A stretch of DNA of 64,000 bases from Calditrichaceae bacterium (GTDB lineage: Bacteria > Calditrichota > Calditrichia > Calditrichales > JBFXGD01): contig JBFXLE010000012.1 of NCBI GenBank assembly GCA_050173015.1, positions 40,745 through 104,744 on the forward strand. Direction: 5' to 3'. The position numbers were made by a program, and so were the translations under genes. Each line of letters starts with the position of its first letter. Positions within the stretch are counted from its first letter, which is position 1. Below are positions 1 through 64,000 of the stretch, piece after piece. Under the pieces are notes generated by a model. It was given only the letters and a program-made list of their open reading frames with translations. It had not been told where the DNA came from and made no database searches.

Positions 1-250
1 GTTTATTTATCAACTGCCTGAAAAATACAGAGGAGCAATTTTGCTGGCTGATGTGGAAAACAAATCAATGCGCGACATTGCCAGAGAAATGGGAATTTCG
101 GTAACAGCCGCAAAATCAAGGGTACAAAGAGCCCGGAAAATGGCGCGTGAACTGTTCCTTGCCTGCTGTAAAATCACCTATGATTCCAAAGGAAAATTTA
201 TCGATTACATACCGCTTGGAAGTCAGGATGAAGAATGTAATAATTGCTGA
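1..250 (+). CDS. ECF RNA polymerase sigma factor, SigZ-like (5'-truncated by window edge)
   Basis: Region-4 HTH (SMRDIAREMGISVTAAKSRVQRAR) followed by the SigZ-type tail ACC...D..G..IDY and terminal CNNC. The frame is open back to the window start. Confidence 0.8.
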   Translation, partial: FIYQLPEKYRGAILLADVENKSMRDIAREMGISVTAAKSRVQRARKMARELFLACCKITYDSKGKFIDYIPLGSQDEECNNC

Positions 251-285
251 AAACAAAAAATGAAACTCAGGAAATATAAGGTATT

Positions 286-744
286 ATGAGTAGCTCATCG
301 GTGAATAGCGGTTTTAGTTTTGATATTCCTGAAAGTTTCGAGGAACAAGGATGTTATCGCGTGCTTTATGTTCATCAGGGAACTGCCGGGGCGCTGGAAA
401 TTCTGAGCAGGTGTTACAATAATCAGCCGGATTTGAGCGACATTTTAATACTTAGAGAGACAGATACTCCCGAAACAAATTCAAGATCCTGGCGAGATAT
501 AAAGACATCCTATGCGGATTATATTGTCATTTACACAAAAGAGCAAATTGGATTGTCTGAAATCCGCGAGATCAGACGCGGCCTGAATACAAATGGTTTG
601 GTTGTTTTTACAAAGACGCCACCTGAAATTGAAAACGTATCTAAGTTGTTTATTTCCAATGGTTTTAAGAGTGTGGGGCCGGCGCATGCCACTATTATAA
701 TATTTAAAATGACACAAATTGCCTGTTGCGGAAATATCAGATAA
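286..744 (+). CDS. Hypothetical protein, possibly a degenerate class I methyltransferase fold with C-terminal CC
   Basis: 152 aa directly after the sigma gene. Weak methyltransferase-like segments (RVLYV, ADYIV, EIRRGLNTNG, LFISNGF); ends IACCGNIR. Confidence 0.45.
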   Translation: MSSSSVNSGFSFDIPESFEEQGCYRVLYVHQGTAGALEILSRCYNNQPDLSDILILRETDTPETNSRSWRDIKTSYADYIVIYTKEQIGLSEIREIRRGLNTNGLVVFTKTPPEIENVSKLFISNGFKSVGPAHATIIIFKMTQIACCGNIR

Positions 745-886
745 TTATCAGGTCACCATAGGTAAATTAACTGAAAAACGATTGGTCAGGACCAGGACAC
801 AGAGACAATATGATATCTGCTTGATTTTTAGCTGTAAAGAATTTAAATTATGCCGCTAAAGTAAAACACTGAGAGTTATTAATTTA

Positions 887-912
887 TGTAACTTTTGGCG
901 AAACGGGACATC
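887..912 (+). promoter_or_regulatory. Candidate ECF-type promoter TGTAAC-N16-CATC
   Basis: Lies upstream of glutaredoxin-groES. The same motif and spacing occur at 56697-56722. Confidence 0.35.
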
Positions 913-994
913 AAAAAAAGCGCTGAATCAGAAAAATGTGATGTTGAAAAGGTAAGATTCGGGCGTTTAAATTTTAGATGGAGGTTTTAGCGAT

Positions 995-1240
995 ATGTCC
1001 ACTCAGCCAAAAGTTATTGTTTTTTCTACGCCGACATGTTCATTTTGCAACACGGCCAAAAGATATTTCAGGGAAAAAAATATAAAATTCAGAGATGTTG
1101 ACGTCTCAAAAGATGCCCGGGCCGCCGCGGATATGCAGCGCAGGACCGGACAGACCGGAGTACCGGTCATTTTAATTAATAACCGGCCAATAATTGGATT
1201 TGATAAACAAAAAATTAATCAAATGTTAGGTATAAAGTAA
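995..1240 (+). CDS. Glutaredoxin-like protein (NrdH/YruB type)
   Basis: CSFC active site, GVPVI cis-Pro motif and IIGFD; GGAGG RBS upstream. Confidence 0.9.
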
Positions 1241-1250
1241 GGAGATTAAC

Positions 1251-1520
1251 GTGAATATTAAGCCATTGGATGATCGTATTCTGATCGAACAGGTAGAAGA
1301 AGAAGTTCAAAAAGTAGGTTCAATTATCATACCTGACTCTGCCAAAGAAAAACCGCGTATGGGCAAAGTTGTCGCTGTAGGAACTGATGAAGATTTAAAG
1401 GAACTTGTAAAAGTAGGTGATACGGTTCTTTACTCAAAATATTCCGGTGATGAGATAAAAGTAGAAAACAGAGAGTACTTAATTGTACAACGCAGTGATG
1501 TGTTAGCTATCGTCGGATAA
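1251..1520 (+). CDS. groES: Co-chaperonin GroES
   Basis: [46 protein letters not shown] start with GGAG RBS. Confidence 0.95.
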
Positions 1521-1550
1521 AAAAATAGGGCTTTTATAGCCCTTTTTTTT
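1521..1550 (+). terminator. Rho-independent terminator after groES
   Basis: AGGGCT-tttat-AGCCCT stem followed by a T run. Confidence 0.8.
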
Positions 1551-1689
1551 ATTTCTTTTTTTACTTCCCGCTAATCCCTTTTCACTACTTTCAAGTACTT
1601 CAGTCAAACAGTTCATGTAATTGGTTTTATTAAAAAAATAGATTATATTTAATGTTAAAATAAATAAATACATAATTTAGAGATAATAA

Positions 1690-3441
1690 GTGGATTCAAA
1701 AAAATCAGAGAAGAATCTAATCCTTGATGGCATCGCTGTGTCGAACGGGATAGGTATCGGCGAAATAAATATTTATCATACTGATTTTGACGATATCTCT
1801 GAATACACGCTGGAAACAACTAAAATTGTTGACGAACTGGAACGTTATCTGGCAGCTGTGAATGAGGTTAACCTCATCTTTCTCAATAATAAACAACGTG
1901 TAGCAAGAGATTTAGGCACAAAGCACGCGGAAATCTATGACACTTATCATATGATTATCGAAGATCCGTTTTTTCAGGAAGAAATACCTGACACGATAAA
2001 GTCTGAAGCTAAAAATGCGGAAGCGATCATCCACAAAAAATTATCTCTGTATGAAAAGCACTTTGCGAACGTAAAAGATGAATATCTCCGTGAAAGAATA
2101 TTTGACATACGCGGAGTGAGCAGACGGCTGATTTTTCATTTGCTACAACATGGCGTCGCTGATGAACTTAACAATAACAAGTCAAACCTGATTTTTGCCA
2201 GAGAATTGACTCCCGCTGATTCGATTCATTTTCATCATCGATTACTTAAGGGCATTGTTACAGAGTTTGGCGGAAAAACAAGTCACGCAGCGATTCTTGC
2301 CAGATCAATAGAGGTGCCGGCGATAGTAGGAGTGTCCAGTCTCCTGAAACAGGTTAACTCTGGAGATACAGCCATTGTTGATGCCATAAACGGAAAATTA
2401 ATCATTAGACCCGATAAAGAGGTGCTTTCTGAATACCGTGATAAACACAGGAAATTTCTTGCCCGACGTAACAAGCTAAAAAAGTTTGTCAAACAACCCC
2501 TGACAATGCTAGGGGATAGAAAAATTCAGCTTCAGGCAAATATTAACGAACCTTCGGAAATAGATCTTGCCCATAAATATAACGCCGGAGGGGTCGGTTT
2601 ATTCAGAACGGAATTAAGCTTCATCGCGAAGGAATCTTTTTTAAGTGAAAACGAACAATTCAGAATATACAGGAATGTTCTTGAAAAATTCCCGGAACAG
2701 GAAGTTGTAATTCGCGTCCTTGATCTCGGAGGCGATAAATTTTTACCGTTCACTGAACTGCATAGAGAATTAAATCCGTTTCTTGGGTGGCGATCCATCC
2801 GAATTCTCTTAAGTGAAGTGGAAATTTTCAAAACACAGTTAAGAGCGATCATAAAAGCTTCCCATTACGGTCATGCAAAAATCATGATTCCTATGATTTC
2901 CAGCCTGGAAGAAATAATCGCCGCAAAGAAAATTATCAATGGCGTTAAAGATGATCTACGCAGGGAAAATGTTCCTTTTAACGAAAACATCCCTGTGGGA
3001 ATCATGGTTGAAATTCCGTCGGCCGCGCTTTTAATTGATTCGCTAATCAATGAAATTGACTTTGTCAGCATCGGCACGAATGACCTGATTCAATACACAT
3101 TGGCGGTTGACCGCAACAATGAAAAAGTGGCGGAATTCTATCAGCCCTTAAATCCGGCTATTCTACATCTTATCCATACCGTGGCTAAAACAGGCGCGCG
3201 ATCTGACAAACCTGTTTCTGTCTGCGGGGAAATGGCGGGGGACCCGCTCTATACTCAATTGTTGCTGAGTCTGGGGGTTAACACTTTAAGCATGCAGCCT
3301 TCATCCATTCCAATGATAAAAAATATTCTGCTCCATACTCAGCCGGAAGTGCTTGCTGAAATTGCTGAACGGGCGTTTACATTTAGCGAAGTAAAAAATC
3401 TACGTGAATATTTATACTCACATATAGAGAGTTTGCTTTGA
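1690..3441 (+). CDS. ptsI: Phosphoenolpyruvate-protein phosphotransferase (PTS enzyme I)
   Basis: GGKTSHAAI phospho-His, GVGLFRTE, DLGGDK, NPFLGWRSIR, SIGTNDLIQY, CGEMAGDP. Confidence 0.95.
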   Translation: MDSKKSEKNLILDGIAVSNGIGIGEINIYHTDFDDISEYTLETTKIVDELERYLAAVNEVNLIFLNNKQRVARDLGTKHAEIYDTYHMIIEDPFFQEEIPDTIKSEAKNAEAIIHKKLSLYEKHFANVKDEYLRERIFDIRGVSRRLIFHLLQHGVADELNNNKSNLIFARELTPADSIHFHHRLLKGIVTEFGGKTSHAAILARSIEVPAIVGVSSLLKQVNSGDTAIVDAINGKLIIRPDKEVLSEYRDKHRKFLARRNKLKKFVKQPLTMLGDRKIQLQANINEPSEIDLAHKYNAGGVGLFRTELSFIAKESFLSENEQFRIYRNVLEKFPEQEVVIRVLDLGGDKFLPFTELHRELNPFLGWRSIRILLSEVEIFKTQLRAIIKASHYGHAKIMIPMISSLEEIIAAKKIINGVKDDLRRENVPFNENIPVGIMVEIPSAALLIDSLINEIDFVSIGTNDLIQYTLAVDRNNEKVAEFYQPLNPAILHLIHTVAKTGARSDKPVSVCGEMAGDPLYTQLLLSLGVNTLSMQPSSIPMIKNILLHTQPEVLAEIAERAFTFSEVKNLREYLYSHIESLL

Positions 3442-3470
3442 TGGGAATATTTTAAGAAAAGAGAGGAACT

Positions 3471-3824
3471 ATGTTACGAAACGCGGTTATCCGCTGGCTT
3501 ATTAATTCAGCGGCATTGTGGGTGGTTGATGTTATGTTTGACGGGATTTGGTTTGACAGCACGGGAGCACTGCTTATCGCGGCGCTGATTTTGGGACTTT
3601 TAAATACCTTGCTCAAGCCAGTACTGATTTTATTCACCCTGCCGATAAATTTTATGACACTGGGACTTTTCACCATTGTTATTAACGCTATTATTTTGGA
3701 ATTAACCAATTTTTGGCTTGATAGTTTTCATATTTCAGGTTTCGGAGTGGCTTTATTAGCGGCGATTCTCATCAGTATTGTCAGCATTCTTCTGCAAAAC
3801 CTGCTCAAGGACGATCGCTCCTAA
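3471..3824 (+). CDS. YvlD-like 4-TM membrane protein (phage holin family 4)
   Basis: LNTLLKPVL.LFTLP.NFMTLGLFT.VINA signature. Confidence 0.85.
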   Translation: MLRNAVIRWLINSAALWVVDVMFDGIWFDSTGALLIAALILGLLNTLLKPVLILFTLPINFMTLGLFTIVINAIILELTNFWLDSFHISGFGVALLAAILISIVSILLQNLLKDDRS

Positions 3825-3841
3825 TAACATCACAGAACGGT

Positions 3842-5068
3842 CTATCTCGTCAGAGCCGGATTGTGAAGGATATAGCCGTTTGAATCCATCCGGTATTTTC
3901 TCTTCAGTTCCAGCGTATCGGCCGGAAGAAGCGCCATAAATCCGAATCTCTCCCTGATATCGTCAATTGCTGTATTAAGAGCCTCCATGCGCGTTTTTTC
4001 ATCAAACAGATAAGACTGAAATCCACAAGGCTCGACTTGTCCCGCGGTGACTCCCACATGGCGTATGCGTATCCTGCGAAAGCGGATTTCTTCAAAAATA
4101 CGGCTGACGGCGATGAACAGATCCTTTCCGTCATCTGATGGATGAGTCAGGCTCAGGCTCCGGGCATGGCGGGTGAAATCGGAATAGCCGATTTTTACCG
4201 TCAACATTCGGCAAACCAGATCCTGTTCCCGTAATTTTTTCGCGATCCGTTCCGTAAGATATTGAAGAGTTCCCTTTACAATTGACATATCAGATGTGTC
4301 TTCTTCAAAACTTGTTTCCCTGCTCAATTGTCGCGGAATTATACGAATTTTTACTTCCCGGTCATCGATGCCGTTCGCGAGCTCCCACATTTTGATGCCG
4401 TTTTTTCCGAATAGTTGCTCAAGGATTAGTTTTGACAGGCGCGCCAAGCTTCCAACGGTAAAAATGTGTAAATCGGTCAGTTTCTCTTTGGTCATCCTGC
4501 CGATGCCGGGTAAAACATCAACAGGCAGACCGTTTAAAAATTCATTCTCCTTATCAAAAGGAATTTGCGCGATCCCCCGTGGTTTATTCAGGCCGGATGC
4601 AATACGCGCAATGGTTTTCGTGCTGCCGATACCTACGGACAGGCCCACTCCCACTTTTTGCCAGACTTCTTCGGTAATATTTTTGGCTATTTGTATCGGC
4701 GCCGGATGCAGATGCAATGTCCCCGTTAAGTCAAGATACGCGTCATCCAGAGATGTAAATTCAACTAAGGGTGTGTATTTTAGATAGACATTATGAAAAA
4801 CTTCAGAAACAGCGCGGTAGTGGTCATAATTGCCTTTCAGAAATACGGCATTCGGGCAGATGCCTTTTGCTCGCGTAAGTGGCATACCGGTGCGGATACC
4901 GTGGGCGCGGGCTTCGTAGCTGGCAGTATGCACGACGCCGCGTTGATCTGCCCTTCCGCCGACAATAACGGGTCTGTCGCGTAAAAGTGGATTAAATCCC
5001 TGTTCGACCGACGCGAAAAAGGCGTCCGCGTCAATATGCATTATGGTGCGATGCTGTCTTTTTATCAT
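3842..5068 (-). CDS. dinB: Y-family DNA polymerase IV
   Basis: HIDADAFFASVE, ASYEAR, SLDDAYLD, KPRG, LPGIG, and a clamp-binding-like QSYLF near the C-terminus. Confidence 0.92.
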   Translation of the reverse strand: MIKRQHRTIMHIDADAFFASVEQGFNPLLRDRPVIVGGRADQRGVVHTASYEARAHGIRTGMPLTRAKGICPNAVFLKGNYDHYRAVSEVFHNVYLKYTPLVEFTSLDDAYLDLTGTLHLHPAPIQIAKNITEEVWQKVGVGLSVGIGSTKTIARIASGLNKPRGIAQIPFDKENEFLNGLPVDVLPGIGRMTKEKLTDLHIFTVGSLARLSKLILEQLFGKNGIKMWELANGIDDREVKIRIIPRQLSRETSFEEDTSDMSIVKGTLQYLTERIAKKLREQDLVCRMLTVKIGYSDFTRHARSLSLTHPSDDGKDLFIAVSRIFEEIRFRRIRIRHVGVTAGQVEPCGFQSYLFDEKTRMEALNTAIDDIRERFGFMALLPADTLELKRKYRMDSNGYILHNPALTR

Positions 5069-5105
5069 AATTAAAAAGTACGAAAATTTTTAACCGGCAT
5101 TAAAT

Positions 5106-5360
5106 TCACCCCTGTAAACAGACGCGGGCAATTTGCCATTCAAGGCTGGAATCTTCAAAAAGTAATTCAAAATAGTCGGAACTGTCGGCGATAATGGAAA
5201 AATGGTATTGTTTGTTGTGCCCCTGGTGACTGACCCAATGACCATTGAGTTGATTGATTTTGTAAACCCGGCCATTCCATTTGAAGCGCAGCGGTTTCAT
5301 CTGTCCTTCCTTAAAATAGCCTATTACCTCAATGGGCTCGAAAATATCCTCAAAAATCAT
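5106..5360 (-). CDS. Small beta-rich protein, DUF6504-like
   Basis: 84 aa with the pattern P..F.WNGR.Y.I....GHW...YF...FEL....W; upstream of dinB in the same orientation. Confidence 0.65.
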   Translation of the reverse strand: MIFEDIFEPIEVIGYFKEGQMKPLRFKWNGRVYKINQLNGHWVSHQGHNKQYHFSIIADSSDYFELLFEDSSLEWQIARVCLQG

Positions 5361-5394
5361 CTTAATCCCGCGACTAAATTTTATTTCATTAAAA

Positions 5395-5408
5395 TGTACA
5401 AACGTACA
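5395..5408. promoter_or_regulatory. Candidate LexA box TGTAC-AAAC-GTACA
   Basis: Perfect palindromic half-sites, just downstream of a minus-strand TTGCAT(5441-5436)-N17-TATATT(5418-5413) promoter for DUF6504-dinB. Confidence 0.75.
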
Positions 5409-5562
5409 CCAGAATATATAAAGTCATCTTTAAAAATGCAATCAAAAAACGAAAAAAAGAGATCCAGGGATGTAAAAAAACTCAGCTTGTATAAACTGAT
5501 GAGGATGATGATAAAGAATTTAGATAGCTGTCAGGACGAAAAAATGTAACGAATAGAAACTT

Positions 5563-6015
5563 TCAAAGTTCTCTGATGACAGTGACAACTTTGCCGATAA
5601 GTTCAAAGTCAGGAGTGCGCGGATCGACAATGAGAGGAGATACGGAGGCATCGGCTGTTTCAAGCCGGATGAGATGCTTGTCATAATATATTTTCCGGAC
5701 GTAAATGCGGTGTCCCAGCTTGATGACGCCGATATCGCCATTGTGAAGCTGAGGAGTCAGGTTGACCGTAAGAAAATCACCGGAAAGAATGCCCGCATTG
5801 GAAAGTCCGTTGTCAATGGCTTTAAGCGTGATGGATCTTGTATCGTTTTCCTTAAAATTACTGATGATCTCACCAATATTATAATTCCCGTTGGTATGAA
5901 AGTTATTCTCCATGCGAACTTCGCCAAGAAGCGGGATATTATAAAATTCAGAGTTAAGACCGGAATCTTCGGCCCGATATACACCTTTCAAGATAAATAA
6001 ATCCCTTTTGTTCAT
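5563..6015 (-). CDS. LexA/UmuD S24 peptidase-domain paralogue, no HTH, catalytic residues lost
   Basis: IPLLGEV, NAGILSGD, GDIGV, YVRKI and IGKVVTVIR align with the C-domain of the neighbouring LexA. Confidence 0.75.
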   Translation of the reverse strand: MNKRDLFILKGVYRAEDSGLNSEFYNIPLLGEVRMENNFHTNGNYNIGEIISNFKENDTRSITLKAIDNGLSNAGILSGDFLTVNLTPQLHNGDIGVIKLGHRIYVRKIYYDKHLIRLETADASVSPLIVDPRTPDFELIGKVVTVIREL

Positions 6016-6066
6016 GATAACTAAGAGTAAATTTAATATCAGATAAAATTAAAATACAAACTCCTG

Positions 6067-6684
6067 TTAATGTACCATCTCCCGGATGAGACCGATGACC
6101 CGACCTTGAATTGACCAGTCGCTCTGCGGGTATATATCACTGTATCCGGGATTTTCAGCCTTCAGAAATGGCTTCCCCGTATCGGTGATCAGCCTTTTTA
6201 CCGTGACTTCATCTTCAATAAGGGCCACTACGATATCTTTGTTGGCGGCTGTATTGCATGACTGCACCACAACCAGATCATCTTCCAAAATTCCGGCGTT
6301 TATCATACTGTCGCCGCGCACTTTTAAGGCAAAATACCGGCCTTCCAGTTTGATCATCGCTCTTGGGATGGGTATATAACGCTCGACATTTTCCTGGGCA
6401 AGAATCGGGAAACCCGCCGCAACACGGCCAATCAGTGGCACATCCACATCGGTACCGGAATTCGGAGCATATTCCGGATCAATAATTTTCAAAGTGCGCG
6501 CGGATGAATCCTTTTCCAGGTAACCCTTAGCGATGAGCGCGTCAATATGCTTCAAGATGGCGTATTTTGATTTGATCTTAAGGGTATCCGCCAGCTCCTG
6601 ATAAGTGGGCGCGTATCCTTTTTCTTCAATATGGCGGGCAATTAACCGCAGAATTTCTTTCTGCCTGTCAGTAAGTCCTTTCAT
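6067..6684 (-). CDS. lexA: SOS repressor LexA
   Basis: LTDRQKEIL, GYAPTYQEL, GRVAAGFP cleavage site, GDSM catalytic Ser, TVKR catalytic Lys. Start placed at ATG 6684, preceded by AAGGGGG. Confidence 0.95.
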   Translation of the reverse strand: MKGLTDRQKEILRLIARHIEEKGYAPTYQELADTLKIKSKYAILKHIDALIAKGYLEKDSSARTLKIIDPEYAPNSGTDVDVPLIGRVAAGFPILAQENVERYIPIPRAMIKLEGRYFALKVRGDSMINAGILEDDLVVVQSCNTAANKDIVVALIEDEVTVKRLITDTGKPFLKAENPGYSDIYPQSDWSIQGRVIGLIREMVH

Positions 6685-6702
6685 GGAAACCCCCTTGTTA
6701 AA

Positions 6703-6716
6703 TGTACTAAAGTACA
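6703..6716. promoter_or_regulatory. Candidate LexA box TGTAC-TAAA-GTACA
   Basis: Palindrome just upstream of the lexA start and downstream of minus-strand TTGATT-N17-TATTTT; flanks shared with the 5395 copy. Confidence 0.75.
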
Positions 6717-6788
6717 CCAAAAATAAATATTAACAGAGGGGAAATCAAGAAAAAAATTTAATTAAATCAATTTAGTTAAAAAGAGGAC

Positions 6789-7499
6789 TCATCCGGATAC
6801 TAATTTGATAAAATATGATTCAAAAGATTGATTTTGTTCAATTTCGGAAATCTCTTGGGCGTTAAAAATTTTCGCCACCCGGCCATTATTCAAAATAATA
6901 ACAGGATCGCACCATTGCTGAATAAGAGACAGGATATGTGATGATATTATGACGATTTTATTCAAGGCGGCTTGCTCCATAAGGTAATTTTTTAATTTAT
7001 ACAGAGAAACCGGGTCCAGTCCGTTCAGCGCTTCGTCAAGGATTAAAAAATCCGGTTTACCGATTAGCGCGGCGGCAATAGACAGTTTTTGCTTCATTCC
7101 GTGTGAATAATTTATGACAAGCTCATCCGCTTTGTCGTTGATGCCGTGTAGATTAAGTAAAAAATCTATCTCTTTTTGAGTATCAGTTGATTTTCTTATT
7201 TTCGCGATTAATTCCAAAAATTCACGGCCGGTAAGATACGGAAGCAATTCGGCATCTTCGGGAGCATAACCACAGTTTTGTTTAATCCGGAAGCGATTCT
7301 TGTTTAACTCCTTTCCGCGAAATTCGATCGTGCCGGAATACCCGCTGATCAACCCGACCGCGGCTTTCAGAAGTGAACTTTTTCCCGCCCCGTTCCGGCC
7401 GATGAGTCCTGTCAATTTTCCTGGCGGAAAATCCAGACTAAGATCTTTTACGGCCTCCCGTGTTTCATAGGTGATGGTTACATTCTTAATCGATAACAT
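6789..7499 (-). CDS. ABC transporter ATP-binding protein
   Basis: GRNGAGKS Walker A, YSHGMKQK signature, ILDE Walker B, SSH. Start reassigned to ATG 7499. Confidence 0.92.
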   Translation of the reverse strand: MLSIKNVTITYETREAVKDLSLDFPPGKLTGLIGRNGAGKSSLLKAAVGLISGYSGTIEFRGKELNKNRFRIKQNCGYAPEDAELLPYLTGREFLELIAKIRKSTDTQKEIDFLLNLHGINDKADELVINYSHGMKQKLSIAAALIGKPDFLILDEALNGLDPVSLYKLKNYLMEQAALNKIVIISSHILSLIQQWCDPVIILNNGRVAKIFNAQEISEIEQNQSFESYFIKLVSG

Positions 7500-7506
7500 T
7501 ATTGCC

Positions 7507-8841
7507 TCACGAGTTAAAAAAGCGCCGGCTTTTATAAAAATAGAAAAACAAAAGCCCCATGCCGATAACCGGTCCAATAAACCGGTCATTAAGGGATAAA
7601 ATTACAATAAAAATGACGGTAAAATGATATGCAAAACCCGCCAGCCTTGGTTCATTATAAAACATGATCTGAAAATTAAGCATGGCTGATAAAATCATCG
7701 CTGAAAAAATCAACACTACGCCTATCAGATTCAGCTGACCGGGTAAAGGCGTGTTAACTATGATTAAAAATGCCCAATAGGTGAATAGGATGAGTATGAT
7801 GAAAATAAATTCTACCATAAATTTAGCCAGCCAGATTTGATAAAATCTAAAAGGGAGTGTACTGAAATACCAATCAGGGTCAGGAAGAACATATTTATCA
7901 TTGAAACTGTTGCTGTAATGCAGCCAGATAACGGTTAACACCCATATGGTCAACCACATATCGGCGTTTTCCATTTCTAAATTGTACATAATAATCAGGA
8001 CAGCGGTGTAGCTGATATAGGTAAAAAATTTAAGTCGGCGGTATTTAGGGTTTCGCCAGAGGCTGAGTAGTTCTTTGTTAAAAAGCGCCTGAATCAGATC
8101 GGGGAATATTTTTGGAATATTCATAAAAGTGAACGTACCGGCTTCTTTTCTCCGGAAGGAAAGCGCCGTCACAGGGAAAATTAATTCAAGATCCACAGAT
8201 TTATTTGCGGAGTGGATCCTTAATATGGCTATCGTGAGTAAAAGCAGGAATATAATATCTACGACAAAAGCATAAAAGCTAAAATAATATGCCACTATAT
8301 AAACAGCTGTGTAACCCGTCGTAACGAAAGTTGTGATGGTCAGGTATATTTTTTGCGCTTTTAACCTGAAAAGCAATTCGAGATGAAAAATATAAAATAG
8401 TGCGTAAAATATTACAAAAAGCGCGGCAGCATAGGATGAAAGAAGGAAGCCGGATGAAAAAATCAGCGATGTTACCACCGGTAAGAAAAGAATCACAAAA
8501 ATTATCTGATATTTTTGTGAAAAATAGAGAATGACTGCTGAAATTTCATTTGCAGAAAGCGGTTTCCCGTAAAACGGCTTCAGGCCCTTTTGTCGGGGTA
8601 CCAGATACATCATTATAAATGGACCGCTTATAATGGCCAAAATAATAAACAAATGGGTCAAAAGATCAGTCAACGCAAAGGGTGATATTTCCGATTCTGC
8701 GATCAGGGAACCGAAATATTGACGGAGCCGATCGGATAAATAAATATACACAAGGCCTGAAAGTAAGATCATCTCAATCTTTTGGCGCCGTCCAAGAGTA
8801 CGCCAGATATGGATGGGTTGTTTTAATAAAAAACGAAGCAT
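7507..8841 (-). CDS. Putative ABC exporter permease (multi-pass membrane protein)
   Basis: About 10 hydrophobic segments and a KELLSLWRN motif typical of ABC-2/EcsB-like permeases; adjacent to the ATPase. Confidence 0.7.
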   Translation of the reverse strand: MLRFLLKQPIHIWRTLGRRQKIEMILLSGLVYIYLSDRLRQYFGSLIAESEISPFALTDLLTHLFIILAIISGPFIMMYLVPRQKGLKPFYGKPLSANEISAVILYFSQKYQIIFVILFLPVVTSLIFSSGFLLSSYAAALFVIFYALFYIFHLELLFRLKAQKIYLTITTFVTTGYTAVYIVAYYFSFYAFVVDIIFLLLLTIAILRIHSANKSVDLELIFPVTALSFRRKEAGTFTFMNIPKIFPDLIQALFNKELLSLWRNPKYRRLKFFTYISYTAVLIIMYNLEMENADMWLTIWVLTVIWLHYSNSFNDKYVLPDPDWYFSTLPFRFYQIWLAKFMVEFIFIILILFTYWAFLIIVNTPLPGQLNLIGVVLIFSAMILSAMLNFQIMFYNEPRLAGFAYHFTVIFIVILSLNDRFIGPVIGMGLLFFYFYKSRRFFNS

Positions 8842-8973
8842 GTTTGAAAATTACTCAATTTTAGACGATCACGTAACCATTATTTTTTAAAGATTGCAAG
8901 AAATTTTGCCAGTTGCTATTTTATGTTTGTTTACTAATGGTATTGAAAAAAACATGCCGTTAATATATGGACG

Positions 8974-9516
8974 GTGGAATATTCCAATCAAATTTCTTTG
9001 ATGAAAAGAGTTAAAATGAATTTATTGAGAAGAATAAATGACGCCGTCGCAAAAGTTGAATTAGGGCTGTTGATATTTATCGTTTTGACAATGGTCATCT
9101 TAGCATTCATACAGGTACTTTTACGGAATGTTTTTGATCAGGGGATTCTTTGGGGAGATACCTTTCTCAGACATCTTGTGCTCTGGGTAGGTTTTATCGG
9201 GGCATCGCTGGCAACCAGGGACGAAAAACATATTGATATCGACATATTAACACGATTCTTGCCCGTCAGAGCAAAATCGGTTGTCCGGATTATTACAAAT
9301 GTGTTTGCCGGAATAATCTGTTTCATTTTAGGCAAAGCCGGCTTGACCTTTGTGTTGCAGGAAATAGAGTTCGGCACCATATTATTCAATGATATTCCCG
9401 CGTGGTATTTTGAAATTATAATTCCCGTTGGTTTTGCGCTGATGGGTATCCGTTTTTTTTGTCTTTCCCTGGAGTTAACAATTAAATGGGTTCGGCCTGA
9501 GGGAGGGAAGAAATGA
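8974..9516 (+). CDS. dctQ: TRAP transporter small permease (true start may be slightly downstream)
   Basis: Four TM segments, QVLLRN, W..FIGASLATRD.KHI.ID. Confidence 0.88.
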   Translation: MEYSNQISLMKRVKMNLLRRINDAVAKVELGLLIFIVLTMVILAFIQVLLRNVFDQGILWGDTFLRHLVLWVGFIGASLATRDEKHIDIDILTRFLPVRAKSVVRIITNVFAGIICFILGKAGLTFVLQEIEFGTILFNDIPAWYFEIIIPVGFALMGIRFFCLSLELTIKWVRPEGGKK

Positions 9517-10796
9517 CAGGCATTTTCATCGGTCTGGCGCTGCTTCTGCTCGCTTTGTTTGGAACGTCCCTTTTTGTGATCATCTCGGCCATTGCGTTGA
9601 TCGCCTTTTACTTTGCCGGAATTGATTCGACCGCGGTAATTATAGAATTATATCGTCTTGCCAGTCAACCGGTTTTGCTTGCTATTCCCTTATTTACCTT
9701 CGCCGGGTATCTCCTCGCCGAAAGCAATACACCCAAGCGTCTTTTTAATCTGTCACGCGCTTTGTTGGGCTGGCTGCCGGGAGGACTGGCTATAGTAACG
9801 CTTGTCTCATGCGCCATATTCACCGCGTTTACCGGCGCATCGGGAGTCACAATTGTAGCGCTGGGCGGATTGCTTTTTCCACTGCTTATCCAGGAAAATT
9901 ATTCCGAAAAATTCAGTCTGGGGATTCTTACTGCATCGGGAAATCTTGGTCTGCTGTTTCCACCCAGCCTGCCGATTATTCTGTATGGCCTCGTTTCGGA
10001 AACCAGCATCGATAAACTTTTTCTCGCGGGAATTATTCCGGGCGCCCTCATGGTTATTCTGCTCTCTGTCTATAGTATCGTTTACATCAAAAAAACTTCT
10101 CATGGGCTGAAAAAAACAAAGGTTTCACTCAGGGAATTACTCAAGACCGCCAGGGAGGCTATCTGGGAAATTCCTTTGCCGGTGATTATCCTGGGCGGTA
10201 TTTACACCGGTTTTTTTACAGCCACAGAGGCGGCGGCCGTAACCGCGTTTTATGTTCTTTTCATTGAAGTTGTTATTTACAAGGATATTTCGATTAAAAA
10301 AGGTTTGCCCGCGGTCATAAAGGAAAGCATGGTGATGGTCGGCGGGATTCTGGTCATTCTCTCGGCAGCGCTGGGACTTGCGAATTATCTGATAGATGCT
10401 GAGATACCTATGAGAATATTAGAGGGAATGAAGGGCGTTATCAGTACAAAAATCGGATTTTTACTGGTTCTTAATATCTTTTTACTGATTGTAGGGGCGA
10501 TGATGGATATTTTTTCCGCCATCATGGTTGTGGCGCCGTTAATTATACCGATCGCTACAAATTTTGGGGTGGATCCGGTGCACCTGGGTATCATATTTCT
10601 CGCCAACCTGGGGATCGGATATTCGACTCCACCGGTAGGGATGAATCTTTTTATCGCGTCATTCCGATTTGAACAGCCAATAATAAAACTTTACCGGGCG
10701 ACGATTCCGTTTTTAGTGATACTACTGCTTGCCCTCATTCTTATTACCTATATCCCGGAGCTAAGTTTGTGGCTTGTGGGAGTTTTTGGAGTATAA
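9513..10796 (+). CDS. dctM: TRAP transporter large permease
   Basis: LLAIPLFTFAG, LGLLFPPSLP, FTATEAAAV, GVDPVHLG, TPPVGMNLF. Confidence 0.93.
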   Translation: MTGIFIGLALLLLALFGTSLFVIISAIALIAFYFAGIDSTAVIIELYRLASQPVLLAIPLFTFAGYLLAESNTPKRLFNLSRALLGWLPGGLAIVTLVSCAIFTAFTGASGVTIVALGGLLFPLLIQENYSEKFSLGILTASGNLGLLFPPSLPIILYGLVSETSIDKLFLAGIIPGALMVILLSVYSIVYIKKTSHGLKKTKVSLRELLKTAREAIWEIPLPVIILGGIYTGFFTATEAAAVTAFYVLFIEVVIYKDISIKKGLPAVIKESMVMVGGILVILSAALGLANYLIDAEIPMRILEGMKGVISTKIGFLLVLNIFLLIVGAMMDIFSAIMVVAPLIIPIATNFGVDPVHLGIIFLANLGIGYSTPPVGMNLFIASFRFEQPIIKLYRATIPFLVILLLALILITYIPELSLWLVGVFGV

Positions 10797-10798
10797 AA

Positions 10799-10832
10799 AA
10801 AAGACGCGAACCCGAATGTGTCCGCGTCTTTT
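10799..10832. terminator. Bidirectional terminator between dctM and proline dehydrogenase
   Basis: AAAAGACGCG...CGCGTCTTTT between convergent genes. Confidence 0.7.
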
Positions 10833-10835
10833 AAA

Positions 10836-11738
10836 TTATGACAGGTGAAAAATTTTCTTTATGACGTATCCGGCCATTTTCGGGTTTTCCTTTAGCCGTC
10901 GTGTTGAATATGCATACCAGTCTTTTCCGTAGGGAACGTAAACACGCAGCCTGTGACCGGCATTTACAATAATGTCGCGCAATTGTTCATCAACTCCCAG
11001 GAGCATTTGAAATTCATACTCATCTTTTTTCAGGCCCAGATCTTCAACAGTTTTTATCCCGTGCCAGACAAGTTTTTCATCATGAGTGGCGATTCCTACG
11101 TAGCACTTATTTTTCAAAAGCTGTTCTAAATTATATTTATAACTTTCATTGATAATCGCCATGTCTTTGTAAGCGTCCTCCCGGGGCTCCACATAAATTC
11201 CCTTGCAAAGCCGCAGATTTGCTTTGTGAGAAATAAGTTTCCGCACATCATCGGCTGTGCGTCGTAAATATGCCTGAATGACAAGTCCCACGTGGCCTTC
11301 AAATTCTTCCTTGAGTCGCAAATATAAATCGATTGTGCTGCCTGTTGTGTGGCGGTCTTCCATATCGATTCGGACAAAATTATTATATTTTTTTGCTATT
11401 TCAATGATGCCGCGAATATTATTATAACAGAATTCTGTATCGAGATTAAGTCCCATGTGCGTGGGTTTCACGGAAACATTGGCGTTCAGTTTGTGAAGAT
11501 CGATGGCTTTCAAAATCTCCTTGTATTCATCCGCTGCCGCTGCCGCCTGTTCTTTTTTTGTGACTTCCTCGCCAAGCAGATCCATAGTTGCCATAATCCC
11601 TTTGGCATTCAATTCCCTTACAACCGAAATGGCCTCATTTAGAGTTGATCCGGCTATATAATTCCGCGAAAAATATCTGACAATCGGTTTTGGAACAACA
11701 GGAAGTGTCAAAACAACTAATTTATCCAATAAGCTCAT
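10836..11738 (-). CDS. Monofunctional proline dehydrogenase
   Basis: DLLGE, SVKPT, RIDMED, QAYLRRT, RLCKG.Y, IATHD, EFQMLLG, RRLKENP. Confidence 0.93.
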   Translation of the reverse strand: MSLLDKLVVLTLPVVPKPIVRYFSRNYIAGSTLNEAISVVRELNAKGIMATMDLLGEEVTKKEQAAAAADEYKEILKAIDLHKLNANVSVKPTHMGLNLDTEFCYNNIRGIIEIAKKYNNFVRIDMEDRHTTGSTIDLYLRLKEEFEGHVGLVIQAYLRRTADDVRKLISHKANLRLCKGIYVEPREDAYKDMAIINESYKYNLEQLLKNKCYVGIATHDEKLVWHGIKTVEDLGLKKDEYEFQMLLGVDEQLRDIIVNAGHRLRVYVPYGKDWYAYSTRRLKENPKMAGYVIKKIFHLS

Positions 11739-12004
11739 ACCTACTCCATGTTTCGTACAATATTCTTGCCGAAATCCGGCTTTATAATCTATTAAACATC
11801 AAATTCTAAGTTAGTGAATAATTTATCAGAATGAAAATTTCTAATCAATACATTTTTAAGTTTTTTAACACGAGGAAAAAAGTGGATGGCGGGATTTTAT
11901 TATACTCCCTGGACATACAAGGGACCGATAAATATGTCTTCTAAAGGATCACTTTGCCGAGGATCATAATACTATAATTGAATGGTTATTAAAACCGCTT
12001 GAAA

Positions 12005-12235
12005 TTACCGATAGGAATCAGCTGAATTGATATTCTGATCGGAGTGGATAGATTTCTCAAAATTGCCATTGTGATCATATACTTGAATGACAGCGCCCGG
12101 TTTTTCTTTGATCATCTCATTTGCGGCGCTAAGCGCGTTGCCTTTTGAGAAATACATACTTAGTCCGATGTCGTCATTTTCAATGGCCCAGTGAACGCCG
12201 AAAGGCGCAATTCGATAGATATTTTTGTGCTTCAT
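12005..12235 (-). CDS. Small DUF2188-like protein
   Basis: Pattern W.......F.K..A...A..........V....G; 76 aa with a GGGGA RBS. Confidence 0.55.
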   Translation of the reverse strand: MKHKNIYRIAPFGVHWAIENDDIGLSMYFSKGNALSAANEMIKEKPGAVIQVYDHNGNFEKSIHSDQNINSADSYR

Positions 12236-12403
12236 TCCAATATCCCCGTTTTATAGAATTTTTTGTGATGCATAGATATTGGGGATTCAATCGAACTGAG
12301 ATCCTGCAACGGATAAAGGATGCAGAATATAAATTTATTGATGAGAAAAAGGAGGAAGAAGTCTATTAAAAGCCGAATCCCTTTTTATTATAACGTAGTT
12401 ACC

Positions 12404-13468
12404 CTACGATTTATTCTTTTTTGTTTTAAATTCAGGTATAAAACTGCCAAATCCCTGATTGCAGTTCCGACACATATCAATACTTTTGCGATCTTTGATT
12501 AATTGATCGCGAAATTCAAAAAATTGCCCGCTCAGCCAGATCTCTTCGAATTGTTTGGTAAGATTTATATTTCCCATATTATAGTGACCGTTTTTATCGA
12601 AACAGCATGGCACCACTGAACCATCCCAGTTTATCAGCGTCGACATCCAGGGACGGGGACAGGATTTTTTATGATTGTTTTTTACGCTTAATGTCTGGCC
12701 GCTAAAATCATACCGTCTGAACTTTTCGTTTTCCGGCAGCCAGGTTTTTGCTTCATCCAACGAACGCACTTCAATGTTTTTGATCAGGATACGGTCCACA
12801 CCAATCTCTTTACCCAATTTTTTAATAGCCGTAAGTTCATGTTCATTATGCTTCATCACAAGAAACTGAAGCGCGATCAGCGGTGTTTTACTTTTTCGCT
12901 GACGTTTAATCTCCATAAATCGGCGTAATCCATCGGTAACTTTAGTAAAATCACCTTTTATCCGGTAAGTTTCGTAGGTTTCCTGTGTTATTCCATCGAG
13001 AGAAACAATCATGCTGTCAAGCCCCGAATCAATTGTTGCATTAATTGATTCATCTGTGAAATAATGGGCATTTGTGCTGGTAGTGCAATATATGTTTTTT
13101 TCTTTTGCCAATCTTACAAATTCAAGAAAATGTTTATTGATGTATGGTTCACCCTGATGATAGAGAAGCAGAAAGAAAACATCGTTACCTAACTGACTCA
13201 GAATGGATCTAAACGTGTGAAGAGACATTTTTCCAACAGGCCTTTCCATCTCTCCGGCCCCGGTTGTACATAGTGGGCATTTGAGATTGCAGACATTGGT
13301 GGGTTCTATTGTAAGAACGGGAGGGACGCCCCAAAGGATATTCTTATTTAGAACCGCGGAAAGAATAAATGAGACTCCGGTTTTCATAAGATTTATAAAT
13401 CGGCGGAACGTCAGGGACCGAATCAGGTTAGGAAGTAAAAGTTCGTTCAAGAGCATTCTCTCAATCAT
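12404..13468 (-). CDS. Radical SAM protein with SPASM/Twitch domain
   Basis: CNLKCPLC (CX3CX2C), GEP, TNA, SLDG; C-terminal C..PW...NWDG.V.PCC...CRNC. Confidence 0.9.
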   Translation of the reverse strand: MIERMLLNELLLPNLIRSLTFRRFINLMKTGVSFILSAVLNKNILWGVPPVLTIEPTNVCNLKCPLCTTGAGEMERPVGKMSLHTFRSILSQLGNDVFFLLLYHQGEPYINKHFLEFVRLAKEKNIYCTTSTNAHYFTDESINATIDSGLDSMIVSLDGITQETYETYRIKGDFTKVTDGLRRFMEIKRQRKSKTPLIALQFLVMKHNEHELTAIKKLGKEIGVDRILIKNIEVRSLDEAKTWLPENEKFRRYDFSGQTLSVKNNHKKSCPRPWMSTLINWDGSVVPCCFDKNGHYNMGNINLTKQFEEIWLSGQFFEFRDQLIKDRKSIDMCRNCNQGFGSFIPEFKTKKNKS

Positions 13469-13656
13469 GGATTTTTATGCGTTTAACTGTCAAAAAAGTT
13501 AATTGATTTCCGGGTGGATTGCAAAAAGCATTATTGAAAAGATTAATTCCATGGCTCGATATGTGATATCCCATTTGTATTATGGCGGACCGGTTGTAAT
13601 TATGGTATAAACCTGCTAAATTTCTTTTGAGATTTATTTAGAATGGATTAATTCAG

Positions 13657-14754
13657 ATGGACTTGATTTACTGGTTTTTTCTTATTTCCAATGGTTTCTA
13701 CATTTTTTTACTTCTGCTCGTCTTTGCCGGACTGAGTATGTTGAAAATAAAAAACAAGACAAATTATCCGAAAATTTCCATCGTAATCGCGGCGCGAAAT
13801 GAAGAGAAAAGGATAACTCCGGCCATTCATTCCATGTTGAAATTAAATTATCCGATTGACAATTTTGAAGTGATCTGGGTGGATGACGCGTCGACAGATG
13901 ATACCGCTAAAATAATAGAACAACACGCGAAGGAACAAAAAAACTGGAAACTGATACGGATTGACGAAAAAAGTACAAGTCTGCGCGGGAAAAAGAAAGC
14001 GTTGAAATCAGGAATAGATCAGGCTACGGGTGAATTGATATTCACTACCGACGCGGATTGTGAGGTGCCACAGGACTGGCTGATGATAATGAGTTCATAT
14101 TTTGACGATCATACGAGCATGGTACTGGGACATTCACCTTTAACAGGGCTGAAGGGCTTCCTGGGGCGTATCTTACAATTTGATAATCTGTTTTCCGCAG
14201 TGGTAACGGCAGCGCCCACGAAATTAGGTTTTCCAATGAGTAGTATCGGACGCAATCTGTCGTATAAAAAAAAGGTCTATGCGGATGTCGGGGGATATGA
14301 CTCTTTGAAAAAATTCCGAAGCGGAGATGATGTTCACCTGACGGAACGCTTCAGAAGAGAAGATGGGGGGAAAATTGACTATTGCATCCATCCGGCAACG
14401 TTTGTATCAACAAAACCGCCTCTTACCGGTAAGGAGATATTTCATCAACAGGTTAGGAAAAACAGCAAAACATTGAATAAATCACTGCCGTCGGTTCTGC
14501 TTTCAATAGTTTTGTTCCTTTATTTCATCATCCTTATTATTTTTCCTTTTTTAAACTCAAAATGGCTGGGATTGTGGTTGGCGTTACTGGCAATTAAATT
14601 TAGCGCCGAGCTGATTACTTTGATTAAAGCCTGTTTTATATTCAAAAAAAAAGAATTGGTACCGTATCTTCCTCTGATGCAGATCATTTATCCGGGATAT
14701 GTCATTTTCTTCAGCCTGCTTGGAGTCCTGCAAATTTATGAATGGAAAAAGTAG
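13657..14754 (+). CDS. Membrane-bound family 2 glycosyltransferase
   Basis: N-terminal TM, AARNEE, DDASTD, TDAD (DXD), SGDD, and C-terminal TMs. Confidence 0.9.
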   Translation: MDLIYWFFLISNGFYIFLLLLVFAGLSMLKIKNKTNYPKISIVIAARNEEKRITPAIHSMLKLNYPIDNFEVIWVDDASTDDTAKIIEQHAKEQKNWKLIRIDEKSTSLRGKKKALKSGIDQATGELIFTTDADCEVPQDWLMIMSSYFDDHTSMVLGHSPLTGLKGFLGRILQFDNLFSAVVTAAPTKLGFPMSSIGRNLSYKKKVYADVGGYDSLKKFRSGDDVHLTERFRREDGGKIDYCIHPATFVSTKPPLTGKEIFHQQVRKNSKTLNKSLPSVLLSIVLFLYFIILIIFPFLNSKWLGLWLALLAIKFSAELITLIKACFIFKKKELVPYLPLMQIIYPGYVIFFSLLGVLQIYEWKK

Positions 14755-14825
14755 GCCGGATTAACTAAATTGACACACCTTAACAACATCTGGAACAAGA
14801 GACTTATTAAAAGCTTACACAACAT

Positions 14826-15803
14826 ATGAGAGAAAGATTAAAACAACGAATCTTATTCGCGCTAAAGTACCTTGTGGGATTTCTACTTCTCGCGTGGATA
14901 TTGGCGTATATTGACCGGGAACAGATGTTCGCAACAATAATGAACTTAGAACTCTCGGTGATTGTATTTGTCATTGTCCTGGCTGTTCTGAGCTTGACTG
15001 CCCAGTTTTATCGCTGGAAATATCTTGTGGAAAGTAATTCCATCCATTTCAGGGCGGTAGATCTAATACCTTCATTTTTCGCGGGATTTGCTTTCCGCAT
15101 GATGCTGCCCGGGGGACACGCGGAAATCACCAAAATATTCTTACTCCCCGGGAAAAAGGGAGGAAAAGTTGTTGCCTTTGGAATCGAAAAATTTTTTCAG
15201 ACATACATTAAAATATTCATGGTATCTTTAGCTTTTCCTCTTATGTTTCCTAAGTATCGTTTTGTATTGTGGGGATTGAGTGGATTGTTATTGTTGGTTT
15301 ATTTTTTTCTTCCGCTCATGATGCAAAGAGCGTTTCTTAAAAAGTATCAGGAACGGGAAGTCAATTATCACAGCTTATTTTTTAGAACACTCATTTTCTC
15401 GGTAGCAATATTCGGCGGGCTGATTTTGCAGTATTATTATTTGCTCAATTCAGTTCATGATATTGGGTTTTATGAAACATCACTATCTGTAATTTTCATC
15501 TGGGGAGCCGGATTACTGCCGATTTCCGTATCGGGACTGGGAGTCAGGGAAGCGCTATCGGTTTTTTTCTTTGGCAAATTCGGCATACCGGGCTCATCGG
15601 CGGTCGGACTGTCACTTTTTCTGTTTTTTATTAACGCCATTCTGCCGGCTTTGGCGGGTGTGTACTATATAATAAAGAGAAGAAACGATCTCCGGGATGC
15701 CGGTGGGATATTCAAATCTGCCGCAAAAAAAGCTATTGGAACCGGGAAAAATAGAATGGTGTTCAAAAAATACCGTTCCGTCTTAGATAAAAAGTCAGAG
15801 TAA
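14826..15803 (+). CDS. Lysylphosphatidylglycerol-synthase-TM / flippase-like membrane protein
   Basis: RW..L, LPGG..E, LPISVSGLGVRE; about 8 TM segments. Confidence 0.8.
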   Translation: MRERLKQRILFALKYLVGFLLLAWILAYIDREQMFATIMNLELSVIVFVIVLAVLSLTAQFYRWKYLVESNSIHFRAVDLIPSFFAGFAFRMMLPGGHAEITKIFLLPGKKGGKVVAFGIEKFFQTYIKIFMVSLAFPLMFPKYRFVLWGLSGLLLLVYFFLPLMMQRAFLKKYQEREVNYHSLFFRTLIFSVAIFGGLILQYYYLLNSVHDIGFYETSLSVIFIWGAGLLPISVSGLGVREALSVFFFGKFGIPGSSAVGLSLFLFFINAILPALAGVYYIIKRRNDLRDAGGIFKSAAKKAIGTGKNRMVFKKYRSVLDKKSE

Positions 15804-15931
15804 TTTTTTTCAGGCAGTATAAAAATAAATAAACAGAATTACGGGTTCAGCCAAATTCGTTGTCATTTTAAATCGGAACATCGGTGGAAAAATCATCTAA
15901 CTTTTCCGGATAAATAAGCATTGGACTAAAG

Positions 15932-17029
15932 ATGTCATTTTTAGATAAATTAACGCTTTCATTTTTGCCTTTTAAATCGGCAATACGCCTTCTGCGCGCA
16001 TCAAAAGTTAGTTATACCCCGCGCCGTCTTTTAAACTTCTTCAAAATCTGGCTGTCAATGAACATCTCAAAATTGTCGCGGAAACCTGTTGTCTGGGGAT
16101 ACGCGCCGGTTCTGATGGTGGAGCCTACTAATATCTGTAATCTTAAATGCCCCATGTGCCCATCGGGAAACGGAGATATGGCGCGCCCTAAGGGGAAGCT
16201 TGATCTGGATAATTTCAGACGATTAATGGATGACGTGGGAGATTATATATTTTTGGTACAATTCTGGAATCAGGGTGAACCTTTCATTAACAAATCGTTT
16301 ATCGATTTTGTGAAGTACGCTAAATCGAAGGGTGTTATGACGCAGACCTCGACCAACGGACATTTTGTGCGGGATGATGAGGCAGCGGACGAAGTTATTC
16401 TTTCAGGGCTTGATCAGATTATTTTTTCTATGGATGGAACGAATCAGCAAACATACGAGCAATACAGAGTCGGAGGCAATTATAATCTGGTTCTTGAGAC
16501 TCTCGGCCGGTTATCGGAAGCGAAAAAACGGCATAACAGTAAAACACCGTTTATTGAATTGCAGTTTATCGTTTTTAAACATAATCAGAATGAGATTGAT
16601 GAGATCATCCGGCTCGCGAAGCGGTTTAAGGTGGATCATCTCTCATTTAAAACCGCGCAGGTTTATTCCGCTGATCAGGCGGAAGAATTTTTGCCCGATG
16701 ATACTGATATGAGGCGATATTCTTTTGATGGCGATCATTTACAGCTAAAAGATGATGTTCCGAACTGGTGTAAGCGGTTATGGATGAATTCCACGGTAAA
16801 CTGGGACGGATCCGTAAGTCCCTGCTGTTTTGACAAAGACGCGGATCATGCTTTTGCCAATATATTTACGGATGGTGTTTCATTCAGAGAAACCTGGACA
16901 AATAATAAGTACATGAACTTCCGCAGATCGGTATTAAAAAATCGCAAGGCGATCGACATGTGCAGGAATTGTACCGAAGGATTAAAAGAGCCATACGCGC
17001 GGGTCGTAAATCTTGATGAAGTTTCATAG
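15932..17029 (+). CDS. Radical SAM protein with SPASM/Twitch domain (paralogue of 12404-13468)
   Basis: CNLKCPMC, QGEPFINK, STNGH, SMDG; NWDGSVSPCCFDK...IDMCRNC. Confidence 0.9.
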   Translation: MSFLDKLTLSFLPFKSAIRLLRASKVSYTPRRLLNFFKIWLSMNISKLSRKPVVWGYAPVLMVEPTNICNLKCPMCPSGNGDMARPKGKLDLDNFRRLMDDVGDYIFLVQFWNQGEPFINKSFIDFVKYAKSKGVMTQTSTNGHFVRDDEAADEVILSGLDQIIFSMDGTNQQTYEQYRVGGNYNLVLETLGRLSEAKKRHNSKTPFIELQFIVFKHNQNEIDEIIRLAKRFKVDHLSFKTAQVYSADQAEEFLPDDTDMRRYSFDGDHLQLKDDVPNWCKRLWMNSTVNWDGSVSPCCFDKDADHAFANIFTDGVSFRETWTNNKYMNFRRSVLKNRKAIDMCRNCTEGLKEPYARVVNLDEVS

Positions 17030-17033
17030 CCTT

Positions 17034-17669
17034 TTAGATTTCATACCATTTCAGGTAGTCTTCCTCATAAATTTGAATATCATCAAACCAGACTTTTCCT
17101 CCACTGTTGCCGATGGTGTCAAGACCGGTTTTTATCAAAACACGTCGGGTGCCGGGCGGAATGGTGAAAAGCAATATGATTTCTTTCCAGTCACTGGTGC
17201 CGGTTAATCGGGATGACTCTATCGTGCTGGCGCTGAGGACGAAGCTGTGGTGGAATTTGTCGGGGAACATGATCTTTATCCATGCGCTTCGCGAGAGATT
17301 TTTTGTTTTTACCCAGGCTCTTAGTTTGTAAGTGTGTCCCGCTTGAAAATTATTTAGCGTTTGTGTCCAGTAAAAAGACGCGGGGATTTCCTGGTGGTTC
17401 GAAGGGATTTCAATAGAGACGGAATGATCACCACTGTGAAATATATCGTTATCCCACCTGTAAATCTCATGATCCAGAAGTGTATTGGAATGAGGTTTGA
17501 ACCATCTTGCGGGTATTTGTTTCCTCAGGCTGTGTTCTTCAAACCCACCATTATAGACCAATTGAAACGGAAGAACTTCGTCCGACACCTTTCTACTTAT
17601 GTTCTCATCACTGCAGGTAAACGGCATAAACGCGGCAAACAGCCAGATTAAAATAATCGGGAGTTTCAT
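17034..17669 (-). CDS. Exported or lipoprotein CBM4/9-like (galactose-binding-like) domain protein
   Basis: Signal peptide with Cys (PFTCSD), NGGFE, HSG..S, Y.L.AWVKT, GTSDW, GKVWFDDI. Confidence 0.7.
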   Translation of the reverse strand: MKLPIILIWLFAAFMPFTCSDENISRKVSDEVLPFQLVYNGGFEEHSLRKQIPARWFKPHSNTLLDHEIYRWDNDIFHSGDHSVSIEIPSNHQEIPASFYWTQTLNNFQAGHTYKLRAWVKTKNLSRSAWIKIMFPDKFHHSFVLSASTIESSRLTGTSDWKEIILLFTIPPGTRRVLIKTGLDTIGNSGGKVWFDDIQIYEEDYLKWYEI

Positions 17670-17750
17670 AAGAATCCCTTTTAGTCAGAACACTATCTAT
17701 ATATCCTAACTAAAAGAGGGCGAAAATTATTTTCGTGTTTAGGAAATAAA

Positions 17751-17773
17751 CAGCGGCAGAAAATCTGCCGCTG
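17751..17773 (-). terminator. Terminator after acs
   Basis: CAGCGGCAGA-aaa-TCTGCCGCTG perfect stem, followed by TTTATTT on the minus strand. Confidence 0.8.
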
Positions 17774-17782
17774 ACAAATATT

Positions 17783-19696
17783 TTATTGCTCAAGTGTGCT
17801 TAAATCACCTTCATCCTGACCGAGGGCGCGGGCTTTCAGAACCCGACGCATGATTTTTCCGCTTCTGGTTTTTGGAAGTGTCTCAACAAAATGAACTGTT
17901 TCCGGTTTGGCGATTGGTCCGATCTCACGGCTGACATGTTCTTTCAGTTCATTTTCCAGCGCTTTGCTCCCGGTAAGACCGGCTCTCAGGATCACAAAAG
18001 TATGAATCGCGTTCCCTTTAAGTTCATGGGGCAGAGCAATTGCCGCTGCTTCAGAAACGGCGGAATGGCTGACCAGAGCACTTTCAATTTCCGCTGTCCC
18101 AAGCCGGTATCCGCTCACTTTTATGACATCATCGATGCGGCCGATAACCCAAAGGTATCCGTCTTTGTCGATCCTGGCCGAGTCACCGGCTTTATACCAA
18201 CCCTGTTTTTCATAATCCTTCCAGTAGGTTTCAACATAGCGTTCGGGATCGCGGTAGATTGTTCTCGCCATCCCGGGCCAAGGAGCTTTGATTACAAGTT
18301 TTCCCTCTTCGCCGGGTTTAACTTCTTTACCTTTTTCATCCACAACCCCCACTTCATTACCGAAGAATGGACGACTGGCGGAACCCGGTTTCAGGGGCAT
18401 CACAGGAATGGGAGTAATCATAAAACCACCGGTCTCGGTTTGCCACCATGTATCCATAATCGGGCATTTTTCCCGGCCGATTACGCGGTGATACCAAAGC
18501 CAGGCCTCAGGATTTATGGGTTCGCCAACCGATCCGAGAAGCCGCAGGGTGGATAAATCGTGTCTTTCCGGCCAGGCGTCACCAAACCGCATAAGACCTC
18601 TTATCGCCGTCGGCGAAGTATATAAAATAGTGATTCCGTATTTTTCAACAATCTGCCACCACCGGTTTGGATAGGGATGATTAGGAGCTCCTTCGTACAT
18701 CATGATCGTGGCGCCATTGATCAGCGGTCCGTAAACAATATAGCTATGACCAGTGATCCAGCCGGGATCGGCAGCGCACCACCAGCGGTCATCATCCTTA
18801 ATGTCAAACACGTAATGATGAGTTGAGGCCGTGTAAACACTGTAACCTCCATGTGTATGGACCACACCTTTGGGTCTGCCTGTGGTTCCGGAGGTGTACA
18901 GAATAAATAGCATATCTTCAGAATCCATGACTTCCGTTTCACATTTCGGGCTTGCTATAGGCAGAGTCATCAGATCATGCCACCAGAAGTCACGGTCATT
19001 TTCCATATAAACGTCTTCACCGGTGCGTTTTACGGTGATGCAAACTTCGATAGTCGGGGATCTTTTAATCGCCTCATTTGCAATTTCTTTCAACTTAGTA
19101 GGTTGTCCTCTACGGTAGCCACCGTCCGCGGTAACCAGTACACGGCTTCTCGCGTCTTCAATCCGTTCGGCGAGCGCTTCTACGCTGAAACCGCCGTAAA
19201 CGACGCTGTGAGCGGCGCCGATTTTAGCGCAGGCCAGCATGGCAAATGCAAGTTCGGGTATCTGTGGCATATATATAGTTACGATGTCGCCTTTTCTGAC
19301 ACCCATGCTTTTCAGTACATTGGCAAACTTAGAAACTTCTCTGTTCAGCGCGTGATAAGAGTATGTGCGAACGTCACCCGGTTCTCCCTCCCAGATAAGC
19401 GCCAGCTTATTTCTGCGCCAATTTTTCAGATGCCGATCAATCGCGTTGTGGATTATGTTGGTCTTGCCGCCTGTAAACCATTTATAGAAAGGTTTTTCGG
19501 AATCATCCAGCACTTTGTTCCATTTTTCGTACCAGCCGAGTTTTTCGGCTTCTTCGGCCCAAAAACCCTCTCTGTCTTCTATGGAACGTTTGTAAATTGA
19601 TTCATAATCTTTGATGTGGGCTTGTTCAATGGTTTCCGGAGAGGGGTGAAAAAATCCATCATTTGAGTTATTTTTATTCTTCTGGTCATTACTCAT
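17783..19696 (-). CDS. acs: Acetyl-CoA synthetase
   Basis: YTSGTTGRPKG, ADPGWITGHSY, GSVGEPINPEAW, DTWWQTETGG, LPKTRSGKIMRR. Confidence 0.95.
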   Translation of the reverse strand: MSNDQKNKNNSNDGFFHPSPETIEQAHIKDYESIYKRSIEDREGFWAEEAEKLGWYEKWNKVLDDSEKPFYKWFTGGKTNIIHNAIDRHLKNWRRNKLALIWEGEPGDVRTYSYHALNREVSKFANVLKSMGVRKGDIVTIYMPQIPELAFAMLACAKIGAAHSVVYGGFSVEALAERIEDARSRVLVTADGGYRRGQPTKLKEIANEAIKRSPTIEVCITVKRTGEDVYMENDRDFWWHDLMTLPIASPKCETEVMDSEDMLFILYTSGTTGRPKGVVHTHGGYSVYTASTHHYVFDIKDDDRWWCAADPGWITGHSYIVYGPLINGATIMMYEGAPNHPYPNRWWQIVEKYGITILYTSPTAIRGLMRFGDAWPERHDLSTLRLLGSVGEPINPEAWLWYHRVIGREKCPIMDTWWQTETGGFMITPIPVMPLKPGSASRPFFGNEVGVVDEKGKEVKPGEEGKLVIKAPWPGMARTIYRDPERYVETYWKDYEKQGWYKAGDSARIDKDGYLWVIGRIDDVIKVSGYRLGTAEIESALVSHSAVSEAAAIALPHELKGNAIHTFVILRAGLTGSKALENELKEHVSREIGPIAKPETVHFVETLPKTRSGKIMRRVLKARALGQDEGDLSTLEQ

Positions 19697-20027
19697 ACGG
19701 ACATCCTCCTTAATATAGTATATATGATCTTAGGCCGATATATATAAAAACAATCTCAGAATTTTCGGATGTTCATTAATATCCAGACAAGTTAAAAAAA
19801 CAGCATTTTTAATGATTAATGGGATAAACAAAGGAACATCATCTGCCTTGACTTATTGAATCCTGCAATGATAAATTTGTATCATAACAAACAATCTAAG
19901 CAGGGTGAATATTCCAAGTCAATCCGGGTGTTGTACGAATGAGATACTGCTTTAATTCTATTTAAAAGCTACTGATACTGATTACTGCAATGGGCACTAA
20001 TGATAATAAATCTTTTTTCCGGAACAA

Positions 20028-21452
20028 TCAATAAAAGATGCTTTTTAAAATATAGAAGAATAAAATTGCTCCAAGCGCTCCGACGGGAATGGTGATTATC
20101 CATGAAAGGATAATATCACGGATAGATCTCATGTTCAACGCGCCAATCCCGCGCGCCAGGCCGACGCCTAAAATGGCGCCCACGAGAGCGTGTGTAGTTG
20201 ATATTGGTAGTCCCAATTTTGACGCGAAAACAATAGTGATTGCAGCGCCAAATTCAGCTGAAAATCCTCGGGTCGGAGTCAGTTCGGTGATTTTTTTACC
20301 GATAGTTTCGATGACACGCCATCCCCATGTCGCAAGACCGACAACAATGCCGACGCCGCCAAGCATTAGCACCCACGTAGGCACTGCAGACTGTGTCGTT
20401 ATCGACCCGTTTATCAGCACATTGATAACAGCGCTCAGGGGACCCACGGCATTGGCGACATCGTTAGCGCCATGCGCAAACGCGACAAAGGCCGCGCTCA
20501 TGATCTGCAGATAAACAAAGATGCGTTCGACTGTCCGGTATTCAGTGCTCCCCCGCTCGATGGTAACACCTGTTCTGACCCTGCTTCTTATTGCCTTCAA
20601 ATCGGAGAGTAACTTTGAAAGCATTTCATTTATATCACCGCTTGAATCAAGTTTTGCCGCCTGTAGGAACCTTGAAGCTTTTTTTATATTATCTGCGACA
20701 GAAACGGGTTGAAATAAACGGACACGATCCGGTTCAGGAGTCTCCTTGATACGTTTTACAAGAAAAAAACTTATAATGGAAGCAATTATTCCGACTGCTG
20801 CGGCAATTAACAATGCCGAGCCAAGAGGAAGATCCAGGTGCAAATTTTTGAGGCCCTTAAAAACCAGGACAAGCGTCATAACAAAAAAAACTAAAAACAC
20901 GAGGAAGGGGGTAATTCTTTTTGCCGCGGACACGGGATCCGCGTTATAATATATTTGCTTTCGAAGAATGCTGAATATTACAAATGCTATTGTTCCACTC
21001 AGTACGGGAGATATCACCCAGCTTCCGACAATAGACCCAACTTTCTGCCAGTGAATTGCATCAACCCCACCGATTAAAATTCCAAAGCCAATGATCGATC
21101 CAACAATTGAGTGTGTCGTTGAGACCGGCCAGCCAAAGTAAGATGCCACCTGAAGCCAGATGGCTGCGGACAGAAGCGCGGCCAGCATACCATAAACAAA
21201 AAAAACAGGATTTGAAGAAAAAATCTCAGGTGAGACGATTCCTTTTTGTACCGTTTCAGAAACATGGGAACCGACAAAGAATGCTCCCGAAAATTCCATT
21301 ATAGCAGCAAGAATAACAGCTCTTTTTATTGTCAGAGCCTTCGAGCCTACCGAAGTACCCATCGCATTTGCAACATCATTGGCTCCGATAGACCAGGCCA
21401 TGTAGAAACCAAAAATAATCGCAAGTACAAAAAGTATTGAACCAAATTCCAT
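20028..21452 (-). CDS. pit: PiT family inorganic phosphate transporter
   Basis: Two GANDVAN signatures, PVSTTH and PISTTH. Confidence 0.93.
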   Translation of the reverse strand: MEFGSILFVLAIIFGFYMAWSIGANDVANAMGTSVGSKALTIKRAVILAAIMEFSGAFFVGSHVSETVQKGIVSPEIFSSNPVFFVYGMLAALLSAAIWLQVASYFGWPVSTTHSIVGSIIGFGILIGGVDAIHWQKVGSIVGSWVISPVLSGTIAFVIFSILRKQIYYNADPVSAAKRITPFLVFLVFFVMTLVLVFKGLKNLHLDLPLGSALLIAAAVGIIASIISFFLVKRIKETPEPDRVRLFQPVSVADNIKKASRFLQAAKLDSSGDINEMLSKLLSDLKAIRSRVRTGVTIERGSTEYRTVERIFVYLQIMSAAFVAFAHGANDVANAVGPLSAVINVLINGSITTQSAVPTWVLMLGGVGIVVGLATWGWRVIETIGKKITELTPTRGFSAEFGAAITIVFASKLGLPISTTHALVGAILGVGLARGIGALNMRSIRDIILSWIITIPVGALGAILFFYILKSIFY

Positions 21453-21487
21453 CTATTCTCCAGTGGTCATTCGCGTCAAATTAAAAA

Positions 21488-22162
21488 TTACTTTATTTCC
21501 AGAATCATTCGCACTCTGTTCGCCAGTTTTTCTGCGGAGTTTGACAGACGGGCCAGTGTCCTGAGAATACCCATCCATAAAATAAATTCACCATGTGTAA
21601 ACTCATGCTCATTCGCGAAAAGGGATTGAAGTAATTTTTGCTGGACCAAATCGGCTTCATGCTCCGCGTAAGCCACTTGTTCCACAAGCTGCATAACCCG
21701 TTCCGCTTCTTTACCTCCAAATGATGACTGAATGAGTTCATCCATTTCCTGCATGACTTTGGACGCCTTGTCAATTGTTTCAAGATTCTTGTCCAGGAAT
21801 ACCCAAAAGTGCATATCCATACATTTCGGGATTTTGCACTCTTTATATGTCAGGAGCATACCGATATCCTCACAGGTATCGGCAAGTGAATCCTGAATAC
21901 CAAGCATTTCTAAGATATCGTTCCGGTCAACAGGCATGAAAAGTCCTTGTCTCAAGCTGTTTCTGATATCATTCTTAATTAAATCAGCTGAATGCTCGAG
22001 GCGCGAGATTTCTTTTGCAAGCGGCTGAATTTTTTCCTGTTCACCCTTTTTGACCGCTTCAAATAATTCAGGCACTTTGACAACACATTCCATTACAGTG
22101 GACATGTGAGCTTGTAAGGGGCCAAAAGGAGAAGCTGCGAAAATTTTTGAAAATACGCCCAT
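21488..22162 (-). CDS. DUF47/TIGR00153 PhoU-like PiT accessory protein
   Basis: SPFGPLQAHM, LEHSAD..K..IR, FMPVDR, EHEAD; upstream of pit. Confidence 0.88.
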   Translation of the reverse strand: MGVFSKIFAASPFGPLQAHMSTVMECVVKVPELFEAVKKGEQEKIQPLAKEISRLEHSADLIKNDIRNSLRQGLFMPVDRNDILEMLGIQDSLADTCEDIGMLLTYKECKIPKCMDMHFWVFLDKNLETIDKASKVMQEMDELIQSSFGGKEAERVMQLVEQVAYAEHEADLVQQKLLQSLFANEHEFTHGEFILWMGILRTLARLSNSAEKLANRVRMILEIK

Positions 22163-22363
22163 CGATTATGCTCTCTTAGTTAATTTGAGTCAATTCAAAA
22201 TTATGGCAAATATTAAATTTTAATACCAAGTGTAATCATACAAAATTCTGACTTTTACATCAACAATTTTGAATCAAAATAATTATCAATTTTTGGATGT
22301 GGTTAATCACTTTAAAAACAAATAATTATGTCAAGTTCTTTTGATTTTGGGATGTATAATGGT

Positions 22364-22397
22364 AAAAAAAAAAGGATCTCCGCGCGGAGATCCTTTT
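22364..22397 (-). terminator. Terminator after the subtilisin gene
   Basis: AAAGGATCTCCG-cg-CGGAGATCCTTT stem with an A10 run (T10 on the minus strand). Confidence 0.85.
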
Positions 22398-22413
22398 ATG
22401 ATTCATAAAGTGA

Positions 22414-23610
22414 TTACTTATGCGCAATAGGATCTGCATTGCCGTCAGGATCACCGGTAACATAGCCATCTGTTTTAATATTACCGTTGGTTACGAGAAG
22501 TAGTCCCGCGACATGTGGGGTAGCCATTGAAGTTCCACTAATAGTATTCGTTCCGCCGTCTTTCCACAAAGACAGAATGCTTACTCCGGGGGCGGAATAA
22601 TCCACGGGCGGATTGCCATAATTTGAAAAATAAGCGAATACATCATTAATATCGAAAGCAGATACAGTATAAACATAAGGTCCATTGACCCGCGCAGGTG
22701 AATGATTGTTCGCATCATCCGATTCGTTGCCTGCTGCCAAGGCAAAATAAATCCCGTTATTCGAGGCGTTCAAAACAGCCTGATCAAGGGCGTCCGAAAT
22801 GCCGCCGCCAAGACTCATATTGGCAACATCACCGGCCGCGCCGTTTGCGGCAACATAATCAACACCGGCGATTACCCCAGTGGTGGATCCGCTGCCTCTG
22901 CGGTCAAGTACCTTAACGGCCACAACAGTTGCTCCGGCCGCGACACCAACAACGCCTTCGGTGTTGTCAATAGCTGCGATCGTTCCGGCAACGTGTGAGC
23001 CATGACCATTGTCGTCATCACCCGTTGTGGTTCTTGCTATAAAGGTAACACTTCTTGCTATATCAACATTTAAGTCGGGGTGTTCAAAATCGACACCCGT
23101 ATCAATAATCCAGGCCACTTTGCCCGCTGACGCTGTTGCTCCGCCAACCCGTGTAATTCCCCATGGTGTGGTTTGCGCAACCGGTGGTGCCGGCGGTTTT
23201 TTTGCAAAAATCGATGGACCTAAAGTGATTACCCGGTCCTGCTCAATAAATGATACGCGGCTGTCATTTTTTAATTTTTCAATTTCTTCTTTTGATGCTT
23301 TGACTGAAAATCCGGTTATTGCCCGGCTGTAAATTGAACCGATGGATGATTCACTCATTTTTGAATCATACAATACCGCTTTCGCTGTTGCTTGTACCGC
23401 AGCGGCTGTTTTGCCTAAACTTACCTGCTGCTGATCCAGTACAACGATATAACTTCCATCAATCGGGGTACCATTTACAGGTACATCCTGCGCCTGCATC
23501 ATTTCGGTTGAAGCCGAGTCGGTCGGTGATGTGGAGCGTTCGCAACTAAACATCAGGGCAGTAACCAGAATGGAAACAATTAACCCGGTAAAAAGTAATC
23601 CTTTTCTCAT
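22414..23610 (-). CDS. S8 subtilisin-like serine protease, lipoprotein with I9 propeptide
   Basis: Lipobox MFSC, YIVV I9 prodomain, and the triad IDTG / HGSHVAG / GTSMATPHVAG. Confidence 0.93.
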   Translation of the reverse strand: MRKGLLFTGLIVSILVTALMFSCERSTSPTDSASTEMMQAQDVPVNGTPIDGSYIVVLDQQQVSLGKTAAAVQATAKAVLYDSKMSESSIGSIYSRAITGFSVKASKEEIEKLKNDSRVSFIEQDRVITLGPSIFAKKPPAPPVAQTTPWGITRVGGATASAGKVAWIIDTGVDFEHPDLNVDIARSVTFIARTTTGDDDNGHGSHVAGTIAAIDNTEGVVGVAAGATVVAVKVLDRRGSGSTTGVIAGVDYVAANGAAGDVANMSLGGGISDALDQAVLNASNNGIYFALAAGNESDDANNHSPARVNGPYVYTVSAFDINDVFAYFSNYGNPPVDYSAPGVSILSLWKDGGTNTISGTSMATPHVAGLLLVTNGNIKTDGYVTGDPDGNADPIAHK

Positions 23611-23907
23611 CCGTCATCTCTCCTTGCAAATTAGTTGGACATAATAAATATTTTGCGGAAAGGAATCCCGCATTAATTAAAATCCAGAGGGCCTGGATCT
23701 GTAGAATGGATATGCAAATATATTAGATTATATGCAGAATGCAAGTGTTTTTACGCACAGATTTCTCAATAAAGAATGATATTTATTCAAAAATGTATAT
23801 ATTTTAAAGAAAAAAAGTGTTTTTTTATTAGATGAGTGATTTTTTATTTCCTGAACATTTTATCAATTATCCCGATCGGCATCCGTAAAAAGGATAATTT
23901 TATACCC

Positions 23908-25467
23908 TCATTTGGGATATCCCGTTATCTCACGGATACGCTCATACAAAGGTTTAAGGTTGCTGTACATTTTTTTATAAACATCCTTATAGAGTTCATC
24001 GTAAAGCTGATGTGTTTTCAGATTCGGCTCAAAGACATCACCGACCCTTGTCATCGCATTGACCGCGTCATTAAAATTATTGTGCAAGCCCAAACCCACG
24101 GCAACTTCTATGGCCGCTCCAAGGCCGGAGGTCTCGTACAAATGGGGTCGGGCAGTGGGAAGACCAAAAATATCCGCCGTAACCTGCATCGCGTTCCTGC
24201 TTTGTGAGCCGCCACCCGAAACACGCAGAGATTCGATGGGGATATGCGTACGTTTTTCGATTCTTTCTTTACCTTCACGCAGGGCGTAGGCTAATCCTTC
24301 CAGGATCGCTTTGAATAAATGCGCGCGTGTATGGATATCGCCAAATCCTATGACGGCGCCCTTCGCCTCGGGTCCGGGAAGCTTAATACCCGGGGTCCAG
24401 TATGGCTGAAGAATCAAGCCCATGGAGCCGGCGGGAATGTCGTCGATGAGTTTGTCAAACAGGGCTTCGGCATCGATACCTCGTATCTCCGCTTCCTGCT
24501 TCTCCGGATATCCAAACTCCTCTTTAAACCAGCTGACCATCCAGAAGCCCCGGTAAATCTGAACTTCCATGGAATGATAGTCTCTGACGGCGGAAGGGTA
24601 GGGAGGAAGAAAAGGAATAGCCTCAATATATTTCTTGTGAGTTACGTTTATTGTCGCTGTTGTTCCGTAACTCAGACAGCCGATGGACGGTTCGAGACTT
24701 CCGGAACCGATTACTTCGCAAGCCTTGTCGGCCGCCGCTGCAATAAGCGGAAGACCGGCCGGAATACCAGTTTCCGCGGATGCTTCCGTTGTAATCTCCC
24801 CTAGTACTTCACCGGGCTCAATTAGATCCGGAAGCTGATTCCGCTCAACGGGAACGCCTTTCCATTTCCAATCCCAGCCTGAAGCCCAGCGCAAATTTTT
24901 GTAATCAAAGGGGATGTAACCGACCTGACAACCAATGGAGTCCACAAATTTTCCGATCAACCGGTGGGTCAGATAGCCGGATAACAGCAGATATTTATGT
25001 GTTTGCTTCCAGATTTCAGGTTGCTCCAGTCGAATCCAGTTGGCTTCAGCTTCTTCCTGGAAGTACGAAATTGTTCCGCTGAGCCGGAGCAGTTTAAATA
25101 AAGTACCCCACCAGCCTCCGAGCGGTGGTTGTCCGTAGGCTTTTCTCTGATCAAGCCAAAGAATAGCCGGCCGAAGCGGATTTCCGTTTTTATCGAGATT
25201 AATGACCGTTCCTCGCTGAGTGGTGAGCGCCACACCCGCGATCCGTTCTTTATAAGCGTTATTTGCTTCCCAGAGACCCTGACATGCACGGCATAGCGTT
25301 TTCCAAAAGACTTCGGGGTCTTGTTCAGCCCAACCCGGATTGGCGGAAAAATAGGGTTTGAATGGAACCTGGTTGATGGCAAGTAAATCACCATTTAAAT
25401 CGAAAATCATGGCTTTAAGGCTCTGGGTGCCGTTATCGATGGATAACAAAAGGTCTTTTGTCGGCAT
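23908..25467 (-). CDS. FGGY-family carbohydrate/glycerol-type kinase
   Basis: IDNGTQS, GWAEQDP, TTQR, W.DQR, GTTA, AILEG, SGGGS. Start reassigned to ATG 25467. Confidence 0.9.
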
Positions 25468-25573
25468 AAGTATTCCGCTGATTAGTGGAGTATCGTCCGG
25501 TTGCAACAGTGAATTCTATATCGGCTATCGGTAAAATACGCGGATGCTTTAGTTGAATCAAGCAGGTATGAAT

Positions 25574-27130
25574 CTATTTTACCGGAACTTTGTGTTTTAA
25601 TTTCCAATGTTCAAGATATTGATTTTTTTCATCTTCCCATTTTGTGTTATCCCAGGGCAAGACAGGTTGACAGATTCTCTGGATATGGCTGAGATATGCT
25701 TCACCGCCGCCCGGCAATAGAAGACCAATCCGTGTGCGGCGTAACAGAAGATCGGTAAGATGCCGGATGTGTTCATTTTTTGCGGTGTAAGGCAGCTCTG
25801 CCCAGATTGTATTTGTACCGGGGATGATTTTAAGATCTCTCTTGTCAGAATTTTGAATGAGCGCCTCAGCCTTCAATCCATATCTTCCATAAAGCCGGCG
25901 AATGATGTTTGCGTCCAGATTACTGACAAGACCCTTTTTTACCGGAGCAGGTTGGAAGACGGGTTCGTTTTTAACAGTCTCGGTTCCTGGTGGAAGATAC
26001 GGGAGAGCTGCTTTTAGCGCGTCCCACGCAAGTCGGTGGAACGTCGTAAGTTTGCCTCCTGTTATGGTGATAAGTCCTTTCTGTACCCACACCACATGTT
26101 CACGAGTCTCTTCAGACGGCGGTAAATTCCCTTCGCTCAGAACCGGGCGAACACCGGCATATGATGAGAGACAATCATCTAAGGTGATATCAAGCGAAGG
26201 GAAAAGTGATGTAAGTCCTTCCATGAGATATTCTACCTCTTCCATAGTGATAACCGGTTCAAATGACAAGGGTTCTTTAAAGTCAACATCCGTTGTGCCG
26301 ATAAAAACGGCTCCTTCCCACGGGATAACAAATAAGGGTCTCTTGTCGGCAGGATGGAAAAAACTAATTGCCTGGGGCAGAGGGATCGCCCATGCCGGAA
26401 ATATGAGATGGCTTCCTCGCAAAGGTCTCAGATGGAGTCCTTTCACCGGCGAGGGATGAAAAGTTTCCGCCCAGCTTCCGGTAGCATTTATGACCAGCCG
26501 GCACGAAAAAATACGCTCTTCATTTGATTCACTGTCTTTAACATTGACTCCGGTTACTTCATTTCTCTTGTTTTTAAGAATTTTGGAAACCTTGCTGTAG
26601 TTTTTCGCGACACCTCCGGATTCAAGCCCTTCATTGATGAGCCGGAGTACCAGCCGGGCATCATCCACCTGCGCGTCAAGAAAGCGGAATCCGCCTTTCA
26701 GGCCTTTTTTCCGGACATGAGGCGCCATCAGGGAAAATTCGGTACGGTCGAAATAATCATGCTGTTTTTCCTTCGCAAGAATATCATAGATAGAAAGCCC
26801 GGTTTCCAGCATGATTTTATCCGCGGGATGATCATTGTAAACAGGCAGCAGAAAGGGCAGCGGCTCAACAAGTCCCGGCGCCTCATGAAGCAATCGCTGC
26901 CGCTCTCTGACAGAAGTTCGGGTGAGGAGAAAGCGCCCCTGTTTGAGATACCGCAGACCTCCGTGAATCAGTTTTGATGACCTGCTTGATGTCCCCCAGG
27001 CGAAATCATGCTGTTCCAGAAGCAGAACACGAAGCCCCATACGCACCGCTTCCCTGAATATTCCTGCTCCTGTGATACCTCCGCCAATAATAATCAGATC
27101 CCAATGTTCGGGCAGATCGTTTAGTTCCAT
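25574..27130 (-). CDS. FAD-dependent glycerol-3-phosphate dehydrogenase/oxidase family protein
   Basis: IGGGITGAG, GTSSRSSKLIHGGLRYL, DDARL, GTTD, AGVRP, GGKLTT, RRTR. Confidence 0.9.
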   Translation of the reverse strand: MELNDLPEHWDLIIIGGGITGAGIFREAVRMGLRVLLLEQHDFAWGTSSRSSKLIHGGLRYLKQGRFLLTRTSVRERQRLLHEAPGLVEPLPFLLPVYNDHPADKIMLETGLSIYDILAKEKQHDYFDRTEFSLMAPHVRKKGLKGGFRFLDAQVDDARLVLRLINEGLESGGVAKNYSKVSKILKNKRNEVTGVNVKDSESNEERIFSCRLVINATGSWAETFHPSPVKGLHLRPLRGSHLIFPAWAIPLPQAISFFHPADKRPLFVIPWEGAVFIGTTDVDFKEPLSFEPVITMEEVEYLMEGLTSLFPSLDITLDDCLSSYAGVRPVLSEGNLPPSEETREHVVWVQKGLITITGGKLTTFHRLAWDALKAALPYLPPGTETVKNEPVFQPAPVKKGLVSNLDANIIRRLYGRYGLKAEALIQNSDKRDLKIIPGTNTIWAELPYTAKNEHIRHLTDLLLRRTRIGLLLPGGGEAYLSHIQRICQPVLPWDNTKWEDEKNQYLEHWKLKHKVPVK

Positions 27131-28740
27131 TTTTTACCGGCCTTCTGGATAATATTTCCGGGACTCATCCTGTGTTCAGGATCGATTTCATCGAAAATAT
27201 GTTTAATCATTTCCAAGCCTACCGTCCCTTTTTCCACTTTGATGTAGGGAGCATGATCTTTGCCGATACCATGCTGATGACTGATGGTCCCTCCGGCATC
27301 AACAATGGCATTGCTGGCCGCTTGTTTTATGGCTTTCCAGCGGCTAAGATTTTCCATGGCGGAATCAGTGATTCTGAAAACAAATTGCGTATAAATACTC
27401 GATCCGGTAGGATATATATGTGACAAGTGACTAAATACATGGATTCTTTCGTTGAATGGTCTCAGTGCGGATTTAATGGCGGATTCGATGGCTTCAAGAG
27501 TCAGATTTACATTATCCCATGTCACGGCTGTCTCAAGAGTGTCGACCGCATAGCCCGCGTCCCAGAGCGTATTTCTAAGATACGGAGTTCTGAACCGGTT
27601 TTTTTTCCAGGAATTACCCATGGCAGGTCCCGCGGAAACTCCTCCGTGGTTTTGGATGATTCCAAATGCTTCTTTTTTGGCGGATTTTACAATGCGGTGT
27701 GTTCCGGTAAATCCGATAAGACACATGCACGCCTTATCGATGCTTATTCCGCGAATTCTTAGATATTTAGTCAATACAGATATCTCTGTATCGTGTCCGG
27801 CGATAAGCGCGAGGCTTGTCATTGTTTCAGCAGCGGTGCTTAAGCGAAGCATGGAATAAGGGGTTTTGGAGTTAGCGATATTACGGGCGGCCTCAGTCGC
27901 CTCATCCCATGAGCGAAAGAACACTCCGTAAACGATGTCTTTTTCCGGTATCGGTGAGATTCGTAAAATGGCTTTGCTGATGACTCCGAGCCGGCCTTCA
28001 GAGCCCATAATTATTTCCCGCAAATCCGGACCGGCCGCCGAAGCGGGGAAAGGCGGGAGATTCATTTTTCCTTTAGGTGTAATGATTTCACCGCCCGCGA
28101 ATAACTGCTCGATACGGCCAAAATGCCTTGACTGCTGCCCGCTGGAACGCGTCGCGATCCAGCCTCCGAGTGAAGAATATTCAAATGATTGCGGATAATG
28201 TCCAAGTGTAAAACCGTGCGCCCTTAATCGCGCTTCTATGTCCGGACCGGTGATACCGGCTTCAAATGTAGCGAGATGACTTTTTTTATCAATAGAAATC
28301 AACTGGTTGAGACGCTTCATGGAGATACTCAAAACCGGACGTTTCTCCGGAGGTACATTCAAATGTCCCACAACACTCGTTCCGCCTCCATAGGGGATAA
28401 TGACAATTCCATTTTCTGATGCAAACCGGATAATTTTTTCCAGTTCCTTTAGCGACGAAGGATGCGCCACGCCATCGGGGAAAAGTGGTAAAGTTCCGCC
28501 GCGCAGTGAAATCCAGTCAGGCAGACTTTGTCCGTGAGCATGCAGCAGTCTGTCCGCGGGATCAACAGAAATCATCTGATTTTTTGGAAGCCTTGACTCC
28601 GGAATATTTTTTAGCAGCTGTTCTATCGGTACATCCGGTACCGGCATTGAATCCCCTACCAACTCCTTTAGCATTAAATGCGCTTTTTTAGATATTTCCA
28701 TATTAATTGAAGGATCACCCCAACCATTCCAGCGCTGCAT
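27121..28740 (-). CDS. FAD-linked oxidoreductase, alkyl-dihydroxyacetonephosphate synthase-like
   Basis: RWNGWG, PYGGGTSVVG, GHYPQSFEYSSLGGW.ATRSSG, GSEG.LG, DTLETA, HLSH.Y..G, GGTISHQHGIG. The ATG at 28740 overlaps the upstream stop (TAATG). Confidence 0.88.
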   Translation of the reverse strand: MQRWNGWGDPSINMEISKKAHLMLKELVGDSMPVPDVPIEQLLKNIPESRLPKNQMISVDPADRLLHAHGQSLPDWISLRGGTLPLFPDGVAHPSSLKELEKIIRFASENGIVIIPYGGGTSVVGHLNVPPEKRPVLSISMKRLNQLISIDKKSHLATFEAGITGPDIEARLRAHGFTLGHYPQSFEYSSLGGWIATRSSGQQSRHFGRIEQLFAGGEIITPKGKMNLPPFPASAAGPDLREIIMGSEGRLGVISKAILRISPIPEKDIVYGVFFRSWDEATEAARNIANSKTPYSMLRLSTAAETMTSLALIAGHDTEISVLTKYLRIRGISIDKACMCLIGFTGTHRIVKSAKKEAFGIIQNHGGVSAGPAMGNSWKKNRFRTPYLRNTLWDAGYAVDTLETAVTWDNVNLTLEAIESAIKSALRPFNERIHVFSHLSHIYPTGSSIYTQFVFRITDSAMENLSRWKAIKQAASNAIVDAGGTISHQHGIGKDHAPYIKVEKGTVGLEMIKHIFDEIDPEHRMSPGNIIQKAGKKWN

Positions 28741-29441
28741 TATACACCTCCGTTTTCGGGATAAAGTGATTCCCATAATTCAAGACTCTTTTCCATCGCC
28801 TCGCGAACCAGCGGCTCAATTCGTTCTTTACCGTTTGAAATAGCATCAGTAAGAAGAGAGTAATATTTTAGTGAAGCTTGTCTGGTTTCGGGATGATCGA
28901 AATATTTTACCGCCAGGACTTTAAAAATATATGAGAAATCATTTAAGATAAGCATATTGACAGGATTTTTTGAATGCTTTGTCATGAGTACCTGGAGGCC
29001 CCAGTCAAATTCGGCGAATGTTCCGGGATTCTCTGTGCCGCGGTCAAAGGCGTCCAGATAATCCAAGAGCGTGTCGGGAGCATATAAAGCAGCCCTGGCG
29101 GCGATGGCCGGCATCAGATTCGCTCTGACATCCAGAAGATGAATAATGAGTTCTTCGGGCAGATCCTCACCGTATTTGGCCAAAGTGCCAAGAAGGGACA
29201 GCCCGCCTTTTTCCCAATAATCATTGACCATCGTAGGTTTGCCGTGCTGAATAGTGATCCAGCCTTCACCGGATAATCTCTTCATCGTTTCACGCAGAGT
29301 GGGGCGGGTTATGCCGATTTCTTCCGCCAAGGCCCTTTCAGCAGGAAGCGCCGATCCGGCGGGATACGTTCCGTCCAAAATAGCGGTCATAAGTTTGTGT
29401 TCTGCAAAAGATGCGGGTCTGAGCGGCCGATCGTTTTTCAT
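28740..29441 (-). CDS. fadR: FadR-type GntR transcription factor
   Basis: LPAERALAEEIGITRPTLRE...GWITIQHGKPT.VN.YWE..GL closely matches the enterobacterial FadR N-domain. Confidence 0.85.
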   Translation of the reverse strand: MKNDRPLRPASFAEHKLMTAILDGTYPAGSALPAERALAEEIGITRPTLRETMKRLSGEGWITIQHGKPTMVNDYWEKGGLSLLGTLAKYGEDLPEELIIHLLDVRANLMPAIAARAALYAPDTLLDYLDAFDRGTENPGTFAEFDWGLQVLMTKHSKNPVNMLILNDFSYIFKVLAVKYFDHPETRQASLKYYSLLTDAISNGKERIEPLVREAMEKSLELWESLYPENGGV

Positions 29442-29462
29442 GATCCTTCTTTCTATACTGGT

Positions 29463-29479
29463 AAGTGGTCATACCAGTA
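29463..29479. promoter_or_regulatory. Candidate FadR operator AAGTGGTCATACCAGTA
   Basis: 13 of 16 defined positions match the E. coli-type consensus AACTGGTCnGACCAGTT; overlaps the -10/+1 region of the fadR promoter. Confidence 0.7.
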
Positions 29480-29504
29480 TAGAAAATAAAAGTTCAACTG
29501 TCAA
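29476..29504 (-). promoter_or_regulatory. Sigma70-type promoter of the fadR operon
   Basis: TTGACA (29504-29499), 17-bp spacer, TATACT (29481-29476). Confidence 0.75.
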
Positions 29505-29525
29505 GAAGAAAATGACAGTTGAACT
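29491..29525 (-). terminator. Terminator of the upstream lipoprotein cluster
   Basis: 13-bp perfect stem AGTTCAACTGTCA/TGACAGTTGAACT followed by TTTATTTT on the minus strand. Confidence 0.65.
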
Positions 29526-29552
29526 GCTTCGGTTTAGAACCAACGGGTTAAT

Positions 29553-31022
29553 TTAGTTGGTATATCGGATAACGGACGGGCTTATGAGTTTGAAGTCAGG
29601 CATCGTCATTCCCGCGTCGGCATTTATATATGTCGGATCGCATATCACATAGGTCTTATTGTTGTACTGCAGTTTGTCGCCTGAAACGTCGCCCCCAAAA
29701 TGGACAGCGGTGCTGATATGTCCGGGATAATTCAATAAAATGACATCTAAGTTTAACAAATGGCGCACCAGGTAGGAAAATAAAATTGATCTGTCTTCGC
29801 AATCGGATGCGGGATAGAAAATAGTTTCTTCCGGCACCAAATATTTTTCCCGGTCAAATTGCTTGTCATCCGTTTTATATGCAAACGCGGTTTGTACAAA
29901 CCTCAGTAAAAAATTAACTGCCTGAAGTTCTGTTTTACCTTCCAGATACGGTTTTAATGAATTTATAACGGATTGGTTAAAATACTCCGATGTTCCGGCC
30001 GATAAATAAACCTCCAACTCCGTTTGCGGATACTCTTTAAAAAATCGGACAACATCATCGGTGAATTCCACATCCAGGGAAATGTCCTCTTGATCGTATT
30101 TAAAATTCAGCGATCTGGTTTCCGGGGAACTATTAAATTTCGGAACCCGATTGACCACAAGATTCACGGTGTTTTCGGCATCCTTATATTCACCGGTATA
30201 TGTAAAGATCTGCTGATTCAAATCCAGAATCTGATTCCAGTCGATGAAATAGTGTCTGATCTCATCAATCATCGTAAATTGTACTTCAAACATCTGATTT
30301 TTTACAGGCAGCAATAACAAAATATTGTTATTCTGATAAGCGACGCGCGCCGCCATACCCGATCTGTTGAGCAAAAACCATTCATAAAGAATCTGTTTGT
30401 TTGTGTTTCCGGGATAAACACTTCCCGCGAAACGATGTATCAGTAAGACATAACCCCAATCGTTGAGGAACATTTCTGCCCTCAGATTTTCCAGTTGACT
30501 TATCAGGCCTGATTTATGATCGACTGCCATCTTTTCCCACGCGTTACTGATAGATTTGTTTGAGACCGGAAAAGCGAAATCCCATTGGGGATTAACGGCA
30601 CATTCAACCCTGTATAAGGATCCGAAAAATTCAAATTCAACTGCCGGACTGGCAGGATCGGGTTCATGAGAAACAATATCAGGCTTCTTCACCGGCTCCT
30701 GGAGTGGATTTGGGTCATCGATAATTTTTATTGTTTTCGTCTGATCAGATTCCGGCTCAACGGGTTTTTCTTCATCTTTGGCAACCGGGATGGTGACTGG
30801 TTTTGGCTGGTCATCGGCCTTCAGCCCCTTTCGCGCGTCAAATGCCTGCCAGTCCTTCTCAAGAAAATTCAAAAAGGCGCGGTCCGTCTCATCAAGATAG
30901 TGGTTATACTGTTTTTGATCTTTTTTTAACCATTCCTTAAAGTCATCCTGAGCATGTAGATTAGTCATAGTGAGAAGTACGGATAATATGAAGCTGAAAA
31001 ACAGATAATTATATGCTCGCAT
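29553..31022 (-). CDS. Exported protein with C-terminal transglutaminase-like (Cys-His-Asp) domain
   Basis: Signal peptide; SDCEDRSILF, YPGHISTAV, YVICDPTY. Confidence 0.7.
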   Translation of the reverse strand: MRAYNYLFFSFILSVLLTMTNLHAQDDFKEWLKKDQKQYNHYLDETDRAFLNFLEKDWQAFDARKGLKADDQPKPVTIPVAKDEEKPVEPESDQTKTIKIIDDPNPLQEPVKKPDIVSHEPDPASPAVEFEFFGSLYRVECAVNPQWDFAFPVSNKSISNAWEKMAVDHKSGLISQLENLRAEMFLNDWGYVLLIHRFAGSVYPGNTNKQILYEWFLLNRSGMAARVAYQNNNILLLLPVKNQMFEVQFTMIDEIRHYFIDWNQILDLNQQIFTYTGEYKDAENTVNLVVNRVPKFNSSPETRSLNFKYDQEDISLDVEFTDDVVRFFKEYPQTELEVYLSAGTSEYFNQSVINSLKPYLEGKTELQAVNFLLRFVQTAFAYKTDDKQFDREKYLVPEETIFYPASDCEDRSILFSYLVRHLLNLDVILLNYPGHISTAVHFGGDVSGDKLQYNNKTYVICDPTYINADAGMTMPDFKLISPSVIRYTN

Positions 31023-31054
31023 TTCAGTTACTCCGTTGGCTATTAATTGTCATA

Positions 31055-32230
31055 CTAATGAATAACATCGGAACTTTCACGCTCATCATAGAGCTGATTT
31101 ACCGGAATTATTCTCTGGTACTCATCAATTTCAAATACATTCCACACATTTCCCCGGCTTTGACAAGGTATATCAAATCCGGCTTTCAGCGCCCCATCGG
31201 CATAAACATCAACATGGGCATGGCTATAAGATAAGTCAAAGCTGTTTTTGCGGTGCCGGCCGCTAAAATTATGCACGACATATCTGTAGGTTCCATGCAT
31301 TGGTTTATAAATGGTGACAGTTTCCGGTCCGTAGGAATGCTGATCATCAACATCGAGAAAATCCCTGCCGTCAATGAGCGTTCTGTTACGCCACCAGATA
31401 TGAAATTGTTCATTTGATCCGGATGGTCCGGAGAGATGGGCGTCTAAATCTTCAGGATGAGCACCCCAGGTCAAAACGATCCGGATTTTATCGATTTTTG
31501 GAGTGAGCGCGAAATTCATGCTAACCGGCAACTCGGTAAGGTCCATTTCAAATGTGTGCCGGGAAGAAATAAAACCCTCCTTTGTAAAAGTAACTTCATA
31601 TTGTCCATAATCAAACTTATGAGAAAATACTCCGTTTTTATCTGTTTGTCCGGAGCAAACTGTTTCATTGGTAGTTTTGTTTTTAACGATGACGTTAACA
31701 CCGGAAAGTATTTTACCGGTAACGGCGTGAACCATCGATACTTTATATAAACGCTGGGTCTCATACATTTCGGTTATCTTAATGAATTGGCCGTCAATAA
31801 TGGCTCCACCGTGGAAAACCAGGCCGGGCTGATTCTCCGGAACTTTTACTTCATATGTCTTATGATTGACATTATCTTCAACCCGGACGGAGGCATCCGA
31901 ACGGCTGAGCATCAACAAATCTTCAGCAGTTGAAAAGTCTTCATCAATCAGTGGATTTGCAATCCATATATTGGCGATACAATCTTTGGAGTCTATAATG
32001 ATAAATTCCTGAGTATCACCGTTAAAAGTTCTGTTAACAAGGATATTTCCATCACTCGACGGCTTTTGTAAATTACCTCTGATGGCTTCTACTTTTCCGG
32101 TATGGTAATATTGTAATATCCCATCGGCTTCCCCCATATCTGCCATCTCATCCCAACGGACAGTGATTTTGAAATCATAGGCAGACAGCGGCATTACGAA
32201 CAAAAGGACCAGGTAGAGAAACTTTTTCAT
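31055..32230 (-). CDS. Exported protein with a carboxypeptidase-regulatory-like domain and a YfaP/DUF2135-like domain
   Basis: Signal peptide; TDKNG.F.....GQY.V...KEGF; IVLTWG..P.DLDAHL, LDVDD..SYGPET.TI, Y.VHNF. Confidence 0.7.
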   Translation of the reverse strand: MKKFLYLVLLFVMPLSAYDFKITVRWDEMADMGEADGILQYYHTGKVEAIRGNLQKPSSDGNILVNRTFNGDTQEFIIIDSKDCIANIWIANPLIDEDFSTAEDLLMLSRSDASVRVEDNVNHKTYEVKVPENQPGLVFHGGAIIDGQFIKITEMYETQRLYKVSMVHAVTGKILSGVNVIVKNKTTNETVCSGQTDKNGVFSHKFDYGQYEVTFTKEGFISSRHTFEMDLTELPVSMNFALTPKIDKIRIVLTWGAHPEDLDAHLSGPSGSNEQFHIWWRNRTLIDGRDFLDVDDQHSYGPETVTIYKPMHGTYRYVVHNFSGRHRKNSFDLSYSHAHVDVYADGALKAGFDIPCQSRGNVWNVFEIDEYQRIIPVNQLYDERESSDVIH

Positions 32231-32258
32231 AAATCATTCTCTTTCATAAAAGTAACTG

Positions 32259-33062
32259 CTATTTATTACTATTTAGCATTGGGCTATAGATATCGGTTTT
32301 AGAAATTTTTGCTAAAACAAAAAATAATTGATTGTTAAAATCGGGATATCGTTGGACGATGGAAATATTCCGAACCAGAAACAATAATTTTAATATGGTA
32401 ATTCCTTCGATTCCTTCTAAATGTCCGGAGTTATCAGAACTTAGACTATAATATTTGACGTTATGCACTTCTACCGCGACATTTGTTAAGATGTTAAAAA
32501 CAGCCTGCTCTTCCGCGGTTTTCCAACCGTCATTTTCATTTCCGGTTGTGGTGAATTTTCCGACACCGTAATAGTACAGATCATCATCAAAGAACGAAGA
32601 TTCCACCCAATCCGGTTTTGTCAGGGTATCTACATCAATAACCGGGAATGGTTCTTTTGGGACTACAGCGAATGAATCGAGTTCAAATGCGGCAATATAG
32701 TCACCGAAAATCACATTAATGTCAAAATGATCGACTTCAGTTAATAGATCATATGTTTTGTCAGCTGAATCCGGTGAAAAATAATAGAAATAATCACTGT
32801 TCTGAAGCAGATCTTTCTCTGATGATGTATCGAAAACTTCGTATGTCCCTTTGACAATGCATTCCTTGTACACATTATAAACAGAGGCGGCGTCCTCTTT
32901 TGCTGTAAGTCCCCGGTAGCTGTACCCGGTAATAATATTTGCATATTTTCGCGGGTAAAGAAACCACTCCGGATATGAGTTTGCCGCCATGCCGGTGTTC
33001 ATGGAAATCACAATCAAAAATATAATCACTGAACGCGTAATCAAGTTAAGAAATAGTGTCAT
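32259..33062 (-). CDS. Exported protein with C-terminal LPP20-like domain
   Basis: Signal peptide; P.W motifs, YYYGVG....., A...A..NI helix pattern. Confidence 0.55.
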   Translation of the reverse strand: MTLFLNLITRSVIIFLIVISMNTGMAANSYPEWFLYPRKYANIITGYSYRGLTAKEDAASVYNVYKECIVKGTYEVFDTSSEKDLLQNSDYFYYFSPDSADKTYDLLTEVDHFDINVIFGDYIAAFELDSFAVVPKEPFPVIDVDTLTKPDWVESSFFDDDLYYYGVGKFTTTGNENDGWKTAEEQAVFNILTNVAVEVHNVKYYSLSSDNSGHLEGIEGITILKLLFLVRNISIVQRYPDFNNQLFFVLAKISKTDIYSPMLNSNK

Positions 33063-33087
33063 CCGGATATTTTATCCTGAAAAGAAG

Positions 33088-33118
33088 ATAGCGGAACAGC
33101 AGTTGACCGTTCCGCTAT
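33088..33118 (-). terminator. Intra-cluster hairpin or terminator
   Basis: ATAGCGGAAC...GTTCCGCTAT, followed by CTTCTTTT on the minus strand. Confidence 0.6.
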
Positions 33119-33128
33119 AAATATAAGG

Positions 33129-33725
33129 CTAATTGTTTTGCTGTTTCTCGTATTCTTCCATTTCCTTTTTTAATTCTTCATATGCCTGGGAAGCGCGAAA
33201 TCTCTCATAAAGTTTATTGTCATTTTTCTTTAATTCATCAAGGATTGAAAGATTCACATTATTAGGTTCAATCGCAACCACAGCGGCGCAGGTGATGACA
33301 TCAGAATCTTTTTTCTTCATATACTTCACTTTTTTTGTGATAGCTCCTCTTAACATCTGGCTGGATCGTGTTTTAATGACAGAGGTAAAAGCTTCATTGA
33401 TTTCAGTGTCGTCATTACTACCGATTTCTTCCTGAAATTTTTTGTTAAGTTGCTGAACCTGCTCTTCAAAAATTGACGCGAGCTGTGCTTTTGCTTCTGT
33501 CACGGCTTTCTTCTCCGCCAAATCGCGGCGTTCAGATATTCCCTGAGCCAACGCCGCCACTCCGCCTGCCTGAATAATGTCATTAGACAAAGTTCTTAAA
33601 TCCTGAAACGGATCTTCAAGGACTTCATATCCTTCAGATACAGCCGCCATTTTTTTTCCGCCGCCGCAAGAAGCTAAAAATCCGAGTGTCAAAAGACTTA
33701 GAAGAACAAAAATGAATTTCCTCAT
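33129..33725 (-). CDS. LPP20-like lipoprotein
   Basis: Lipobox LASC; G.S....A...A...AKAQLA helix; L.GA segment; C-terminal AYEEL..E. Confidence 0.7.
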   Translation of the reverse strand: MRKFIFVLLSLLTLGFLASCGGGKKMAAVSEGYEVLEDPFQDLRTLSNDIIQAGGVAALAQGISERRDLAEKKAVTEAKAQLASIFEEQVQQLNKKFQEEIGSNDDTEINEAFTSVIKTRSSQMLRGAITKKVKYMKKKDSDVITCAAVVAIEPNNVNLSILDELKKNDNKLYERFRASQAYEELKKEMEEYEKQQNN

Positions 33726-33828
33726 GATACTTCTCCTGTGATTGATTGAACAATATAGGTATTAACTAAAATCTTAACCTTTTAAATTTATTTCCTTAAC
33801 CTAAACAATATTCCTTCTTTAAGAAATT

Positions 33829-34872
33829 TTAGATTGAACGGATATATTCCATAAATTGTTTAAAAAATTGCTGATCAAGCTCTTTTTTCAGGGTAGTCAT
33901 CATTTTTTCATAGGCCTGATCTTTGGAAATACCCATGGTACGATTCGCATAGTTGAATGTTTTTAGAGTGAACTGATTAATATTGTCTTTAACATCCAAC
34001 TCCAGCCGCCAGTTGTTGCCGCTTACATCGTTCCTTCCCAAATTGGCCGGAGAAAAAATAAAACGGTAAATAATATCAAAATCAGCGGCTTGATTCTCAA
34101 CGATTTTAAATCCGATTTTTCCGACAATCTCCTTAATATAAGGGGCGGCTTTCTCGCTCTGCGCGCCATCCGGATTTAAACGGACAGTAATCGTTGAGAG
34201 CAGTTTTACTTTTTCGTTCACTATTTGGCTTACGGGAACGGGAGACAAGATGGTTTCACCGGTCACGGAGATAATTTTGAATTGTGATAATAAGAGCTCA
34301 TTCACATCCATAAGATCCGATGCTCTCATCAGATACGCGAATTTGACAAGTTTATTTTCATTTGCGGTGTATTGGGAATAGTAATCGTTTACCAGTTCAT
34401 AATTTTCTTCTATTTCCTGCTGATATAATTCTTCCGTATCCAGCCGGTTCAGGTAAGCCAGAACGTAATAAAGACCTTCAGCGGATGAAAAATAGGATTT
34501 ATCAATCGTAATGTTCTTGAGCGCCTGGTTGCTTTTAACATTTGTTTTGTTAATGATCTCCGCGGTTGCGGTAACCCCCTGTTTGTTTTCATAATAATTT
34601 TGGAGTACTGTTTCGTCTACAAAAACATTTGATTGGAAAACTTTGGAGATACTTCCGATGGCGTTATTTTCTGCATTAGCGCGCGTGTCGCCGCTTCCGA
34701 TTCCCACGATATATCTCGATGCGGGATATGAATTATAAGGATGATCAATCCAGTCGGGAATCATGTCATCGGTAGTAATGTTTTTATGCGCTTTCGGCGC
34801 CGCGCAGGAAGATAATATTATAAAACCGCAAAGTATGGTCAGTATCCACAAGAGTTTGAAACTATGCATCAT
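33829..34872 (-). CDS. LPP20-family lipoprotein
   Basis: Lipobox LSSC; PDWI, YIVGIGSG....AENNA...IS..F. Confidence 0.75.
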   Translation of the reverse strand: MMHSFKLLWILTILCGFIILSSCAAPKAHKNITTDDMIPDWIDHPYNSYPASRYIVGIGSGDTRANAENNAIGSISKVFQSNVFVDETVLQNYYENKQGVTATAEIINKTNVKSNQALKNITIDKSYFSSAEGLYYVLAYLNRLDTEELYQQEIEENYELVNDYYSQYTANENKLVKFAYLMRASDLMDVNELLLSQFKIISVTGETILSPVPVSQIVNEKVKLLSTITVRLNPDGAQSEKAAPYIKEIVGKIGFKIVENQAADFDIIYRFIFSPANLGRNDVSGNNWRLELDVKDNINQFTLKTFNYANRTMGISKDQAYEKMMTTLKKELDQQFFKQFMEYIRSI

Positions 34873-34880
34873 GTTGCCCT

Positions 34881-36305
34881 TTAGTTTAATGAAACCGCGT
34901 CGATCAGGTTAAAACCATTATGAACAACTGTGTATTGTTCTATCGATTTTGATTGAATTATGGATCCATAGCTGTTTAAAAAATTAATGGTGATGTTATG
35001 AACTCCCGGATCGATATCAAATTCGCCTATATAGCATTGATTTGGCATTGTTCTCCAGCAGCGCAGATCCGCGTTCTCTGTAGCGTCCACCCCCACGTCC
35101 ACCGCCGCATTCAGTAAGGTAGTAAAAAATCCGTTGGAACCGGTTTCCTTCTTGATTTTTTCTTTTGCTTTTGCGGCAGCCAGCCCCTTTGTCACGGTCC
35201 TAAGGATAGTTTTGAAATAAATAATGTCCTTTTTTTGCTCGAAGGTATGAATAGCAATTTTCCCCATATCTTCCAGTAGATCCAGATTGCCTAAATACAC
35301 TCCGTCTGCCATGATCTCGATTCGGCTTATGGCGGACTCGGCAGGCTTGAGTACAGGCAAGGAAAATTTAAAATGAAAACCGGGCTTCATTCCGGGAAAA
35401 GCAATGTTAGGGAGGGGAATGGGAACATCCAGCTCGCTCACTCCAACAGCGTCATCATAAGTTGTAATCAAGCCGCCCACCGGTTCTTTCGTGGGCGCGA
35501 GTCCTGTGAATGCGATAATGTTTAATGCGGACCTGTCATTTTGCTGGACATGCAGTTCATCACCGGAAGGCTCGAAATAGAATTTGTTTTTGACCGCATC
35601 GGGGATATTATGATCGTAGATATGAGTATTTTCATCCCAGGCGGTTTTTAATTTTTGCAGTGAAATTCGGCAATTATCATATTCACCATCAGCGCTGAAT
35701 ATCAGATAGCTGAGATAATGAGTTAAGACGTCGTCATAAAACTTATTTTTACTTGTCTGAATTTCAACCTTTGATTTTCCAGATTTATTCATATCGGTGA
35801 CAAGTTTGTCGTATTTGTCGGCTAGCGCGCGCAATTTATCGTTGACTCGCTTCGTTTCCACATAAGCGTCGTCAAATTTACCTAAATTCAGATAGTTCAG
35901 GGATTTGAAGATATTGATATAAATATTCTCATAAATTTCACCGGAGTAGTCCAATATATTATCATTCAGAAGAAGAGAACCGGCAGCTTTTGATATGCTT
36001 TTTGTAAACAGCTCTTCCATGGCCAATTCAGCTTTCTCGAAAGCATTATTACTTTTTTCGTACTCTCCGTTAAAGTACAATACCGCTCCCTTATCAAGAT
36101 AATAAAGCACACGGTCCTTTTTAGAATATTTCCCTGACTTTTTGGCATTATCAATTTTCTTGACGGCGTTTTCAAAATTGCCGGTGTGCAAATCCATCAT
36201 GATCGGTTCATAATGTTCCAACTGAGTCATGGTGCTCGCGCAACCGACAATTAATAAAAATGTTAGAATATAATGAAACCACTTCCTGTTGATCATGTAC
36301 ATCAT
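34881..36305 (-). CDS. COG3014-like TPR lipoprotein
   Basis: Lipobox VGC; LYYLDKG, Y.KSN..F..AE, NDN..DY.GE.YE, LNYL, A.VE, ADLRCWRTMP. Confidence 0.8.
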   Translation of the reverse strand: MMYMINRKWFHYILTFLLIVGCASTMTQLEHYEPIMMDLHTGNFENAVKKIDNAKKSGKYSKKDRVLYYLDKGAVLYFNGEYEKSNNAFEKAELAMEELFTKSISKAAGSLLLNDNILDYSGEIYENIYINIFKSLNYLNLGKFDDAYVETKRVNDKLRALADKYDKLVTDMNKSGKSKVEIQTSKNKFYDDVLTHYLSYLIFSADGEYDNCRISLQKLKTAWDENTHIYDHNIPDAVKNKFYFEPSGDELHVQQNDRSALNIIAFTGLAPTKEPVGGLITTYDDAVGVSELDVPIPLPNIAFPGMKPGFHFKFSLPVLKPAESAISRIEIMADGVYLGNLDLLEDMGKIAIHTFEQKKDIIYFKTILRTVTKGLAAAKAKEKIKKETGSNGFFTTLLNAAVDVGVDATENADLRCWRTMPNQCYIGEFDIDPGVHNITINFLNSYGSIIQSKSIEQYTVVHNGFNLIDAVSLN

Positions 36306-36381
36306 TCCTAATCTATCTCACCTTAGCCGGATTCTGGTTAACAAAAACATCGCCGGGTGAATCATTACTTGCTTTTGCCGG

Positions 36382-37017
36382 TTACCATTTGTAACGGTTT
36401 TGTTCGATCATCTTTTTGATTTTTTTATCGCCTATCCACACTTTCAGATTCTTCTCCAGGTGAATAAGTTCCAGATTAACCTGATAATAAACGGCTTTCT
36501 GACCTTCGAAAGAATCAACAATGGTATTTATACTGCCCTGAAGCATGTAGTCGGCGCCGGTTTCATTGGCAAGTTGTTTTGCCGTTTCCAGAGATGAAAA
36601 ACTTTGCTGATCGAGTCGTTCTTTCCGAATTTCTTCACGTTCTTTTTCGGATGCGACAAAACTGATCTGTCCGGAATTGATTAATTCTTTTTCAATGTCT
36701 TTTATGAATAAATCCACCGGAATATGTTCGCTGCTTTTGTTACGAATACTTCCAACAATAACAACGGGTTTTTCATCATTCAGATCCACATATTCGAGTA
36801 ACCATGGTTTTGAAAGAAGATCACGGATCATGGCTTCCGCGGTAAGCCGGGAATCAGTATCATTCCAACGTCCGCTCAGATCCGAAGTTTGATCCGCGGA
36901 AACACGGGTAACTTTTCGTGAACTCTGGCATTGAATTAGAACCGATGATAATAAAACTAACATGCCTAAAACCAGCATTCTTGATAAAAAACTTCCTGTC
37001 TTTAACATAACGGCCAC
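36382..37017 (-). CDS. LpoB-like (PBP activator / CsgG-TolB_N fold) lipoprotein
   Basis: Cys after a hydrophobic leader; DLSGRWNDTD, I.NKSSEHI, GADYML.G.I, YY.V.L.L.....N..VW...K.IKK. Confidence 0.8.
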   Translation of the reverse strand: MAVMLKTGSFLSRMLVLGMLVLLSSVLIQCQSSRKVTRVSADQTSDLSGRWNDTDSRLTAEAMIRDLLSKPWLLEYVDLNDEKPVVIVGSIRNKSSEHIPVDLFIKDIEKELINSGQISFVASEKEREEIRKERLDQQSFSSLETAKQLANETGADYMLQGSINTIVDSFEGQKAVYYQVNLELIHLEKNLKVWIGDKKIKKMIEQNRYKW

Positions 37018-37136
37018 CTTATAATTAGTAAATAATTCTCTGAACTTTTCTCAGGATCTACATTTTACACTACAAAAATATCAAAACAAATCCAAAAAGA
37101 ATAATTTTAAAGAACGGAAAAACACGAAAATAGTTT

Positions 37137-38951
37137 CTATTTATAGATCTTAAAATTAGCGGTTTTTATTAAAGAATCCTCATCCCATTCGTTGGGCTGC
37201 CAGGCCCTCACATAGATAAGAGGATCCTTTTCGGTGAAATCAATCAATAGAAACAGATATCCTTCATCAGAGTAGGTGGTTGAATAATAACTCTGACGCA
37301 TTTCCACTCCATAAACCCCCTCGGTACTGTTCTTCTTTATAATGTCAAATGATCCGAAGTCAAGAAATATATCTTTTTGAAGGTTAAATACTTGTTCCTG
37401 TCTTTTAAGATAATGCTTTTTTGTCAGACGTACATATTCGTAATCAGGCTGATTAGTAAATTTCTGATAATTAACCATATTATCAGGCAATTTCACCGGA
37501 GTAATTTTACGACCAACAAGGATAAGCGCTTCATCAGCGAACATCAAATCCACCGTTTCAATATCACGGGTCTGGTAAGCCGTACGATACTTTTCAACAA
37601 ACTTAATAATATCCTGTCTGTTTTCCCAATCATTGCCGTATTTTGCCTGTTCGGAGAAATGCCGGTAAAGATTTTCTGAAATACTAAGATTAAAGTCGAT
37701 TAAAATTCCTTTATCTGAAAAATCAAGCACTAAATATTCTGTTGATTGTTTGTTAATACCAGGGTAATGATGAAGCATACGTATTTTACGTAATTCATAT
37801 CCGGAAGAGGTTTTGAAGATCCCGCCTTCAATATTATGCGTGGCGGGTTCCGCGGAATTGTATCTCAGATAATTGATGATCTTGTGGTTTAGAAAAGGAT
37901 CATTAGAATATTTTTCATTAATCATCGACTTATCATTTTTTGAAAGAAGATCTAAAAATTCAGAAGCGGACTTCAAGATTGTCGGTTCGACAAGAATATC
38001 TTTTTCCAGGGTAAGATTCATATTCCATTTATTGGATGCGCCGGAAGTTTGGACTTGCCCAGACTTGACTTTCTGATTGAGATCGACGTTTTTTGCGGAA
38101 TTAAATGTGGGCAGGTTTACCACATTCCATAGTTCACCGACCACATTATATTCCTGACGGGATTCATAATAGGCGTATTTTATGAATAATTTTAAGGATT
38201 CAAAGTTGGTGCTGGCTCCAAGCAGTCGAAATGTCGCGATTCCGTCTCTTCCTTCAACTGCAACCTGGCTAGTTCCGTCCCAAAAAGTGAAATCAATAAG
38301 AGATACGGCAATTCCGTTCGAAGTAATATGAAGTGTTATTTCACGCTCCATGTCAGAGATTTTTTTGTCACCGGCAAAAGTAAATTTTAAATCAAGAAGA
38401 ATCCGGTTAATACGCGCGGGCAGTTCTGTCGTATAATTAATATCCTGATATACAACGCTTTCATCAGGTAATGACTGGACAAGCAAGAGAGCATAGTAAT
38501 TCAGCTTTAACGCGAATGCAGTATTATGATTTAATGCATTTAATTCGGCTTTACGCGCGATTTCAGAAATCAGTTTTTTGCGCTCTTCAAAAATCTGAAA
38601 AACTTCCTTCTTGTCAAGGTAACAAAACGTTTCTATCTCACCGTTGGCCAGGGGCTTTTTTATCGTGTTTACGTTTTGAAGTGTCGCGGCGCTGTGAGTA
38701 CGTATGATGGATTTGACAGACTCATCGAGTCCGGCCGCGTTTTCAATAATTTTGCTTTCAAAAGATTTTGCTACCCTAACGGCGATTTGCTCGGTCAGTT
38801 CTTCCAACGCGCGGTCACGGGATTCTCTGGTGTCATGGGCCACTCCGGAACCGTAATAGTAATTTCCACTATTAATAACTTGTTTTTTATCAATTTGCTG
38901 AGCAAATAGTAAAGGTGTAATCAAAAAGATACTGAAGAAAATGATCCGCAC
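37137..38951 (-). CDS. Exported protein with N-terminal LPP20-like and C-terminal NTF2-like domains
   Basis: Signal peptide; YYGSG......A..AL..L..QI.V.V; FVEKYRTAY..RDI.....F.D.ALI..G; YSDEGYLFL..DF...P.I.VR.WQP. Confidence 0.65.
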   Translation of the reverse strand: MRIIFFSIFLITPLLFAQQIDKKQVINSGNYYYGSGVAHDTRESRDRALEELTEQIAVRVAKSFESKIIENAAGLDESVKSIIRTHSAATLQNVNTIKKPLANGEIETFCYLDKKEVFQIFEERKKLISEIARKAELNALNHNTAFALKLNYYALLLVQSLPDESVVYQDINYTTELPARINRILLDLKFTFAGDKKISDMEREITLHITSNGIAVSLIDFTFWDGTSQVAVEGRDGIATFRLLGASTNFESLKLFIKYAYYESRQEYNVVGELWNVVNLPTFNSAKNVDLNQKVKSGQVQTSGASNKWNMNLTLEKDILVEPTILKSASEFLDLLSKNDKSMINEKYSNDPFLNHKIINYLRYNSAEPATHNIEGGIFKTSSGYELRKIRMLHHYPGINKQSTEYLVLDFSDKGILIDFNLSISENLYRHFSEQAKYGNDWENRQDIIKFVEKYRTAYQTRDIETVDLMFADEALILVGRKITPVKLPDNMVNYQKFTNQPDYEYVRLTKKHYLKRQEQVFNLQKDIFLDFGSFDIIKKNSTEGVYGVEMRQSYYSTTYSDEGYLFLLIDFTEKDPLIYVRAWQPNEWDEDSLIKTANFKIYK

Positions 38952-39283
38952 GTTCTGACTCCATTCTTGAACGAATTAACCTAAAATATATAAACCGATA
39001 TCTGCTGAATGATGTAAAATTTCATTGATTTTTTAAGAAACGCCGCCTGATGCCATAATCAATTTATATTTTATCATCTGAGTGCCTATAGACCTTAGTA
39101 TCATTTGAAAGGGAAAATCAGATCAAATATAATGGATTGTAAAATTTGAATCAATCGGATTCTTTTAACCATCGATTTGATGTGAATTTTCCGAGACTAA
39201 AATTCTTTACAAAACATCTATAGATTATACGATCTAATCCCTAATTTATTTACACTTTAGGATGGGCAATCCTATATTTATCA

Positions 39284-41098
39284 TTACTTGTTCGTTACTT
39301 TTTTAGACGGCCCGCCGCCAAACAAAACACCAAATTGAAGATACGCGCTTTCCTTTATGTCATGATCATCACGATATTGCTGATACACAGCTTTCAGGAA
39401 AAAATTATAACCTAACTGGATTCTGAGATCCGCGTAATAACCATAGGTTGTTTGTTTGATCTTATCCACCCGGTCACCATCCAGTTCATTGTAAAAATAG
39501 TTTTCTCCGATAAACGCGCCGGCAGACGGATAGAGTGTTTCCCACAATACAAATGGAGTAAATCCAAGATAACCGTTCCAGCTATAGGTAACCAGACTAT
39601 CTTTTTCGACAGAGGATGTGTTCAAATTTGTTGTTTTAAATCTAAAACTGCCGCCTATCGTAAACGGATTCAAATAAACAGAAATATCCCCGATGTAGCC
39701 GTAGTCATCAAGCGGATCAGATATTTCATCGGATTGTGTGATTTCATTCAGCATCTCAGGGGGCAATTGCCAGTAATATCCGCCGAAAGAAATGAGTAAT
39801 CCGTCCGAAACATCGGAAATCCGTTCATTACCAAAGGCGGTCAGACGGAAGAAACGATTTCTTGTTTTAACAAGTTTATAATCACATTCTTTGCCTCGTG
39901 AATCAATGGAAAAGGATTTGTTTTTTGTATCATAGCCTTCTTTTTCTATACGGATTGAAAATTTTCCGGGTTCCAGTTCCAGCTCATATATGGGAATGGC
40001 GCCCATGTAACGGTTATCAATATAAATACCGGCTCCTTCTGTTCCCTTTACTGTGAGCAGTCCATTTGGTGATGGCGAGACCTGCAGATTCAGATCGTAG
40101 TCCCCGGTAACGTCAATATTAAGTGAATCGGGACGATGACGCCGCTTACGGGCTTCAAGTTGATACCGTCCGGCCGGGACTTTTCGTTTAAGAGGTGTCG
40201 AGCCGATGTAATTGTTATCCAGATAAATTTCGGATTCAGGGACATTGCTTTCAATAATTAAAGTACTCTCTTTACGGAGAAGATTTACCTGAATAGGTAC
40301 CGATTTCTCGGGATCATCATTCGGTATTATTTCCATGGCATAAGTAAAAGGATGATAGTAAGGTTTTTCCAGACGCAGAAAAGCCAGGCCTTCGGGAACC
40401 GCGATAGGCAAATCAGGACTGAATGGCGCTTCTTTATCATTGATGTATAAGCGCGCGTCATTTTGTAGAATAGAAATGGTGACATAGCCAAATGTTGGTG
40501 TGAGCGTCACTTCTTCGTTTACGGTTTTACCCTCCTGTATTTTTATAAATATTTCACGACGGACATAGCCTTCTTTGGTGATGATAAATTTCCATGTCTG
40601 CGCGCTCAGATTTTCAAAACGGTGGGGACTGATCTGGTTAAGGCCGGGCATTCCGTCAATTTGTATAGTGGCGCCGGCGGGTTGGGTCTTTAAAATTAGA
40701 TGCCCTTTGCGCGAATTATACTTTGAATCAGCGGAAATCTTTATCACAAATACCGCGCGGGGTGCTAACTGAATACCAGCTTCCGAAAAAATGATTTGCA
40801 TTGGCTGAAAACCGGTGTGTAATATTTCCAGCACACGCTCATCCGGGGACAAATATATGATATCGCGTCCCGGTTGATCATCCACTTTAACTACGCCGTT
40901 ATACGCGTCATAACTGAATCCATCCATGTCGGATATGATCCGGATAGCGGCGCAGAACCGGCCGTTCTCGTCTTTGATTCCAGTCATTTCATCAGAAGAC
41001 TTTTCAGCTTTGCCTACTATTTGAAGTTGAGAGAGATTTTGAGCCTGAAGAAACGCAGATACCAGTAAAATAGCCAGTAACATCCTTGTCATGAGCAT
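39284..41098 (-). CDS. PEGA-repeat exported protein with a C-terminal beta-strand (barrel-like) domain
   Basis: Signal peptide; about four PEGA units (TQPAGATIQIDG, SNVPESEIYLDN..IG.TPL, GAGIYIDN); amphipathic aromatic strands at the C-terminus. Confidence 0.8.
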   Translation of the reverse strand: MLMTRMLLAILLVSAFLQAQNLSQLQIVGKAEKSSDEMTGIKDENGRFCAAIRIISDMDGFSYDAYNGVVKVDDQPGRDIIYLSPDERVLEILHTGFQPMQIIFSEAGIQLAPRAVFVIKISADSKYNSRKGHLILKTQPAGATIQIDGMPGLNQISPHRFENLSAQTWKFIITKEGYVRREIFIKIQEGKTVNEEVTLTPTFGYVTISILQNDARLYINDKEAPFSPDLPIAVPEGLAFLRLEKPYYHPFTYAMEIIPNDDPEKSVPIQVNLLRKESTLIIESNVPESEIYLDNNYIGSTPLKRKVPAGRYQLEARKRRHRPDSLNIDVTGDYDLNLQVSPSPNGLLTVKGTEGAGIYIDNRYMGAIPIYELELEPGKFSIRIEKEGYDTKNKSFSIDSRGKECDYKLVKTRNRFFRLTAFGNERISDVSDGLLISFGGYYWQLPPEMLNEITQSDEISDPLDDYGYIGDISVYLNPFTIGGSFRFKTTNLNTSSVEKDSLVTYSWNGYLGFTPFVLWETLYPSAGAFIGENYFYNELDGDRVDKIKQTTYGYYADLRIQLGYNFFLKAVYQQYRDDHDIKESAYLQFGVLFGGGPSKKVTNK

Positions 41099-41364
41099 CT
41101 TTCCTTAGAAGAAAATATGGCGGGTGTATATGATAAAATCAATTTTATTTATAGGATCGTCAATAGATATATCCTTGAAGAAAAATATCGGCACTAAAAA
41201 TAAAAACTTCACAAAAAAACAAACGATGTCACAAATTAGATCAACTTGTTTAATAAAATGACTGCTTTTTTTTCTGATGTAACGCTTATTTACGGCCCGG
41301 CGATATATGAATTTTCATTTACTTTGTCAAGAATTGGGCGGCTGTCTGCGTGCGCGAACTCTCT

Positions 41365-41925
41365 TTACATATTACCTGTGCTCATGGTATCCGGCATCAT
41401 TGTTTCACAGGATTCTTTCAGATTTTTAAGCCCCTTCTCAAAATCAGGTCCCATCATCTGATCAAGAAAAAGTCCAAAATAACGTCCGACGGGATAATCC
41501 AGTTCACCGACATTTGCCCAGACAACCTGAGTGCCGGTTCCCGCGGGTTCAAATTCCCATACATCAAAAGATTTCATTGCCTGTGGTTCAAGAAAGATTA
41601 AATCGGATTTAATGGATTTGTTTTCTTTCGCCTCCAGAATAGTCAGATGACCGGTGCCAAGGATTTTTCCTTCCCACGCCCACCTGGAGCCCACCCCTTT
41701 TCCGGGGCCTGAGATTACAGATTTGGCATCGGGATCCATCGCTGTCCAGGGATTCCATTTTTCCCAGTTCTTAAGATCAATAACCTGACCGTAAACCACT
41801 TCGACAGGCATATCAATTTCAACGGACCGTTCAACCCGGTAATCCGAAGGTAAAAAAAGAGCGACAACCAAAAACAGAGCGATTAGTCCGGCCAGCACAT
41901 AGAGTGTTACTTTTAAAATCTTCAT
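41365..41925 (-). CDS. SRPBCC / polyketide cyclase-like protein with N-terminal anchor
   Basis: VERSVEI..P...V...V.DL..W..WNPW, G.GS...W.G, MG.DFEKGL.NLK. Confidence 0.85.
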   Translation of the reverse strand: MKILKVTLYVLAGLIALFLVVALFLPSDYRVERSVEIDMPVEVVYGQVIDLKNWEKWNPWTAMDPDAKSVISGPGKGVGSRWAWEGKILGTGHLTILEAKENKSIKSDLIFLEPQAMKSFDVWEFEPAGTGTQVVWANVGELDYPVGRYFGLFLDQMMGPDFEKGLKNLKESCETMMPDTMSTGNM

Positions 41926-42077
41926 GATCCCCCCTGATTATGTTTGAATGACTGACTTATAAACGAATAATGTACCAGTATTTATTTCGATGCTAATAAG
42001 CAAATGAGATTTGCCGGATCGTGAAACACGCATCCGGAAGAAATCGGAGATGTGAAATGACATTTTTCCCGTCTACA

Positions 42078-42211
42078 ATTCTTACTTCCTACTTCTTACT
42101 TAAGGCTAAGGCACTAATTTCCTGTTCTTACTCTTTTTTCTTTTTTCTTTTATCTTTTGTCTTAATTTCCTACTTCCTACTTCCTACTTCTTAATTCTTA
42201 CTTCCTACTTC
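42078..42211 (-). repeat. Heptamer repeat tract (GAAGTAR and AAGAHAA units)
   Basis: CTACTTC/TTACTTC units plus pyrimidine-rich TTTTATC/TTTTGTC units on the plus strand; overlaps the end of the cytochrome gene. Confidence 0.85.
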
Positions 42212-43501
42212 TCCTCCGTACTGCTTTGTCTCATGGCATCCCGAATAGCACATTTTTCCATCTTCGGTTTCCCCAATACGCGCCGGCATTTTCCATTTTC
42301 CAAATGACACTTTTCCGGCAATCAGATGCTCCTGATTTGATCCGTGCATATCGTGACAAAGCACACAGTTGCGGCCTTTATCTCGCTTGACATGCAGATA
42401 ATGGAGATTTTGTTTTCCATCGCTGAATCCAGACGCGTCCATTCCCGGGTCTTCAATAAGTGAGGTTTCATGACAGTTGAAACAAACCGCGAAGGATTCT
42501 GAATCGCCCGGAGCGTATGCGCTATTGGGAAAGTCAGCGTTTAGCAGGCAGGTAAATTCGGAAGAATGGGGAAGATGGCAGGATTCACATCCACCATCCA
42601 TAGCCGGGGCATGGATAAATTCTTTTTCTTCCAAACGATTTTTGATTTTTCCCGCTCTTGAATACTCAACCGGCAGGGAGGTGTCATGACATGTAAGACA
42701 AAGCTCCTCTCTCTGCTGAGTCAGTAATCCATTCATCTCCGATGCGTGAGCTTTATGACAGTCAAGACAGGCTCGTCCATCGTTTATCGCTTTATGCACT
42801 GAAATGTTATCGGATTGGTCTTCATGGCATTCATAGCACTGTCCGGGAACCGGCATCTTCAGAAGTGACGTGTATTGAGATGTGTGAGTGTGATGACAAT
42901 CCGAACATTCCCCCTCATAAGCGGGATGCACATTATTCAATGCCAGCTCATCTTTCTGCTCCTCATGACAGTCGAAACAAAGCTGCGGTGGCTCCTTTTT
43001 CAGAAAAGCTGCATAATCTGATTGATGCGGATTATGACACTCTGTGCATTGGTTGTTTTCCGCCGGCGGATGATTTACCGCCTTTGGATTATTATATAGA
43101 TCATGGCATTTACCGCAAATCTCCCCCTGGTCGGCGGCGATCAGTAGTGCCGCGTTGTTGGAACTGTGGACATCATGACAGGCGGTGCATTCACCTGCGA
43201 CAACCGGAGCATGAACATCATCTTTTTCATGTTTTGAATCATGACAATCATAACAGAGATAGGGCATTTCGTTTAACAGCGAAAATTCATTACCCTCTGA
43301 GCCGGGATGAATAAATCCGTTTGATTCATGACAGGAAGCGCAGTCATCTTCAACGGGCGGATGAATATGCGATCGGTCCAGATATGACCCGTGACATCCT
43401 CCCGCGGTGCAGTCTGATTCCAGTTCTGCCTCTTGAGCAAAAAGAGGAGACTGATGAAAGAATAGTATCACGGCGAAATAAAATATGATCCGAATGGTCA
43501 T
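42191..43501 (-). CDS. Periplasmic multiheme cytochrome c (doubled-CXXCH family), 13 CXXCH plus CX4CH and CX3CH
   Basis: Signal peptide from ATG 43501; repeated H.P....C..CH..H.S....LL......C..CH units. Confidence 0.9.
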   Translation of the reverse strand: MTIRIIFYFAVILFFHQSPLFAQEAELESDCTAGGCHGSYLDRSHIHPPVEDDCASCHESNGFIHPGSEGNEFSLLNEMPYLCYDCHDSKHEKDDVHAPVVAGECTACHDVHSSNNAALLIAADQGEICGKCHDLYNNPKAVNHPPAENNQCTECHNPHQSDYAAFLKKEPPQLCFDCHEEQKDELALNNVHPAYEGECSDCHHTHTSQYTSLLKMPVPGQCYECHEDQSDNISVHKAINDGRACLDCHKAHASEMNGLLTQQREELCLTCHDTSLPVEYSRAGKIKNRLEEKEFIHAPAMDGGCESCHLPHSSEFTCLLNADFPNSAYAPGDSESFAVCFNCHETSLIEDPGMDASGFSDGKQNLHYLHVKRDKGRNCVLCHDMHGSNQEHLIAGKVSFGKWKMPARIGETEDGKMCYSGCHETKQYGGEVGSKN

Positions 43502-43511
43502 GAGTTCATCC

Positions 43512-45479
43512 TTAGAATTTTCTTTCAACACGCATGAATCCGGCATTGTATGTTATCTCTTCCCCGGAAAAATCGCGCCGGTAAGTTTCTAGTCCCACAG
43601 TCAAATACATCTGTCTGAATCGTGTTGTAAATTCACCCCGCAGCGTGGCAAGATTCAGATCAATGCCTCTTCCATCCTGAAAACGGTAGCTTGTTTCCAG
43701 ACTGATTTGCGAGATACGGGAAAGACGATACAAAAACCGGCCGGTTAAATCCCTGAATTTCTGGTCTTCCTCGTCTTCTGTCAATGTATAATTCCGGATA
43801 TTTCCTGAGAGAGAAACATTTAGCCTGCTAAACAAATATCTGTTAAAAGTGATATAATACCGGACTGAATGATAGGGAACGATATTGCTGTTGTAGTCGT
43901 CAATTTCTACCCCGCCGGAAATCGGTCCTTTTGTCAATCGTGTGCCAAATACTCTCTCGGAAACCGTTTTGAGTACGGCTAAATCAGATCCTTCCGGATT
44001 CTCAATATCCTGTTCATATGAACGAAAATATAACTCAGCAAGCTGATTAAAAACGGTTAATCTCGCTCCGAATGCATTACTGAGTATATCGTATTGGTAT
44101 GAGGTCTGCCGTGTTACCGTGTAATCTACGAGAATTTTTGTCCCATCGGGGATTTGGCCACCAGGCAGTCGCTGAATTTCCAGGAAATCGCCTCGTGTAA
44201 TCAGTACATAATCCAGATTCTCCTGATAAGGAATCAACCCTGTTTCATCGGTTACCACAACACTTGCCGGATCCGCGTAAGGATTTTCCAGCAATATTGT
44301 TTGCCCGTCAAACAGAGTAACGGCCTCATTGATAATTCTTGACGGGCTTGGCAGGCTGTTCCGGTTTTCATTTCGCTTCCTGAGCTCGTAGTCGATGGAA
44401 AGGTTGCCGGTCGGGATTTTTTTTATATAGTTGAACCCGATTGTGCCCGTGTTGGTGTACTGATTAAATCCGCTCTGATTAAGATCGATATATTCATAAT
44501 AGGCAAAACTTCTAAGGCTCCGGTATAACTGATGCTCAACTCTACCGGAAATATTATGCTGGTCGGAGCTGAATTCCTTTTGATCAAAAGAAGCATATCG
44601 GTAATCACCAGAAAAATCCAGATTATACGGTAATACGAATCTGATATTCTCAGTGGCGGTTAACCGGTCAAACTCCTCGCTTCCGGTCTGCTTATAATAC
44701 CAGATCAGAGAATTGAGATTATTATTGCGGTTCTTATCCAGGAAGAAATTATCCCGCAGATTGACGCTCGATATTTTATTGTGAATGGATGCGTTTTGCG
44801 CGTATTCACGTGAATAATCTTCATATGAATAAGCAAAACGATGGTCATCATAGCGGCTGAATGATTTGCTGAATTCGGATCTAAAATTATCACGAGTATT
44901 TACAAAATCACGCCCGGTTTGCAATTCCTTTTGTTCCCAGTTTTCATGAGAATAGCTAAATGTTACCGGGAGAATGTCGTTGCGATAGGCAGCTCCTCCG
45001 CCAATATCTGTTCTGTAGTTCTCGACATTGGTCAGGAATTCGCGGTTCACATAACTGTGGCTAAAATTCGTAAACAAGTTAAATGTAAAAGGGCGCTGTT
45101 TAAAAAATGATGTATGGAGATTTAATTTTTCACCTGTTTTTGTTTCAGTGCGGTTTGGAACAACCAAAAACTGATCCCGCCGGATGCCGGGATTGAAGTC
45201 AAAATCGGCATTTATCAACATAAAATTGGGGTGCCAGACATAACTTCTTGATCTTAATAAAATCTCTCCGGAAAAAATCGTGGATTCAGGCTTATCAGAT
45301 AAACCGGATGGATAAACTGTTTCCTGCGAACGGAATTCACTTTCCATAATGACGGAACCGTTCAGCGATTGCAGGCGCCATGCCCCAATCGAATAAAGTT
45401 CACTGTCCTGTCCGGAAGAAGGAGACAGCAACATCAAAAGAAGAGCAGGGATTAAACCAATTATTTTCCGTAACGTCAT
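43512..45479 (-). CDS. Large outer-membrane beta-barrel protein (putative cytochrome-associated porin)
   Basis: Signal peptide, long run of alternating aromatic/polar beta strands, C-terminal Phe (VERKF); sits between cytochrome genes. Confidence 0.75.
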   Translation of the reverse strand: MTLRKIIGLIPALLLMLLSPSSGQDSELYSIGAWRLQSLNGSVIMESEFRSQETVYPSGLSDKPESTIFSGEILLRSRSYVWHPNFMLINADFDFNPGIRRDQFLVVPNRTETKTGEKLNLHTSFFKQRPFTFNLFTNFSHSYVNREFLTNVENYRTDIGGGAAYRNDILPVTFSYSHENWEQKELQTGRDFVNTRDNFRSEFSKSFSRYDDHRFAYSYEDYSREYAQNASIHNKISSVNLRDNFFLDKNRNNNLNSLIWYYKQTGSEEFDRLTATENIRFVLPYNLDFSGDYRYASFDQKEFSSDQHNISGRVEHQLYRSLRSFAYYEYIDLNQSGFNQYTNTGTIGFNYIKKIPTGNLSIDYELRKRNENRNSLPSPSRIINEAVTLFDGQTILLENPYADPASVVVTDETGLIPYQENLDYVLITRGDFLEIQRLPGGQIPDGTKILVDYTVTRQTSYQYDILSNAFGARLTVFNQLAELYFRSYEQDIENPEGSDLAVLKTVSERVFGTRLTKGPISGGVEIDDYNSNIVPYHSVRYYITFNRYLFSRLNVSLSGNIRNYTLTEDEEDQKFRDLTGRFLYRLSRISQISLETSYRFQDGRGIDLNLATLRGEFTTRFRQMYLTVGLETYRRDFSGEEITYNAGFMRVERKF

Positions 45480-45516
45480 TTTTTTACCTTAAAAATGATA
45501 AAACCAATCGGTGGAA

Positions 45517-46125
45517 TTACCTGAATAAATAAGCATCTTCACCGCCGTGCGGATTATGACAATCCAGACAGCTAACTTCGTTTATATCCTGGTGAGCTTC
45601 ATTTTTAAAAACGTCCCCGCTCTGATGACAGAAAAGACATAACTCCTGTCCGTTCCGAATCAAAAGATGTTCATTTTTTGACAGGTGTGGATTATGACAT
45701 TCCGTACAAAATCCGGCCCCCACCGGTCCATGCAGCGCCTCGTAATTATCGTTAAAGTCATCATGACACTGATAGCAAAGGCCCGGTTGCTCATCGAGCA
45801 GGGCATTTCCCTTTTCAGGGACATGGCAGGCATCACATGATTTTTCGGCATAAACAGGGTGCACGGTCATTTTCGGGCGAACGGGATTTGCAGAAGCAGG
45901 TGTACCTGCAACAGGGACAGATGCCAGGACCGTATCAACTGTCGCCGATTGTTCCGCTTCGGGGCCCGGCACTCCGTCAAAAAAGGTAGTAAGAACTTTA
46001 TGACGGCTTTCCGGATGACAGGCAGCCAAAAGCGCGATGACCGTCAATATAAAGAGGTGTGTAATATGAGTTCGCAAGGCTATTCTCTGAAATTTGGTTT
46101 TTGAACAATTTTTCAGATAACACAT
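45517..46125 (-). CDS. Pentaheme cytochrome c lipoprotein (start uncertain)
   Basis: Lipobox LLAAC, FFDGVP, and hemes CDACH, CYQCH, CTECH, CLFCH, CLDCH. Confidence 0.88.
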   Translation of the reverse strand: MCYLKNCSKTKFQRIALRTHITHLFILTVIALLAACHPESRHKVLTTFFDGVPGPEAEQSATVDTVLASVPVAGTPASANPVRPKMTVHPVYAEKSCDACHVPEKGNALLDEQPGLCYQCHDDFNDNYEALHGPVGAGFCTECHNPHLSKNEHLLIRNGQELCLFCHQSGDVFKNEAHQDINEVSCLDCHNPHGGEDAYLFR

Positions 46126-46151
46126 TGTTCGCGTTTATATGCCGTTAAATA

Positions 46152-47225
46152 TCATTCCTTTACATCAACAAATCCATAGACGTTGATCTTATCAGGTCCA
46201 TACTGATTGGTTACAAAAATCAGATATTGCAATTCGAAACCGGGATGAACATATTTCCGGAAATACTCAAGATTGTCATAATCTATAATCACTTTGGCGG
46301 GCAGCCACATATCACCGGGTCCTTTATAGCTTCCTCCGAAAAACATCAGTAATTGATCTTCTTCATTAAATAGCTGGACATTTTCAAAGCCCGCGTCCAC
46401 CACGTATAAATTGGATTGTTTATCTACCGATATTCCCTTAGGGCGTACAAATTGCCCGGCATTTTTTCCGTAGCTGCCTATGGATCGAATGAATTCGCCT
46501 TCGGTCGTATAAACTTTTACGCGGAAATCACCAAAATCACTCACATAAACCTGATCATTTTTTACGAATAGATTTGTCGGGGAGTACAGGTTGCTTTCCC
46601 CGGTATTCTCATCATTGGGGATCGATCGAATCAGTTTATGGTCTTCTTTTGAAAACGCCAGAATCTTATGGCCTTTGATATCGCTGACCCAGATTAAATT
46701 ATTAGTGACAAAAACATCAGTCGGCCTCAGGATGTCCTCGCTGCCAAAACTGTTCACAAACTTCCCGCTTTCATCAAATATAACGATATCGCCTCTTTCA
46801 GAATCAGCCACATAAACGCGTCCGTCAACATCCACAAAAGAGTTGATCGGTTTCTTTAACTGGCCCTTTCCGGCCGGTTTCAAATATTCAAAAGAACGGG
46901 TATTCAGATCGATAATTTCGAGTCCGCCAAACATGGTGTCGCAGACATATATTCTGCCGCGGTATATAGACAGTCCATACGGTTTGACGATGGACCGGTT
47001 TTCTTCTTCGCCCAGCACATAGCGGGCAAACGCGGAACGACGTCCGGTGATATCGCTTGAACTGCTGATACGGGTTAAAAACTGGATTCTCGTAGTAGCC
47101 GGAGGCGCGGGATAGATGATGACGTTATCGTCGTTCACAGGCCTGTTGAAGGTCCTGTTGCAAGAAAGCGCCATCATCACTATAAAAAAAGACAGAACAA
47201 TTAACTGAATTAAATTCTTCATCAA
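46152..47225 (-). CDS. NHL-repeat beta-propeller lipoprotein
   Basis: Lipobox ALSC; YPAPP...RIQFL; repeats such as KP......GRVYVADS and GQFVRPKGISVD...LYVVD. Confidence 0.88.
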   Translation of the reverse strand: MMKNLIQLIVLSFFIVMMALSCNRTFNRPVNDDNVIIYPAPPATTRIQFLTRISSSSDITGRRSAFARYVLGEEENRSIVKPYGLSIYRGRIYVCDTMFGGLEIIDLNTRSFEYLKPAGKGQLKKPINSFVDVDGRVYVADSERGDIVIFDESGKFVNSFGSEDILRPTDVFVTNNLIWVSDIKGHKILAFSKEDHKLIRSIPNDENTGESNLYSPTNLFVKNDQVYVSDFGDFRVKVYTTEGEFIRSIGSYGKNAGQFVRPKGISVDKQSNLYVVDAGFENVQLFNEEDQLLMFFGGSYKGPGDMWLPAKVIIDYDNLEYFRKYVHPGFELQYLIFVTNQYGPDKINVYGFVDVKE

Positions 47226-47310
47226 ATTTTATCCGTATTCAATAAATTAGACTCAAAACCGGTAATAATTACAATTCAAATAAACCGCGGCGAATAATGT
47301 CTTCAACCGT

Positions 47311-47934
47311 TTATTTATTATGACAGGTCAGACACAAGGCGCTCGACGAATTGGATATGATGAGCAACTTGCTGAATCCCTGGCTGTTATGTACATCATG
47401 ACAGGAGGCGCACTGCACTTTACCGCCGATTAACATGTCATTGCTAATGGTGCCGCCCATGCCTGAATTCGCGGTGGTCGGATCGTATAATCCGCCGTCT
47501 GAGTTTGCCAGCGCCGCGTCATAAGTAAAAGAAACCGGGTGATCATCACTAAGATCTGTTCCCACAAGGCTGTTTCCGGTAATAAAATGGCTTCCGCCTG
47601 TTTGGCCGCCGTAATTGTCAACGGCTATGGTGCCGTCATGACAGCTCATACAGAGTTTTGATGAAGCATCCGGTTGGCCCACAGTGGCGTTCATGGACGC
47701 GCTGCTGTAAGGAGTAAATGTGGCGGAGGTCATCTCATGATTCCATAACGGGGCATCGCTGACGGATACATCGGCATTGTGAGTAGTATGGCAGACGATG
47801 CAAATCTGGTCGCTGGTATTCCAGGCCGCGGATGAAAAATCGTGGGCGGATCCGACAATGGACTGCGCCAACGCGGTGCCGCTGAGCACCAGGGTAAAAG
47901 TTACAGCAAAGCAAAAACCTAATAATCGTTTCAT
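47311..47934 (-). CDS. Tetraheme cytochrome c, OmcE-like
   Basis: Signal peptide (ALA-Q) from ATG 47934; SIVGSAHDFS, DQICIVCHTTHNA, PLWNH, CMSCHDG, GTDLSDDHPV, CASCHDVHN, LCLTCHNK. Confidence 0.85.
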   Translation of the reverse strand: MKRLLGFCFAVTFTLVLSGTALAQSIVGSAHDFSSAAWNTSDQICIVCHTTHNADVSVSDAPLWNHEMTSATFTPYSSASMNATVGQPDASSKLCMSCHDGTIAVDNYGGQTGGSHFITGNSLVGTDLSDDHPVSFTYDAALANSDGGLYDPTTANSGMGGTISNDMLIGGKVQCASCHDVHNSQGFSKLLIISNSSSALCLTCHNK

Positions 47935-47984
47935 GACTGTTCCTTTCAATTGTTTTATTGCCCTAAAATGTGAAAATCTTCCTG

Positions 47985-49679
47985 CTAATAAGTTTTTGGA
48001 TCATGATCTTCTCCGTGACATACTAAATAACATGACCCTCTGGAGGATCCCTGATCAATAAACTCCAGTCTTGTACCGGAGGGGAATACAACGGAAACAT
48101 CAAAATTAATAAGATGTGTGTTATTGGTCGCATTTCCCTGTAAACTGCTTATTCCATGCGGATCGTGACATACGTTGCAGGGGGTATCTTCAGCAACGAT
48201 ATGCCTCCAGTGTACTTTTCTCGCAAAACTGCCGCTGCTGTTGATGATTGTATTTCGGTTGTGGCATTCATAGCATAAGCGGTAATTGTCATAAGATTCG
48301 GTTGTATAATCCGCGGTAACATACTGATATTTTAATATCTGCGGGTATATGGATCCGTGAGGTCCCGCCGGCGCGCCCGTTCCGTCGCTGGCATGACAAT
48401 GGGTGCAGTAAATTATGCTTGATGCTGTGTAAGGTGATATCATCGACAAGACATTTGGATTTTTGCCGACTGCCTCAATCGGGTGGTATGAAGGGTTAGC
48501 CGGATCATATTCAAGACGCGTGTTGGATTGTTCAATCAATCTGATAGTCGGGCTGCCGGGTTTATCGGGACTGTCGGCATGGCATTTATAACACAACTCA
48601 TACTGGTATTGTACCGTTTCGACCGCTGTTCCGTTTGTATTCAATCCGCTTGTGCCGGCAATGAATCCATTGGCGTTTGGCGCGGTGGCTGCTGAGAGTT
48701 TGCTGGAGTGTGGATTATGACAATCTTCGCACTCAACATGTCTGTTCTGGACAGGAATATTTTCTTCCGGATCATGGACACCGGCATAATTGTAAACATC
48801 ATGAATATACGGTTTGGTTGTGATAATTGTCTGAATGTTTTTAGCGGCGACATTTCCGTTATGGCAGTCCAGACAGTTATTCTCTTCCGTGAGTGAATTC
48901 AGCAGACGATCATGACTCTCTGAGTTATGAGGATTATGACAGTTTTCACAGCCGTTTTCCGCCACATTCGCGTAGGGGGTGTGAAACCAGGGATCATTTC
49001 CGGAGCCGTTCCACGTCGCGATTGAATTTTTATGCGATGAATTGACCCAGTCATTTTTCTGATGGCAATAGAGACAAAGATCAGAGTTTTGGTTGGTGGC
49101 GACCAGAAACTGTCCGTATAAATCGACATGCGGATCATGGCAGGAAGTGCATTGAACACGCTCGTTTGCAAGTTTAACCGGCCCGGTAAGAACGGCTGGA
49201 TCGCTTAGTTCACCATCAGCCGCCGATAAAGCGGAATTATATAAAAAGGACACCGGGTGATCATCCGATAAATCGGTGGATAAATTTTTATTACCGGATG
49301 GCATCATCGTAATTCCGCCACTGAATTCTATGGGTGCCGGTTTGCTTAAAACATTACCGAGAGCGATGGTGCCGTCATGACAGGAAAGGCATAATAGTGA
49401 AGCGCCGTCCGGCTGCCCTGGGGAGGCCTGTGTGGTAGAACTGCCGTAAATTGTGTAGGTTAATCCCGGATCTTCACGATTCCATAATGGTTTTCTCGGG
49501 CTGCTCTTATGCGGAGTGTGACAAAAAACGCAGATTTCAGATTCGCTGCTGGCCTTAACTGTTCCCGGGCCGGTGACGGATAAATTATGAACTGAATTCA
49601 CAATTGATTGTGAAAGCGCGATAGATGGAATCATTAATAAAAAGGTCCAGGTTTTCAGTAGCTTATTTTTCATCGGCAT
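47985..49679 (-). CDS. Multiheme cytochrome c (11 CXXCH plus CX3CH) with N-terminal OmcE-like module
   Basis: Signal peptide; the first four hemes are collinear with 47311-47934, followed by eight further heme motifs. Confidence 0.88.
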   Translation of the reverse strand: MPMKNKLLKTWTFLLMIPSIALSQSIVNSVHNLSVTGPGTVKASSESEICVFCHTPHKSSPRKPLWNREDPGLTYTIYGSSTTQASPGQPDGASLLCLSCHDGTIALGNVLSKPAPIEFSGGITMMPSGNKNLSTDLSDDHPVSFLYNSALSAADGELSDPAVLTGPVKLANERVQCTSCHDPHVDLYGQFLVATNQNSDLCLYCHQKNDWVNSSHKNSIATWNGSGNDPWFHTPYANVAENGCENCHNPHNSESHDRLLNSLTEENNCLDCHNGNVAAKNIQTIITTKPYIHDVYNYAGVHDPEENIPVQNRHVECEDCHNPHSSKLSAATAPNANGFIAGTSGLNTNGTAVETVQYQYELCYKCHADSPDKPGSPTIRLIEQSNTRLEYDPANPSYHPIEAVGKNPNVLSMISPYTASSIIYCTHCHASDGTGAPAGPHGSIYPQILKYQYVTADYTTESYDNYRLCYECHNRNTIINSSGSFARKVHWRHIVAEDTPCNVCHDPHGISSLQGNATNNTHLINFDVSVVFPSGTRLEFIDQGSSRGSCYLVCHGEDHDPKTY

Positions 49680-50679
49680 CCTTGTATATCAGTTCAAACA
49701 TCTGTATGCGCGCGTTATAGCTGTCGGCTATGTAGATACGATCCTGGTGATCGATATATATTCCCGACGGAAGCCAGAATTCACCCCGGCCCCGGCCCTG
49801 TTTACCAAAATAATGAAGAAAGTTTCCTTCTTTATCAAAAATCTGGACGGTATGGAAAAGCCCGTCCACCACGTAAATTTGTCCATGTGAGTCAGCAGCG
49901 ATTCCTTTCGGGGCTGAAAAATAGCCGCTGGCGTCGCCGGCTTCACCAAAAATATTCACAAGTTCACCTGATTTATTAAAGACCTGAATCCGAAAATTCA
50001 TTGAGTCAACCACATAGACATTACCCTTATCATCGATGGTGAGATAAGTGGGAAAATTAAATTCAGCGGGCCCGGTTCCGCGTTGTCCAATTATTCTCAG
50101 TAGTTTGCCGGACTTATCCAATACAAGGATACGGTGTTTCCCGGTTTCCGTTACCCATATTTCATTTGAAACATTTGAAAAACCGATTCCCGTCGGTCTG
50201 TCAATTTCTAATGAGGGATTTAATAGACCGGTTTTTCCCATTGTAACATTTTGGACATATATTTGATTGGTTTTTGAATCTGTAAGAAGCAGTGAATTTG
50301 AATCAAACCCGGACATACCGATAAGTGACGGAAAGCCGGTTTGTTTTTCCTGATAAAAGTTTTTGACCTGACCGGAATTTTGATCAATAAATGTCAGGGA
50401 TTTAGCGCCCTGATCGAGTACCCAGATGGAATCAGGATCATCCGCGAAAACTGCCACCGGTCTTATTAACGAGTGGAAATCTTTTCCGAAAATAAAATTA
50501 AACATTAACTTCGTAAAACCGGGCTTACTTTTCAAATCATCAGAAGATGCAAACTGTCCGGTCCATTTAACAGCGTGGGAATCGCTTCCGGAAACTACAG
50601 ACTGATTTTCAACTGCCAGGCTCAGCATTGGAAATATGATCAGAATGGTGAATGATACTAACAGGAAATTCCGTTTCAT
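49663..50679 (-). CDS. NHL-repeat beta-propeller exported protein
   Basis: Signal peptide; RPTGI, FNFPT...D..G.VYVVDSMNFRIQVF, F..PKGIA.DS.G.IYVVD, FWLPSGI.ID...IYIADSYN.RIQ. Confidence 0.9.
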   Translation of the reverse strand: MKRNFLLVSFTILIIFPMLSLAVENQSVVSGSDSHAVKWTGQFASSDDLKSKPGFTKLMFNFIFGKDFHSLIRPVAVFADDPDSIWVLDQGAKSLTFIDQNSGQVKNFYQEKQTGFPSLIGMSGFDSNSLLLTDSKTNQIYVQNVTMGKTGLLNPSLEIDRPTGIGFSNVSNEIWVTETGKHRILVLDKSGKLLRIIGQRGTGPAEFNFPTYLTIDDKGNVYVVDSMNFRIQVFNKSGELVNIFGEAGDASGYFSAPKGIAADSHGQIYVVDGLFHTVQIFDKEGNFLHYFGKQGRGRGEFWLPSGIYIDHQDRIYIADSYNARIQMFELIYKDADEK

Positions 50680-51090
50680 CAGGACAAAATCCTTTTAAGT
50701 ACGTTCATGGGTGCCATGTGAAAAAATATACTTATTTAGACCGATTATCAATTTAATCGTAAAAAAGTTAATTCCTAATGTAAGATAATGGTTAAATTCA
50801 GCCCTTGTATGTGCTCTAAATCAATTTCAGATTGTATATAAAAGTATGACACTTATTCAGTGACATGGAAGATATAAAAAAAAATGGCGGTTGAAAATGA
50901 TTTTTTAAAAAACCTATGCAGGACAGTAATGTCAATGAAGTAATTATAACCCGCGCGGAGAATTGACCGGACAAAAACAATATTCACAAAAAAATTATTT
51001 GTTTCGGAAACTATCCTGTCAATTCCCCGGCGTCAGGTTAATGAGATGATTTGGCGGATATGTCTGATCCGGCATGCCCGGGGAATGAAA

Positions 51091-51516
51091 TTATTTCATC
51101 ACCGCTTTTTTAAGCGCGCTGAGATTCTCACGTTCCCGGGCCGCTCTTCCCGCAAAGCTTTCGAGCGCCGTGACTTTCCATTTTAACACGCCCCACGCAG
51201 GGATACCGCGTATTATTTTATCCACTTCGCTGTTGGAGGACGCTTCCACGATAAAGATTAATGCCCGGTCCCCGACCGCAAGGCCGCCGGCGATGATCTT
51301 CTTTTCGGCCTCAAGCGTCATTAATGCGTTAAAAGTCGGCAGTATCCCTTTTTCCAGGACTTGTATACCCTCTTCCGGAGATGTGTAACCGGGGCCATCG
51401 GATCCGACCACCAGGTAAAAATTACTACCGGAACCCGGCATTTTAGGCTGAGCCAATGCGGACACGCTGAATCCAAATACAGCGATTGTAAATATCACCA
51501 TGATTTGCTTCTTCAT
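51091..51516 (-). CDS. Exported small protein, muconolactone-isomerase/YCII-like alpha+beta fold
   Basis: Signal peptide (ALA-Q); GG..VG.RA..FIVEA.S..EV......P.W....W.VT.L. Confidence 0.55.
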   Translation of the reverse strand: MKKQIMVIFTIAVFGFSVSALAQPKMPGSGSNFYLVVGSDGPGYTSPEEGIQVLEKGILPTFNALMTLEAEKKIIAGGLAVGDRALIFIVEASSNSEVDKIIRGIPAWGVLKWKVTALESFAGRAARERENLSALKKAVMK

Positions 51517-51876
51517 GACAATTTCCCCCTCATGAATTAATGATTAGATGAATTAATTAAGTATGAAAAGAACAATAAATTCATTTTAAATCTCAACAGA
51601 TTAGTGTTGCGATTTGAAGCGTGATCAAGTGGGGGGGGATTAAATGTCAGGTCACAACTGTCAGATATCCGTTATAACTGATATTTTCGGTTTTTCATCC
51701 CAATTCTTTATATTCTTCTGAGATTATGATATGGTGGTAGATAAATGTGATGGTGACTCTATTTGAAAAGATGACAAAATTTACACCGCGGAAGGCGGTG
51801 CTGTTGCGTTAAAAAATAATAATTCAAATAGAATAGAAGAAATAATCCCGATCAAAGCTATCCTATTAGAGATCCA

Positions 51877-53985
51877 TCAATCCCTGCGCAGACGGTTAAT
51901 CTGATCCACGTCTCCGAGCACCAGCAGACGGTCTCCGGGCTGAATCTCATAATCAGGAGTCGGTATTGTGCCAGGTCGCCCCGGAATGCCGGCACCTGAA
52001 CCCGTGGGTTTGCGGACCAGTATCACCTCGAGTCCGTAACGGGAGCGGATATCTATTTCACGGATGGTACGCCCGATGAAGCTGTATGGCGGTTCCACTT
52101 CCGCCAGTCTGTATCCATCAGTTAATTCCACCTCACGTTCCTCCTGGACGGCGGTCACCACGCTGTGCATGCCTCCGGCCAGATCCCATTTGAATATTTC
52201 CCGGTTGTAGGCGTCAATAATATCTTTACGTTGTACAGAACCGATCAGTTTTTTTGAATCCCTGCTTTCAATAACGGGTAGTTCATCCACATTATAACGG
52301 CCGAAGGAATGCATCACTAAATCAAGATTGTCATCGGGATAAAGATTTGTCGGCGGGGGATGGGCGATATCAGAAGCGATAACCAATTCAGCCAGATAGG
52401 ATTCATCCTTTAAGAATTCTTTCAATTCAAGGATAGAAATCGTTCCCACCAGCTCCCCTTTTTTGTTAATCACAAAGTACTCCTGGTGCATGCTCCGCAT
52501 CATACACCGGATCAGCTCGTTAAAGGTATCGTTCGCCGGAATGGTTTCAATGTCTTTTTTTAGAACATCCTTTACGGCCAGGCCCCGCAAAATGTTGATA
52601 TCCCGGCCTTCAAATATATTGATTCCCCGCCGCACCAGTTTCATGGTGTAGATGGACTCCTTTTTCAGATAAGTGGCAATAAGCACCGAAATAATACATG
52701 AAACCATCAAAGGGGGAATGATATGATAATCGTTTGTAAGTTCAAAGATAATCAGAATGGCGGTGATGGGAGCATGTGTTGTACCTGCCACTAGCGCGCC
52801 CATGCCGACGAGAGCATACGCGCCGGCGTCGGCTGTGATCGCCGGATACATCAGATGTACTTCTTTCCCGATCAGGCTGCCCAACATGGCGCCGATAAAG
52901 AGAGACGGGGCGAAAATACCACCGGATCCGCCTGAGCCGAGCGTCGCGGAGGTAGCGGCAATTTTTAAAAATATCAACGCTCCCAGCAGAAGACGCACAT
53001 CCCGACCCCATAACGCGTCATTTATCGATTCGTAACCGACACCGTAAACTTGCGGAAAGCCAAGGGCAATGATTCCCACTAACAGGCCGCCGGCCGCTGG
53101 TTTCAGATATCCCGGGATGTTTAATTTCTCGAAAAAATCCTGACTCTTGTAAACCGAATGGATAAACAAAACCGCGATCAATCCCGCCAAAATTCCAAGT
53201 ATGGTATAGGGGATAAATTCGTACGAACTGACAAGGTTGTAAGCTGGAACACGGAACGCGGGAAAGTCGCCGATATAGTGTCGTGAGATAACGGTAGCGA
53301 CGACTGATGAGATGACGATTGGGCTGAACGCCGGCACCGCAAAGTCACCCAGAATAATTTCCACGGCGAATAAGGCTCCGGCGATTGGCGCGTTAAAGGT
53401 CGCGGCGATCCCGGCCGCTGCTCCGCATGCCACAAAAGTGCGGAGACGCCGGGCTGAAACAGCGAGAAACTGTCCAAAAGCGGAACCGATGGCCGAACCG
53501 ATATGCACAATCGGTCCTTCACGGCCCGCCGAGCCACCGGAACCGATCGTAATGGCCGCTGCCAGGGCTTTGGCGATCACAACACGGGGGCGTATACTGC
53601 CGCCGTGAATAGCGACTGACTCCATCACTTCCGGAATGCCGCTGCCTTTCACTTCACGGGCGATAAAATGAACAATGGGGCCGACAATGAGCCCGCCGAG
53701 CACCGGAATGCCCAGTTTCTGCCACCAGCTAAGCCCGCTTACCCAGTCAAGGGAATAAATATCCGTCTGAAAAAAGGCGTGGTGGGTAATTTTAATCAAA
53801 TAGCGGAAGAGAATCGCCCCAAAAGCCCCGAGAATACCGATAGCGATGGCCGTGAGCACCATGAATATATGTTCCGCCCGGCGTAACCGGCCAAACATCC
53901 CTACCAACTGTTTGATAAACCGGTGCCTGAGCCTGATAAGGCGGAGAATGATAATTTTAATAAATCGCCTGAATTCTATGGCCAA
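51877..53985 (-). CDS. CLC chloride channel/antiporter with CBS pair and TrkA-C (RCK_C) domain
   Basis: GSGIPE, GREGP, FNAPIAG, GGIFAP, SIYT; CBS domains; GRTIREIDIRSRYGLEV...I.PGD.L.V.G. Confidence 0.92.
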   Translation of the reverse strand: MAIEFRRFIKIIILRLIRLRHRFIKQLVGMFGRLRRAEHIFMVLTAIAIGILGAFGAILFRYLIKITHHAFFQTDIYSLDWVSGLSWWQKLGIPVLGGLIVGPIVHFIAREVKGSGIPEVMESVAIHGGSIRPRVVIAKALAAAITIGSGGSAGREGPIVHIGSAIGSAFGQFLAVSARRLRTFVACGAAAGIAATFNAPIAGALFAVEIILGDFAVPAFSPIVISSVVATVISRHYIGDFPAFRVPAYNLVSSYEFIPYTILGILAGLIAVLFIHSVYKSQDFFEKLNIPGYLKPAAGGLLVGIIALGFPQVYGVGYESINDALWGRDVRLLLGALIFLKIAATSATLGSGGSGGIFAPSLFIGAMLGSLIGKEVHLMYPAITADAGAYALVGMGALVAGTTHAPITAILIIFELTNDYHIIPPLMVSCIISVLIATYLKKESIYTMKLVRRGINIFEGRDINILRGLAVKDVLKKDIETIPANDTFNELIRCMMRSMHQEYFVINKKGELVGTISILELKEFLKDESYLAELVIASDIAHPPPTNLYPDDNLDLVMHSFGRYNVDELPVIESRDSKKLIGSVQRKDIIDAYNREIFKWDLAGGMHSVVTAVQEEREVELTDGYRLAEVEPPYSFIGRTIREIDIRSRYGLEVILVRKPTGSGAGIPGRPGTIPTPDYEIQPGDRLLVLGDVDQINRLRRD

Positions 53986-54063
53986 TATTCTTCACTCCCG
54001 AAAATGAACGGCATGCGAATGTGTAAGATTACAAAATCCCGGGATTAAAGAAAATGAAAAAAA

Positions 54064-54252
54064 TAAGTAGGAAGTGGGAAGTAGGAAGTAAGAAGTAAGA
54101 AGTAGGAAGTAAGAAATAGGAAGTGAGAAGTAAGAAGTAAGAAGTAAGAAGTAGGAAGTAAGAAGTGGGAAGTAAGAAATAGGAAGTGAGAAGTGGGAAG
54201 TGGGAAGTAGGAAGTAAGAAGTAGGAATTAAGAGATGGGAAGTGGGAAGTAG
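54064..54252 (+). repeat. Tandem heptamer array, 27 units of consensus GAAGTRR
   Basis: 189 bp in unbroken 7-bp register (GAAGTAA, GAAGTAG, GAAGTGG, GAAGTGA, with a few variants). Confidence 0.95.
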
Positions 54253-54272
54253 GGACAAGGCCTGCCTTGTCC
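54249..54272 (+). repeat. GTAG-REP-like palindrome
   Basis: GTAG followed by GGACAAGGC-ct-GCCTTGTCC. Confidence 0.65.
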
Positions 54273-54473
54273 GGGAAGTTTAAGAAAAAAGAAAAATGAT
54301 AAAAGAAAAAAGAGAAGAGATCCTTTGTCTGAAACAGGAATTATAGAGCCTTAAGAGTAGAGACGTCTCAAATTTGCGTGTGGCTGGTCTGGTCTCATAA
54401 TTTATAAGAATTGATCTTTAAATATTCAGGTTCTATTTTATACAATATTTTTCTATAAAATTGGGGAAATTTT

Positions 54474-56246
54474 ATGAAGCATCTGACATTTTTAATAATG
54501 CTTACGGCATCGCTTTTCGCGCAATCTGTCGACTGGAAAACCGATTACGAAAAATCAGGTTTCCTGGAAACGCCCCGTTATGATCAGACCATAGAATATT
54601 GTCAGCGTCTGGCAGATGCTTCACCATGGATTTCATATACATCTTTTGGAATAAGTCCGCAGGGACGGGATCTGCCCCTCCTGATCATTGACCGCAACGG
54701 TAATTTTACCCCGGAAGCGGTTCGCGCCTCAGGAAATGTGGTGGTTTATATTCAGGCGGGAATCCACGCCGGTGAACCCGACGGAAAAGACGCCGGTCTG
54801 ATGCTCGTCCGGGAAATTGCCGTTACAAAAAAACTTGATGATCTGATCGGCCATGTGACCATTCTTTTCAATCCCATCTTCAATGTGGACGGGCATGAGC
54901 GATTTAATGCGTACAATCGGATCAATCAAAACGGTCCGGAGGAGACGGGCTGGCGGGTAACGGCGCAGAATTATAATCTGAACCGCGACTATCTCAAAGC
55001 GGATGCTCCGGAGATGAGGGCGTTTCTGCGATTATACAACCGCTGGCTTCCGGAGTTTTTTGCCGACTGTCATGTGACCGATGGCGCCGATTATCAGTAT
55101 GCCGTCTCCTATAAGTTGGATACCCACGGGATCGCTGATGACGGTCTGATTGACTGGACGGAGAACTACTATCTAAAAAATATCAAACCGGCAATGGAAA
55201 AGAGCGGATTTCCGCTGACCCCTTACGTGGCTTTCCGAAAAGCCCATAATGTGAAAAGCGGTCTGGCGGACTGGGCCTCCCCTCCCCGGTTATCGGACGG
55301 ATATGTGGCGGCCCAAAACCGGATCGGTCTGTTGATCGAAACCCATATGTTTAAAGATTATAAAACACGGGTGACGGCTACTTATGAGCTTTTGAAAAAT
55401 ACGCTTCGGTTGGTCAACAAGGACTATCGCAATTTAAGAACCATCACTGTAAACGCGGACAGCGTAACCTCCCAATGGGAATTCAGGCAGAAGCCTTTTG
55501 CGCTGTCTTATAAATACGCGAAAGACAGTACCATGATCGATTTCAAGGGATTTAAATATACGGTGGAAAAAAGTGATTTGACCGGCGGCGACTGGTACCG
55601 GTATTCCACTGATACGATCACATATAAAATTCCTCATTTCAATAAAATGGAAGAAAATGTGACCGTGATGCTGCCGGATGCTTATATCATTCCGGTTGAA
55701 TGGACAGAAGTGATCGACCGGCTTGAGCTTCATGGAATCAATTACCGGCGATTACAGGAATCTGAGAAAATGACGGTCGAAACCTACCGTTTCTCAAATT
55801 TAAGTTGGGCAAAAAAACCATATGAAAGCCGTTTCCCGCTCAAATTTGATCTTGAACCGGTCAATGAGGAGATGATCTTTCCGGCGGGTTCGGTGGTAAT
55901 CGATATGAATCAGCGGGCGGCAAAAATTGCGGCGAATATCCTGGAGCCGCAGGGAAGAGATTCTTATCTGTACTGGGGTTTCTTTGATTCGATTTTTGAG
56001 CGGAAGGAATATTCGGAGTCCTATGTCATGGAGGAACGGGCCAGGATCATGCTTGCCAGTGATGAGGAACTGAGAAATGAATTCAATTATAAAATAGAGA
56101 CGGATTCGTCCTTTGCCGGTGATACCAATGCCATATTATTCTGGTTTTATCAAAAATCACCCTATTGGGATCAGAGAATTAACCTTTATCCGGTGGGTCG
56201 TATTTTGGATCGCCGGGAGATGGAAAGCATTCAATTTCGTCGATGA
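54474..56246 (+). CDS. Exported M14 zinc carboxypeptidase family protein
   Basis: Signal peptide; G.S.QGR, GIHAGE (HXXE), N.DG, NLNRD, DCH. Confidence 0.88.
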   Translation: MKHLTFLIMLTASLFAQSVDWKTDYEKSGFLETPRYDQTIEYCQRLADASPWISYTSFGISPQGRDLPLLIIDRNGNFTPEAVRASGNVVVYIQAGIHAGEPDGKDAGLMLVREIAVTKKLDDLIGHVTILFNPIFNVDGHERFNAYNRINQNGPEETGWRVTAQNYNLNRDYLKADAPEMRAFLRLYNRWLPEFFADCHVTDGADYQYAVSYKLDTHGIADDGLIDWTENYYLKNIKPAMEKSGFPLTPYVAFRKAHNVKSGLADWASPPRLSDGYVAAQNRIGLLIETHMFKDYKTRVTATYELLKNTLRLVNKDYRNLRTITVNADSVTSQWEFRQKPFALSYKYAKDSTMIDFKGFKYTVEKSDLTGGDWYRYSTDTITYKIPHFNKMEENVTVMLPDAYIIPVEWTEVIDRLELHGINYRRLQESEKMTVETYRFSNLSWAKKPYESRFPLKFDLEPVNEEMIFPAGSVVIDMNQRAAKIAANILEPQGRDSYLYWGFFDSIFERKEYSESYVMEERARIMLASDEELRNEFNYKIETDSSFAGDTNAILFWFYQKSPYWDQRINLYPVGRILDRREMESIQFRR

Positions 56247-56696
56247 CATGGTCTGATAACTTATAAAAGATCTATTAGACATTTATCCGCCCCGGCCGGA
56301 GAAACATGCTATTTAATCAATAAATAGTCCCGCGGCATAACTAAAAAGGACAATAATGAGAATTTTTTATCTTTTCTGTTTGCGTCCTGCTCAAAGGTTG
56401 TGGACTTAATGACAGAGACTTTACCACAATTAAATCAGAGAAGAAAAAACTTAAGGCGGAATTGAATAACCTCAAAATCAAATCCGAACTATTGCCGAAT
56501 GAGACACACTATCCGTTTTCGGTGTTGGTTTCACAAATGGCCTAAGATTTAATTATGCTTATTAGAAAAAGCATCATCAGCCTCTTTAAAATCCGGTAAA
56601 TTTTTTACCCGGGCGGGTTAACCCGTGATGGTATGGGTAAATAACTCCCAATGAAGCTTTGTAAGTTGTAGATAACTAACTTTTTTTGGAAAATTC

Positions 56697-56722
56697 TGTA
56701 ACTCCTTCCCGATTAATTCATC
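56697..56722 (+). promoter_or_regulatory. Candidate ECF-type promoter TGTAAC-N16-CATC
   Basis: About 80 bp upstream of the TolC gene; matches 887-912. Confidence 0.35.
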
Positions 56723-56801
56723 TTATACTTTTTAAAACAACTCAAATCGAACGATATCACTATCGATTTTTTTACTTACGGAAATTGAACCGGGAGAAAA
56801 A

Positions 56802-58142
56802 ATGACCAAATATTTTAAGAATATATCAGGTTTATTAATACTATTTTTTATGTATTCTTCACTTTCAGCTCAATCGGATAGATTAAATTTATCGCTTGAG
56901 GACGCGCTGAAACGAGCGGAAGAAAATAACCATGACATCAAAATCGCGACCGCTCAGGTGGACGGTATGCGGGCTGATTACAACAGCACATCAGCCATCT
57001 TTTTACCACAAATAACTTTATCCGAAACTTATGTAAAAACCAATGATCCGCTGGTGGTTTTTGGGTTAAAACTGAAGCAGGAGATTGTGACCCAGGCCGA
57101 TTTTAATCCGGCGCTGCTCAATGATCCTGACAACTTTGAGAACTTTGTTACCAAACTGGAGATCAACCAGCCGCTAATCAACCTGGATGGGTTTTGGGGA
57201 CGTTCCGCGGCGTCGGACGGCCTTTCGGCGATGAAATTCAGGAAGATGAGAACTGAAAACTATATCGAATTTATGGTCAAGCTGAGCTACTATAAAGTGG
57301 GCTTAATGGAAGCAAGTCAGGATGTTGTTGAGCAAGCTCTCGAAGCGGCAATGGCTAACCGCAGGCTCATAAAAGACTATTTTGAAGAAGGATTGATTAC
57401 AAAAGCGGATTATTTGATGGCTGAAGTTTTTGTCTCCAATCTGGAAAGCCAGAAAACCGATATGGACAATCAACGGTTGAATTCCAGTGATCAGTTGAGA
57501 CAGATGTTGGGTATTGAGGATGATCTTTTGATCGTACCCACTGATACACTGAAATATGCGCCGGCACTTACATTTTCCCATGACCGGAGCTCAATTCTTG
57601 AAAATCGTTCCGATCTCAGGGCATACGGTAAGCAGGTCGCCGCTACAGAAAAAATGCTCACCATGAACAGAATGAAATTTCTTCCCAGACTAAACGCATT
57701 CGGAAGTTATGAATTGAATGATTCCGAAGTCTATGGCTCTGGCGCGGAAAACTGGATGGTGGGCGTCGATCTGAGATGGAATCTGTTCAACGGATTCCAA
57801 AATGTATCCGCTGTTCAAAAATCAAAGGCCGACTTGAATGTGGCAAAATATGAATACGGCAAAGCAAAATCACAGGCGGAGAATGAAATCAAAGCCGCCG
57901 CGCGTGATTTGCGGTCGGCGGAAAAAAAGCTGGAACTGGCAAAAAAAATTGTTGAGCAGTCCAAAGAATCACTAAGGATCATAAAAGACCGTTATGCCCA
58001 GGGACTGGAAAAAACAACGGATTTGCTAAATGCCGAAACCGCCTTTTCCAACGCGGAATTAAGCTACATAAAAACACTGTATTTTTACAATGTCAGCATT
58101 TTTAATCTGGAATTAATGAGTGAAGAAAAAATTGAATACTAA
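56802..58142 (+). CDS. TolC-family outer membrane efflux protein
   Basis: LSLEDAL..A..NN, FLP.I.L, R.DL, WNLFNG, Y..GL....DLL.AE. Confidence 0.9.
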   Translation: MTKYFKNISGLLILFFMYSSLSAQSDRLNLSLEDALKRAEENNHDIKIATAQVDGMRADYNSTSAIFLPQITLSETYVKTNDPLVVFGLKLKQEIVTQADFNPALLNDPDNFENFVTKLEINQPLINLDGFWGRSAASDGLSAMKFRKMRTENYIEFMVKLSYYKVGLMEASQDVVEQALEAAMANRRLIKDYFEEGLITKADYLMAEVFVSNLESQKTDMDNQRLNSSDQLRQMLGIEDDLLIVPTDTLKYAPALTFSHDRSSILENRSDLRAYGKQVAATEKMLTMNRMKFLPRLNAFGSYELNDSEVYGSGAENWMVGVDLRWNLFNGFQNVSAVQKSKADLNVAKYEYGKAKSQAENEIKAAARDLRSAEKKLELAKKIVEQSKESLRIIKDRYAQGLEKTTDLLNAETAFSNAELSYIKTLYFYNVSIFNLELMSEEKIEY

Positions 58143-58148
58143 TGATAG

Positions 58149-59240
58149 ATGATAGGAGAAATAATGAATACGAGAATTATGACAATCATACTTTTGGGAT
58201 GGATGATTTCTCTGAGTATAACCGCGTGCACCGCGGATAAACAAACACATAAAATGGAACAGATTACCAGGGTCAACGCGAAAAAAGTGGAGATGAAGGA
58301 AGTTCCTGATTTATTTGAATTCAGCGGTAATGTGGAAGGCGTACAGCGGGTAAAATTAAGCACCAAGCTGATGGGCACCATCACTTACTTTCCCTTTGAA
58401 GCCGGCGCGGCCATCAGGGAAGGGCAGGTTTTGGCCAAAATCAACAGCACAGATCTATTGGCGAAAAGACAGCAGGCCAGGGCCAATATCGCGCAGGCTG
58501 AGGCGGCTCTGACAAATATGAAAGTGAATTATGAAAGAGTAAAAAGTCTCTATGAAAAAAACAGCGCGACCGGGAAGGAAATGGAAGATATTCAGATGGC
58601 CTATGATATGGCGGTCGCCCAGGCTAACGCCGCGCGGCAGATGGAAAATGAGATAAACGATGTGCTCAGCTACGCGGTCATCAAAGCGCCGTTTTCAGGA
58701 TTTATCGTCAACAAATTCTATGAGGAAGGCGATCTGACCGCTCCCGGTTATCCAATCATGATAGTTGAGAACTTTTCGGCTTTCAAGGTAAAAGCCACCG
58801 TATCGGCCAGTGAGATCAACCGGTTTCATAAGGGGGACAAGGTAAAGGTATATATCGATGAGCTGAACGGAAAGACATTCTCCGGCGAGCTCGATGAAAT
58901 AAATCCCGGCGCCAATCCGGGTAGCAGGCAGTATGATGTGCAGGTGACGATCAATTCGGATCATCAGAGTATCCTAGGCATCAAATCCGGCATGTACGCG
59001 AAGGTCATATTGGAAGACAGTATGCGGGAAATGATATTAATCGATAAGGACAATTTGATCGAAAGAGGACAGTTAAAGGGAGTTTATACGGTCAGTTCTC
59101 ATAACGAGGCTTTGTTAAGGTGGTTGCGTCTCGGGGAAGAAACGGAAAACGGTTTTGAAGTTTTATCCGGATTAAACAAAGGCGATTTGGTCATACTTAA
59201 CAAGAACATCCGTGAAGGTCAAAAGGTTGAGGTAATGTAA
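58149..59240 (+). CDS. RND efflux periplasmic adaptor (MFP) lipoprotein
   Basis: Lipobox ITAC; G..V..GQVL, coiled coil, IKAPFSG, GMYA.V, VLSGL..GD. Confidence 0.92.
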   Translation: MIGEIMNTRIMTIILLGWMISLSITACTADKQTHKMEQITRVNAKKVEMKEVPDLFEFSGNVEGVQRVKLSTKLMGTITYFPFEAGAAIREGQVLAKINSTDLLAKRQQARANIAQAEAALTNMKVNYERVKSLYEKNSATGKEMEDIQMAYDMAVAQANAARQMENEINDVLSYAVIKAPFSGFIVNKFYEEGDLTAPGYPIMIVENFSAFKVKATVSASEINRFHKGDKVKVYIDELNGKTFSGELDEINPGANPGSRQYDVQVTINSDHQSILGIKSGMYAKVILEDSMREMILIDKDNLIERGQLKGVYTVSSHNEALLRWLRLGEETENGFEVLSGLNKGDLVILNKNIREGQKVEVM

Positions 59241-62200
59241 TGAATTTAGGTTTAGCAGGAAAAACGGCAAAGGCGTTTATAAAATCAAAACTGACCTTTT
59301 TAATTATCATCAGTTCGCTGGGAATCGGTGCGTTCAGCATCTATCTGACACCGAGCGAGGAAGAACCGCAAATAATCGTGCCCATGGCCGATATTTTTGT
59401 GATGTATAACGGAGCGGGCTCCACAGAAGTGGAGTCAAGGGTTGTTGAACCGCTGGAAAAACTGATTTCGAATATAGACGGCGTGGAATATGTGTACTCA
59501 ACCTCCATGCCGGGCATGGCCATGCTGATTGTCCGGTTTTATGTGGGAGAAGACACGGAAGAGAGTATCGTTAAGCTGTATGACGAGATCATGCGGCATA
59601 TGGATATGATGCCCAAAGGTGTTTCCATGCCGTTGATAAAAACAAAATCTATTGATGATGTCCCCATACTGGGGCTGACGCTCTGGAGCAAAAATTATGA
59701 TGATTACGATCTCAGACGGGTGGGAGCGGAGCTGGCCGGAGAGATCAAAAAACTGGATGATGTGGCTGATGTAAAAATTATCGGCGGACGAAAAAGAAAG
59801 ATAAATGTATCGCTTGATAAGAACAAAATGGCCGCCTATCATGTGGACCCGCTGATGGTGATGATGCAAATCGAAAACGCCAACAAGCAATCCATGTCCG
59901 GAAGTTTTAGTCATAATAACAGTGAATATTTGGTTGAAACCGGAAATTTTCTTGAGAACGCGGAAGATCTGGAAAATCTGGTCATCGGTGTATATAACAA
60001 GGGTCCCGTATATCTGAAAAACGTCTCCACGGTAACCGACGGCCCGGAAGAATCCGAAAATTATACAGCCTTCGGATATGGATCCGCGGAGATAAACGAA
60101 CGGTCATCTGATGACGGGGTGGAGTTTCCGGCGGTAACCATTTCAGTGGCAAAGCGAAATGGAGCGGATGCCAAGCATATCGCCGATGACGTGATCAGCC
60201 AGGTCAATATGCTCAAAGGCCGTATTATTCCTTCCGATATACAAGTGGAAATAACCCGTGATTATGGAGCGACGGCTTCGGAAAAAGTGAATTCTCTGCT
60301 GTTGAATCTGCTCGGGACCATACTGGCCGCTTCACTGGTGGTGGCTCTTTTTCTCGGTTGGCGCGGCGGTTGGGTTGTATTTGTAAGCGTTCCGATCACT
60401 TTCGCGCTCACCTTATTTGTGTATTATATGATGGGTTATACCTTAAACAGAATCACTCTGTTCGCGTTGGTGTTTGTTACGGGAATTGTGGTTGACGCCT
60501 CGATCATTATCGTTGAAAATATGCACCGGCATTTCAAGATGAGAAGTCTTCCACGGTATCAGGCGGCTTTAGCCTCGATAGATGAGGTGGGCAATCCCAC
60601 CATTCTGGCCACATTTACGGTCGTGGCCTCTGTGCTGCCGATGGCCTTTGTGAGCGGATTGATGGGTCCGTATATGGCTCCAATGCCCATCGGCGCGGCC
60701 GTGGCCATGGCATTTTCACTGTTAGTGGCCCTCACGGTTACGCCGTATGTCGCGTACAAATTTCTGGATGACGATACCAAGTCAAAAGAAAAGCCCAAAA
60801 AATATAATTTGCATGATACTCTGATTTACAAAACATATTCAAAAACGATCACCCCGATGCTCGAAGACGCCAAAAAACGCTGGACGGCGATTATCATTGT
60901 GTCTGTGCTTCTGATCGCGTCGGTATCGTTGCTCGCGTTCAAGTTGGTTACCGTGAAGATGCTGCCATTTGATGATAAAAATGAAGTACAGATTATCATC
61001 GATATGCCCGAGGGAACCACGCTTGAACAAACCGCGGCTGTCACCAAAGAGATTGCCGGATACCTGAGAACCGTGCCCGAAATTATAAACTATCAGAGTT
61101 ACGTGGGAACGGCGGCGCCGATCAATTTTAACGGTTTGGTGAGACACTATGACCTCCGGCGCGGGCCGAGTGTGGCCGACATACAGATCAATCTGCTGGA
61201 TAAGAGCGAGCGGTCCGATCAGAGTCACATTATCGCAAAAAGAATCCGGCCGGGTGTACAGGCCATAGGTGAAAAATTTGGCGCGAACGTGAAAATAGCC
61301 GAAGTGCCGCCTGGTCCTCCGGTCATGGCGACGCTGGTGGCGGAAGTGTATGGCCCGGATCGTGAAAGTCAGATGGACTTTGCCCTGAAGCTTCAGGAGC
61401 TGTTCAAAAACACGGAAGGCATTGTGGATGTGGACTGGCTGGTGGAAGATGACCAGGTGGAATACAAATTTGAGATCGATAAGAAAAAGGCGATGCTTGC
61501 CGGTATTACGGCCGAGCAGATCGTGGGCGTTCTCGGAATCTCTCTGCACGGTATGGATGTTTCAGCGCTGTATCAGCCCGATGAAATCGAGCCGGTAATG
61601 ATTCAACTACGCCTGCCGGAAAAAGACCGTTCGGGTCTGAACGATCTGAAGAACATCAAAGTGATGTCAAAAACGGGTCAGCCGGTTCCGGTTTCAGAAC
61701 TGGTGAACATAAAGGAACAGTTACAGGATAAAAGTATCTACAGAAAGAATCAACGGCGGGCGGTCTATGTTACGGCTGATGTGGCCGGGGATCTGGAGAG
61801 TCCGGTTTACGCCATCCTGGATCTTGATGAAAAAATTCAGAAGCTGAGCGAAGAGCAGGGGCTGAATGTGAAGCAGTATTACGCATCTCAACCGGATAAT
61901 GAAGAAGATTTATCCGTAAAATGGGACGGAGAATGGCAAATTACCTATGAGGTATTCCGAGATCTGGGCGCGGCTTTCGCCGTGGTTCTGGTGATTATCT
62001 ACATGCTAATTATCGGCTGGTTTCAGTCCTTCAAGGTGCCTCTGATCATGATGATCGCCATACCCCTGTCCTTAATCGGCGTGCTGATCGCTCATCTGTT
62101 ATTCGGCGCGTTTTTTACGGCCACCTCCATGATCGGGGTGATTGCCCTGGCTGGAATTATGGTTCGTAATTCGGTCTTACTGATTGACTTTATCCAGCTG

Positions 62201-62512
62201 CGGATAGCGGAGGGCGTTTCACTGAAACAGGCGGTGATAGAATCCGGCGCGGTGAGAACGCTGCCGATTTTATTGACCGCGGGTACCGTTGTCATCGGCG
62301 CGGTGGTGATCATTTTCGATCCCATTTTTCAGGGCCTGGCGTTGGCGCTGATGGGCGGGTCTTTGGCATCGACCGCATTGACCCTGATCATGGTTCCGTT
62401 AATCTATTATATGACGGAGAAAAAGAATTATGAAGATGGGAGCGGTGAATTGCCGGAAACTGTGAATTTAATAGAACCGGCAGAAAATATAGCTCCGGAA
62501 TACAACAGTTAG
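59240..62512 (+). CDS. RND efflux permease (AcrB/CusA superfamily)
   Basis: 1090 aa; EEEPQI.VP, LNRITLFAL, GIVVDASII.VEN, GIMVRNS, R..PILLT. Confidence 0.93.
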   Translation: MNLGLAGKTAKAFIKSKLTFLIIISSLGIGAFSIYLTPSEEEPQIIVPMADIFVMYNGAGSTEVESRVVEPLEKLISNIDGVEYVYSTSMPGMAMLIVRFYVGEDTEESIVKLYDEIMRHMDMMPKGVSMPLIKTKSIDDVPILGLTLWSKNYDDYDLRRVGAELAGEIKKLDDVADVKIIGGRKRKINVSLDKNKMAAYHVDPLMVMMQIENANKQSMSGSFSHNNSEYLVETGNFLENAEDLENLVIGVYNKGPVYLKNVSTVTDGPEESENYTAFGYGSAEINERSSDDGVEFPAVTISVAKRNGADAKHIADDVISQVNMLKGRIIPSDIQVEITRDYGATASEKVNSLLLNLLGTILAASLVVALFLGWRGGWVVFVSVPITFALTLFVYYMMGYTLNRITLFALVFVTGIVVDASIIIVENMHRHFKMRSLPRYQAALASIDEVGNPTILATFTVVASVLPMAFVSGLMGPYMAPMPIGAAVAMAFSLLVALTVTPYVAYKFLDDDTKSKEKPKKYNLHDTLIYKTYSKTITPMLEDAKKRWTAIIIVSVLLIASVSLLAFKLVTVKMLPFDDKNEVQIIIDMPEGTTLEQTAAVTKEIAGYLRTVPEIINYQSYVGTAAPINFNGLVRHYDLRRGPSVADIQINLLDKSERSDQSHIIAKRIRPGVQAIGEKFGANVKIAEVPPGPPVMATLVAEVYGPDRESQMDFALKLQELFKNTEGIVDVDWLVEDDQVEYKFEIDKKKAMLAGITAEQIVGVLGISLHGMDVSALYQPDEIEPVMIQLRLPEKDRSGLNDLKNIKVMSKTGQPVPVSELVNIKEQLQDKSIYRKNQRRAVYVTADVAGDLESPVYAILDLDEKIQKLSEEQGLNVKQYYASQPDNEEDLSVKWDGEWQITYEVFRDLGAAFAVVLVIIYMLIIGWFQSFKVPLIMMIAIPLSLIGVLIAHLLFGAFFTATSMIGVIALAGIMVRNSVLLIDFIQLRIAEGVSLKQAVIESGAVRTLPILLTAGTVVIGAVVIIFDPIFQGLALALMGGSLASTALTLIMVPLIYYMTEKKNYEDGSGELPETVNLIEPAENIAPEYNS

Positions 62513-62533
62513 AGTAATGAGGAGAAAAATTTA

Positions 62534-62848
62534 ATGAAAATGGTCGTCGTAACCACGGTTGAAGAGTATTCTGACGCCATCAGAAAGGTCTTCGCGAAAA
62601 ACAAGGTTCAGTTTTATTCCGAATCTGAAATGAAAAATTTCAGGTTGGTCGAAAATGATGAATCCGATAACTGGTTTGGGAGCGCGAAACATCTGATCGC
62701 CGGTCATATTTTATTCACTTTCGCGGATGAAGAAACGGCGGACAGGCTGATAGAAAATATCAAAAAACTATCCGCTGATAATAATTTTGAAAGTCCGGTG
62801 CGGGTGTTTCAGTTGAACGTCGAAAAATTTTTTATGAATATGAATTAG
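62534..62848 (+). CDS. Small protein with a P-II-like / ferredoxin-like pattern
   Basis: MKMVVV.......I...F....V..YS......; central loop with WF; C-terminal P.RVF.L.VE; GGAG RBS. Confidence 0.55.
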   Translation: MKMVVVTTVEEYSDAIRKVFAKNKVQFYSESEMKNFRLVENDESDNWFGSAKHLIAGHILFTFADEETADRLIENIKKLSADNNFESPVRVFQLNVEKFFMNMN

Positions 62849-62898
62849 GCGGCCACAAAGCGGATGAAGAAAAAAGACAAAAGATAAAAGACAAAATA

Positions 62899-62922
62899 GT
62901 AGAGACGCAGTATTCTGCGTCT
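62899..62922 (+). repeat. GTAG-REP-like palindrome
   Basis: GTAG followed by AGACGCAG-tatt-CTGCGTCT, preceded by AAGAYAA heptamers. Confidence 0.65.
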
Positions 62923-62942
62923 GAAGGCGAAGAAGGGAAAAA

Positions 62943-63077
62943 TGTCTGAACTGTGATGGAAATGATTAAATGATTTCATGATTAAGAAATGGGACATCAG
63001 AGTTATGATCTAATCACCAAAACCCGCCAAAGGCGGGCAAGGCAGGGTTCAGACAATCTCTAATCATAGTTCTGACA
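62943..63077. repeat. MITE-like inverted-repeat element
   Basis: TGTCTGAACTGTGAT pairs with ATCATAGTTCTGACA (13/15) and with an inner GTTCAGACA (63047-63055); contains CCCGCC-aaa-GGCGGG. Confidence 0.5.
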
Positions 63078-63091
63078 AAAAATGTGGCAAT

Positions 63092-63115
63092 AAAAAAGAC
63101 GCGGCACGCCGCGTC
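63092..63115 (-). terminator. Terminator (REP-like palindrome) downstream of the 63211-63867 gene
   Basis: GACGCGGC-ac-GCCGCGTC with T6 following on the minus strand. Confidence 0.65.
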
Positions 63116-63144
63116 CGTAAAATCCGGAATTTTCAATCCCTTCT

Positions 63145-63207
63145 TTTGTCTTTTATCTTAAATTCTTACTTCTTACTTCTTACTTCTTACTTCCTACTTC
63201 CTACTTC
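63145..63207 (-). repeat. Heptamer array (6 GAAGTAR plus 3 variant units in register)
   Basis: Starts 3 bp after the stop codon of the 63211-63867 gene. Confidence 0.9.
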
Positions 63208-63210
63208 CCC

Positions 63211-63867
63211 TCACGATTTTTCCACAATCCCCAGCTTCTCCAGCAACTGCGGTTTTTCTTCCAGGGCGATGCGGGCGATGGCGAAAAAATCACTCAGCCA
63301 GAATTCCAGGGCATCCAGAGCTTCATCACGTTCCACGGTGGCCTGCTGGGCTTCTCCTTTTTCCTTTTCCTGGGCGGCGTTCAGGCTAACCGTTTCTTCA
63401 ATCAACTGTTTACCCGCGAGCAGTTTTTCTTCGGTTATATTAAATTTGGCCATGGCGGCGATGATGTCCGCATCCGTTGTGGCGTTGATATAAAACTGGG
63501 TCGCCTGCGCCAGCCATCCGGAAAGACTGGCTTTCCTTTTGCCGTTTATATTCAGTTTTTGAAACGCGCCGCGGTTCTCTTGCAGAGCCACACGGGCAAT
63601 CTTCACATGATTCATATAAACGGCGTCCGCTTTTGCCCGTTTTGTGTTCAGTGCATCGGTAGCTTCGTACTGCTCGCCGTATTCACGGGTCTGTTTCTGC
63701 TGTAGTTCCTGAACCGTGTCGTAAAGAGCCTTGCCTTCATTGAGACGGGTGTCATCGTAACCGTATTCGGCCAGATAGGTTTTAACCTGCTCATCGGACA
63801 GAGCGTTGCTGATTGCCAGATCGGCGGCCAGAAGGCGTTGAGCCATTGAATTTTTCGGATTGGTCAT
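63211..63867 (-). CDS. All-helical hypothetical protein with internal duplication
   Basis: 218 aa, GGAG RBS; two similar halves (NA..D.......YG.....L..GK.L......L...Q..E.GE...AT). Confidence 0.75.
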   Translation of the reverse strand: MTNPKNSMAQRLLAADLAISNALSDEQVKTYLAEYGYDDTRLNEGKALYDTVQELQQKQTREYGEQYEATDALNTKRAKADAVYMNHVKIARVALQENRGAFQKLNINGKRKASLSGWLAQATQFYINATTDADIIAAMAKFNITEEKLLAGKQLIEETVSLNAAQEKEKGEAQQATVERDEALDALEFWLSDFFAIARIALEEKPQLLEKLGIVEKS

Positions 63868-64000
63868 TTTCTTACTCCTATGATAAAATCTTTAGTGTTA
63901 AGAAGATTTCACTACAAAATTTGGGAAATCTTCAAAGATTAATTTTTCCTTTAACGTCATATATATGATATCCAAAAGTTTGCGGGAAGTGGCAATAATA

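Follow-up and report, generated by a model that had tools for sequence, protein, structure and literature searches.

The locus described here raises the question of whether a bacterium outside Geobacter encodes its own system for moving electrons between periplasm and exterior, and whether that system builds a cytochrome filament. It lies in a window of 64,000 nucleotides, the whole stretch of DNA analysed, from a Calditrichaceae bacterium. A sequence-only reading of the window had proposed an extracellular electron transfer operon in an organism that did not otherwise look like a Geobacter. The taxonomy agrees, as the host belongs to Calditrichota: the locus is collinear with a Calditrichaceae MAG (82-84% at the nucleotide level over 16.5 kb), and a housekeeping gene has its best matches in Calditrichota/Caldithrix (79-83%). 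The genome carries one copy only of the cluster. We consider it likely that the operon is a Calditrichota module of the omcE-/uet-type, transferring electrons between periplasm and exterior by way of a very large barrel and probably assembling the OmcE-like g3 protein into a filament of stacked haems. The OmcE-type reading draws on the match of g3 with all its haem ligands, the barrel fold of g6, a five-gene core found in related loci, and the Ccm proteins and NrfH-domain cytochromes of the genome.

Layout of the seven genes and predicted export

The seven open reading frames proposed for positions 42191..50679 are all present there, co-directional on the minus strand and tightly packed (Table 1). 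From g1 to g7 in order, the spacing calculated from ORF coordinates is -17, 35, 85, 26, 37 and -35 nt, the first value being a 17-nt overlap between the g1 stop and the g2 start; spacing of -35 to 85 nt fits a single operon for g1-g7. The sigma-70-like site listed in Table 1 is a weak candidate for the g1 promoter, in a region that holds 25 such sites against a shuffle mean of 24.3, which is no excess.

Table 1. Features of the operon, in order of transcription, and the candidate promoter site
Feature	Position in window	Strand	Details
g1: secreted NHL six-bladed beta-propeller	49663..50679	-	338 aa; Pfam NHL and DUF5128
g2: 12-haem cytochrome	47985..49679	-	564 aa; motifs and 7tfs_A match
g3: OmcE-family tetrahaem cytochrome, candidate filament subunit	47311..47949	-	212 aa from TTG
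g4: NHL beta-propeller lipoprotein	46152..47225	-	357 aa; Pfam and lipobox Cys22
g5: pentahaem lipoprotein cytochrome, lipobox LAAC	45517..46125	-	202 aa
g6: predicted outer-membrane beta-barrel, ~28 strands	43512..45479	-	655 aa; AF2 model
g7: 15-haem MtrA/DmsE-like cytochrome, candidate periplasmic wire	42191..43546	-	451 aa
sigma-70-like site TTGACA-17-AATAAT	50994..51022	-	11/12 matches, top site of region, ~315 nt upstream of g1

The haem-binding motifs were counted again, and the earlier figure of 33 CXXCH plus three wider-spaced motifs is exact, the latter being two CX3CH and one CX4CH. The CXXCH motifs number 11 in g2, 4 in g3, 5 in g5 and 13 in g7, which with the wider-spaced motifs gives 12, 4, 5 and 15 haem sites, respectively. 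Across the whole 4.34-Mb genome, just 28 of 11,175 ORFs of at least 60 aa contain three or more CXXCH, so the motif density of the operon is far from chance. Pfam places doubled-CXXCH domains in g2, g3, g5 and g7 and NHL or 6-bladed propeller domains in g1 and g4. All seven N-termini, read by eye, have basic residues at the start and a hydrophobic segment, in line with the claim that every product is exported.

The two propellers differ in their anchoring. The g1 protein (Pfam NHL, E 1.3e-25; DUF5128 6-bladed propeller, E 5.8e-20) is without any Cys and is thus not a lipoprotein here. The g4 protein (DUF5128, E 8.6e-15; NHL, E 1.5e-13) has a lipobox at Cys22, recognized by eye, and this residue is retained in at least 90% of 50 homologues. 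In related loci, a g1-type NHL gene stands directly upstream of a g2-type gene in 96 of 111 cases, and an OmcE-type gene directly upstream of a g4-type gene in 74 of 93.

Cytochrome c maturation, on which the proposal depended, is encoded in the genome (CcmF, CcmC and CcmE on contig C24). The window itself has no quinol oxidase or haem-maturation gene among its 40 other ORFs by Pfam, as had been noted. Calling the operon a self-contained module goes too far: the genome has its genes for haem maturation and for the quinol side at other sites. Two NrfH-domain cytochromes of 500 aa are also encoded outside the operon.

The OmcE-type cytochromes

The likeness of the g3 protein to OmcE holds over its full length. 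The OmcE filament of Geobacter sulfurreducens has been solved as PDB 7tfs, and in a PDB sequence search g3 matches chain 7tfs_A at E 8.7e-28 (query 14-212, chain 9-232) with its four CXXCH and four distal His all aligned. The same search returns 9yuq_N at E 2e-23. OmcE bundles have been described for Desulfuromonas soudanensis WTL (PMC13712944), and 9yuq is probably their structure, given its 16 chains and 218 aa. Across 50 homologues, the distal residues H36, H57, H137 and H187, aligned to His in both 7tfs and 9yuq, are invariant, as are C50, C53, C100, C103, C180, C183, C206 and C209. In the OmcE family, four such non-motif His complete the bis-His ligation, and one of them serves the adjacent subunit. 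Identity with Geobacterales OmcE is only ~33-36%. Translation of g3 likely starts at the ATG at 47934 (M6), giving 207 rather than 212 aa, since M6 is nearly invariant in the 50 homologues. When g2, g3, g5 and g7 were searched against the PDB (E up to 0.1-1), no OmcS or OmcZ chain was matched.

OmcE-like tetrahaem genes are widely distributed and polymerisation is not a given for all of them; Petersen et al. take a neighbourhood of barrel and propeller genes as the criterion for nanowire-capable homologues (PMC13712944). Here the NHL gene g4, with its lipobox at Cys22, lies 85 nt downstream of g3, and g6, which encodes the barrel, belongs to this operon too. The g3 protein is a candidate filament subunit.

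The g2 protein contains a second module of this kind. Its residues 1-208 make up a complete OmcE-like tetrahaem module that matches 7tfs_A at E 1.6e-31 over residues 10-208, and it shares 40% identity with g3 (89/224, E 5e-46). Residues 209-564 form an octahaem extension which includes a stretch resembling MtrC/MtrF domain II/IV (PF22113 at residues 238-369, Pfam E 3.2e-13) and, at residue 550, a CX3CH motif. All 11 CXXCH sites are retained in 31 of 31 homologues, where the CX3CH residues C554, C550 and H555 are conserved at 100%, 97% and 94% and a further 13 non-motif His at 97% or more. The structure model of g2 has a pLDDT of 48.8 and is not usable. As its N-terminus is a complete OmcE module, we infer that g2 could act as the terminal connector of the filament, an idea which goes beyond the published accounts of the omcE and uet clusters as far as these are available in part.

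The barrel, the conduit and the direction of flow

The large protein encoded by g6 had been called a barrel, and the AF2 model bears this out, being all-beta with a pLDDT of 83.5 and a pTM of 0.67. In the model, ~28 strands form a barrel from residue 34 on, an 83-aa beta domain is inserted at residues 376-458 (window 44106-44354), and there is no TonB plug domain; the sequence ends in Phe. No Pfam family and no PDB sequence match was found for g6. Foldseek with the model returns Cir at E 1.9e-8, and the best TM is that of MtrB (6r2q_B, 0.44). VIA places TonB-dependent barrels at Z ~18 and MtrB 43rd with Z 14.3; the predicted barrel does not appear to be specifically MtrB-like. A profile of 17 homologues matches the barrels of the Geomonas omcE clusters at E 2.6e-42 and 3.2e-37.

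The five-gene core, E-n-B-N-F, comprises an OmcE-type gene, an NHL lipoprotein, a barrel, an NHL protein and a 12-haem protein. Of 128 related loci, 73 carry all five genes; these come from 14 named phyla, Geobacterales carriers included, and a g5-type gene accompanies the complete core in 50 of the 128. Two cultured Geomonas (L032 and L033) have homologues of all seven kinds of gene in the window. Among the sampled loci, the order NHL, 12-haem, OmcE, NHL-lipoprotein, 5-haem, barrel, 15-haem occurs in FCB-group phyla only. It is very improbable that the cytochromes are a purely periplasmic redox module, serving as an electron store or a reductase of soluble substrates, with the barrel as an unrelated transporter. 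The top structural matches of g6 by Z are nutrient transporters and g6 has no family name, as such a module would have it, but the barrel belongs to the core of those 73 loci, always flanked by cytochrome and NHL genes, the g6 model has no plug, and two of its partners (g4 and g5) are lipoproteins.

The remaining two cytochromes resemble parts of a conduit. In g5, the sequence L-A-A-C reads by eye as a lipobox; the protein matches Paired_CXXCH_1 at E 4.5e-23 in Pfam and 6r2q_A at E 1.9e-12 in the PDB sequence search. The g7 protein has by eye a signal peptide and no lipobox, carries its CX4CH at 46 and a CX3CH at 433, and matches the same family and chain at E 9e-64 and 2.7e-12. Its start is likely M16, as the homologue in related locus L004 is 440 aa long. 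Neither protein is assigned to the MtrA/DmsE family, as both score below the TIGR03508 cut-off of 192.2 bits (g7, 138.3 bits, E 3.1e-40; g5, 48.9 bits); despite these scores, both share the doubled-CXXCH architecture of that family.

These matches could also be accounted for by a porin-cytochrome conduit without a nanowire, in which g6, g7 and g5 would form an Mtr/Pcc-like wire across the outer membrane and g3 and g2 would be terminal reductases at the surface, monomeric or in small oligomers, with no filament of micrometre length. The resemblance of g7 and g5 to the Mtr complex chain 6r2q_A and of the C-terminal part of g2 to the MtrC/MtrF domain II/IV family would fit, the authors of the Tenderiales study read their barrel as holding inserted cytochromes with polymers merely possible (10.1101/2022.05.06.490989), and polymerisation has been demonstrated only in Geobacter and Desulfuromonas, according to PMC13712944. 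We regard such a conduit as unlikely: g3 retains every ligand, N-terminal His36 among them, of both filament subunits with a solved structure, its gene context is the one used to select nanowire-capable homologues (PMC13712944), and an Mtr-like conduit would have no need for a pair of dedicated propellers or a pair of OmcE modules.

In the filament-building module that we prefer, Sec would export all seven proteins and Ccm would attach the haems. The g7 protein would receive electrons from inner-membrane quinol dehydrogenases or a periplasmic pool and extend into or beneath the g6 barrel, with the g5 lipoprotein as a bridge at the outer membrane. The g2 protein would link conduit to fibre, its OmcE module docking the g3 polymer and its octahaem tail touching the conduit or the substrate, and g3 would polymerise through cross-subunit His-haem ligation, as OmcE does. 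The propellers, each encoded beside one OmcE-module gene, may hold these cytochromes, which have little regular structure, or deliver them as the filament is assembled.

In principle, multihaem wires can run in either direction, and a syntrophic partner, minerals containing Fe(II) or a surface resembling a cathode could instead supply electrons, to be passed via the periplasm to the oxidases of the genome, which has four genes of the haem-copper oxidase family. Expression on biocathodes is described for the uet cluster, whose parts are of the same kinds (10.1101/2022.05.06.490989). Uptake nevertheless appears doubtful here, as the parts specific to uet (UetF, UetD/E/G and UetB) are absent and the genome, 97.5% complete, has no RuBisCO. 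The window carries heterotroph genes (acetyl-CoA synthetase, proline dehydrogenase and a gene of the glycerol-3-phosphate oxidase type), and OmcE, by sequence the closest relative studied experimentally, serves Fe(III) oxide reduction (PMC12307469). For a genome that lacks RuBisCO and looks heterotrophic, outward flow in the respiration of solids or partner cells is the favoured direction.

Comparison with known systems

The Shewanella MtrCAB complex (6r2q) and the Geobacter Pcc/Ext systems likewise combine a large barrel, a periplasmic multihaem wire and a lipoprotein cytochrome. NHL propellers and OmcE modules are absent from Mtr systems and present here, and the ~28 predicted strands of g6 compare with 26 for MtrB, as cited in 10.1101/2022.05.06.490989. 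A similar arrangement is reported for OmcS, where accessory proteins encoded beside the filament gene and a porin-like protein of the outer membrane mount the filament (Shen et al. 2025, as cited in PMC13712944). What cytochrome filaments do for the cell is a matter of dispute, as the title "Lack of physiological evidence for cytochrome filaments..." (PMC11077965) shows.

The uetABCDEFGHIJ cluster of Candidatus Tenderia electrophaga and other Tenderiales, proposed for electron uptake, encodes a tetrahaem UetA, the NHL propellers UetH and UetI, a beta-barrel UetC with 28 predicted strands and a UetJ with 11 CXXCH, predicted to be extracellular (10.1101/2022.05.06.490989). By parts list alone, UetA corresponds to g3, UetC to g6 with its similar strand number, UetH/UetI to g4/g1 and UetJ to g2, which makes g2 a UetJ-type protein. 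The uet cluster also has the PPIase UetB, the cupredoxin UetF, the trihaem c7 proteins UetD/E/G and adjacent ccsAB, all missing from the operon here, whereas the pentahaem lipoprotein and the MtrA-like 15-haem protein are additional to the uet parts.

The omcE cluster is defined by two multihaem cytochromes, two beta-propeller lipoproteins, OmcE and a large beta-barrel, and the gene set is reported from Desulfuromonadia and four other phyla (Petersen et al., mBio 2026, PMC13712944); the terms Calditrich, Planctomyc and Bacteroid, the first of which would cover the host phylum, are absent from the text of the paper. Compared with the cluster of Desulfuromonadia, the gene order of the Calditrichota operon is rotated, no glycosylation gene block adjoins it, g1 is without the lipobox Cys of the omcE-cluster propeller lipoproteins, and the site in the chromosome is other than that described between purHDE/resB and ffh. 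The tetrahaem subunit plan of g3 (four CXXCH, four distal His), the two propellers, the large barrel and the further multihaem cytochromes are common to both. The novelty that the sequence-only reading had implied for the module does not stand, as the same gene set has been published (PMC13712944; 10.1101/2022.05.06.490989), and the operon is a well-conserved Calditrichota example of an already described omcE-/uet-type cluster.

Gene content and genomic setting of the operon

The operon comprises seven ORFs that run on the minus strand from 50679 to 42191, with spacings of -17, 35, 85, 26, 37 and -35 nt. The sequence-only reading had counted 33 CXXCH and 3 wider-spaced motifs in these ORFs, and the count is exact. 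Three or more CXXCH motifs occur in just 28 of the 11,175 ORFs of the whole genome; their concentration in the operon is therefore not due to chance. Of 50 homologues of the NHL lipoprotein g4, at least 90% keep its lipobox cysteine, Cys22. No mRNA-stabilising hairpin of the kind located behind major pilin genes was found 3' of the tetrahaem gene g3 (z 0.47), no terminator-like site was seen between g7 and the following gene, and promoter-like sites in the operon region were no more frequent than in shuffles.

Features of the window and of other contigs of the same genome; signal peptides and lipoboxes were judged by eye from N-termini
Feature	Position	Strand	Length	Content
g1	49663-50679	minus	338 aa	NHL / six-bladed propeller, signal peptide, no Cys
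g2	47985-49679	minus	564 aa	12-haem cytochrome, 11 CXXCH + 1 CX3CH
g3	47311-47949	minus	212 aa	OmcE-type tetrahaem protein, 4 CXXCH
g4	46152-47225	minus	357 aa	NHL propeller, lipobox Cys22
g5	45517-46125	minus	202 aa	pentahaem lipoprotein, 5 CXXCH, lipobox LAAC
g6	43512-45479	minus	655 aa	barrel, without Pfam family
g7	42191-43546	minus	451 aa	15-haem cytochrome, 13 CXXCH + CX3CH + CX4CH
g6 insert	44106-44354		83 aa	small extra beta domain, g6 residues 376-458
Secreted/lipoprotein run	29553-41098	minus		nine genes (LPP20, LpoB-like, PEGA, CarboxypepD_reg)
Tandem heptamer	54065-54253			AAGTAGG x27 (80% matches)
LexA group	3842-6720	minus		LexA, second S24 peptidase (UmuD-like) and Y-family DNA polymerase, adjoining
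Multihaem pair	C18:84416-87573			19 and 20 CXXCH
Multihaem run	C15:33678-42349			five ORFs, 3 to 19 CXXCH
Multihaem pair	C4:108119-111540			10 and 11 CXXCH

The neighbours of the operon (an SRPBCC protein, a 141-aa secreted protein, a ClC channel and an LPP20/LpoB/PEGA lipoprotein block) are not related to electron transfer, and the 40 other ORFs scanned in the window include no quinol oxidase or haem-maturation gene, as had been stated. The secreted and lipoprotein gene run lies directly downstream of the cytochrome operon region; five of its nine genes are without a Pfam family, and the stretch down to 37401 is collinear with a metagenome-assembled genome labelled Calditrichaceae (L004). The heptamer array is found between the ClC channel and M14 peptidase genes and appears as a spurious low-complexity ORF. 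The LexA group looks like an SOS mutagenesis cassette.

The host had been described as unlike Geobacter, and taxonomy places it in Calditrichota: L004 matches the window collinearly along a contig piece of 16.5 kb that takes in the flanks, with 82-84% nucleotide identity, and the top matches of the acetyl-CoA synthetase encoded in the window are Calditrichota, Caldithrix and Calditrichia genomes (79-83%). The genome of the organism (4.34 Mb, 54 contigs, 97.5% complete) carries the cytochrome cluster in a single copy. Cytochrome c maturation, which the sequence-only reading presupposed, is represented by System I on contig C24 (CcmF, CcmC, CcmE), and no match to ResB or System II was found anywhere in the genome. 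Two 500-aa cytochromes with an NrfH-type domain are also encoded and could serve as quinol-side electron feeders. The multihaem groups on contigs C18, C15 and C4 contain no paralogue of the window cluster at E 1e-3, except for one weak match of g5 (E 6.6e-4) to a 932-aa ORF in the C15 run. DNA near-identical to window 42191-50679 (at least half of sampled words) is present in at least 8 public runs from 5 studies, with landfill, marine or plain metagenome as their labels; the assembly possibly derives from one of them.

OmcE-type proteins and the barrel with its cytochromes

The tetrahaem protein g3 had been likened to OmcE, and a PDB sequence search bears this out. Over its full length g3 is homologous to 7tfs_A, the solved filament subunit of OmcE (E 8.7e-28, query 14-212, chain 9-232), and it also matches 9yuq, a second 16-chain structure (E 2e-23). 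Its identity to Geobacterales OmcE is just about one third. PDB sequence searches with the four cytochromes gave no match to an OmcS or OmcZ chain. The eight haem cysteines, the four motif histidines and H36, H57, H137 and H187 are invariant in 50 g3 homologues, and these last four align to histidines in both solved chains. OmcE-like genes are common, and in the accessible text of Petersen et al. polymerisation is demonstrated for two genera only (PMC13712944). A complex prediction of g4 (23-357) with g3 (29-212) and four haems, run without controls, scored 0.00 in both runs and decides neither way.

OmcE-type relatives with five CXXCH occur in Candidatus Thiodiazotropha. They are solitary in L015-L018, with two copies in L015, and in L019, L021, L023 and L024 a complete core follows a few kb downstream of them; they fit the "5-haem OmcE-like" class named in the available text of Petersen et al.

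The 12-haem protein g2 contains a second OmcE module. Its residues 10-208 match the OmcE chain with E 1.6e-31, better than g3 itself, and g2 and g3 share 40% identity over 224 aligned positions (E 5e-46). g2 is therefore an OmcE module, complete in the N-terminal 208 residues, fused to an octahaem extension. Residues 238-369 match the MtrC/MtrF domain II/IV family (E 3.2e-13). Across 31 homologues the 11 CXXCH sites are invariant, the CX3CH site is conserved in 94-100% and 13 non-motif histidines are conserved at 97-100%, among them H31, H57, H141 and H184, the counterparts of the four distal histidines of g3. An AF2 model from a 27-row alignment had a mean pLDDT of 48.8, too low for a fold search. 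A g2-type protein occurs once per barrel in at least 14 phyla, Geomonas clusters included, and the 587-aa cluster cytochrome of Geomonas oryzae shares 30% identity with the adjacent OmcE homologue over about 200 residues (E 8e-23).

It is conceivable, albeit doubtful, that g2 is the missing terminal subunit of OmcE-type nanowires. The OmcE module of g2, which keeps the donor histidine H31 and the remaining ligands, could insert at one end of a g3 polymer, where a haem is open, and H216, the first invariant residue of the extension, could cap the open haem of g2 itself so that growth stops. Through its octahaem tail g2 would then serve either as a base, joining fibre and barrel conduit, or as a tip, joining fibre and substrate. 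Petersen et al. expect the anchor to be OmcE-like with one additional histidine, and the accessible part of their text describes omcE operons as encoding no anchor or tip candidate (PMC13712944). g2 has 25 conserved histidines for 12 haems (2n+1); this argument is weak because most g3 homologues outside Geobacterales likewise have a ninth histidine (H71), which is present in 92% of the first homologue set. Histidine counting was rejected as an anchor test for the same reason, being non-discriminating. Arginine takes the place of H71 in g2, as it does in the two solved OmcE chains.

Five gammaproteobacterial loci (L084, L091, L094, L097, L112) have an extra NHL gene downstream of the core, followed by a gene for a protein with 18-24 CXXCH whose best window match is g3 or g2. 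This suggests, from sequence matches, that much longer cytochromes may be built on the same OmcE module.

The 655-aa protein g6 had been taken for a large beta-barrel, in agreement with its AF2 model (17 sequences, pLDDT 83.5, pTM 0.67), in which about 28 strands fill the chain from residue 34 up to its last residue, a Phe. Foldseek retrieved large outer-membrane barrels, with the top TM-score for MtrB (6r2q_B, 0.44). In a second-look structure aligner TonB-dependent barrels (Z about 18) ranked above MtrB (Z 14.3), and no specific family was prominent. Because of this ranking g6, as modelled, is considered a very large barrel and not a member of the MtrB family. The small insert is the best-conserved part of the barrel, with 9 of 12 nearly invariant family residues located within 385-453. 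In a structure search of the ESM Atlas it resembled phage tail tube/sheath decoration domains (PF27730; TM by query 0.80-0.86). NCBIfam gave a weak tail_tube_6XGR match under the cut-off (E 8e-7), and Pfam gave no match to the 83 aa at E up to 10.

The cytochromes g7 and g5 match 6r2q chain A of the Mtr complex with E 2.7e-12 and 1.9e-12, respectively. We take this chain to be MtrA, the molecule name in the match tables being evidently mislabelled. Both proteins have a doubled-CXXCH architecture, and both score under the DmsE/MtrA family cut-off.

Conservation, gene order and descent

A scan with g3 yielded 48 loci, and a scan of species genomes with a g2 alignment yielded at least 612 relatives, of which the best 80 were kept; at least one match is present in 127 of the 128 loci combined. 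The complete core (OmcE-type protein, NHL lipoprotein, barrel, NHL protein and 12-haem protein) occurs in 73 of the 128 loci, many of those short of it ending at contig edges. The pentahaem lipoprotein accompanies the core in 50 loci, and both this lipoprotein and an MtrA-like cytochrome do so in 34. Full clusters are found in cultured strains, namely Carboxylicivirga marina N1Y132 (L123), Desulforhopalus sp. IMCC35007 (L088) and Geomonas (L032/L033). The 73 complete cores fall under 14 named phylum labels and g2-type proteins under 17. The operon adds a well-preserved case to this evidence that the OmcE-type wiring module extends beyond Geobacter and is an old cassette with a wide distribution.

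The cluster is most stable in two gene pairs: 96 of 111 g2-type genes are immediately preceded by a g1-type NHL gene, and 74 of 93 g4-type genes by an OmcE-type gene. A separate adjacent NHL propeller gene for each OmcE-module gene would fit a chaperone-like pairing. With N for the g1-type NHL gene, F for the 12-haem, E for the OmcE-type, n for the NHL lipoprotein, 5 for the pentahaem, B for the barrel and P for the MtrA-like gene, the window order N-F-E-n-5-B-P is a rotation of the common order E-n-5-B-N-F. The window order is confined in this sample to the FCB group (Calditrichota 3/3, Ignavibacteriota 5/6, Chlorobiota 1/1, Bacteroidota 4/12) and is missing from all 47 complete-core loci assigned to other phyla or to unnamed ones.

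In a FastTree phylogeny of 100 g2-type proteins, the window protein groups with three Calditrichota rows (support 97), nested in a 12-row Ignavibacteriota/Calditrichota/Bacteroidota set (support 97). The tree requires 27 changes of phylum label, where 16 is the minimum and shuffling gives 64 on average; this indicates descent mostly within phyla with some transfer.

Proposed working and relation to known clusters

The observation is confirmed, and its interpretation as a nanowire module appears reasonable in outline, with functional steps unproven. The proteins would be exported by Sec and their haems attached by Ccm. g7 could act as a periplasmic wire extending into or beneath the g6 barrel, with g5 as a membrane-anchored bridge. 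g3 would polymerise through cross-subunit His-haem ligation in the fashion of OmcE, and g2 might link the fibre with the conduit through its OmcE module and octahaem tail. The two propellers would be dedicated partners of the two OmcE-module proteins.

Outward electron flow is leaned towards because the genome, at 97.5% completeness, contains no RuBisCO and looks heterotrophic. Electron uptake is kept as the alternative direction because it has a precedent in the uet cluster of Tenderiales, for which uptake has been proposed (10.1101/2022.05.06.490989), and because four genes of the haem-copper oxidase family are present in the genome. The respiratory role of cytochrome filaments is itself disputed (PMC11077965). 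For Calditrichota, which are common in marine sediments and landfill-type habitats, the module, if functional as outlined, offers a concrete candidate route for electron exchange with solids or partner cells. Such loci could also help to explain the initiation, anchoring and charging of cytochrome filaments. Testable candidates are the 12-haem OmcE-fusion protein, which is conserved, and the propeller/cytochrome gene pairs; their role is the point of most interest.

Comparable clusters have been described. Petersen et al. solved the OmcE bundles of Desulfuromonas soudanensis (mBio 2026; PMC13712944), and their smallest omcE clusters always contain two multihaem cytochromes, two beta-propeller lipoproteins, OmcE and a large beta-barrel. 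The same paper reports OmcE homologues in surroundings of this kind from five phyla, namely Thermodesulfobacteriota, Pseudomonadota, Aquificota, Campylobacterota and Nitrospirota; its accessible text contains none of the words Calditrich, Planctomyc and Bacteroid (PMC13712944). A literature search found no paper naming both Calditrich and OmcE. Papers joining OmcE with Ignavibacteri exist, with a single OmcE mention in each of those among the matches listed. Conserved clusters with "OmcE-like" cytochromes have been described from peat in Acidobacteriota and Verrucomicrobiota (10.64898/2026.05.27.727921, from the accessible part of the preprint). The description of OetABI conduits of syntrophic sulfate reducers mentions neither OmcE nor NHL (PMC10553843), and no paper since 2024 was found to name both UetJ and OmcE.

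The novelty implied by the sequence-only reading was therefore overstated, and the operon is a Calditrichota example of an already described system, represented by the omcE clusters and by uet. As far as the available text describes it, the uet cluster includes the tetrahaem UetA, UetC as a barrel of 28 strands, two NHL proteins (UetH and UetI) and a cytochrome with 11 CXXCH, UetJ (10.1101/2022.05.06.490989). This parts list matches g3, g6, g4/g1 and g2 of the operon, and it is by parts list that g2 resembles UetJ.

Follow-up and report, generated by a model that had tools for sequence, protein, structure and literature searches.

The open reading frame at 47311–47934 (minus strand) of the DNA analysed here, a stretch of 64,000 nucleotides from a Calditrichaceae bacterium (the window), encodes P0001, a tetrahaem cytochrome that is clearly related to OmcE and is an ordinary member of a widespread family. 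The most likely role of this protein is that of a Sec-exported subunit repeated along an extracellular haem wire, and we infer with good support that it is a filament subunit. Cytochrome nanowires have been solved in just a handful of organisms, and Calditrichota are common sediment and hydrothermal bacteria; P0001 adds this phylum to the lineages with a full OmcE kit. The gene belongs to a cluster of seven co-oriented genes running from 50679 down to 42191 on the minus strand, in the order NHL, 12-haem fusion, OmcE (P0001), NHL, pentahaem cytochrome, 655-aa protein, and 13-CXXCH cytochrome. The features of the cluster are listed below, together with the evidence for each.

50994..51022, minus strand: promoter-like TTGACA-17-AATAAT upstream of the first cluster gene (11 of 12 consensus positions; weak)
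49663..50679, minus strand: NHL-repeat six-bladed β-propeller, 338 aa, with a signal peptide but without a lipobox Cys (PF01436, E 1.3e-25; N-terminus)
47985..49679, minus strand: 12-haem cytochrome, 564 aa, an OmcE module with an eight-haem extension (sequence, profile, docking)
47940..47947, minus strand: Shine-Dalgarno-like GAAAGGAA, 6–13 nt before the ATG of the P0001 gene (sequence only)
47311..47934, minus strand: P0001 gene, OmcE-family tetrahaem cytochrome, 207 aa (mature 184 aa) (ORF, motifs, PDB matches, AF2 model)
47866..47934, minus strand: P0001 signal peptide, residues 1–23, ending in ALA before QSIV (read from the sequence)
46152..47225, minus strand: NHL β-propeller, 357 aa, probably a lipoprotein (MALSC) (PF17170, PF01436; lipobox by eye)
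45517..46125, minus strand: pentahaem cytochrome, 202 aa, probably a lipoprotein (LLAAC) (family scans, N-terminus)
43512..45479, minus strand: secreted protein, 655 aa, putative large outer-membrane β-barrel, ending in ERKF (position in the cluster)
42191..43546, minus strand: cytochrome, 451 aa, 13 CXXCH, MtrA/DmsE-like below the family cut-off (TIGR03508, 138 bits against a cut-off of 192)

The P0001 frame opens with an ATG at 47934 and closes with a stop codon at 47311–47313, which is included in the coordinates. Initiation at an upstream TTG would lengthen the protein by five residues; the ribosome-binding site suits the ATG better, and this is the probable start. The Shine-Dalgarno-like element agrees with the strong ribosome-binding site claimed in an earlier, sequence-only reading of this DNA. 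Residues 2–21 of the signal peptide form a helix in the AF2 model, and cleavage probably takes place after ALA. The motifs that the sequence-only reading had quoted were all found in the translation, and in the same order: QSIVGSAHDFS at the start of the mature protein, DQICIVCHTTHNA, PLWN, CMSCHDG, GTDLSDDHPV, CASCHDVH, and the terminal LCLTCHNK. The protein has four CXXCH motifs, at C45, C95, C175, and C201, and ten His in total. Ser, Thr, Gly, and Ala make up 41.8% of the mature chain, in keeping with the composition noted earlier. The description of the protein as compact holds for its length of 207 aa but does not set it apart, most of its close relatives being 203–207 aa long; 118 of the 120 closest relatives have four CXXCH motifs. 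No terminator-like site was found directly 3' of the gene.

When P0001 was compared with all PDB chains using phmmer, two full-length matches were obtained, 7TFS (E 8.4e-28, with the alignment covering P0001 residues 9–207) and 9YUQ (E 1.9e-23). The third match, NrfB, had an E value of 0.77, so that only the two OmcE subunits were significant. 7TFS is described as the OmcE (GSU0618) filament of Geobacter sulfurreducens (PMC9473688, PMC12954529, PMC13712944), and 9YUQ as OmcE of Desulfuromonas soudanensis WTL, which forms anti-parallel bundles (PMC13712944). The identity of P0001 to the solved OmcE subunits is only about 37–41%; the two solved subunits are reported to share 41% with each other (PMC13712944). 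Judged by these alignments, the likeness of P0001 to OmcE is far beyond chance. The AF2 model of P0001 (149 relatives in the alignment) has a pLDDT of 93.6 and a pTM of 0.85, and its sole Foldseek match in the PDB is again 7TFS (E 1.2e-9, TM 0.65/0.67, rmsd 5.0). Thus, the OmcE likeness proposed in the sequence-only reading is upheld by an end-to-end alignment to 7TFS, by a fold match to 7TFS alone, and by an omcE-type gene cluster; the pairwise alignment that it had suggested as a check, with a low or partial match as the outcome that would count against it, extends over the full length.

P0001 and 7TFS belong to the same length class and share the order of the four CXXCH motifs, four extra His residues, a mostly coil fold, and a Sec signal. 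They differ in sequence (~37% identity) and in the length of the loops, which are shorter in P0001 (207 against 232 aa), and P0001 has a His where OmcE has an Arg after PLWN. While 7TFS is a solved filament, P0001 is known here from its sequence, a model, and its gene context. With 9YUQ, P0001 shares conserved motifs in addition to the full-length match. Since the bundle-forming loops of D. soudanensis OmcE are reported not to be conserved even in close OmcE homologues (PMC13712944), we make no statement on bundling of P0001.

Family annotation could also suggest a soluble periplasmic tetrahaem carrier of the cytochrome c3, c7, or STC type that feeds an outer-membrane module. The nearest relatives of P0001 are annotated as 'cytochrome c3 family protein', Pfam Cytochrome_C7 and c3_2 match it, and there is no OmcE model among its Pfam and NCBIfam matches. 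However, the Pfam matches are confined to the C-terminal doubled CXXCH, within the last 35 residues, while the whole length and the fold match OmcE, and neither PDB search, by sequence or by fold, returned a c3 or c7 structure. We consider such a carrier highly improbable.

The haem ligands of P0001 also follow the OmcE pattern. The sequence-only reading had pointed to extra His residues; these are H31, H52, H132, and H182, which stand opposite His residues of 7TFS. In the phmmer alignments, the four His and the four CXXCH motifs face matching residues in both 7TFS and 9YUQ. Conservation was counted over 233 four-haem relatives of 190–245 aa. The Cys and His residues of the CXXCH motifs are 100% conserved in this set, as are H132 and H182, while H31 and H52 are conserved in 99% and 97% of the relatives, respectively. 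In the P0001 alignment A1, conservation in the same ligand columns is at least 90% or complete. In PMC13712944, four further conserved His residues, which would provide bis-His ligation of all haems, serve as a criterion for OmcE. At each subunit junction of the OmcE filament, the adjacent subunit is described as supplying a His ligand to one haem (PMC9473688, PMC12954529). A ninth His of P0001, H66 (PLWNH), is conserved in 92% of the 233 relatives and could, in principle, close the open haem within the monomer. Both solved OmcEs have Arg at the H66 position, as do the corresponding module of the 12-haem neighbour and 11 of 115 diverse relatives. Since His and Arg exchange at this position, H66 may be better read as a partner of a haem propionate than as an axial ligand.

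The genes around P0001 were compared with published omcE clusters. A minimal omcE cluster is described as comprising two multihaem cytochromes, two β-propeller lipoproteins, OmcE, and a large barrel, and nearby genes for a large outer-membrane barrel and a β-propeller lipoprotein are used to single out possible wire-building homologues (PMC13712944). The window has both near P0001, the barrel being putative. All genes of the cluster except that for the 12-haem protein fit this 2026 omcE kit. Like the Desulfuromonadia clusters, the Calditrichota cluster is co-oriented and has two β-propellers, a large putative barrel, multihaem cytochromes, and a small subunit; unlike them, it has a third cytochrome, the 12-haem fusion with an OmcE module, and the order NHL-fusion-OmcE-NHL-cytochrome-barrel-cytochrome. 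The 655-aa protein occupies the place of the barrel in the omcE clusters of PMC13712944, and its position is conserved. Neither Pfam nor NCBIfam assigns it to a family; a 'tail tube' match in NCBIfam, with 28.7 bits against a cut-off of 60, was ignored. Its structural neighbours in the Atlas are unnamed proteins of Bacteroidota, Planctomycetota, and Thermodesulfobacteriota, and the Atlas also gives a weak lead, at 0.89, to Porin_4. Its position, the C-terminal Phe, and the Porin_4 lead together make it a putative outer-membrane barrel. The promoter-like site upstream of the first gene is considered weak, because such sites are as numerous in the region as in shuffled sequences.

Several other features were observed near the cluster. 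Directly downstream of it, a gene at 39284–41098 (minus strand) encodes a 604-aa secreted protein with three PEGA domains, which is 83% identical in a genome of the same genus. Two arrays of one and the same heptanucleotide, on opposite strands, flank the region at 42132–42211 and 54065–54313. The first, TTCCTAC repeated 6.4 times, overlaps with the gene for the 13-haem cytochrome at its 3' end, and the second, AAGTAGG repeated 27 times, lies ~12 kb away; each adjoins a short T-rich or A-rich heptamer array.

The gene next upstream of P0001, which encodes the 12-haem protein, contains a second OmcE module that was absent from the sequence-only reading. Residues 1–208 of this neighbour are 41% identical to P0001 over the whole length of P0001 (E 6e-46), and the module shares with P0001 the QSIV N-terminus and all eight His. 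Residues 209–564 contribute seven CXXCH motifs and one CX3CH, which brings the total to 12 haems, and every haem motif is invariant in 115 orthologues. Also invariant in these orthologues is His216 (in W-x-x-S-x-H-x-x-S-x-x-x-W), ten residues past the haem-4 His; it is kept in 50 of 50 full-length 12-haem forms from many phyla. A profile of the small family aligned with the first 118 residues of the extension with an hhalign probability of 97.1% (E 6.4e-11). Scores of this kind may be inflated with CXXCH-rich profiles; the non-haem motifs of the extension align as well. Since the motifs align in order, with the His216 segment leading and haems 5, 6, and 7 matching haems 1, 2, and 3 in turn, the extension appears to begin as a condensed second OmcE module. 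The extension was also compared with MtrC/OmcA-type outer decahaem cytochromes, which have pentahaem domains II/IV flanked by β-barrel domains; residues 238–369 match PF22113 (MtrC/MtrF domain II/IV) with 50 bits against a cut-off of 30. A sequence search returned no PDB relative of the extension, and Foldseek gave no significant match for the neighbour beyond 7TFS (model pLDDT 72.8). Two identities for the neighbour were considered and dropped: OmcQ, which has been grouped with GSU1996, and a fused OmcP and OmcO, as the OmcO homologue Gmet_0558 is given 27 haems and OmcP is only said to group with OmcE.

To evaluate how the two proteins might fit together, P0001 was docked with the mature 12-haem neighbour as one hetero pair, each chain having its own alignment. 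The ipSAE values were 0.78, 0.76, and 0.79, and the best control gave 0.00. The mark used is reached by 116 of 157 solved complexes and by 2 of 215 mismatched pairs, counts that are only approximate for chains with their own alignments. The docking runs agreed in at least 96% of the contacts, and the pLDDT of the partner was at least 87. The interface comprises P0001 residues 76, 78–81, 124, 129–132, 178, 195–198, 201–202, and 207, and neighbour residues 25–27, 34, 36, 47–51, 56–61, 63–65, 171–172, and 184. In the predicted complex, the haem-4/C-terminal face of P0001 meets the N-terminus/haem-1 face of the neighbour, head to tail; this outcome may reflect the model's memory of solved OmcE filaments and speaks for likeness rather than for binding. 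In the predicted interface, the haem-1 motif and the H57 loop of the next module face the loop of P0001 that holds H132. Candidates for the His that would cross the junction are His132, which is the closest to the haem-1 motif of the partner in the docking model, and His31.

A head-to-tail geometry is supported, independently of the docking model, by the spacing of motifs in proteins with tandem modules. In such proteins, the haem-4 His and the N-terminal His of the next module are mostly 9–10 residues apart, and the same spacing is seen in the neighbour (206 to 216) and would result if two P0001 chains were abutted C- to N-terminus. The tandem arrangement itself occurs in P0121, P0122, P0123, and P0125, each a single chain that contains between two and four OmcE-like tetrahaem modules in a row (P0121 has 1400 aa and 16 CXXCH motifs in four modules, and P0123 has two full modules). 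Such proteins would, in effect, be covalently pre-joined segments of a wire.

The modelled interaction, a single 1:1 hetero pair of P0001 with its neighbour, would also suit a finite conduit. According to this main rival explanation, P0001 does not polymerise; one or a few copies dock on the 12-haem protein at the mouth of the barrel, and the result is a porin-cytochrome conduit of Mtr-like type with ~16 extracellular haems rather than a micrometre wire. The MtrC/MtrF-type match of the extension, the 13-haem cytochrome with its MtrA/DmsE-like match (below the cut-off), and the possible closure of the open haem in cis by H66 are all consistent with such a conduit. Furthermore, 'OmcE-like' cytochromes of 8–13 haems are described from the EET1-4 clusters of peat Acidobacteriota and Verrucomicrobiota, and these related clusters are read as finite Mtr-like conduits in a 2026 preprint (10.64898/2026.05.27.727921). 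Like MtrCAB and the EET1-4 clusters, the cluster studied here combines a periplasmic MtrA-like cytochrome with a barrel and outer cytochromes. A polymer has no part in the published reading of those systems; the present cluster encodes, besides the large cytochrome, a four-haem OmcE homologue as a separate protein. Against a finite conduit, both close solved relatives of P0001 are filaments, and the tandem multi-module relatives show that the head-to-tail repeat can be iterated. The face by which the neighbour binds P0001 in the model is also present on P0001, with an identical N-terminal QSIV and identity at 11 of 21 interface positions (against 41% identity overall, a difference too weak to serve as a test). 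Therefore, further copies of P0001 should be able to add, and we regard a finite conduit as unlikely.

On the favoured reading, in which P0001 is a wire subunit, the mature protein of 184 residues would carry four bis-His haems. In a head-to-tail stack, each subunit would place its haem-4/C-terminal face on the haem-1/N-terminal face of the next, and one haem per junction would be completed by a His of the neighbouring subunit, as in the solved OmcE filaments. Electrons would enter the wire by way of the 13-haem MtrA-like cytochrome, the 655-aa putative barrel, the pentahaem lipoprotein, and the two NHL propellers; the same components would export, anchor, and feed the insulated wire. The 12-haem protein would probably follow the last small subunit at the polymer's haem-4 end, its OmcE module joined to that subunit by the normal head-to-tail interface and its extension in the place of a further subunit. 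With the forward face of the module filled in cis by the extension, the polymer could end there, and the 12-haem protein might couple the wire to the outer-membrane conduit or to a mineral.

We tentatively propose, as an idea that may well prove wrong, that the 12-haem neighbour is a built-in terminal subunit, i.e., an operon-encoded tip or anchor. The Discussion of PMC13712944 treats as open how cytochrome wires begin, how they terminate, and how they are linked to the cell, and a protein that is half subunit and half multihaem adaptor offers a concrete, testable candidate for wire ends. The same Discussion raises an analogy with chaperone-usher pili, whose tip and anchor subunits are likewise operon-encoded variants of the major subunit that join the polymer one-sidedly; there is no homology between the two systems. 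According to the paper, OmcE operons encode no candidate for a tip or an anchor. In agreement with this, no match to the extension was present within the 14-kb loci of canonical OmcE-like genes in two of two cases (L122 and L124; the L122 gene matches 7TFS with E 5.4e-119). If true, the proposal would hold generally across one large branch of OmcE-type wires, since the pair of P0001 and its neighbour is conserved from Calditrichota to a Geobacter-labelled genome.

The OmcE module of the neighbour is itself at least as OmcE-like as P0001: taken alone, it matches 7TFS with E 4.7e-32, compared to 8.4e-28 for P0001. One could thus imagine that the 12-haem protein is the repeating unit, or that the polymer is mixed, with P0001 as a minor adaptor. 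The haem-4 end of the neighbour, however, runs into its own extension, which begins like a condensed second OmcE-like module. With the forward face so occupied in cis, a head-to-tail repeat in the manner of OmcE would not be expected, and we give this arrangement very little credence.

The 12-haem form is found well beyond the window, and its place beside the small subunit gene is conserved in many phyla. Full-length forms are present in 45 of 75 named loci, many of the other loci being short contigs. Of 121 genomes sampled from the class to which the Geobacter-labelled genome belongs, at least 24 have the 12-haem form among the matches listed. All 12 loci from this class that were inspected have, along with the fusion, an OmcE-like small gene, both propellers, and the pentahaem cytochrome, a rate that is biased by the choice of these loci through the large protein. 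At two loci (L121 and L123, genomes G093 and G201), an NHL propeller gene is followed by two adjacent genes between which the 12-haem architecture appears to be divided. The first of the two encodes an OmcE-like protein of ~255 aa, and the second a protein of ~375 aa that matches residues 279–564; such split pairs occur in many genomes of the Geobacter-labelled class.

The P0001 family is very large: at E ≤ 1e-5 it comprises 5105 clusters, and at E ≤ 1e-3 there are 5131 representatives (50% identity level). A scan of species genomes yielded 550 P0001 relatives, and 75 loci were kept. By title, the kept loci come from Calditrichota, Bacteroidota, Ignavibacteriota or Chlorobiota, Gemmatimonadota, Acidobacteriota, Pseudomonadota, Myxococcota, Verrucomicrobiota, Planctomycetota, Spirochaetota, Sumerlaeota, Nitrospirae, Binatia, Desulfobacterota including Geobacter sp., and a Halobacteroidaceae genome. 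PMC13712944 names five phyla for the omcE cluster, among them neither Calditrichota nor most of the phyla of the 75 loci. No paper in the literature collection that was searched links OmcE with Calditrichota, and the Caldithrix genome paper does not mention extracellular electron transfer.

A quick tree was built from 180 modules, with three rows of intermediate architecture and exact duplicates left out. The modules of the large proteins group together (72 rows, SH-aLRT 89), P0001 falls in a 25-row group of small subunits (SH-aLRT 87), and the canonical OmcE-like pair (L122, L124) sits on a separate long branch; the deep forks are weak. With 79 of 177 forks open, we make no claim on the ancestral form.

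The closest named relatives of P0001 bear the labels Calditrichaceae (92% identity), Caldithrix abyssi, KSB1, and Chlorobi; one protein labelled Caldithrix abyssi, P0078, is 67% identical to P0001. The genome from which the window derives (4.34 Mb, 97.5% complete) has just two OmcE modules, that of P0001 and that of the 12-haem neighbour. Matches to P0001 at E ≤ 1e-10 were obtained in 36 of the 86 genomes of the phylum, and 29 genomes have an orthologue at 63% identity or above. In 28 of these 29, there is a second match inside a frame of 491–674 aa; it lies on the same contig within 5 kb in 24 genomes and on another contig of a fragmented assembly in four. The remaining genome carries only the small gene, on a contig of 2.7 kb. 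The block of 12-haem fusion, OmcE, NHL, pentahaem cytochrome, and 655-aa protein is present in 15 of 16 loci of the phylum, and the complete seven-gene cluster in 11 of 16. Three Calditrichota loci (L021, L023, and L026, of genomes G006, G032, and G050) have ~3 kb of extra DNA between the large and small cytochrome genes, and further OmcE-like paralogues are found nearby.
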